Shown: positions 1-18,698 of the stretch, one piece after another
Layout: each line of letters begins with the position of its first letter
Position numbering within the stretch: the stretch's first letter is position 1
Assembly (NCBI GenBank): GCA_027340875.1
Contig: DAIENX010000058.1
Coordinates: 1 to 18,698 of the forward strand
Direction of reading: 5' to 3'
DNA length: 18,698 bases
Source of the DNA: Elusimicrobiota bacterium
GTDB lineage: Bacteria; Elusimicrobiota; Elusimicrobia; Elusimicrobiales; UBA9959
Program-made: the position numbers and the translations under genes
The notes under the pieces: model-generated
Database searches by the model: none
What the model saw: only the letters and a program-made list of their open reading frames with translations
What the model was told of the DNA's origin: nothing

Positions 1-93
1 CTCCGCGTCCCCGGCATAGGCGAGGCAGGTGTTCTTAGCCAGGCCCCGCTCCATGCCGAGATGCCGCGAGAAATCTTCCGCCAGCGGCCGCAT
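1..93 (-). CDS. xerD: Tyrosine recombinase XerD/XerC family, N-terminal 31 aa (runs off the left edge)
   Basis: Not in the ORF track. ATG at 93-91 overlaps the recA stop (TAATG). Hand translation [31 protein letters not shown] matches the XerD N-terminal pattern F..L..ERGLs.NT..AY..D. XerD vs XerC cannot be fully resolved from 31 aa. Confidence 0.8.
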   Translation of the reverse strand, partial: MRPLAEDFSRHLGMERGLAKNTCLAYAGDAE

Positions 94-1178
94 TACTTGC
101 GGGCTACTTTTTCGCGCTTATCTGCCTTCTCCGCGGGTTTCTCTTCCTGCGCGGGCGCCGCTGCGGCCGCGGGCTTCGGCGCCGGCTTGGGCATGAACCG
201 GGCGCGCAGCTCGGTCTCTATCTCCTTCGCCACGTCCTGGTGCAGCCTGAGGTAGTCCTTGGCGTTGTCGCGGCCCTGGCCTATGCGGTCGCTCTTGTAG
301 ATGTACCAGGTGCCGGACTTTTCCAGCAGGCCGCACTCCACGCCCATGTCGAGCAGGCAGCCCTCGGTGGAGATACCCTCGCCGTTGACCATCTCGAACT
401 CGGCCTGGCGGTAGGGCGGCGCGACCTTGTTCTTGACCACCTTCACGCGGATGCGCGCGCCGGTAACGACTTCGGCCTTCTTGATGGTCTCTATCTTCCT
501 GATGTCCATGCGCACGGAGGAGTAGAACTTGAGCGCGAGGCCGCCGGGCGTGGTCTCGGGGTTGCCGAACATCACGCCTATCTTGTGGCGGATCTGGTTG
601 ATGAACATCACGGACGTCTTGGTGGACGCCACGATGGAGGTGAGCTTGCGCAGCGCCTGGCTCATAAGTCTCGCCTGCAGGCCCACGTGCAGGTCGCCCA
701 TCTCGCCCTCTATCTCGGCCTTGGGCACGAGAGCGGCCACCGAGTCTATCACGATGATGTCCAGCGCGCCCGAACGCACCAGCTTCTCGGCTATCTCGAG
801 GGCCTGCTCGCCGGAGTCGGGCTGGGAGATCAGCAGGTTGTCCACGTCAACGCCCAGCTTCTGCGCGTAGATAGGGTCCAGCGCGTGCTCGGCGTCTATG
901 AACGCGGCCATGCCGCCGTTCTTCTGCGCCTGCGCTATCACGTGCAGGGTCAAAGTGGTCTTGCCGGAAGCCTCCGGGCCGTATACCTCTATCACGCGGC
1001 CGCGGGGCAGGCCGCCCACTCCGAGCGCCAGGTCCAGGCTCAGCGCGCCGGTGGGTATGACCTCCACCTTCATCTTGGCGCTGCGCTCGCCCAGCTTCAT
1101 GATGGCCTCTTTGCCGTAGCTCTTCTCTATCTGCGACAGCGCCGCTTCCAGCGCCCTGCTCTTCTCGTCGTTAACCAT
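93..1178 (-). CDS. recA: Recombinase RecA (361 aa)
   Basis: Walker [60 protein letters not shown] at 1192-1187. Confidence 0.99.
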
Positions 1179-1300
1179 GATATAGAACCTCCGTGTAATT
1201 TAAATCCTATGCAAATAGTTTACACTCTCATCCCGTCAAGGGCGTGTCGGGATAAAAATCGTGAAAAAATATTTTTTCTGACAGACGCTCACCATGTATT

Positions 1301-1328
1301 ATGTTAACATTTTCCCTGAAAAAGTAAA
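1301..1328 (-). promoter_or_regulatory. Candidate recA promoter
   Basis: Minus strand TTTACT (1328-1323), N16, TAACAT (1306-1301), preceded by TGn (extended -10). Lies just downstream of the 1355-1388 hairpin. Weak match. Confidence 0.3.
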
Positions 1329-1354
1329 GTCCACTTTTGGAGATGTTTCCCAAG

Positions 1355-1388
1355 AGATAAAGCCCTTCGCATGCAAAGGGCTTTATCT
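1355..1388 (-). terminator. Intrinsic terminator after the microprotein gene
   Basis: Perfect 13-bp inverted repeat AGATAAAGCCCTT-N8-AAGGGCTTTATCT, 23 nt past the TAG at 1412, with a T-rich 3' arm and tail on the minus strand. Confidence 0.7.
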
Positions 1389-1411
1389 GGCGCGCGCACT
1401 ATACTGGCAAC

Positions 1412-1534
1412 CTAGTTCCGCTTTTTTATGCGTTCAACAACAGTGGTACTAGGGCGGGACCGAGCAACTTTTACAGGAATAAATAAGCCTGTATTCGCAT
1501 CTCGGCCAATCAAAAATGATTTGCCTTTAGCCAT
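1412..1534 (-). CDS. Unannotated 40-aa basic microprotein MAKGKSFLIGRDANTGLFIPVKVARSRPSTTVVERIKKRN
   Basis: Below the ORF-track cutoff. ATG at 1534, TAG at 1414-1412. SD AAGGAGGT (1547-1540) 5 nt upstream, near-consensus promoter upstream and terminator downstream. 10 K/R vs 2 D/E. Confidence 0.85.
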   Translation of the reverse strand: MAKGKSFLIGRDANTGLFIPVKVARSRPSTTVVERIKKRN

Positions 1535-1592
1535 GGCACACCTCCTTCTTGTTAAAGATCCATGAGCCCATGCTCACAGCTACTACCCTTGT

Positions 1593-1621
1593 AGTATAAA
1601 GGATTTTCCCGTGTTTGTCAA
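1593..1621 (-). promoter_or_regulatory. Sigma70-type promoter for the microprotein gene
   Basis: Minus strand TTGACA (1621-1616), N17, TATACT (1598-1593). Confidence 0.8.
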
Positions 1622-1635
1622 GTATTAAGGAGATA

Positions 1636-1664
1636 TTGACTTTAGCACTTTAATATATTATCCT
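1636..1664 (+). promoter_or_regulatory. Sigma70-type promoter giving a leaderless transcript of the LexA-like gene
   Basis: TTGACT (1636-1641), N17, TATCCT (1659-1664). The expected start 7 nt later is the A of the ATG at 1671. No SD near the ATG. Confidence 0.7.
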
Positions 1665-1670
1665 TTATAT

Positions 1671-2327
1671 ATGCACCCTATACAAGAGAAGCTCCTCAAC
1701 CTTTCCAAGGGAACGAACCTCGCCCAGATCAGCCTGCGCGAGATGGCCGCGGCCATCGGCCTGCCGGCCGAGTCCCCCCAGAAGATAAAGCACCATCTGC
1801 AGCAGCTGGAGAAGAAGGGCTTCCTATCCATAGACCGCGCCAAGGGCCTGATGGAGAAGGCTTCCCTGCTGCCCGGCCTCGCCAGCGGCCTGCTCAAGGA
1901 GGCCTCCTCGCTGTTCTCCATACCCATAGTCGGCACCGCCAACTGCGGACCCGCCACTATCTACGCCGAGCAGAACTTCGAGGGCTTCCTGCGCGTCTCG
2001 GGACGGCTGCTGGGGCGCTCGACCCCGGCCGGCCTGTACGCCATAAAGACCAACGGCTCTTCGATGAACCGCGCCGAGATAGGCGGCAGGAAGATAGAGG
2101 ACGGCGACTACGTGGTGATAGACAGCGGCAGGCGGGAGCCGGCCAACAACGACATAGTGCTGGCCATCATAGACAACAAGGCCACCATAAAGCGCTTCAT
2201 TGACGACAGGGCGAACGGCCAGGTGATACTGAAGGCGGACTCCTCCTACGACTACGAGCCCATCTATCTGCACCCGGACGACGACTTCCTGATAAACGGC
2301 AAGGCCATAGCAGTCATCAAGCACTGA
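1671..2327 (+). CDS. LexA/CI-like transcriptional repressor (N-terminal HTH plus S24 self-cleaving peptidase), 218 aa
   Basis: SLREMAAAIG...KIKHHLQQLEKKGFL winged-HTH-like N-terminus. IPIVGTANCGP cleavage loop (C92-G93), catalytic Ser in NGSSM (S131), IEDGDYVVID, catalytic Lys in ATIKRF (K174). Recognition helix is non-canonical, so lexA is not assigned. Confidence 0.9.
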   Translation: MHPIQEKLLNLSKGTNLAQISLREMAAAIGLPAESPQKIKHHLQQLEKKGFLSIDRAKGLMEKASLLPGLASGLLKEASSLFSIPIVGTANCGPATIYAEQNFEGFLRVSGRLLGRSTPAGLYAIKTNGSSMNRAEIGGRKIEDGDYVVIDSGRREPANNDIVLAIIDNKATIKRFIDDRANGQVILKADSSYDYEPIYLHPDDDFLINGKAIAVIKH

Positions 2328-2344
2328 AACTCCGTATAACGCCT

Positions 2345-2364
2345 CCGCGGCAGGGCCGCGGTTT
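2345..2364 (+). terminator. Possible weak terminator after the LexA-like gene
   Basis: CCGCGGC-AGG-GCCGCGG hairpin followed by only TTT. Confidence 0.4.
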
Positions 2365-2392
2365 GACCTGAGCGGGCAAATTTGAGTAGTAT
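2363..2392 (+). promoter_or_regulatory. Promoter for the SWIB gene
   Basis: TTGACC (2363-2368), N18, TAGTAT (2387-2392). SD AAGGAG precedes the ATG at 2428. Confidence 0.55.
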
Positions 2393-2427
2393 TAGGGCAG
2401 AACAGGATTTATCCAAGGAGAACACAT

Positions 2428-2676
2428 ATGGCGAACCCTAAATTCATGAAAGAGATGCAGCCGGACGCGGACCTGGGTGCCGTTATCGGCAACGAGCCCG
2501 TCGCCCGCCCCACCGCGGTCAAGAAGATCTGGGACTATATCAAGAAGAACGGCCTGCAGGACAAGGTCAACAAGCGCAACATCAACGCCGACGAGAAGCT
2601 GCTGAAGGTCTTCGGCGGCAAGAAGCAGGTCACGATGTTCGAGCTGGCCGGCATACTCGGCAAGCACCTGAAGTAA
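2428..2676 (+). CDS. Stand-alone SWIB/MDM2 domain protein (82 aa)
   Basis: PDADLGAVIG..PVARPTAVKKIWDYIKKNGLQD..NKRNINADEKLLKVFGGKKQVTMFEL is the typical bacterial SWIB signature. Strong SD. Confidence 0.93.
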   Translation: MANPKFMKEMQPDADLGAVIGNEPVARPTAVKKIWDYIKKNGLQDKVNKRNINADEKLLKVFGGKKQVTMFELAGILGKHLK

Positions 2677-2693
2677 ACGGTCAAGCCACGGGA

Positions 2694-2724
2694 AAAGACC
2701 GCCCCCCGCCCGGGGGCGGTCTTT
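2694..2724 (+). terminator. Intrinsic terminator after the SWIB gene
   Basis: 13-bp stem AAAGACCGCCCCC-N5-GGGGGCGGTCTTT. Confidence 0.7.
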
Positions 2725-2763
2725 CCATTGCCGTACCCGGCCCCGGGACCGGTAAAGCCGCCC

Positions 2764-3819
2764 ATGGAGCAGAAGAAAGCCCCGGGGACCAGCCTGTTCT
2801 CCAGGCTCCTGGTCCCGACCATCCCCTCGGCGAACAAGCCGCCGCAGAAGCTGCGCTTCGCGCTGCAGCTGGCCTTCCTGCTGCTGATAGCCCTGATAGG
2901 GCTGCAGTTCCATAATTTCGTCTCGGCCATACTGGAGGGGACCGCCCTGCCGCGGCGCCCCCCCGGGGTGGAGGGCTTCCTGCCCATCAGCGCGCTGATG
3001 AGCCTGAAGCTTTTTCTCTCCACGGGCGAGATACACTGGGCCCACCCCGCGGCGCTGTTCATACTGCTGGCGATAATAGCCATGTCCTTCGCGGTGGGCA
3101 AGTCTTTCTGCGGCTGGCTCTGCCCGTTCGGCTTCCTCTCCGAGCTGCTGCACAAGGCCCGGAAGCACCGCGCCCCCGCGGCCAAGCCGCCCGCGGACTG
3201 GCTGGACTACAGCCTCGGCGCGGTCAAGTACATCATCCTCGCCTTCTTCGCCTTCGTCATCTTCATATCGATGAACGCGGACAAGGTACGGGCCTTTCTG
3301 GGCGACGACTACAACAAGATAGCCGACATCAAGATGTACTTCTTCTTCGCCCATATCAGCTTCTTCGCGGCCATGGTGATAACCGCGCTCTTCGTGCTCA
3401 GCTACTACCTGCCCTATTTCTGGTGCCGCTACCTCTGCCCCTACGGGGCACTGCTGGGCCTGGTCTCGCTGGCCAGCCCTTCGCGCATCAGGCGCTACGA
3501 CCCGCCCTGCATCTCCTGCGGCAAATGCGCCGCGGTCTGCCCGCAGCGCATAGCCGTGGACAGGAAAACGGCCGTATATTCGGACGAATGCACCTCCTGC
3601 GGCCTCTGTCTGGACGTCTGCCCCGCGCCCGGCTCGCTGGAGCTGCGGATCTGGAAGACCAAGCTGCGTATAAAGACCATATTGCTGCCGCTTATAGTGA
3701 CCGCGATCTTCTGCCTGGTGACCGGCTGGGCCATGCTGGCCGGCCACTGGAAGAGCGGCGTCACAGAGGACGACTACCGCAAGCTGGGCGTTTTCTACGA
3801 CAGCCTGGAGCACCCTTAA
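2764..3819 (+). CDS. Membrane 4Fe-4S binding protein (YccM/NapH-like polyferredoxin)
   Basis: FCGWLCPFG and WCRYLCPYG motifs, two ferredoxin motifs (CISCGKCAAVCP, CTSCGLCLDVCP) and several hydrophobic helices. ATG 2764 preferred over TTG 2728; start uncertain. Confidence 0.88.
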   Translation: MEQKKAPGTSLFSRLLVPTIPSANKPPQKLRFALQLAFLLLIALIGLQFHNFVSAILEGTALPRRPPGVEGFLPISALMSLKLFLSTGEIHWAHPAALFILLAIIAMSFAVGKSFCGWLCPFGFLSELLHKARKHRAPAAKPPADWLDYSLGAVKYIILAFFAFVIFISMNADKVRAFLGDDYNKIADIKMYFFFAHISFFAAMVITALFVLSYYLPYFWCRYLCPYGALLGLVSLASPSRIRRYDPPCISCGKCAAVCPQRIAVDRKTAVYSDECTSCGLCLDVCPAPGSLELRIWKTKLRIKTILLPLIVTAIFCLVTGWAMLAGHWKSGVTEDDYRKLGVFYDSLEHP

Positions 3820-3921
3820 GTCCTATGCGGAACGGGGGCCTTTCGCTTCTAGGCAGACCCCGCCCACATTGTTAGAATATTTTCTAATATCTCCGCGGTC
3901 TCACGGCCGCAAGGACCACCA

Positions 3922-4920
3922 ATGAAGAATAAACTGCTGATATCACTTTCCGCTTCCCTGGCGCTTTCGCCCTGCGCGATGGCACTGGACGCCGGAGTAT
4001 CCTTCGACGGCGGCGGCTCGCTGGCCGCTTTTTCCAGGCAGTCCGGCATACCGGTGCCGCTTCCCGGCCTCCGCGAGGCCGCGGAGCTGCCCGCCGTCTG
4101 CGCCCACGGCGCCGCCGGGTCCCTGGACGGCGCCGCCTTCGCGGCGGCCGTGGCCGCCAGCGACGTGGTCTACGTGGGCGAATCCCACGACCAGGCCAAC
4201 GACCACCTGGCCCAGCTGGAAGCGCTGAAAGCCCTTTACGCGGTCCGCGGCGCCAAGGTCGCAGTAGGCTTCGAGATGCTCAACGTCACGCTGCAGCCCG
4301 TGCTGGACGAATACGCCTCCGGCGCCATCACCGAGGCCGAGTTCCTGAAAAAGGCCGACTGGCAGAAGGAATGGGGCTTCGACTTCAACCTCTACAAGCC
4401 CATCTTCGACTTCATCCGCGGGAACAAGCTCTCCGCCGTCGCCCTTAACCTGCCGAAGAAGGTGGTCTCCCACATAGCCATGAAGGGCCTGGACGCCCTG
4501 CCGCCGGAAGAGGCCGCCTACCTGCCTGCGGACATGCAGGTCACGACCAACGCCAGGTACATCGCCTACATAAAGGAATCCTTCGACGGCCACATGTCCG
4601 ACATGTTCAAGTTCGAGAACTACCTGGCCGCGATGTCCGCCTGGAACGAGGCCATGGGCGCCAACATGGCCGCCTTCCTCAACGCCAACAAGGGCTACGC
4701 GGGCCTGGTAGTGGCCGGCAGCGGCCACGTCATCTACAACGCGGCCATCCCGGCCTCGCTCAAGGCCAGGGCCCCGTGGGCGAAAGACCTCTCCTTCTTC
4801 ATGAAGGGCGCGGACTCCTGCCCCGCCGCGGTACAGGAAGGCGACGCGGACCTGGCGGACTTCGTCTGGTACGTGCCGCACACCGCCGAAGAGGAGAAGG
4901 GCCTGCGCCTGCCGCTCTGA
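3922..4920 (+). CDS. Exported ChaN-family (haem-uptake associated) protein
   Basis: Signal peptide; DVVYVGESHD..DHLAQLEAL, VGFEML, WGFDFNLYKPIFDF, VALNLP, VVAGSGHV match the ChaN family pattern. Confidence 0.8.
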   Translation: MKNKLLISLSASLALSPCAMALDAGVSFDGGGSLAAFSRQSGIPVPLPGLREAAELPAVCAHGAAGSLDGAAFAAAVAASDVVYVGESHDQANDHLAQLEALKALYAVRGAKVAVGFEMLNVTLQPVLDEYASGAITEAEFLKKADWQKEWGFDFNLYKPIFDFIRGNKLSAVALNLPKKVVSHIAMKGLDALPPEEAAYLPADMQVTTNARYIAYIKESFDGHMSDMFKFENYLAAMSAWNEAMGANMAAFLNANKGYAGLVVAGSGHVIYNAAIPASLKARAPWAKDLSFFMKGADSCPAAVQEGDADLADFVWYVPHTAEEEKGLRLPL

Positions 4921-4934
4921 GCTGGAACGCCCCG

Positions 4935-4968
4935 AATAAAAAAGCCGCCGGAAGGCGGCTTTTTTATT
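4935..4968. terminator. Bidirectional intrinsic terminator between the ChaN gene and glgB
   Basis: AATAAAAAAGCCGCC-GGAA-GGCGGCTTTTTTATT: 15-bp stem with A/T tracts on both sides, between convergent genes. Confidence 0.92.
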
Positions 4969-4984
4969 TACCAGGATGGGCGCC

Positions 4985-6889
4985 CTAGCCACAGCTCTTG
5001 AAGAAGCAGACCGACAGCGGCGGCAGCGTGAGGTTCAGGGAGTAGGGCTTGCCGTGCGCCGGCGCCGATTCCGCGTCCATCCCTCCCATGTTCCCGAGGC
5101 CGGAGCCCCAATAGGCCGTGGCGTCGCTGTTGAGCATCTCCTTCCAGAAGCCGCCGCGCGGCACGCCGACCCTGTAGCCGTAGCGCGGCACCGGGGTGTA
5201 GTTGCAGACCACCAGCACCGCCTCGGCGGGGTCGCCGTTCCTGCGCAGGAAGGCGGAGACGCTCTGCTCGGCGTCGTTGGCGTCCACCCATTCGAAGCCG
5301 TCCGGACTGCAGTTCTTGTCGTGAAGGGCAGGTTCGGCCGCGTAGAGCGCGTTCAGGTCCCTGACCCAGGCCTGCACCCCTGCGTGCTGCGGGTAGACGG
5401 CCTGGTGCCAGTCCAGGCTCTTATCGTGGTCCCACTCGGCCCACTGGCCGAACTCGCCGCCCATGAACAGCAGCTTCTGGCCGGGCTGCGCGTACATGTT
5501 GCCGAAGAGCAGCCGCAGGTTGGCGAACTTCTGCCAGTCGTCGCCCGCCATCTTCTGCATCAGCGAGCCCTTGCCGTGCACCACCTCGTCGTGCGACAGC
5601 GGCAGCACGAAGTTCTCCCCCCACGCGTACAGCATGCGGAAGGTCAGGTCGTTGTGGTGGTAGCGGCGGAACACCGGGTCCTTGGAGAAATAGCGCAGCG
5701 TGTCGTGCATCCAGCCCATGTCCCACTTGAGCCCGAAGCCGAGGCCGCCCAGGTAGGTGGGCCGCGAGACCATAGGCCAGGCCGTGGACTCCTCGGCGTA
5801 GGTCTGCGCGTCCGGGAAGTTCTCGTATACCACGTGGTTGAACTGCTTCAGGAAGGCTATGGCCTCCAGGTTCTCGTTGCCGCCGTACTTGTTCGGCACC
5901 CACTCCCCGGCCTTGCGGGAATAGTCGAGATACAGCATCGAGGCGACCGCGTCCACGCGCAGGCCGTCTATGTGGTACTTGTCCAGCCAGAACATGGCCG
6001 ACGACAGCAGGAAGCTCTTCACCTCGTTTCGGCCGAAGTTGAAGATGGCGCTGCCCCAGTCCGGGTGGAAGCCCTGGCGCGGGTCGGCGTGCTCGTAGAG
6101 GCAGGTCCCGTCGAACCTGGCCAGGCCGTGCGCGTCGGAGGGGAAATGCGCCGGCACCCAGTCGAGTATCACGCCTATGCCCGCCTGGTGCAGCTTGTCC
6201 ACCAGGTACATGAAGTCCTGAGGGCCGCCGTAGCGCGCGGTGGGCGCGAAATAACCCGTGGTCTGGTAGCCCCAGGAGCCGTAGAAGGGGTGCTCGGTCA
6301 CCGGCATCAGCTCCACGTGGGAGAAGCCCATGTACTTCAGGTAGCCTGGCAGCTCCTCGGCCAGCTCGCGGTATGTCAGGAAGCGCTCGGGGTCGGCCGG
6401 GCTGCGGCGCCAGGAGCCCAGGTGCAGCTCGTAGATGGAAACGGCGCTCTTAAGGCCGTTCTTGGAGCCGCGGACCTTCATCCAGTCAGCGTCCTGCCAC
6501 TCGTACTCGAGGTCGGCCACCACGGAGGCCGTCTTGGGGGCCTCCTCGGCGGCGAAGGCCATGGGATCGGCCTTCTCCGCGGAGAAGCCGTCGAAATTGG
6601 AGACGATGAAATACTTGTAGTTCTGCCCCGGCTTCACCCCGGGGACGAAGCCCTCCCAGATGCCGGAGCTGCCGCGCTGGTGCAGCTGGTTCTGCGACTT
6701 GTTCCAGTAGTTGAAGTCGCCGGTCACGAACACCTGTTTCGCGTTGGGAGCCCAGACGGCGAAGTGCGTGCCGTCGCGCCCGTCCACGGTGGCCGGGTGG
6801 GCGCCCAGCTTGTCGTAGAGCCTCAGGTGGTTGCCTTCGTTGAAGAGGTAAAGGTCCTGATCGGTGAGCAGCTTTATATCGTTAGCCAT
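4985..6889 (-). CDS. glgB: 1,4-alpha-glucan branching enzyme (GH13), 634 aa short form
   Basis: [63 protein letters not shown]. Confidence 0.97.
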
Positions 6890-6933
6890 GGTGCCGTCCT
6901 CTATGCTGAATAATACAATATTGCCAGCCTTGA

Positions 6934-7443
6934 CTACTTTTCTGCGGCAGGCGCTTCCGTTTTCAGGCCGAATGAATCCGGGATGTCCTTCGCCAGCAGC
7001 TGCGGATACCTATCCTCCATGCCGTTGGAAAGCAGCTTCTCCGTGAGATTATCATAAAGCAGCAGCGGCTCCTCGCCGCCGGCGAAGCGGATGGCCGGTT
7101 CCTTCTGCACCCAGGACCCGAGAACCAGCAGGTAACGGGAATCGGGGGACCAGAGCACGCGCGCGTCCCCCTCCTTCCGGAGATGGTTGGCGTCGCCCGA
7201 CTTGTATACCTTCCAGGCCGGCGCCAGCGCCCAGTTCCTGCCTACGGAGAGCATCACGTTCTTGTCCGGAAAGCCGTAGAAGTTCTCCAGCACGGCCACC
7301 CACCTGCCGTCGGGAGAGACGAACTTCCTCGCCGGCACCCGGTCCCCGCCCCCGAGCAGTAGCGGCAGCAGCAGGCCGGCCGCCATGCCCAGCAGGACCA
7401 GCGCCGCAGCGCCGCCGAGAAGATATTTCAGGATACGCTTCAT
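6934..7443 (-). CDS. Hypothetical membrane-anchored or exported protein (169 aa)
   Basis: Basic N-terminus plus hydrophobic helix; two PD40/TolB-like turns ([20 protein letters not shown]). Confidence 0.7.
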
Positions 7444-7503
7444 GCTATTTTACCCGGGCGGACATATCCGTAATGATAACAAAAAGCCGCGGCCGTGAAC
7501 CCT

Positions 7504-7533
7504 TTCACATTGGGCCGCAATAGTTGCTACTAT
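7504..7533 (+). promoter_or_regulatory. Promoter for a probably leaderless rsmH transcript
   Basis: TTCACA (7504-7509), N18, TGc-TACTAT (7528-7533). Seven nt downstream is the A of ATG 7540. No SD. Confidence 0.55.
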
Positions 7534-7539
7534 AGTCGC

Positions 7540-8607
7540 ATGCCTGAAGAGACTCCCAGGCCGCACAGGCGGCGCGTACGCTACTCCGGCACGCACCCGC
7601 GCCGCTTCGAGCAGAAGTACAAGGAGCTGGACCCCGCGAAGTACGCGGACCAGATAGAGCACATCATAGCCAAAGGCCTCACGCCGGCCGGCACCCACCG
7701 CCCCATCTGCGTGGAAGAGATCCTGGAGATACTCTCCCCGAAGCCCGGCGAGACCGCCTTCGACGCCACGCTGGGCTACGGCGGCCACGCGCGCAAGCTG
7801 CTGCCGAAGCTGCTGCCGGGCGGCAGGTATTTCGCGGTGGACGTGGACACGGTGGAACTGCCGAAGACCGAGGCCCGCCTGCGCGCGGAGGGCTACGGCC
7901 CCGAAGTCCTGACGGTCAGGAAGATGAACTACGCCGGCATACTGGGCCTGCTGGGCGAGGCCGGCGGCGGCTTCGACTGCGTGCTCGCGGACCTGGGCGT
8001 CTCGTCGATGCAGCTCGACAACCCGGAGCGCGGCTTCACCTACAAGGCCGACGGCCCGCTGGACCTGCGCCTGAACCCGGAAAGGGGACAGCCCGCCTCG
8101 GAATTCATAAAGGCCGTCACTGCCGACAAGCTCAGGAGCATCCTGGAGGAGAACGCCGACGAGCCGTTCGCGGCGCAGGCCGCGAAGGCCATAAAGGAAG
8201 CCCCCCTCCCCGTAAAGACCACCTCGGGCCTGGCCAAGGCCGTGCGTGCCGGCCTGGCTTCCGTGTCGCCGAAGCTCAAAGAAGAAGAGATCAAGAAGTC
8301 CCTGCAGCGGGTGTTCCAGGCCCTGCGCGTAGAGGTCAACGGCGAGTTCAGCGCGCTGGACCGCTTCCTCGAGGCCCTGCCGTGGGCCGTAAAGCCCGGC
8401 GGCAGGATAGCCATACTCACTTTCCATTCCGGCGAGGACCGCCGGGTGAAGAAATCCTTCTTCACGGGCGAAGAGGCGGGCGTCTACTCCTCCGTGGCGC
8501 AGACCCCGGCCCGCCCGTCCGCGGCCGAGCGGCGCTCCAACCCGCGCTCCTCCTCGGCCAAGCTGCGCTGGGCCGTGCGCTCCGACAGGCCGGCCGGAGG
8601 ATCATGA
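7540..8607 (+). CDS. rsmH: 16S rRNA m4C1402 methyltransferase RsmH (MraW), variant with N-terminal extension
   Basis: DATLGYGGHA, LADLGVSSMQLD..ERGF, GPLDLRLN, FQALRVEVNGE, ILTFHSGEDRRVK, NPRSSSAKLR. ATG 7540 preferred over GTG 7495 because the latter lies upstream of the promoter. Confidence 0.92.
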   Translation: MPEETPRPHRRRVRYSGTHPRRFEQKYKELDPAKYADQIEHIIAKGLTPAGTHRPICVEEILEILSPKPGETAFDATLGYGGHARKLLPKLLPGGRYFAVDVDTVELPKTEARLRAEGYGPEVLTVRKMNYAGILGLLGEAGGGFDCVLADLGVSSMQLDNPERGFTYKADGPLDLRLNPERGQPASEFIKAVTADKLRSILEENADEPFAAQAAKAIKEAPLPVKTTSGLAKAVRAGLASVSPKLKEEEIKKSLQRVFQALRVEVNGEFSALDRFLEALPWAVKPGGRIAILTFHSGEDRRVKKSFFTGEEAGVYSSVAQTPARPSAAERRSNPRSSSAKLRWAVRSDRPAGGS

Positions 8608-9314
8608 AAAAACTTATGGCCCTGTGCGCCGCCGCGGCGGCCTTCGGCTGCGCTTCACGTCCGGCGGTCACCGGCTCCATGGAGAAGGCCGCCCGCCAGG
8701 TCCTTAACCAGTCCGAAGCCGGCAGGAAGGCCGTGGGCGAGTACGACCGCTACAAGAAGGAGTTCGACAGGTACGGCAAGCTGGCCGGGATCCTCAGGAA
8801 ATACCACGACAGCAAGACCCTCGACGACTCGGACCTGCTGGAGGTGCTCAGGCAGACCGGCGTGGTGAAGGGCGCGCCCGCTCCGAAAGGCAAAAAGCCG
8901 CCAGGACAATTCCCCGTGCGGACGTACAAGGGCGGCTTCCGCTGGCCCATGGACGCGGGCATAGTCAGCTCGGAGTTCGGGCCGCGCTGGGGCAAGATGC
9001 ACCAGGGCACGGACATCGCGGCCGACATGGGCGTGCCGATAAAGGCCTCGGCCGCGGGCGAGGTCATCTATTCCGGGGACGGCATCTCAGGCTACGGCAA
9101 CGTGGTCATCCTGCGCCACGACAGCGATACCACCACCACCTACGCCCACAACAAGGCGCTGAAGGTGCGGGTGGGCGAGAAAGTGAAGGCCGGCCAGCTG
9201 ATAGCCCTGCTGGGCTCCACCGGCCACTCCACCGGGCCGCATCTGCATTTCGAGTTCCGCAAGGGCGACGCCCCGGTGAACCCGCGCACTATCCTGCCGA
9301 CGAGCAGGTTCTGA
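8604..9314 (+). CDS. M23 family metallopeptidase lipoprotein (236 aa)
   Basis: ATG 8604 overlaps the rsmH stop (ATGA) after GGAGG. Lipobox AFGC; Zn motifs HQGTD and STGPHLHFE; GYGNVVILRH. Confidence 0.9.
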   Translation: MKKLMALCAAAAAFGCASRPAVTGSMEKAARQVLNQSEAGRKAVGEYDRYKKEFDRYGKLAGILRKYHDSKTLDDSDLLEVLRQTGVVKGAPAPKGKKPPGQFPVRTYKGGFRWPMDAGIVSSEFGPRWGKMHQGTDIAADMGVPIKASAAGEVIYSGDGISGYGNVVILRHDSDTTTTYAHNKALKVRVGEKVKAGQLIALLGSTGHSTGPHLHFEFRKGDAPVNPRTILPTSRF

Positions 9315-9387
9315 CCCTTCGCCGCGCTCACGCGCGCGCCGCCCTGAACGCCTGCAGGCGCGTAGAGGTTTTTGTTTGTATGGGGTT

Positions 9388-10809
9388 CTAGTCGCCGCAG
9401 AAGATGCCGATCGCGCAGAGCACGTTCTGCCCTGACGGGGTGGAACCGAGGCTTTTGGAATCGGCCGGCCGCAAGGTCTTCTTGACCGTCTCCATCGAAA
9501 CGCCGTCCTTCGAACCGATGACGAGCCCCTTTACCGCCAGGTTAACCGGCGTAGCCGGCAGGTAAATCACCATGGCCGCCATGGCGGCGGGATTCCCTTC
9601 GGCCGCGTTCTTCTCCACGTACATATAGGTTTTACCGCTCTCGTAGACCGCCGGCGCCACGACCCGCAGGACGGCCTTCTTGGTCAGCACGCAGGCGCCG
9701 TGCAGGCCGAAGGTGTCGGGGCAGCTACGGACCGCGTCCTCGACCTGGTCGTTGACGAAATATTTGTGCTCCAGCGCGGCCAGGTTGTTGCTCTCATAAC
9801 CGGAGGCGGGCCCATGGGTATCGTCGCGCAGCGCCAGCAGGTCGTTGAAGTTGATATCCCTGCCCACCAGGGCCTTGAAATCCTTCTCCATCTTCACTAT
9901 CTCTTTGCGGCTGGCCGGCTTATCGTAGTTATGCGGGGCTTTCATCTTCTGCGGGTCCACTATGTTGAGCGCCTCATAGAGGCTGCAGTTCTGGGCCCGG
10001 CACTTGTCCAGCTTGGCCTGCTGGGCCGCGGTGATCTTCTTGCCGTTCCAGACGAAATTGCCCTCGGGAGCCGGGCCGTCGCCCATGCTCGGAGGCGCCG
10101 TGAAAGTGAGCTTCTTCTTGGGGCCGCGCGCCTCGGGCGCGGGAGGGGCGCCGCCTAATTTCGCTTCCGACAGCTCCACCCCGCCCTCCTGGTCGCCCTT
10201 CCTGCCGGAACCGCCGTCGTAAACGGCGCCCATGCCGGACGCGTCCATGTCCTTCATTTTCCCGTACTTCTTATTGGCGGCGGCGGAGATCTTCTCCTGT
10301 TTCTTGGCGCGCTCCTTCAGCTGTTTGGCCTCCTCTTCGCCGTTCTGCGGCCGGGGCGCCAGCGTGATGTTCTGCTCCTTCAGCCAGGCTATGTCGTCCT
10401 GGTCGTAGATCCCTTTGTCCACCCTGGCCTTTATAGCGGCCAGCTTGTCCCGCTTCTCCTGGACCGCGGCGGCCGCGGCCTCCCCGTCCTTGAAACAGGC
10501 GCCGATGTATTCCAGGTCCCCGTCGCTCACGGCCAGGAGGGCCTTTCCGTCTATCTTGCCGCGCGAGACGGACAGCTTGTCCTGCGCCTTGCCGCAGGCG
10601 CGCAGGGCCTTGTTCAGCACCTTGGTCTGCTGCTTCGCGTCCAGCTCGTCCCAGCTGCTCTCGTCCTCGTCCGTGAACGCCCCGATCCAGCGCCAGACCG
10701 TATAGTCCTGCGACACTTCCGAGCCCCAGCGGACCTTGACCGCCTCCCCGGGGAAGGCGGGCTGCGCCAGGAAAAGGACCGCAAGGACGAGCAGCTCTAT
10801 CGGTTTCAT
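9388..10809 (-). CDS. Secreted hypothetical protein (473 aa)
   Basis: Start moved to MKPIELLVLAVLFLAQPAFP (signal peptide), downstream of a promoter. Helical charged N-half, Pro/Gly linker, Cys-containing C-half. No family recognised. Confidence 0.75.
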   Translation of the reverse strand: MKPIELLVLAVLFLAQPAFPGEAVKVRWGSEVSQDYTVWRWIGAFTDEDESSWDELDAKQQTKVLNKALRACGKAQDKLSVSRGKIDGKALLAVSDGDLEYIGACFKDGEAAAAAVQEKRDKLAAIKARVDKGIYDQDDIAWLKEQNITLAPRPQNGEEEAKQLKERAKKQEKISAAANKKYGKMKDMDASGMGAVYDGGSGRKGDQEGGVELSEAKLGGAPPAPEARGPKKKLTFTAPPSMGDGPAPEGNFVWNGKKITAAQQAKLDKCRAQNCSLYEALNIVDPQKMKAPHNYDKPASRKEIVKMEKDFKALVGRDINFNDLLALRDDTHGPASGYESNNLAALEHKYFVNDQVEDAVRSCPDTFGLHGACVLTKKAVLRVVAPAVYESGKTYMYVEKNAAEGNPAAMAAMVIYLPATPVNLAVKGLVIGSKDGVSMETVKKTLRPADSKSLGSTPSGQNVLCAIGIFCGD

Positions 10810-10831
10810 ATATGGATACTTATCGATTAAT

Positions 10832-10860
10832 AGCCTACCAGAGGGCGGGCCAACTTTCAA
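10832..10860 (-). promoter_or_regulatory. Promoter for the secreted hypothetical gene
   Basis: Minus strand TTGAAA (10860-10855), N17, TGg-TAGGCT (10837-10832). Confidence 0.55.
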
Positions 10861-10904
10861 GGCCCATTCCGCATCGCCTGGACCGCTGACGATAGGGGAG
10901 ATCA

Positions 10905-10915
10905 CCCCCCCCCCC
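10905..10915. repeat. C11 homopolymer in a divergent intergenic region
   Basis: atcaCCCCCCCCCCCaagag, read directly. Confidence 0.9.
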
Positions 10916-10994
10916 AAGAGGCCTATTACGGACCCTCGGCCGGTACCGCGGCAGCCCCTGCCCCGCGCTCCGGAGTTCTAGCCCTAACCGGCTC

Positions 10995-11023
10995 TTGCAT
11001 CGTCCCTCCCTTAGTGGTATGCT
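10995..11023 (+). promoter_or_regulatory. Promoter for the baeRF-family gene
   Basis: TTGCAT (10995-11000), N17, TGg-TATGCT (11018-11023). Confidence 0.55.
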
Positions 11024-11112
11024 CTCCTTGGGGGTTCAGGGTAAGTCACCGATATACACGCCGCCGCCCGCGCCAGCGGGCCGGACGCCCGCTTATAATC
11101 ACAGGGGGAGCT

Positions 11113-12273
11113 ATGCTATTGATGAAAAGAGAAGAGCTCAAGGAATTGATGGACGAGCGGATGGGGCCCTGCGTCTCCATCTACATGCCTACCGTAAAGG
11201 GGAGCATCGAGACCAGGCAGAACCCGATAAAGTTCCGCAAGCTGCTGAAGGAGGCGGAGTACAAACTGGCCGCGTCCGCGGTGAAGCGCGCCGATATCGA
11301 AGAGCTGACCGCGCCGGCGAGACGCCTGCTGCTGGACAACATGTTCTGGCAGTACCAGAACGGCGGGTTGGCGGTGTTCCTGTCGCGCCGCGTCAGGCGC
11401 GCTTTCACGCTGCCGCTGGAGTTCTCCGAGATGGCCGCCACGGGCGACAGGTTCTGCGTCAGGCAGCTGCTGCCGCTGTTCGCCGAGGACGGCCGGTTCT
11501 GCGTGCTGGCCCTGAGCCAGCGCTCGGTCAAGCTCTACCAGTGCAGCCGCTACAGCGTCTCCGAGCTGGACCTGCGCCAGGCGCCGAAGAGCATAACGGA
11601 CCTGCTGGAGCTTAACCCCGGGGAGAAGCAGCCGCAGTACCACTCCAACACGGTGGGGCGGGCGGCCGGAGCCCGCGGCCAGACCGCCTCTTTCCACGGC
11701 GGCGCCGAGGACGCGGACGACGCCAAGGAGAACGTGCTGTTCTATTTCCGCAACGTCAACCGGGCGGTGAACTCCATCCTGAACAACGCCGGCGGACCGC
11801 TGGTGCTGGCCGGGGTGGACTACCTCACCCGCATCTACGACAAGGCCAGCACCTACCCACGCCTGGCCGCCGGGCGCATACCGGGGAATCCCGCGGACCT
11901 AAGGCCGGAGGAGCTCAAGGACAGGGCCTGGGGAGTGGTGAAGCCGGAGTTCGAGCGCGAGGCCCGGACCGCCGTGGAACAGTACGAGCGGCTGCAGGGC
12001 ACCCCCCGAGCCTCCAACCACCTGGCGGCCATCCTGCAGGCGGCCGGAGAGAGCCGGGTGGGGACGCTGTTCGTCTCCGCGTCGGAGCAGCGCTGGGGTT
12101 TCTACGACGAAACCTCGGGGGTCATGGACCTGCACGGCAAGCCCGAGGCCTGCGATATGGAGCTGCTGGACCTCTGCGTGGCCCGGACGCTGGACCACGG
12201 CGGCAAGGTCTACGTGCTGGAAAAGGAAAGGATGCCGGGGCTGGCGCCAACAGCGGCCATCTTCCGCTACTGA
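11113..12273 (+). CDS. Bacterial archaeo-eukaryotic release factor-like protein (baeRF family 3/7-like; Balon-related)
   Basis: GPCVSIYMPT, QNPIKFRKLLKEA, FWQYQNGGLAVFL, FHGG, YFRNVNRAV, PLVLAGV, RVGTLFV, TLDHGGKVYVL..MP..AAIFRY. Start is 11113 or 11122 after GGGGGAG. Confidence 0.82.
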   Translation: MLLMKREELKELMDERMGPCVSIYMPTVKGSIETRQNPIKFRKLLKEAEYKLAASAVKRADIEELTAPARRLLLDNMFWQYQNGGLAVFLSRRVRRAFTLPLEFSEMAATGDRFCVRQLLPLFAEDGRFCVLALSQRSVKLYQCSRYSVSELDLRQAPKSITDLLELNPGEKQPQYHSNTVGRAAGARGQTASFHGGAEDADDAKENVLFYFRNVNRAVNSILNNAGGPLVLAGVDYLTRIYDKASTYPRLAAGRIPGNPADLRPEELKDRAWGVVKPEFEREARTAVEQYERLQGTPRASNHLAAILQAAGESRVGTLFVSASEQRWGFYDETSGVMDLHGKPEACDMELLDLCVARTLDHGGKVYVLEKERMPGLAPTAAIFRY

Positions 12274-12283
12274 GCCGGGAAAA

Positions 12284-12319
12284 GAGAAGGCCGGGCGCTT
12301 ACGGCGTCCCGGCCTTTTC
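12284..12319. terminator. Terminator between the convergent baeRF and cstA genes
   Basis: GAGAAGGCCGGG...CCCGGCCTTTTC stem with purine and pyrimidine tails. Confidence 0.7.
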
Positions 12320-12333
12320 ACGTCCCGGCACGG

Positions 12334-13959
12334 CTAGGCGGCGGCTTCCTCCGGGACGGGGGCTTTACGCAGCACCGCACGGGCGCTCTCGAAGATAACG
12401 GTCAGCGACAGCAGCAGCAGCACTGCGCCTATCACGGTGATCAGGTTCATGCCGGACTTGGCCAGCATGCTGACCAGCGCCCAGACGGTCATGACGGTCA
12501 TGAAGACCGCCGGCACCAGGATGATCCAGAGCGCCTTCACCTCCGTACGCTTGGCCCAGATGTAGATGATGACCAGCACCAGCGCGGCCAACAGCTGGTT
12601 GGTGACCCCGAACAGCGGCCAGATGAACTTCCAGGCCGGCACCGCGGCGCCGTCCGGCCCGGTCACGCTGATGTTCAGCAGCACTATCGGCAGGGCTACC
12701 GAGACGGCGGTGGAGAGCAGCCTGCTGACGACGGAATTGCCGGTATCGGTCAGCTCCTGGAAGATGTAGCGGGCTATGCGCGTGGCGCTGTCCAGCGTGG
12801 TCAACATGAAGGCCGAGATCACCAGCAGGCCGAACACGCGGCCCACGTCGGGGCTCATCCCGAGCAGCTCGGAGAAGCGGCCGAGACCCGCCGCGAAGAT
12901 CTGCGCCGGGGCCGCCTTGGCCAGCGCGTCGCCGGGGGCCAGCATCATTATGGTGCCCAGCGCTATCATGGCCACCACCGCCTCCAGCGCCATGCCGCCG
13001 AACCCGATGATCTTGGCGTCACGGGCCGAGGCCAGCTGTTTCGACGTGGTGCCGGAAGCCACGAGCGAGTGGAAGCCGGACACGGCCCCGCAGGCCACCG
13101 TGATGAACAGGAACGGTATCATGTCCCCCACGGCCGGCGCGGAGAAACCCTTCAGGGCCGGATAGGTTATGTGGTAGCCGCCGAACATGACCCCGACGAG
13201 GCCGATGAACAGCGAGGCATAGAGCAGGTAACTGGACAGATAGTCGCGCGGCTGCAGCAGGAACCAGACGGGCAGTATGGACGCGACGAAGCAGTAGCCC
13301 ATCAGCAACCAGACCCAGGCTCCCTTGCCGAGCGACAGGAACGGGAACTTGAAGCTGAGCAGCATGAAGGCCCCAAGCGCCAGCAGGGCTACCGCCGTGG
13401 AGGCCTTCAGCCCCGTCTTGGCCCGGTAGACGGCCAGGCCGAAGGCCACGGCCACCGCTATATAGGCCAGGCTGGTCTCGGCCACCGCGGCCTCCTTGGC
13501 GAAGGCGTCAGCCGTGATGTCGGCGAAGACAGCCACCACGTACATCAGCGCCAGCCAGGTGAAGAGCAGGAACAGCTTGTAGGTGCGCCTGTTGATGTAC
13601 TTGCGCGCGATCTCCGAGATGGAGCGGCCGCTGTGGCGCAGCGAGATGATCAGCGAGGAGAAGTCGTGCAGGCCGCCGATGAAGATGGTGCCGACCACCA
13701 CCCAGACCGCGGCCGGCAGCCAGCCGAAGGCCGCGGCCGCGATCAGCGGTCCGACTATCGGCCCGGCGCCGGCGATGGACGAGAAGTGGTGGCCCAGCAG
13801 CACGTACTTGTTGGTGGCGACGTAGTCTATGCCGTCGGCCATCGTTGCCGAAGGGACCGGTTCGTCCTTCAGCACCGAGTAGCTCTTCTCCAGGAAGCCG
13901 CCGTAATAGCGGTAGCCCGCCCAGAGGGATACGAGGATGACGATAGCGAATATTGCCAT
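12334..13959 (-). CDS. cstA: Carbon starvation protein A family transporter (541 aa)
   Basis: DGIDYV, VLLGHHFSSIAGAGPIVGP, FGWLPA, GGLHDF, LPVWFLLQPRDYLS, FITVACGAVSGFHSL, FMLTTLDSATRIARY, IWPLFGVTNQLLA. Confidence 0.95.
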   Translation of the reverse strand: MAIFAIVILVSLWAGYRYYGGFLEKSYSVLKDEPVPSATMADGIDYVATNKYVLLGHHFSSIAGAGPIVGPLIAAAAFGWLPAAVWVVVGTIFIGGLHDFSSLIISLRHSGRSISEIARKYINRRTYKLFLLFTWLALMYVVAVFADITADAFAKEAAVAETSLAYIAVAVAFGLAVYRAKTGLKASTAVALLALGAFMLLSFKFPFLSLGKGAWVWLLMGYCFVASILPVWFLLQPRDYLSSYLLYASLFIGLVGVMFGGYHITYPALKGFSAPAVGDMIPFLFITVACGAVSGFHSLVASGTTSKQLASARDAKIIGFGGMALEAVVAMIALGTIMMLAPGDALAKAAPAQIFAAGLGRFSELLGMSPDVGRVFGLLVISAFMLTTLDSATRIARYIFQELTDTGNSVVSRLLSTAVSVALPIVLLNISVTGPDGAAVPAWKFIWPLFGVTNQLLAALVLVIIYIWAKRTEVKALWIILVPAVFMTVMTVWALVSMLAKSGMNLITVIGAVLLLLSLTVIFESARAVLRKAPVPEEAAA

Positions 13960-14004
13960 AAAACCGTAGCGGTCCCTTGAGCACGGGACCGGCCGCGCCG
14001 GGGA

Positions 14005-14985
14005 TCAGAATCCCCGGGAGCGGCGGCCGAACCTGACCGTCACAGAGACACGGTGGGTGTTGCCCAGGTCCCCCATAGGGGAATAGGCGTAATCTATAAG
14101 GTAGCTGGACATGTCCATGCCCAGGCCGGCGGAGATGCCGGAGGAGTCGCCCGTGGCGGCCGTACGGTAGCCCAGTCTCATCGAGAAGGCCGCGCCCTTG
14201 TCATAGGAGGTGGTCATCTCGACCCCGGCGTTGCCGTAGATCCCGGCATCCCTCAGATAATTCACGTCGGTGAAGAAAGCCGCGCTCTTGTGCATGCGGC
14301 GGTCGCGCCCGAACGGCAGGTGATAGGCCCCGCCGAGCCTGACGTTGAGCGGCAGCGGGTCGGACCGGCTCCTGAACTTCAGCGGCCCGCCGAAGTTCTG
14401 CGCCGAGAGGCCGAAATCCAGTTTTCCCGGGATAGCGGCGTACCTCAGCCCGCCGTCCAGCGCGAGCGCGGAGGCGTTGGCCGTCTCCAGGCGGCTTGAG
14501 ATGTACTTGGCCGCGAACCCCAGGTCCAGCCGGGAGGCCACCCGCCGGGCGTAGCCCAGCATTACGGCGGCATCGGAAGCCGAATAGGAGGCGGAGAGGT
14601 CGTTGCCGAACTTGTCGTACTTGTCTATGGAAGGGCAGTCCAGATAGCTTATACCGAAGCCCACCACTCCTGAATACCGTTTGGCGGCGAAGGCCAGGCT
14701 GGAGTAGCCGATGTCGCCTATCCAGCGGGCATGGGAGAAGAACAGCTCGGGACCTGTCACCGCGGCCAGGCCGGCCGGGTTATAGAACAGCCCGGAAGCC
14801 CCGGAGAGCGCGGCCCCCGTCTCGCCCAGCGCGGACGACCTGGCGTCCACGCCTATGCGCAGGAACTGGCCGCCGGATACTCCCTCGTCGGCGGAGAAGG
14901 CCGGCAGCGCCAGCGGCGCCAGCGACAGCGCGGCCAGAACGCAACCCGCGAACAGCCTGCGACCCATCATGTTCGTCCGCGTCAT
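14005..14985 (-). CDS. PorV/PorQ-family outer-membrane beta-barrel protein
   Basis: Signal peptide, then FLRIGVDARSSALGE...LFYNPAGLA, alternating beta-strand pattern, IDYAYSPMGDLGNTHRVSV, terminal Phe. ATG overlaps the upstream stop (ATGA). Confidence 0.85.
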   Translation of the reverse strand: MTRTNMMGRRLFAGCVLAALSLAPLALPAFSADEGVSGGQFLRIGVDARSSALGETGAALSGASGLFYNPAGLAAVTGPELFFSHARWIGDIGYSSLAFAAKRYSGVVGFGISYLDCPSIDKYDKFGNDLSASYSASDAAVMLGYARRVASRLDLGFAAKYISSRLETANASALALDGGLRYAAIPGKLDFGLSAQNFGGPLKFRSRSDPLPLNVRLGGAYHLPFGRDRRMHKSAAFFTDVNYLRDAGIYGNAGVEMTTSYDKGAAFSMRLGYRTAATGDSSGISAGLGMDMSSYLIDYAYSPMGDLGNTHRVSVTVRFGRRSRGF

Positions 14986-17900
14986 CGTATTATCACCACC
15001 TTGCCGGATTTCTTGCCGCCGGCGGGGGATTTGACCAGGTATATGTAGACGCCCGAGGCGACGCGCGAGCCGGACTTGTTACGGGTGTCCCAGAAGCAGC
15101 GTCCGTCCAGGTCGTCGTCGGACAGCTCCCTGACGAGCCCGCCGGCCAGGTCGTAGATCCTGATGGTGGAAGCCTCCGGCAGCGACTCGAACACTATTCC
15201 GTCCCCGAGCGACGACTGCCCGAACAGGCCGGGACTGCCCGGCTTGTACGGGTTGGGATAGGCGAACACCTTGGAGATCGGGCCGGCGTACGAGATCACG
15301 CTGGCGAGCGCGTAGATGGAGAAGTGGCGGGTGTCCAGGTACACCGTCTTGGCCGCTCTGTCCAGCACCGAGTTACGCTGCAGCACCCACTCGAGCGTGG
15401 CCGGGTCCAGCAGCAGGATGCGCAGCGTGCCCACATCCACGGCCGTGCCGTCCACTATGCCGTCGTTATTGGCGTCCAGGTAGGCGAACTTCACCCGCGC
15501 GGGGACGGCGAAGCTGGCCGTGTCGAGGGCGCCGTACATGTCCCAGCGGCGCAGCTCCACCACGCCGCCGTTCAGCAGGCTGCCCAGGGTCATCCTGGCC
15601 GTGGCGGCCGTCAGGTCCGAGCTGCTGATCTCCACCGGCGCGGTGGCCGCGCTGGTGCTCAGCGAGATGTAGTCGTCCGCGGCGATGGCGCCGGCGGGGA
15701 TGGTCACGCTCAGCGTGCCCAGGCCCGGCAGCGGCGCGCTGACCGTCAGGGCCGCCGTTGCCGTCGAGTAGACCTGCGTCACGTCCGCCGGCAGGTAGTC
15801 GGTGCGGATGCCGGCCGAGGTGGCGCTGGAGGCGCTCAGCACGCCGTCCGAGTTGTAGGCGAACGCCGCATAGTAGTAGGTGGCGGCCGCGCGCAGGCCC
15901 GTGTCGGTGTAGGTCGAGACGGTCAGCGCGTCGTTCCAGCTCTTGAGCGTGGTCCACGCGACGCCGTCGGCCGAGCGGTCCAGCCGGTAGCGAGTGCCGC
16001 CGTTGCCGGTCCAGCCCAGCGTTATCGTGTGCAGGCCGGTGGCCGAGGAGGTCAGCGCCGACGGGGCCAGCGCGTACGTGACGGCCGACGCCTCGGAGTA
16101 GTCGCTCTCGCCCATCGTGGTAACGGACCTGATCCGGCGGGTGTAGCCGGCGTTGGCGCTGGACAGCCCCACCTCGGTCCAATAGGTGGCCGCGGCGCTC
16201 AGGCCGGACGCCAGTATGCCGTTGGTCGAGGTGTAGACGTTGAAGGACAGCACCCCCGGCACGGAGTTGGTCCACGACCAGTTGATGGTTCCGGTGCCGG
16301 CGGCGGCGGCATAGAGGACCGGCGCTATCTGCACCGTCATCGTGCTTTCCACGAAGCTGTAGTCCCTGCGGTTGCCGTTGGTAGCGGTGGACAGGCCCAG
16401 CGTCTGGAAACCATGCTGGTTTATAGCGCCGATGCGGTAGGTATACGTGGTCGACGTGGCCAGCCCCGAGGCGGAGATGTCCAGACCGGAATCGAGATAA
16501 TGGTTCCCGGTCACGCTGGAGAGGAATACCCACGGTCCGTCCTCGCCCATGGTCGTTGAGCGCTCCACCCGGTACTGGGTGGCCGGCACCTGTGGCTCCT
16601 TCCACCAGAGGCCTATGGTATGCGCGGTGATGGTGTCGAAGCTGACGTCGTTGGGCGGCGTGGCGAACGTGGCGCCGGTGAACGGAGTGGTGATGCCCCC
16701 GTAGACGTTATAGCCCGTGGCCGGGGCGGCTTGGACAGGCCCTATATACCTGGTATGGGTGCTGTTGGTTATCAGGTAGTCCAGCGTGTACTCGGCAGTG
16801 GCGGTCCCGGGTATATAGGCTATCCCAAGCACGAAATCGCCGTATTCCTCCGTGTGGCTGTCAATGCCTATCTCGTAGCCGCTGATGTAATCCATGCTGG
16901 CGTACGTGCCGGTTGACTTGGCCCAGCTCCATTTCAGCGAGGTGTCAGTCACGGCGGTCACTTCGACGTCGGGTATTGGCGGCCTGGTGAGCAGCTTTTC
17001 CAGGGCGCTGTAGGCGTACGGGTTATAGGCGTCGTCCGGGGTCTGCAGGCCGTCGCCGTTTATGGCCCCGATCTTGAAGTCGTGCTTGGTGTTAGACCGG
17101 AGCCCAGTCACCGCCGTAGGCCCGCTTACTATCGAGGAGGAGAACCACACGCCGAAATCGGCCGAGGTCTGCAGAGCCGTGGCGGTGGAGTACTTTATCA
17201 CGTACTTGCTCGCGGAGGTAAGGTTCCAGGTAAGATTGACGGAATCCCTGAACACGTTCTTGAACTCCGGGAAGACGGGAGCGCAAGTCGACGGCGCCAC
17301 GGCGTAGGTATAGCGCTTGTAGGCCGTGCGGCCGGCGCTTTCGGCCAGGCCGACGGCCTTTATCCAGCGCGAATGCAGGGAATTGGCCGTATCGGAGCCG
17401 TTAAAGGCCTCTATCCAATAGGTGGCGGAGGCGGCCAGGGACTGCATTACCTCCCCGGTCTCGCCGGCGGGCGGGTCGCCGGCCTCGGTGGAGGTGGCGC
17501 GATAGACGTTGAAGCCCGTGATGCCGGTACCGGCCACGGAGGCGGGATCCCAGCGCCACTCTATGGTGTAGGACGAGATCGCTACGCCGGTCATCGTCAT
17601 GTTGAGCGGCGGCGTGGTGGCCGTCAGGACGGTGCTGTAATAGCCCGGGGAGAGCTCGTTGTCGCCGTTCACCGCGCCTATCCTTATGCGGTAGGACTTG
17701 TTGCTCATCAGCGCGACGGTCTGCCACGGCACGAAGGCGTCCCTGATGCGGTAATAGCTGGCCCCGCCGTCCGTAGAGCCTTCCACCGCGTAGGCCGTGG
17801 CGGTGCTGTAGCGCCACTCGAGATAGGCGCTGGTGGCGGTCACGGTGCTCAGCGTGAACGAGTCGGGCGGGATGGCGTTGGTGTACTTGGCGATATGCTG

Positions 17901-18698
17901 CGAAGCCGCGCTCTCCGCGGCGCCGGTGTAGGAGGTCAGCCACCTGGTATAGGGCTTGTTGGGGCCCAGGCCCGTGTCCGTGTAGGAGCTGGTGGCGGAG
18001 CTGAGGGTTATCTTGTTCGCGGTGCTGGAGGAGTACAGGTAGTACCCGTCCACCCCGGCGACCAGCGGCCACTTCCACTCCAGGCTGGTAGTGGAGAGCG
18101 CTATGCCCTTGAAGGCGGTGGCGAGGTCGTCGCCTCCCAGCGCGTAGAACGAGAAATGCGGCACGTCGGCGTAGACGGTCTTAGTTCCCGCGTTCAGCGT
18201 GGAGTTGGGCAGCTGGTTCCAGAGCAGGGCGGAGGTGTCGAGGCCGTAGAGCCTGAGCGTGCTCACGCGCACGCGGGTGCCGTCCACTATGCCGTCGCCG
18301 TCCGCGTCGGGATAGGTTATGGCCACCCGCGCGGCGGAGGGCAGCGTGGCGGTGGAGGCTATGCCGTAGACGTCGAACAGGTGCAGCTCCACGATATTGT
18401 CCGGGACCAGCGTGGCGTCCGTCAGCCTGGCGGTGGCGTCGTCCAGGGCGTTCTTGGAGACGTCGACGGGAGCGGTAGCGGCGCTGGTGCTTATCCAGAA
18501 GTAGCCGTCAGGAGTGCCGGCGGGGATCGTGACCGTTACCAGCCCCGGGCCCGGCAGCGGCGCCGTGACGTTCTTCGCGGAGTCGGTGGCGAAGACCGCG
18601 GTGTACATGGACGGCAGCGGCAGCGTGACCCCGTAGGTGACGGCGCTGGAAAGGGATATCATGCCGTCGTCGTTATAGGCGCCCACCGCGTAATAGTA
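14982..18698 (-). CDS. Large secreted protein with FN3-like repeats, two ZU5-like (HFS) domains and a T9SS-like/FlgD-Ig C-terminal sorting domain; 5' end outside the window
   Basis: Frame is open to the edge (YYYAVGAYN...). Repeats of the types xWxW and YxxRIGAxNxxG. C-terminus VFAYPNPYKP...IRIYDLAGGLVREL...WDTRNKSGSRVASGVYIYLV...GKVVIIR. Confidence 0.88.
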   Translation of the reverse strand, partial: YYYAVGAYNDDGMISLSSAVTYGVTLPLPSMYTAVFATDSAKNVTAPLPGPGLVTVTIPAGTPDGYFWISTSAATAPVDVSKNALDDATARLTDATLVPDNIVELHLFDVYGIASTATLPSAARVAITYPDADGDGIVDGTRVRVSTLRLYGLDTSALLWNQLPNSTLNAGTKTVYADVPHFSFYALGGDDLATAFKGIALSTTSLEWKWPLVAGVDGYYLYSSSTANKITLSSATSSYTDTGLGPNKPYTRWLTSYTGAAESAASQHIAKYTNAIPPDSFTLSTVTATSAYLEWRYSTATAYAVEGSTDGGASYYRIRDAFVPWQTVALMSNKSYRIRIGAVNGDNELSPGYYSTVLTATTPPLNMTMTGVAISSYTIEWRWDPASVAGTGITGFNVYRATSTEAGDPPAGETGEVMQSLAASATYWIEAFNGSDTANSLHSRWIKAVGLAESAGRTAYKRYTYAVAPSTCAPVFPEFKNVFRDSVNLTWNLTSASKYVIKYSTATALQTSADFGVWFSSSIVSGPTAVTGLRSNTKHDFKIGAINGDGLQTPDDAYNPYAYSALEKLLTRPPIPDVEVTAVTDTSLKWSWAKSTGTYASMDYISGYEIGIDSHTEEYGDFVLGIAYIPGTATAEYTLDYLITNSTHTRYIGPVQAAPATGYNVYGGITTPFTGATFATPPNDVSFDTITAHTIGLWWKEPQVPATQYRVERSTTMGEDGPWVFLSSVTGNHYLDSGLDISASGLATSTTYTYRIGAINQHGFQTLGLSTATNGNRRDYSFVESTMTVQIAPVLYAAAAGTGTINWSWTNSVPGVLSFNVYTSTNGILASGLSAAATYWTEVGLSSANAGYTRRIRSVTTMGESDYSEASAVTYALAPSALTSSATGLHTITLGWTGNGGTRYRLDRSADGVAWTTLKSWNDALTVSTYTDTGLRAAATYYYAAFAYNSDGVLSASSATSAGIRTDYLPADVTQVYSTATAALTVSAPLPGLGTLSVTIPAGAIAADDYISLSTSAATAPVEISSSDLTAATARMTLGSLLNGGVVELRRWDMYGALDTASFAVPARVKFAYLDANNDGIVDGTAVDVGTLRILLLDPATLEWVLQRNSVLDRAAKTVYLDTRHFSIYALASVISYAGPISKVFAYPNPYKPGSPGLFGQSSLGDGIVFESLPEASTIRIYDLAGGLVRELSDDDLDGRCFWDTRNKSGSRVASGVYIYLVKSPAGGKKSGKVVIIR
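15306..15878 (-). repeat. Internal duplicated module, C-terminal copy (FN3 end plus ZU5-like domain)
   Basis: Aligns with 18138-18698: APLPG.G...VTIPAG, STSAATAPV, VEL, Y.DA..DGIVDGT.V.V.TLR, KTVY.D..HFS.YAL. Exact 21-nt match at 15445-15465 and 18277-18297. Confidence 0.9.
18138..18698 (-). repeat. Internal duplicated module, N-proximal copy
   Basis: See 15306-15878. HFS codons at 18158-18150. Confidence 0.9.

Follow-up and report, generated by a model that had tools for sequence, protein, structure and literature searches.

Analysis of the window (the whole stretch of 18,698 nt, positions 1 to 18,698 of the forward strand of contig DAIENX010000058.1, assembly GCA_027340875.1, Elusimicrobiota bacterium) indicated that the recA-repressor region is a LexA-recA divergon carrying an insertion, in which the promoter that drives recA in relatives probably now drives a 40-residue protein. 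We propose, giving the whole model a probability of roughly 60%, that DNA damage would lead to cleavage of the repressor and to a microprotein transcript mostly ending at a hairpin, with recA and xer being driven from a WYL-type promoter.

Misassembly of the locus was ruled out: in runs X2 and X3, which belong to one study together with the possible source run, contigs covering at least 1195-2109 showed 0 differences. On the minus strand, recA (93..1178, 361 aa, above the TIGR02012 cut-off) is followed on its 3' side by a Xer-type recombinase gene starting at 93 (an integrase-like ORF at 1-93), an order also found in locus L001 and on contig C7. The surroundings of the repressor and the microgene consist of recA, xer, SWIB and ferredoxin genes, and no repressor relative was found in the viral contigs searched, so that the earlier statement that this is no obvious prophage stood. 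Some further features of the sequence were recorded. G000:C7:1-328 duplicates positions 1-328 of the window (the end of recA and the start of xer) with 96% identity, being either a strain variant or bin contamination. A stand-alone SWIB/MDM2-domain gene (2428-2676) has its own promoter-like site (2363-2392) and an 85%-identical paralogue on C70, and the far end of the window encodes, according to the ORF list only, a probably secreted repeat-rich protein of 1,234 aa (14982-18686) and then a 326-aa gene (14005-14985). An Rfam search gave no match in 1100-2690 and a single sub-threshold match at 2695-2800, over a GC-rich hairpin.

The repressor gene (1671..2327, plus strand) encodes a LexA-type protein of 218 aa with a winged HTH, an S24 domain, a putative C92-G93 scissile bond and an S131/K174 dyad. 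An earlier note on this DNA had considered it cI-like, but its N-terminus is a LexA winged helix (PF01726, 27.2 bits, cut-off 23.7) and not the helix-turn-helix of CI/XRE proteins. The S24 domain scored 67 bits (PF00717), the best PDB matches are LexA proteins, the PHROG matches cover the S24 part, and a search of the genome gave no S24 protein besides this repressor. Its score fell below the LexA equivalog cut-off (TIGR00498, 79.5 against 110.95 bits), which leaves it outside canonical LexA. Across an alignment of 82 homologues, G93, S131 and K174 never vary (82/82), and residue 92 is a cysteine in 69 and an alanine in 13. As autocleavage determinants, the available part of a published account (PMC8565304) names Ala-Gly, or Cys-Gly in UmuD, together with a Ser-Lys dyad; from this family knowledge and the conserved residues we infer RecA-dependent autocleavage at C92-G93, in keeping with the RecA-cleavable repressor postulated earlier. 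Of 104 matches to the repressor the best 80 were considered, and among these, homologues with 60-75% identity are scattered over Nitrospirota, Acidobacteriota, Patescibacteria, Pseudomonadota and Bacteroidota. No repressor match was obtained in 13 of 36 genus genomes, and when the phylum of G339 was searched at E <= 1e-60, a single genome out of 401 (the centre genome itself) had a member of the clade, so it is sporadic there. These sequences are best explained by a LexA clade that has spread horizontally and includes the present repressor, its members being accompanied by two promoters placed back-to-back and by a single candidate operator of 16 bp.

The two promoters lie with their -35 boxes 14 nt apart, as had been noticed before. 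The divergent one (1593..1621, minus strand) is of the sigma-70 type (TTGACA-17-TATACT, 11/12 consensus matches) and faces the microgene here and recA in relatives, its sequence being identical in 27/27 loci (26 sister loci and the window). The predicted repressor promoter (1636..1664, plus strand, TTGACT-17-TATCCT) has its -10 box 6 nt before the ATG, as expected for a leaderless mRNA. Promoter-like sites numbered 5 in 1000-3000, against 1.4 +/- 1.1 in shuffled sequences. The leaderless transcript suggested by the earlier note appears, by sequence, to be a trait of the whole repressor clade, where an SD was found in 0/55 loci and a -10-like hexamer, ending 5-8 nt short of the repressor start, in 49/55, the latter being a raw count with no chance control.

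A candidate 16-bp operator, YYGT-CAAGTWTT-AMGG (1615..1630), overlaps the divergent -35 box. SOS boxes have the form CTGT-N8-ACAG, and the geometry of the candidate is similar. Its core, GTCAAGTATTAAGG, is present in the window and all 26 sister loci (27/27), and a related form of the box was found in 28/29 distant clade loci from many phyla, with a search pattern that itself required the -35 letters. Because the left half of the box is the -35 box, this conservation is partly promoter-driven; the right half, situated in the gap that separates the -35 boxes, is also maintained from phylum to phylum. Genome-wide, an asymmetric matrix gave 24.6 at position 1615 and 16.8 for the next best site, while a symmetrised matrix was unselective and ranked other genomic sites above that of the window. 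If the box is the operator, the genome holds a single strong site and not the many-repair-gene operators of a canonical LexA, its repair genes bearing a WYL-type motif instead of the box; this suits the purely local regulon that the earlier note had envisaged. A perfect CCTT-N8-AAGG box at 1587-1602 was also considered as a second operator and was left uncounted, since it is not conserved in relatives.

Comparison with relatives revealed what the divergent promoter usually serves. In 26 Elusimicrobiales-type sister loci (L001-L025 and L077, repressor identity 82-93%), the repressor is divergent from recA in every case (26/26), across 169-395 nt, and in none of them (0/26) did an SD-led ORF of at least 20 codons follow TTGACA-17-TATACT. 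The expectation that homologous repressors would face a divergent small ORF therefore largely failed, all 26 having recA in that place. In a quick tree, with SH-aLRT support and without bootstrap, the window repressor is nested within the 27-row sister group (SH-aLRT 98). Since it is nested among recA-facing loci devoid of the microgene, the microgene represents a gain, and its ancestral retention was ruled out by parsimony. A microprotein profile search of the other family genomes was negative as well (0/79).

The gained sequence is a lineage-specific insertion of ~240 bp and low G+C content (1330..1570, ends approximate) which comprises, on the minus strand, an SD, the microgene and a hairpin. 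The complete minus-strand unit reported before in the recA-repressor spacer (promoter, SD, 40-codon ORF and 13-bp hairpin) could be confirmed in the sequence. GC3 is 0.37 in the microgene versus 0.86-0.90 in neighbouring genes, and the -10 box and the palindrome ATGTTAACAT are separated by 281 nt in the window versus 42 nt in L002, which gives the window ~239 extra bases. Neither a target-site duplication nor a mobility gene was seen at the insertion. The insert occurs in more than a single sample, since run X6, from another study, has a contig with a copy ~89% identical (31 substitutions and 6 gaps over 1297-1644) that continues to the recA start. In runs X5 and X6 there are also contigs that pass over the insert. 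The recA-lexA spacers of L002 and L004 hold other insertions, of about 145 and 45 bp, which share a short repeat-like sequence; this spacer tolerates insertions. The palindrome itself (1301..1310), a single copy in the genome, lies between the two recA promoters and is kept in 18/26 sister loci, being absent from L018-L024 and L077; it may act as an extended -10 on either strand or as a protein site.

The second of these promoters is proximal to recA (1217..1251, minus strand) and of the WYL-activator type. It consists of a CGWCA-N6-TGWCG dyad without a -35 box and of a -10 box (1222-1217) placed 10 nt after TGWCGG, and it was found in 27/27 Elusimicrobiales loci. The earlier note had missed both this promoter (about 1249-1217) and the palindrome. 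Throughout the genome the motif has 24 copies, all at spacing 10; any other spacing gave 0-3 sites, and 3 Markov simulations gave 0. Seventeen downstream ORFs were scanned, 13 of which could be given a family, and the motif was seen to precede recA, ssb, radC, a comM-like ATPase, a UvrD-type helicase and PD-(D/E)XK nuclease genes, as well as radical SAM, hsdM and ORF6N genes. It was present in 42/42 genus and 70/79 family genomes, with 0-1 in reversed-pattern controls (genus set). WYL promoters are characterised by a GTC-containing element that keeps a constant spacing to the -10 box and is enriched at repair genes, as is the case here, and the available parts of the respective reports give tGTCgg(N10)tA(N3)T as the PafBC motif (PMC8635444) and CGWCA-N5-TGWCG as the DdaA motif (PMC12392091). 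The genome has one HTH-WYL-WCX gene (G000:C79:845-1795), the candidate activator, which found matches in 38/42 genus and 63/79 family genomes. Many ORF6N/KilA-N genes on C68, C69 and C80 also carry a WYL-type promoter, and a PIF1-like helicase with a C-terminal WYL domain (L252:148-1740, G000:C2) is encoded about 1.4 kb downstream of another.

The microgene (1412..1534, minus strand), preceded by the ribosome-binding site AAGGAGGT, encodes a basic protein of 40 aa (pI 11.8) that we assign to a GRDAxTGxF family and for which a strand-strand-helix-strand mini-domain is predicted. A single-sequence word search gave no match, but an exhaustive search returned 119 clusters at 50% identity and a profile 3,449 clusters at 90%, among 5,268 candidates, and with so many matches the 40-codon ORF must be a real gene. 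Members are named 'hypothetical' and once, in one UniRef entry, 'Multidrug transporter', an unlikely name for a soluble basic 40-mer. No Pfam, PHROG or PADLOC family, no meaningful NCBIfam match and no PDB sequence match were obtained, and the atlas look-alikes scored < 0.9 and were all without a name. The structural model (pLDDT 89.5) predicts strands at 6-12 and 31-37 and one 6-residue helix (21-26); with no HTH in the model and no HTH family match, the Cro-like role once proposed for the microprotein lost its footing. Fold searches with the model found nothing at E <= 0.001 (best Z 2.7), so the fold is neither named nor shown to be new. Several members are tandem duplications, and such two-copy homologues would suggest that the protein forms dimers.

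The family is sporadic (8/301 Elusimicrobiota genomes and 6/401 genomes of the phylum of G339); annotated phages gave no match and plasmids 4 unannotated ones. Its neighbourhoods were examined in the best 80 of 386 metagenome loci, which gave 66 non-redundant loci with 194 nearby ORFs scanned. Defence, toxin-antitoxin, IrrE-type or mobile genes were found in 30/66, or in 30/44 of those with any Pfam hit, these being raw counts without a background control and many of the loci being short. Restriction-modification or methylase genes were counted in 10 loci, toxin-antitoxin-type genes in 9 and IrrE/M78 peptidase genes in 5, in addition to loci with CBASS, Thoeris, E2, AbiC or mobile-element genes. 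Several viral loci adjoin, by eye, apparent IS1595-type transposases, which Pfam confirmed for L228. No convincing S24 neighbour appeared in the best 80 of the 386 metagenome loci or in 45 viral loci, the sole S24 match near a metagenome microgene (E 0.025) falling on the microgene's own frame; the peptide mostly occurs apart from such repressors. Judged from these sequences, the microgene and its terminator together act like a portable unit of defence islands. As a tentative suggestion, to which we give rather less than even odds, its product could be an accessory factor of islands for defence and damage response, basic and binding nucleic acids; alternatively, it could serve as a protein-binding adaptor.

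Among 29 distant repressor clade loci (L026-L054), the slot opposite the repressor is variable. The same microgene occupies it in two (L030 and L047), and in L249 a weak match to the microgene family lies just downstream of a 50%-level repressor homologue. The repressor-microgene pair of the earlier note therefore does recur (2/29), and is absent from all 26 sister loci and from 27/29 distant ones. Since the microgene family is rare, its three placements directly behind a LexA-clade promoter (here, in L030 and in L047) are hardly expected by chance, although those of L030 and L047 may go back to one origin. Other cargo comprises a C5 methylase, Thoeris ThsB, a CBASS-type 1TM effector, an MBL hydrolase, DUF3892 and DUF2188; there are also about ten unnamed proteins of 58-106 aa, and several loci show no clear divergent ORF. 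The unnamed proteins of 58-68 aa in L027, L032, L037, L038, L046 and L051 have no Pfam family. In L045 and L054 (2/29) the repressor faces recA. Both are gammaproteobacterial, belong to another branch of the clade (L045:3619-4651, L054:3724-4651) and have repeated TGT(A/C)AAG units in their promoters, the arrangement suggesting a second capture of recA by the repressor clade. The model that best fits these sequences is that of a mobile LexA cassette with swappable cargo, which would here have been rerouted from recA to the microprotein.

On this basis, DNA damage would generate RecA-ssDNA filaments, the repressor would cleave itself at C92-G93, and the 1621-1593 promoter would open, so that any gene opposite a LexA-clade repressor would become DNA-damage inducible. 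In the Elusimicrobiales genus, the cassette would have settled head-to-head with recA, which would thereby have gained a distal LexA-repressed promoter; in the relatives, repressor cleavage would boost recA directly, beside the proximal promoter serving an ssDNA-sensing WYL activator. In the lineage of the window, the ~240-bp unit (SD, 40-codon gene and hairpin) would then have been inserted between the two promoters, turning the LexA-controlled transcript into one that yields chiefly the microprotein and is damped before recA, with recA and xer still driven from the WYL promoter.

How much of this transcript reaches recA depends on the hairpin 3' of the microgene (1355..1388, minus strand), an inverted repeat with 17-nt arms (94%) and 13 perfect pairs. 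It is terminator-like and possibly bidirectional, with folding z-scores of -2.3 on the minus and -2.1 on the plus strand and -25.5 kcal/mol for a 72-nt segment containing it. Its U-tract is weak, being short and partly within the stem, and a terminator scan did not flag it, so read-through into recA may be large. With a poor terminator, LexA would control microgene, recA and xer together and the ancestral dual control of recA would be intact, a reading that would also accommodate the other insertions in the spacers of L002 and L004 and the invariance of the distal promoter in 27/27 loci, which suggests that recA needs it. We consider it unlikely, given the 13 perfect pairs and the folding energy, and given that terminator-like hairpins are common after members of the microgene family (43/132 loci, not de-duplicated, against 3/396 shuffles). 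Moreover, termination before recA would be affordable because recA has its own proximal promoter.

We hold two further readings to be improbable. According to the earlier note, the locus would be a dedicated, conserved two-gene switch of the cI/cro type releasing a microprotein that might feed back on it, for which the lambda-like promoter geometry, the leaderless start, the pairs in L030 and L047, the weak family match beside the L249 homologue and the ~89%-identical insert from another study can be adduced. As a conserved unit this switch is largely refuted by the lack of the microgene in 26/26 sister and 27/29 distant loci and of a convincing S24 gene near the microgene in metagenomes (best 80 of 386 loci) or viruses (45 loci), and the LexA-type winged helix, a peptide without HTH and the failure to find repressor relatives in viral contigs speak against it too. 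It is just as doubtful that the divergent promoter is not damage-regulated at all, the box reflecting autoregulation or promoter strength and the microgene being a near-neutral constitutive passenger. The overlap of the box with a consensus -35, the sporadic family (8/301 and 6/401 genomes) and the apparent IS1595-type transposases at several viral loci would be expected under this reading, but the right half of the box is conserved across phyla between the -35 boxes, the catalytic and cleavage residues are invariant (82/82), and the cargo of the clade is rich in defence and damage-response genes. The rerouting of a LexA-controlled recA promoter to the microprotein is thus the reading we prefer.

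In the literature we found no account of this clade of LexA repressors, of its box or of the family of microproteins; the clade or the family could be contained in Burroughs and Aravind 2020 (J Bacteriol), in a 2017 paper on Patescibacteria LexA or in supplements; work on LexA in Elusimicrobia, judged by title, contained nothing on the locus. Already known are LexA cleavage, WYL activation, dual recA promoters and damage-induced defence operons. Two things are apparently uncharacterised, namely a LexA clade that spans phyla and combines a predicted operator with exchangeable defence cargo, and a family of microproteins with thousands of members and no Pfam model; the locus would illustrate a DNA-damage regulon that can be rewired by a 240-bp insertion. 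In its broadest form our proposal is speculative, and we would bet against it rather than for it: an undescribed mobile LexA clade would be a plug-in RecA-triggered cassette with its own 16-bp operator, which places defence genes, unnamed microproteins or recA under damage control across many phyla and so does with one protein what CapH/CapP do with two. The GRDAxTGxF microprotein, which would have come under this cassette and under IrrE-type sensors in independent events, would be an overlooked damage-induced effector of defence islands that has here taken over the LexA promoter of recA in a mainly WYL-driven lineage.

The PRM-PR region of lambda cI/cro combines back-to-back promoters, a leaderless repressor mRNA and an S24 autocleavage domain, all of which the locus resembles at the level of sequence only; unlike lambda, it has no XRE-type HTH, Cro-like partner or prophage, and no triple operator was seen. 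With the LexA/RecA SOS switch it shares a winged-helix and S24 repressor with an intact dyad. In contrast to canonical LexA, however, the repressor lies below the TIGR00498 cut-off, has a Cys-Gly scissile bond as in UmuD and has one candidate operator in the genome instead of a regulon; it is also leaderless and divergent from recA, and the microgene would intercept its LexA-type promoter. The recA genes of the relatives, with one LexA-type and one WYL-type promoter, recall the dual control in Mycobacterium, where the available part of the report (PMC8682763) describes one LexA promoter (P2) and one PafBC promoter (P1). As far as the accessible portions of the reports on DdaA (PMC12392091), DriD (PMC13004042) and PafBC (PMC8635444) indicate, the proximal recA promoter shares with these systems the half-sites, the fixed distance to the -10 box and the lack of a -35, and the genomic targets of the motif likewise include recA, ssb and a type I restriction-modification gene; compared with DdaA, the dyad spacer is here one base longer (N6) and the link to the activator is that of a candidate. 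Finally, CapH/CapP of CBASS sit, according to the available part of the preprint (bioRxiv 10.1101/2022.04.27.489752), divergent from defence, DUF2188 and DUF3892 operons, and are thus a damage-sensing repressor module facing swappable cargo (DUF2188, DUF3892) much as the present clade appears to be, microgene homologues adjoining HTH and IrrE/M78 genes in 5/66 loci; unlike CapH/CapP as portrayed there, the sensor proposed here would be one self-cleaving, RecA-needing S24 protein with no separate metallopeptidase.

Follow-up and report, generated by a model that had tools for sequence, protein, structure and literature searches.

Several described systems resemble, each in part, the small gene studied here. 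RecX and DinI are small modulators of RecA. Transporter insertion sequences of the IS1595 family (tIS), for example MTnSag1 and tISCpe8, are described in the available part of one paper as having terminal repeats of about 25 bp and an 8-bp target duplication (PMC5704250). DUF2188 and DUF3892 are small uncharacterized genes that lie opposite a pair of HTH and M78 genes and are linked to defense, according to the accessible text of a preprint (bioRxiv 10.1101/2022.04.27.489752). YegP/DUF1508 is a small stress-linked domain present near damage-regulated immune operons, either as a single copy or as a tandem pseudo-dimer, as stated in the accessible portions of two sources (bioRxiv 10.1101/2024.11.21.623966, PMC13373217).

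We analyzed a microprotein gene located in the spacer between recA and a divergent LexA-like gene. The window, by which we mean the whole stretch of 18,698 nucleotides that was analyzed, contains the following features around it, in order of position:

93..1178, minus strand: recA (Pfam RecA, E 8e-137)
1232..1251, either strand: palindrome CCCGACA-N6-TGTCGGG, a candidate operator in the recA-proximal promoter, downstream of the insertion; in 27/28 spacers
1301..1310, either strand: conserved palindrome ATGTTAACAT, part of the recA leader of the host; in 19/28 spacers and single copy in the genome
1320..1570, either strand: approximate extent of a lineage-specific insertion holding ribosome site, ORF and hairpin; ends inexact
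1355..1388, minus strand: 17-bp hairpin, a probable terminator, 24 nt past the microprotein stop codon
1412..1534, minus strand: microprotein gene of the GRDAxTGxF...RPxTTVVE family, 40 aa, with every invariant family residue intact
1539..1547, minus strand: Shine–Dalgarno site AAGGAGGTG, directly 5' of the microprotein ATG
1593..1621, minus strand: sigma-70-type promoter match, an ancestral host element that points to recA and now lies 5' of the microprotein gene
1636..1664, plus strand: lexA promoter match, back to back with the microprotein promoter
1671..2327, plus strand: LexA-like repressor (LexA DNA-binding domain and S24 peptidase), beside recA across the genus
2428..2676, plus strand: stand-alone SWIB-domain gene, a neighbor unlinked to the microprotein family

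The likeness to each of the described systems is incomplete. The microprotein shares its small size with RecX and DinI, and the window copy adjoins recA, but it matches neither family and its relatives lack linkage to recA. It differs from ribosomal proteins in matching no family or PDB entry, and it is carried by 0/42 other genomes of the genus. Like tIS passengers, some members of its family lie within IS1595 elements that have terminal repeats and 8-bp duplications; however, the window copy has neither transposase nor IS ends, most family members lie outside IS1595 elements, and the passengers described in the available part of the tIS paper are resistance genes (PMC5704250). Some relatives show the same opposite-strand arrangement as DUF2188 and DUF3892 in CapH/CapP operons, but the microprotein has no Pfam match to either, only a minority of its family has that context, and the divergent gene in the window is an S24 LexA-like repressor and not an HTH and M78 pair. 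As in YegP/DUF1508, the units are small and are found singly or in tandem. Against this, a profile comparison with one DUF1508 protein gave a probability of 0.56%, there was no Pfam hit and the microprotein unit is shorter.

The ORF is almost certainly a real gene. Its 40-residue translation is as the original prediction gave it, and our recomputed net charge agrees at +8 (10 K+R against 2 D+E). The prediction had also placed the strongest expression signals of the window here, and this stood up to scoring: the promoter match, TTGACA-17-TATACT at 1621..1593 (11/12), has the top score among 10 sites in the whole window (shuffled sequences have a mean of 2.7 sites), and the Shine–Dalgarno pairing of −12.3 kcal/mol has a score reached by 1 of the 411 window ATGs, this one. 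The promoter is the host's, though. The hairpin 3' of the gene has a z of −2.36, with 3/200 shuffles equally good, and was absent from the terminator-scan output. At third codon positions the gene has a GC content (GC3) of 0.35 versus 0.87–0.94 in five other window genes. The order is recA (93–1178, minus), the microprotein (minus), the divergent LexA-like gene (1671–2327) and the SWIB gene. The earlier view that the protein lacks an HTH and is not a Cro agrees with the lack of a Pfam match at E ≤ 1 and with a structure model that contains a single six-residue helix.

The window copy is a recent insertion with foreign codon use. The recA–lexA spacer measures 492 nt here versus 169–395 nt in 27 relatives, and alignment with 10 of these 27 placed the extra DNA, ∼250 nt in size, at about 1320–1570. 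A lexA orthologue was present in 27/42 genomes of the genus, with recA upstream in 27/27 and the microprotein in 0/27; a family profile search found the microprotein in 0/42 (thus 1/43 including the window genome). Beyond the genus, the profile matched 7/400 other genomes of the phylum, a patchy distribution. The promoter pattern, by contrast, is kept in 28/28 recA–lexA spacers of the genus, 27 of them without the microprotein ORF, and it is therefore older than the microprotein gene: the promoter is the host's own and not the gene's. In its codon core, the window copy has a GC3 of 0.28, whereas none of the 33 homologues whose loci exceed 58% GC falls below 0.48; across the family, GC3 tracks the host (r 0.83). 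Since recA has a second, proximal promoter region downstream of the insertion, it need not be silenced.

We found no terminal repeats or target duplication at the insertion and no direct repeat of at least six bases at its borders, and comparison with four family terminal inverted repeats gave at best 9–11 mismatches of 22. There was no IS1595 transposase in the window, and PF12762 was not found in this genome (G000, 92% complete). No near-identical donor was detected, the best protein identity being 74% among 80 metagenome loci (the best 80 of 418). Contigs of 4/4 sequencing runs, from one study that possibly includes the source sample, hold 1195–2000 as one piece with zero differences, and given these intact contigs a misassembly at the locus is not supported. 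In two relatives (L017 and L020), different insertions, unrelated to this one, interrupt the recA leader, and the recA–lexA spacer may be an insertion hotspot.

To collect homologues, we used four unannotated plasmid ORFs to make a seed alignment; a single-sequence query had returned no homologues owing to its length, and the five-sequence alignment solved this. With the seed profile, 1,968 of 2,025 candidates of 22–79 aa passed E ≤ 0.01, and the motif is therefore not due to chance. A broader profile, which also covers an RSAxTG...HPxTTVxE subfamily from the same phylum, matched, at E ≤ 0.001, 3,061 representatives in a set of 1.84 billion clustered at 50% identity. The single-protein relatives search had given weak matches only (E 0.017–0.84), and three of these places later passed the profile or fell in the RSAxTG subfamily (G045, G057). 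The genome loci (the best 80 of 159) come from Proteobacteria, Bacteroidota, Chloroflexota, Planctomycetota, CPR and others; viral contigs carry 18/34 pattern matches, and 36 and 65 plasmid records hold family members. Members are single or tandem, the two-unit forms making up 57/138 new representatives in a ranking that favors tandems.

The original prediction had placed the motif in small proteins of many bacteria, often misannotated, and both points are supported: the family of about 36–55 aa crosses phyla with conservation at the protein level, and database entries that name its members at all call them "hypothetical protein," "Multidrug transporter" or "ABC transporter ATP-binding protein." Searches of Pfam, PHROGs and PDB sequences found no match, and NCBIfam gave a single chance match (E 0.045), the Pfam result applying to the window protein and four relatives as well as to three RSA-type relatives. 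The ESM Atlas contained three unnamed clusters of 38–46 aa at 0.87–0.88 and no named hit, which we regard as leads only. A literature search, covering papers outside their supplementary tables, found no description of the microprotein family.

For the codon analysis, 102 loci and the window gave 100 unique ungapped 25-codon cores; 8 loci that deviated from the pattern were excluded. The majority base had frequencies of 0.84, 0.89 and 0.40 at codon positions 1–3 of the 100 cores, and the third position was near saturation, with all six Arg codons in use at Arg11 and both families of Ser codons at Ser29. Among these homologues, pN/pS was 0.24 in frame versus 0.33–1.8 in other frames, in which 17–98 of the 100 cores had stops. 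The low pN and absent stops are partly built in because the homologues were chosen by protein similarity; the informative part of the selection evidence is the synonymous saturation, and judged by their codons the family members are under protein-level selection. The synonymous saturation also rules out the alternative that an RNA, and not a protein, is what is conserved.

We next turn to the neighborhoods of the relatives. Genes were called with a simple ORF picker, and 264 of the 302 first and second neighbors of the 80 genome loci were scanned against Pfam; 38 second neighbors, mostly apparent housekeeping genes, were left out by eye. The classes tallied were transposase, recombinase, plasmid or phage gene, toxin–antitoxin (TA), restriction/CBASS/Abi-type and ImmA peptidase. 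By this classification, which is our own and has no matched control, 47/80 loci have a mobile, TA, defense or ImmA gene within two genes, while 33/80 have none, among them several single copies beside housekeeping genes. An IS1595 transposase was present at 8/80 genome loci, and at five of the eight (L076, L089, L123, L124 and L144) the microprotein lies inside terminal inverted repeats; the enclosing elements are 2.2–2.9 kb long, with a clear 8-bp target duplication in four of the five. Locus L089 comes from Hyphomonas sp. L-53-1-40. At the other three of the eight, we found no repeat pair. In the metagenome set (the best 80 of 418, median locus 3.4 kb), IS1595 was found at 0/80 loci, and IS1595 is therefore one vehicle among several. 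One IS-borne copy (L123) has an in-frame stop.

A Pfam M78 gene lies no more than two genes away at 5/80 genome loci, and an S24 gene at 3/80. The metagenome set has ImmA-type genes at 6/80 loci from four lineages (four Pfam-checked, two near-copies of those) and a LexA-like S24 gene, 38–45% identical to the one in the window, at 6/80 loci from two lineages; in all, LexA-like genes lie near family members in three unrelated lineages. The same queries run on G000 matched 0 and 1 of ∼935 3-kb bins, which gives a rough background only. The predicted neighborhood of XRE/ImmA-type or S24 regulators thus applies to a minority of the family and fails for most loci. Eight chosen plasmid contexts included one tandem form, in Bradyrhizobium quebecense, opposite an ImmA and HTH pair and one, in Roseovarius sp. 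AK1035, placed first before a nucleotidyltransferase and a SLATT gene, and in the remaining ones viewed the gene stands beside Abi, restriction, AbiEii or sigma-like genes; members divergent from ImmA and HTH pairs occur in both plasmid and metagenome loci. The special links to SWIB and RecA that the original prediction had entertained were lost on wider comparison, as each of the two genes was found near homologues at 0/108 and 0/80 further loci (recA at 0/188), and the microprotein gene is absent from 42/42 genus genomes.

An SD-like word is present upstream at 62/77 loci, and in 66% of 77 the downstream hairpin is more stable than shuffles by >4 kcal/mol; we found no upstream motif common to the 77 leaders. 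The downstream gene is convergent at 33/78 loci. By these features, the gene is a self-contained cassette and not a fixed operon member. At eight loci (L048, L050, L051, L057, L058, L073, L092 and L100), the convergent partner is a protein of ∼85 aa that contains a WxDSH motif and matches no Pfam family, and this partner recurs at 5/80 metagenome loci. Ribonucleotide reductase genes stand beside 5/80 members (L085, L097, L110, L122 and L143), two of which lie between nrdA and nrdB, and beside two more in the metagenome set (L195 and L207); groEL is the neighbor of 2/80 members.

The predicted fold is hairpin–helix–strand, with strands at 6–12, 18–19 and 31–37 and a helix at 21–26 (pLDDT 86.6, pTM 0.51). 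A model of 40 residues gives structure searches little power: Foldseek returned 0/91 matches at E ≤ 0.001, and the best VIA match had a Z of 2.9 and an rmsd of 3.2 over 38 aligned residues. The absent fold match does not mean a new fold. In a tandem model both units fold, with no confidence in their packing (pTM 0.43). An N-terminal fusion to a HigA-like antitoxin was found in one lineage, and some short tails in the family are ones that we take to be antitoxin-like; apparent true fusions are few. Most long "fusions" were judged by eye to be wrong starts or read-through. Two tandem forms of Bacteroidota type (P0292, from a Bacteroidia genome, and P0371) have, by eye, an apparent signal peptide.

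On balance, we favor the reading that the microprotein is a portable accessory of mobile and damage-induced defense loci and probably a nucleic-acid-binding protein. An origin as mobile cargo is very likely; for the binding of nucleic acid, which rests on charge, size and context, we consider the chances about even. The family unit is a basic module of ∼30 residues, predicted to form a beta-hairpin, a short helix and a strand, and its gene a cassette of ribosome site, ORF and downstream hairpin. Such a cassette is carried by IS1595 transporter elements, other IS, integrative elements, plasmids and prophages and often ends up in defense, toxin–antitoxin or damage-inducible repressor loci. Here one copy, presumably from an AT-richer donor, recently entered the recA leader behind the conserved host promoter, with recA keeping a second, proximal promoter and its own putative operator. 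The protein may bind DNA or RNA through its hairpin and helix, which are basic; a dimer or a tandem pair is the probable binding form. It would act as a minor accessory in the stress or defense response of its carrier elements, not as a dedicated RecA partner. Its mode of work can be likened to that of DUF2188, DUF3892 and YegP proteins, without membership in those families. The kind is familiar, being accessory cargo of mobile and defense loci, and the family itself is large and unnamed. The tandem forms with signal peptides fit an intracellular regulator poorly.

The recurrent place beside ImmA and HTH pairs and LexA-like genes, here back to back with lexA, could also be that of a protein-binding modulator, one that tunes how the neighboring operon is induced by binding to an antitoxin or to a repressor of S24 or XRE/ImmA (CapH/CapP-like) type. 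The fusions to HigA-like and putative antitoxin tails point in this direction, and the invariant uncharged residues (Gly, Ala, Thr, Phe and Val) could make a specific surface. Most loci, however, have no such repressor, and the repressors that do adjoin the gene come from unrelated families, yet the microprotein barely varies; we consider a repressor binder unlikely. For the window copy in particular, we see some chance that it is a neutral recent passenger in this host, the family being functional elsewhere, or that only its hairpin matters by dampening read-through from the promoter upstream of it into recA. It is found in 1/43 genus genomes, the same spacer takes unrelated insertions (L017 and L020), an IS-borne copy carries a stop (L123) and its codons are un-ameliorated, so that an intact ORF is no proof of local selection. 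On the other side, the copy has lost none of the invariant residues and retains a very strong ribosome site, and the contigs of four runs, which drop rare variants, have no other allele across the ORF. A neutral copy in the window does not exclude the reading of the family as portable accessory cargo, with which it is compatible.

In its small size, its charge of +8, its lysine-rich tails and its strong signals for translation, the microprotein resembles small ribosome-bound proteins. This likeness, together with single copies often placed beside highly expressed operons, would suit a protein associated with the ribosome or RNA polymerase and modulating translation or transcription under stress. 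We think this very unlikely, given the missing match to a ribosomal family or PDB chain, the patchy presence in 8/401 genomes of the phylum, the tandem duplications and the carriage on mobile elements. The position directly upstream of recA on the same strand, within the recA–lexA divergon, suggests a dedicated RecA modulator of RecX or DinI type; against it stand the 0/108 and 0/80 homologue loci with recA, the 42 genus genomes in which the microprotein was not found, 27 of them with the same divergon, and the hairpin between the microprotein and recA, and such a role is hardly to be expected. A bolder form of the favored accessory-protein reading, in which a portable, damage-induced nucleic-acid-binding microprotein tunes damage sensing by coating single-stranded DNA or operators and so sets the firing of RecA–LexA, ImmA/IrrE or CapP, strikes us as quite improbable. 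If true, the outputs affected would be defense, toxin–antitoxin and mobile-element programs, and the protein would have spread across phyla on transporter IS and been recruited repeatedly beside unrelated damage-cleavable repressors.

The family comprises thousands of clusters from many phyla but is not modeled in Pfam, NCBIfam or PHROG, and most annotations miss it or misname it as a transporter. It recurs at the head of defense and toxin–antitoxin loci and inside transposons, and should it prove to bind nucleic acid or a damage sensor, it would be an overlooked component in switching on mobile elements and immune operons. At the locus studied here, a foreign gene has captured a conserved promoter of the recA–lexA divergon, and the microprotein is a defined, easily synthesized target for work on small proteins.

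The host side of the locus has features of its own. The LexA-like repressor falls below the TIGR00498 cutoff (79.5 vs. 110.95 bits). Its gene has no Shine–Dalgarno site, and the −10 match ends 6 nt 5' of the ATG; the transcript is seemingly leaderless. The available part of a LexA motif source (PMC7739468) gives no LexA motif for this lineage. The palindrome CCCGACA-N6-TGTCGGG was not found near the microprotein promoter, which adjoins that of lexA. Allowing one mismatch, it has 21 genome hits with a spacer of 6 versus 0–1 for spacers of 2–5 and 7–11; besides 1232–1251 of the window, there are 20 sites in G000, e.g., C78:43770, C74:33563, C22:20085, C69:18395 and C78:612. Copies lie 5' of recA, radC, a YifB/ComM-like ATPase, a repair radical SAM gene, a RecB-like helicase and hsdM, and further copies precede genes that we take to be of ORF6N type. 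The palindrome is a candidate operator of a repair or competence regulon, and its binder may be this LexA or another protein.

Compared with one relative (L017 in G023), RecA has 100% protein and 96.6% DNA identity, while LexA is only 92% identical. The contigs of co-occurring relatives branch at about 1195–1224, and recombination over recA between co-occurring species is possible. At the far end of the window, 14982–18686 on the minus strand presumably encodes a large secreted-type protein with repeated domains and is followed by a PorV-like gene. The genome G000 also contains a second recA 3' fragment, on contig C7.
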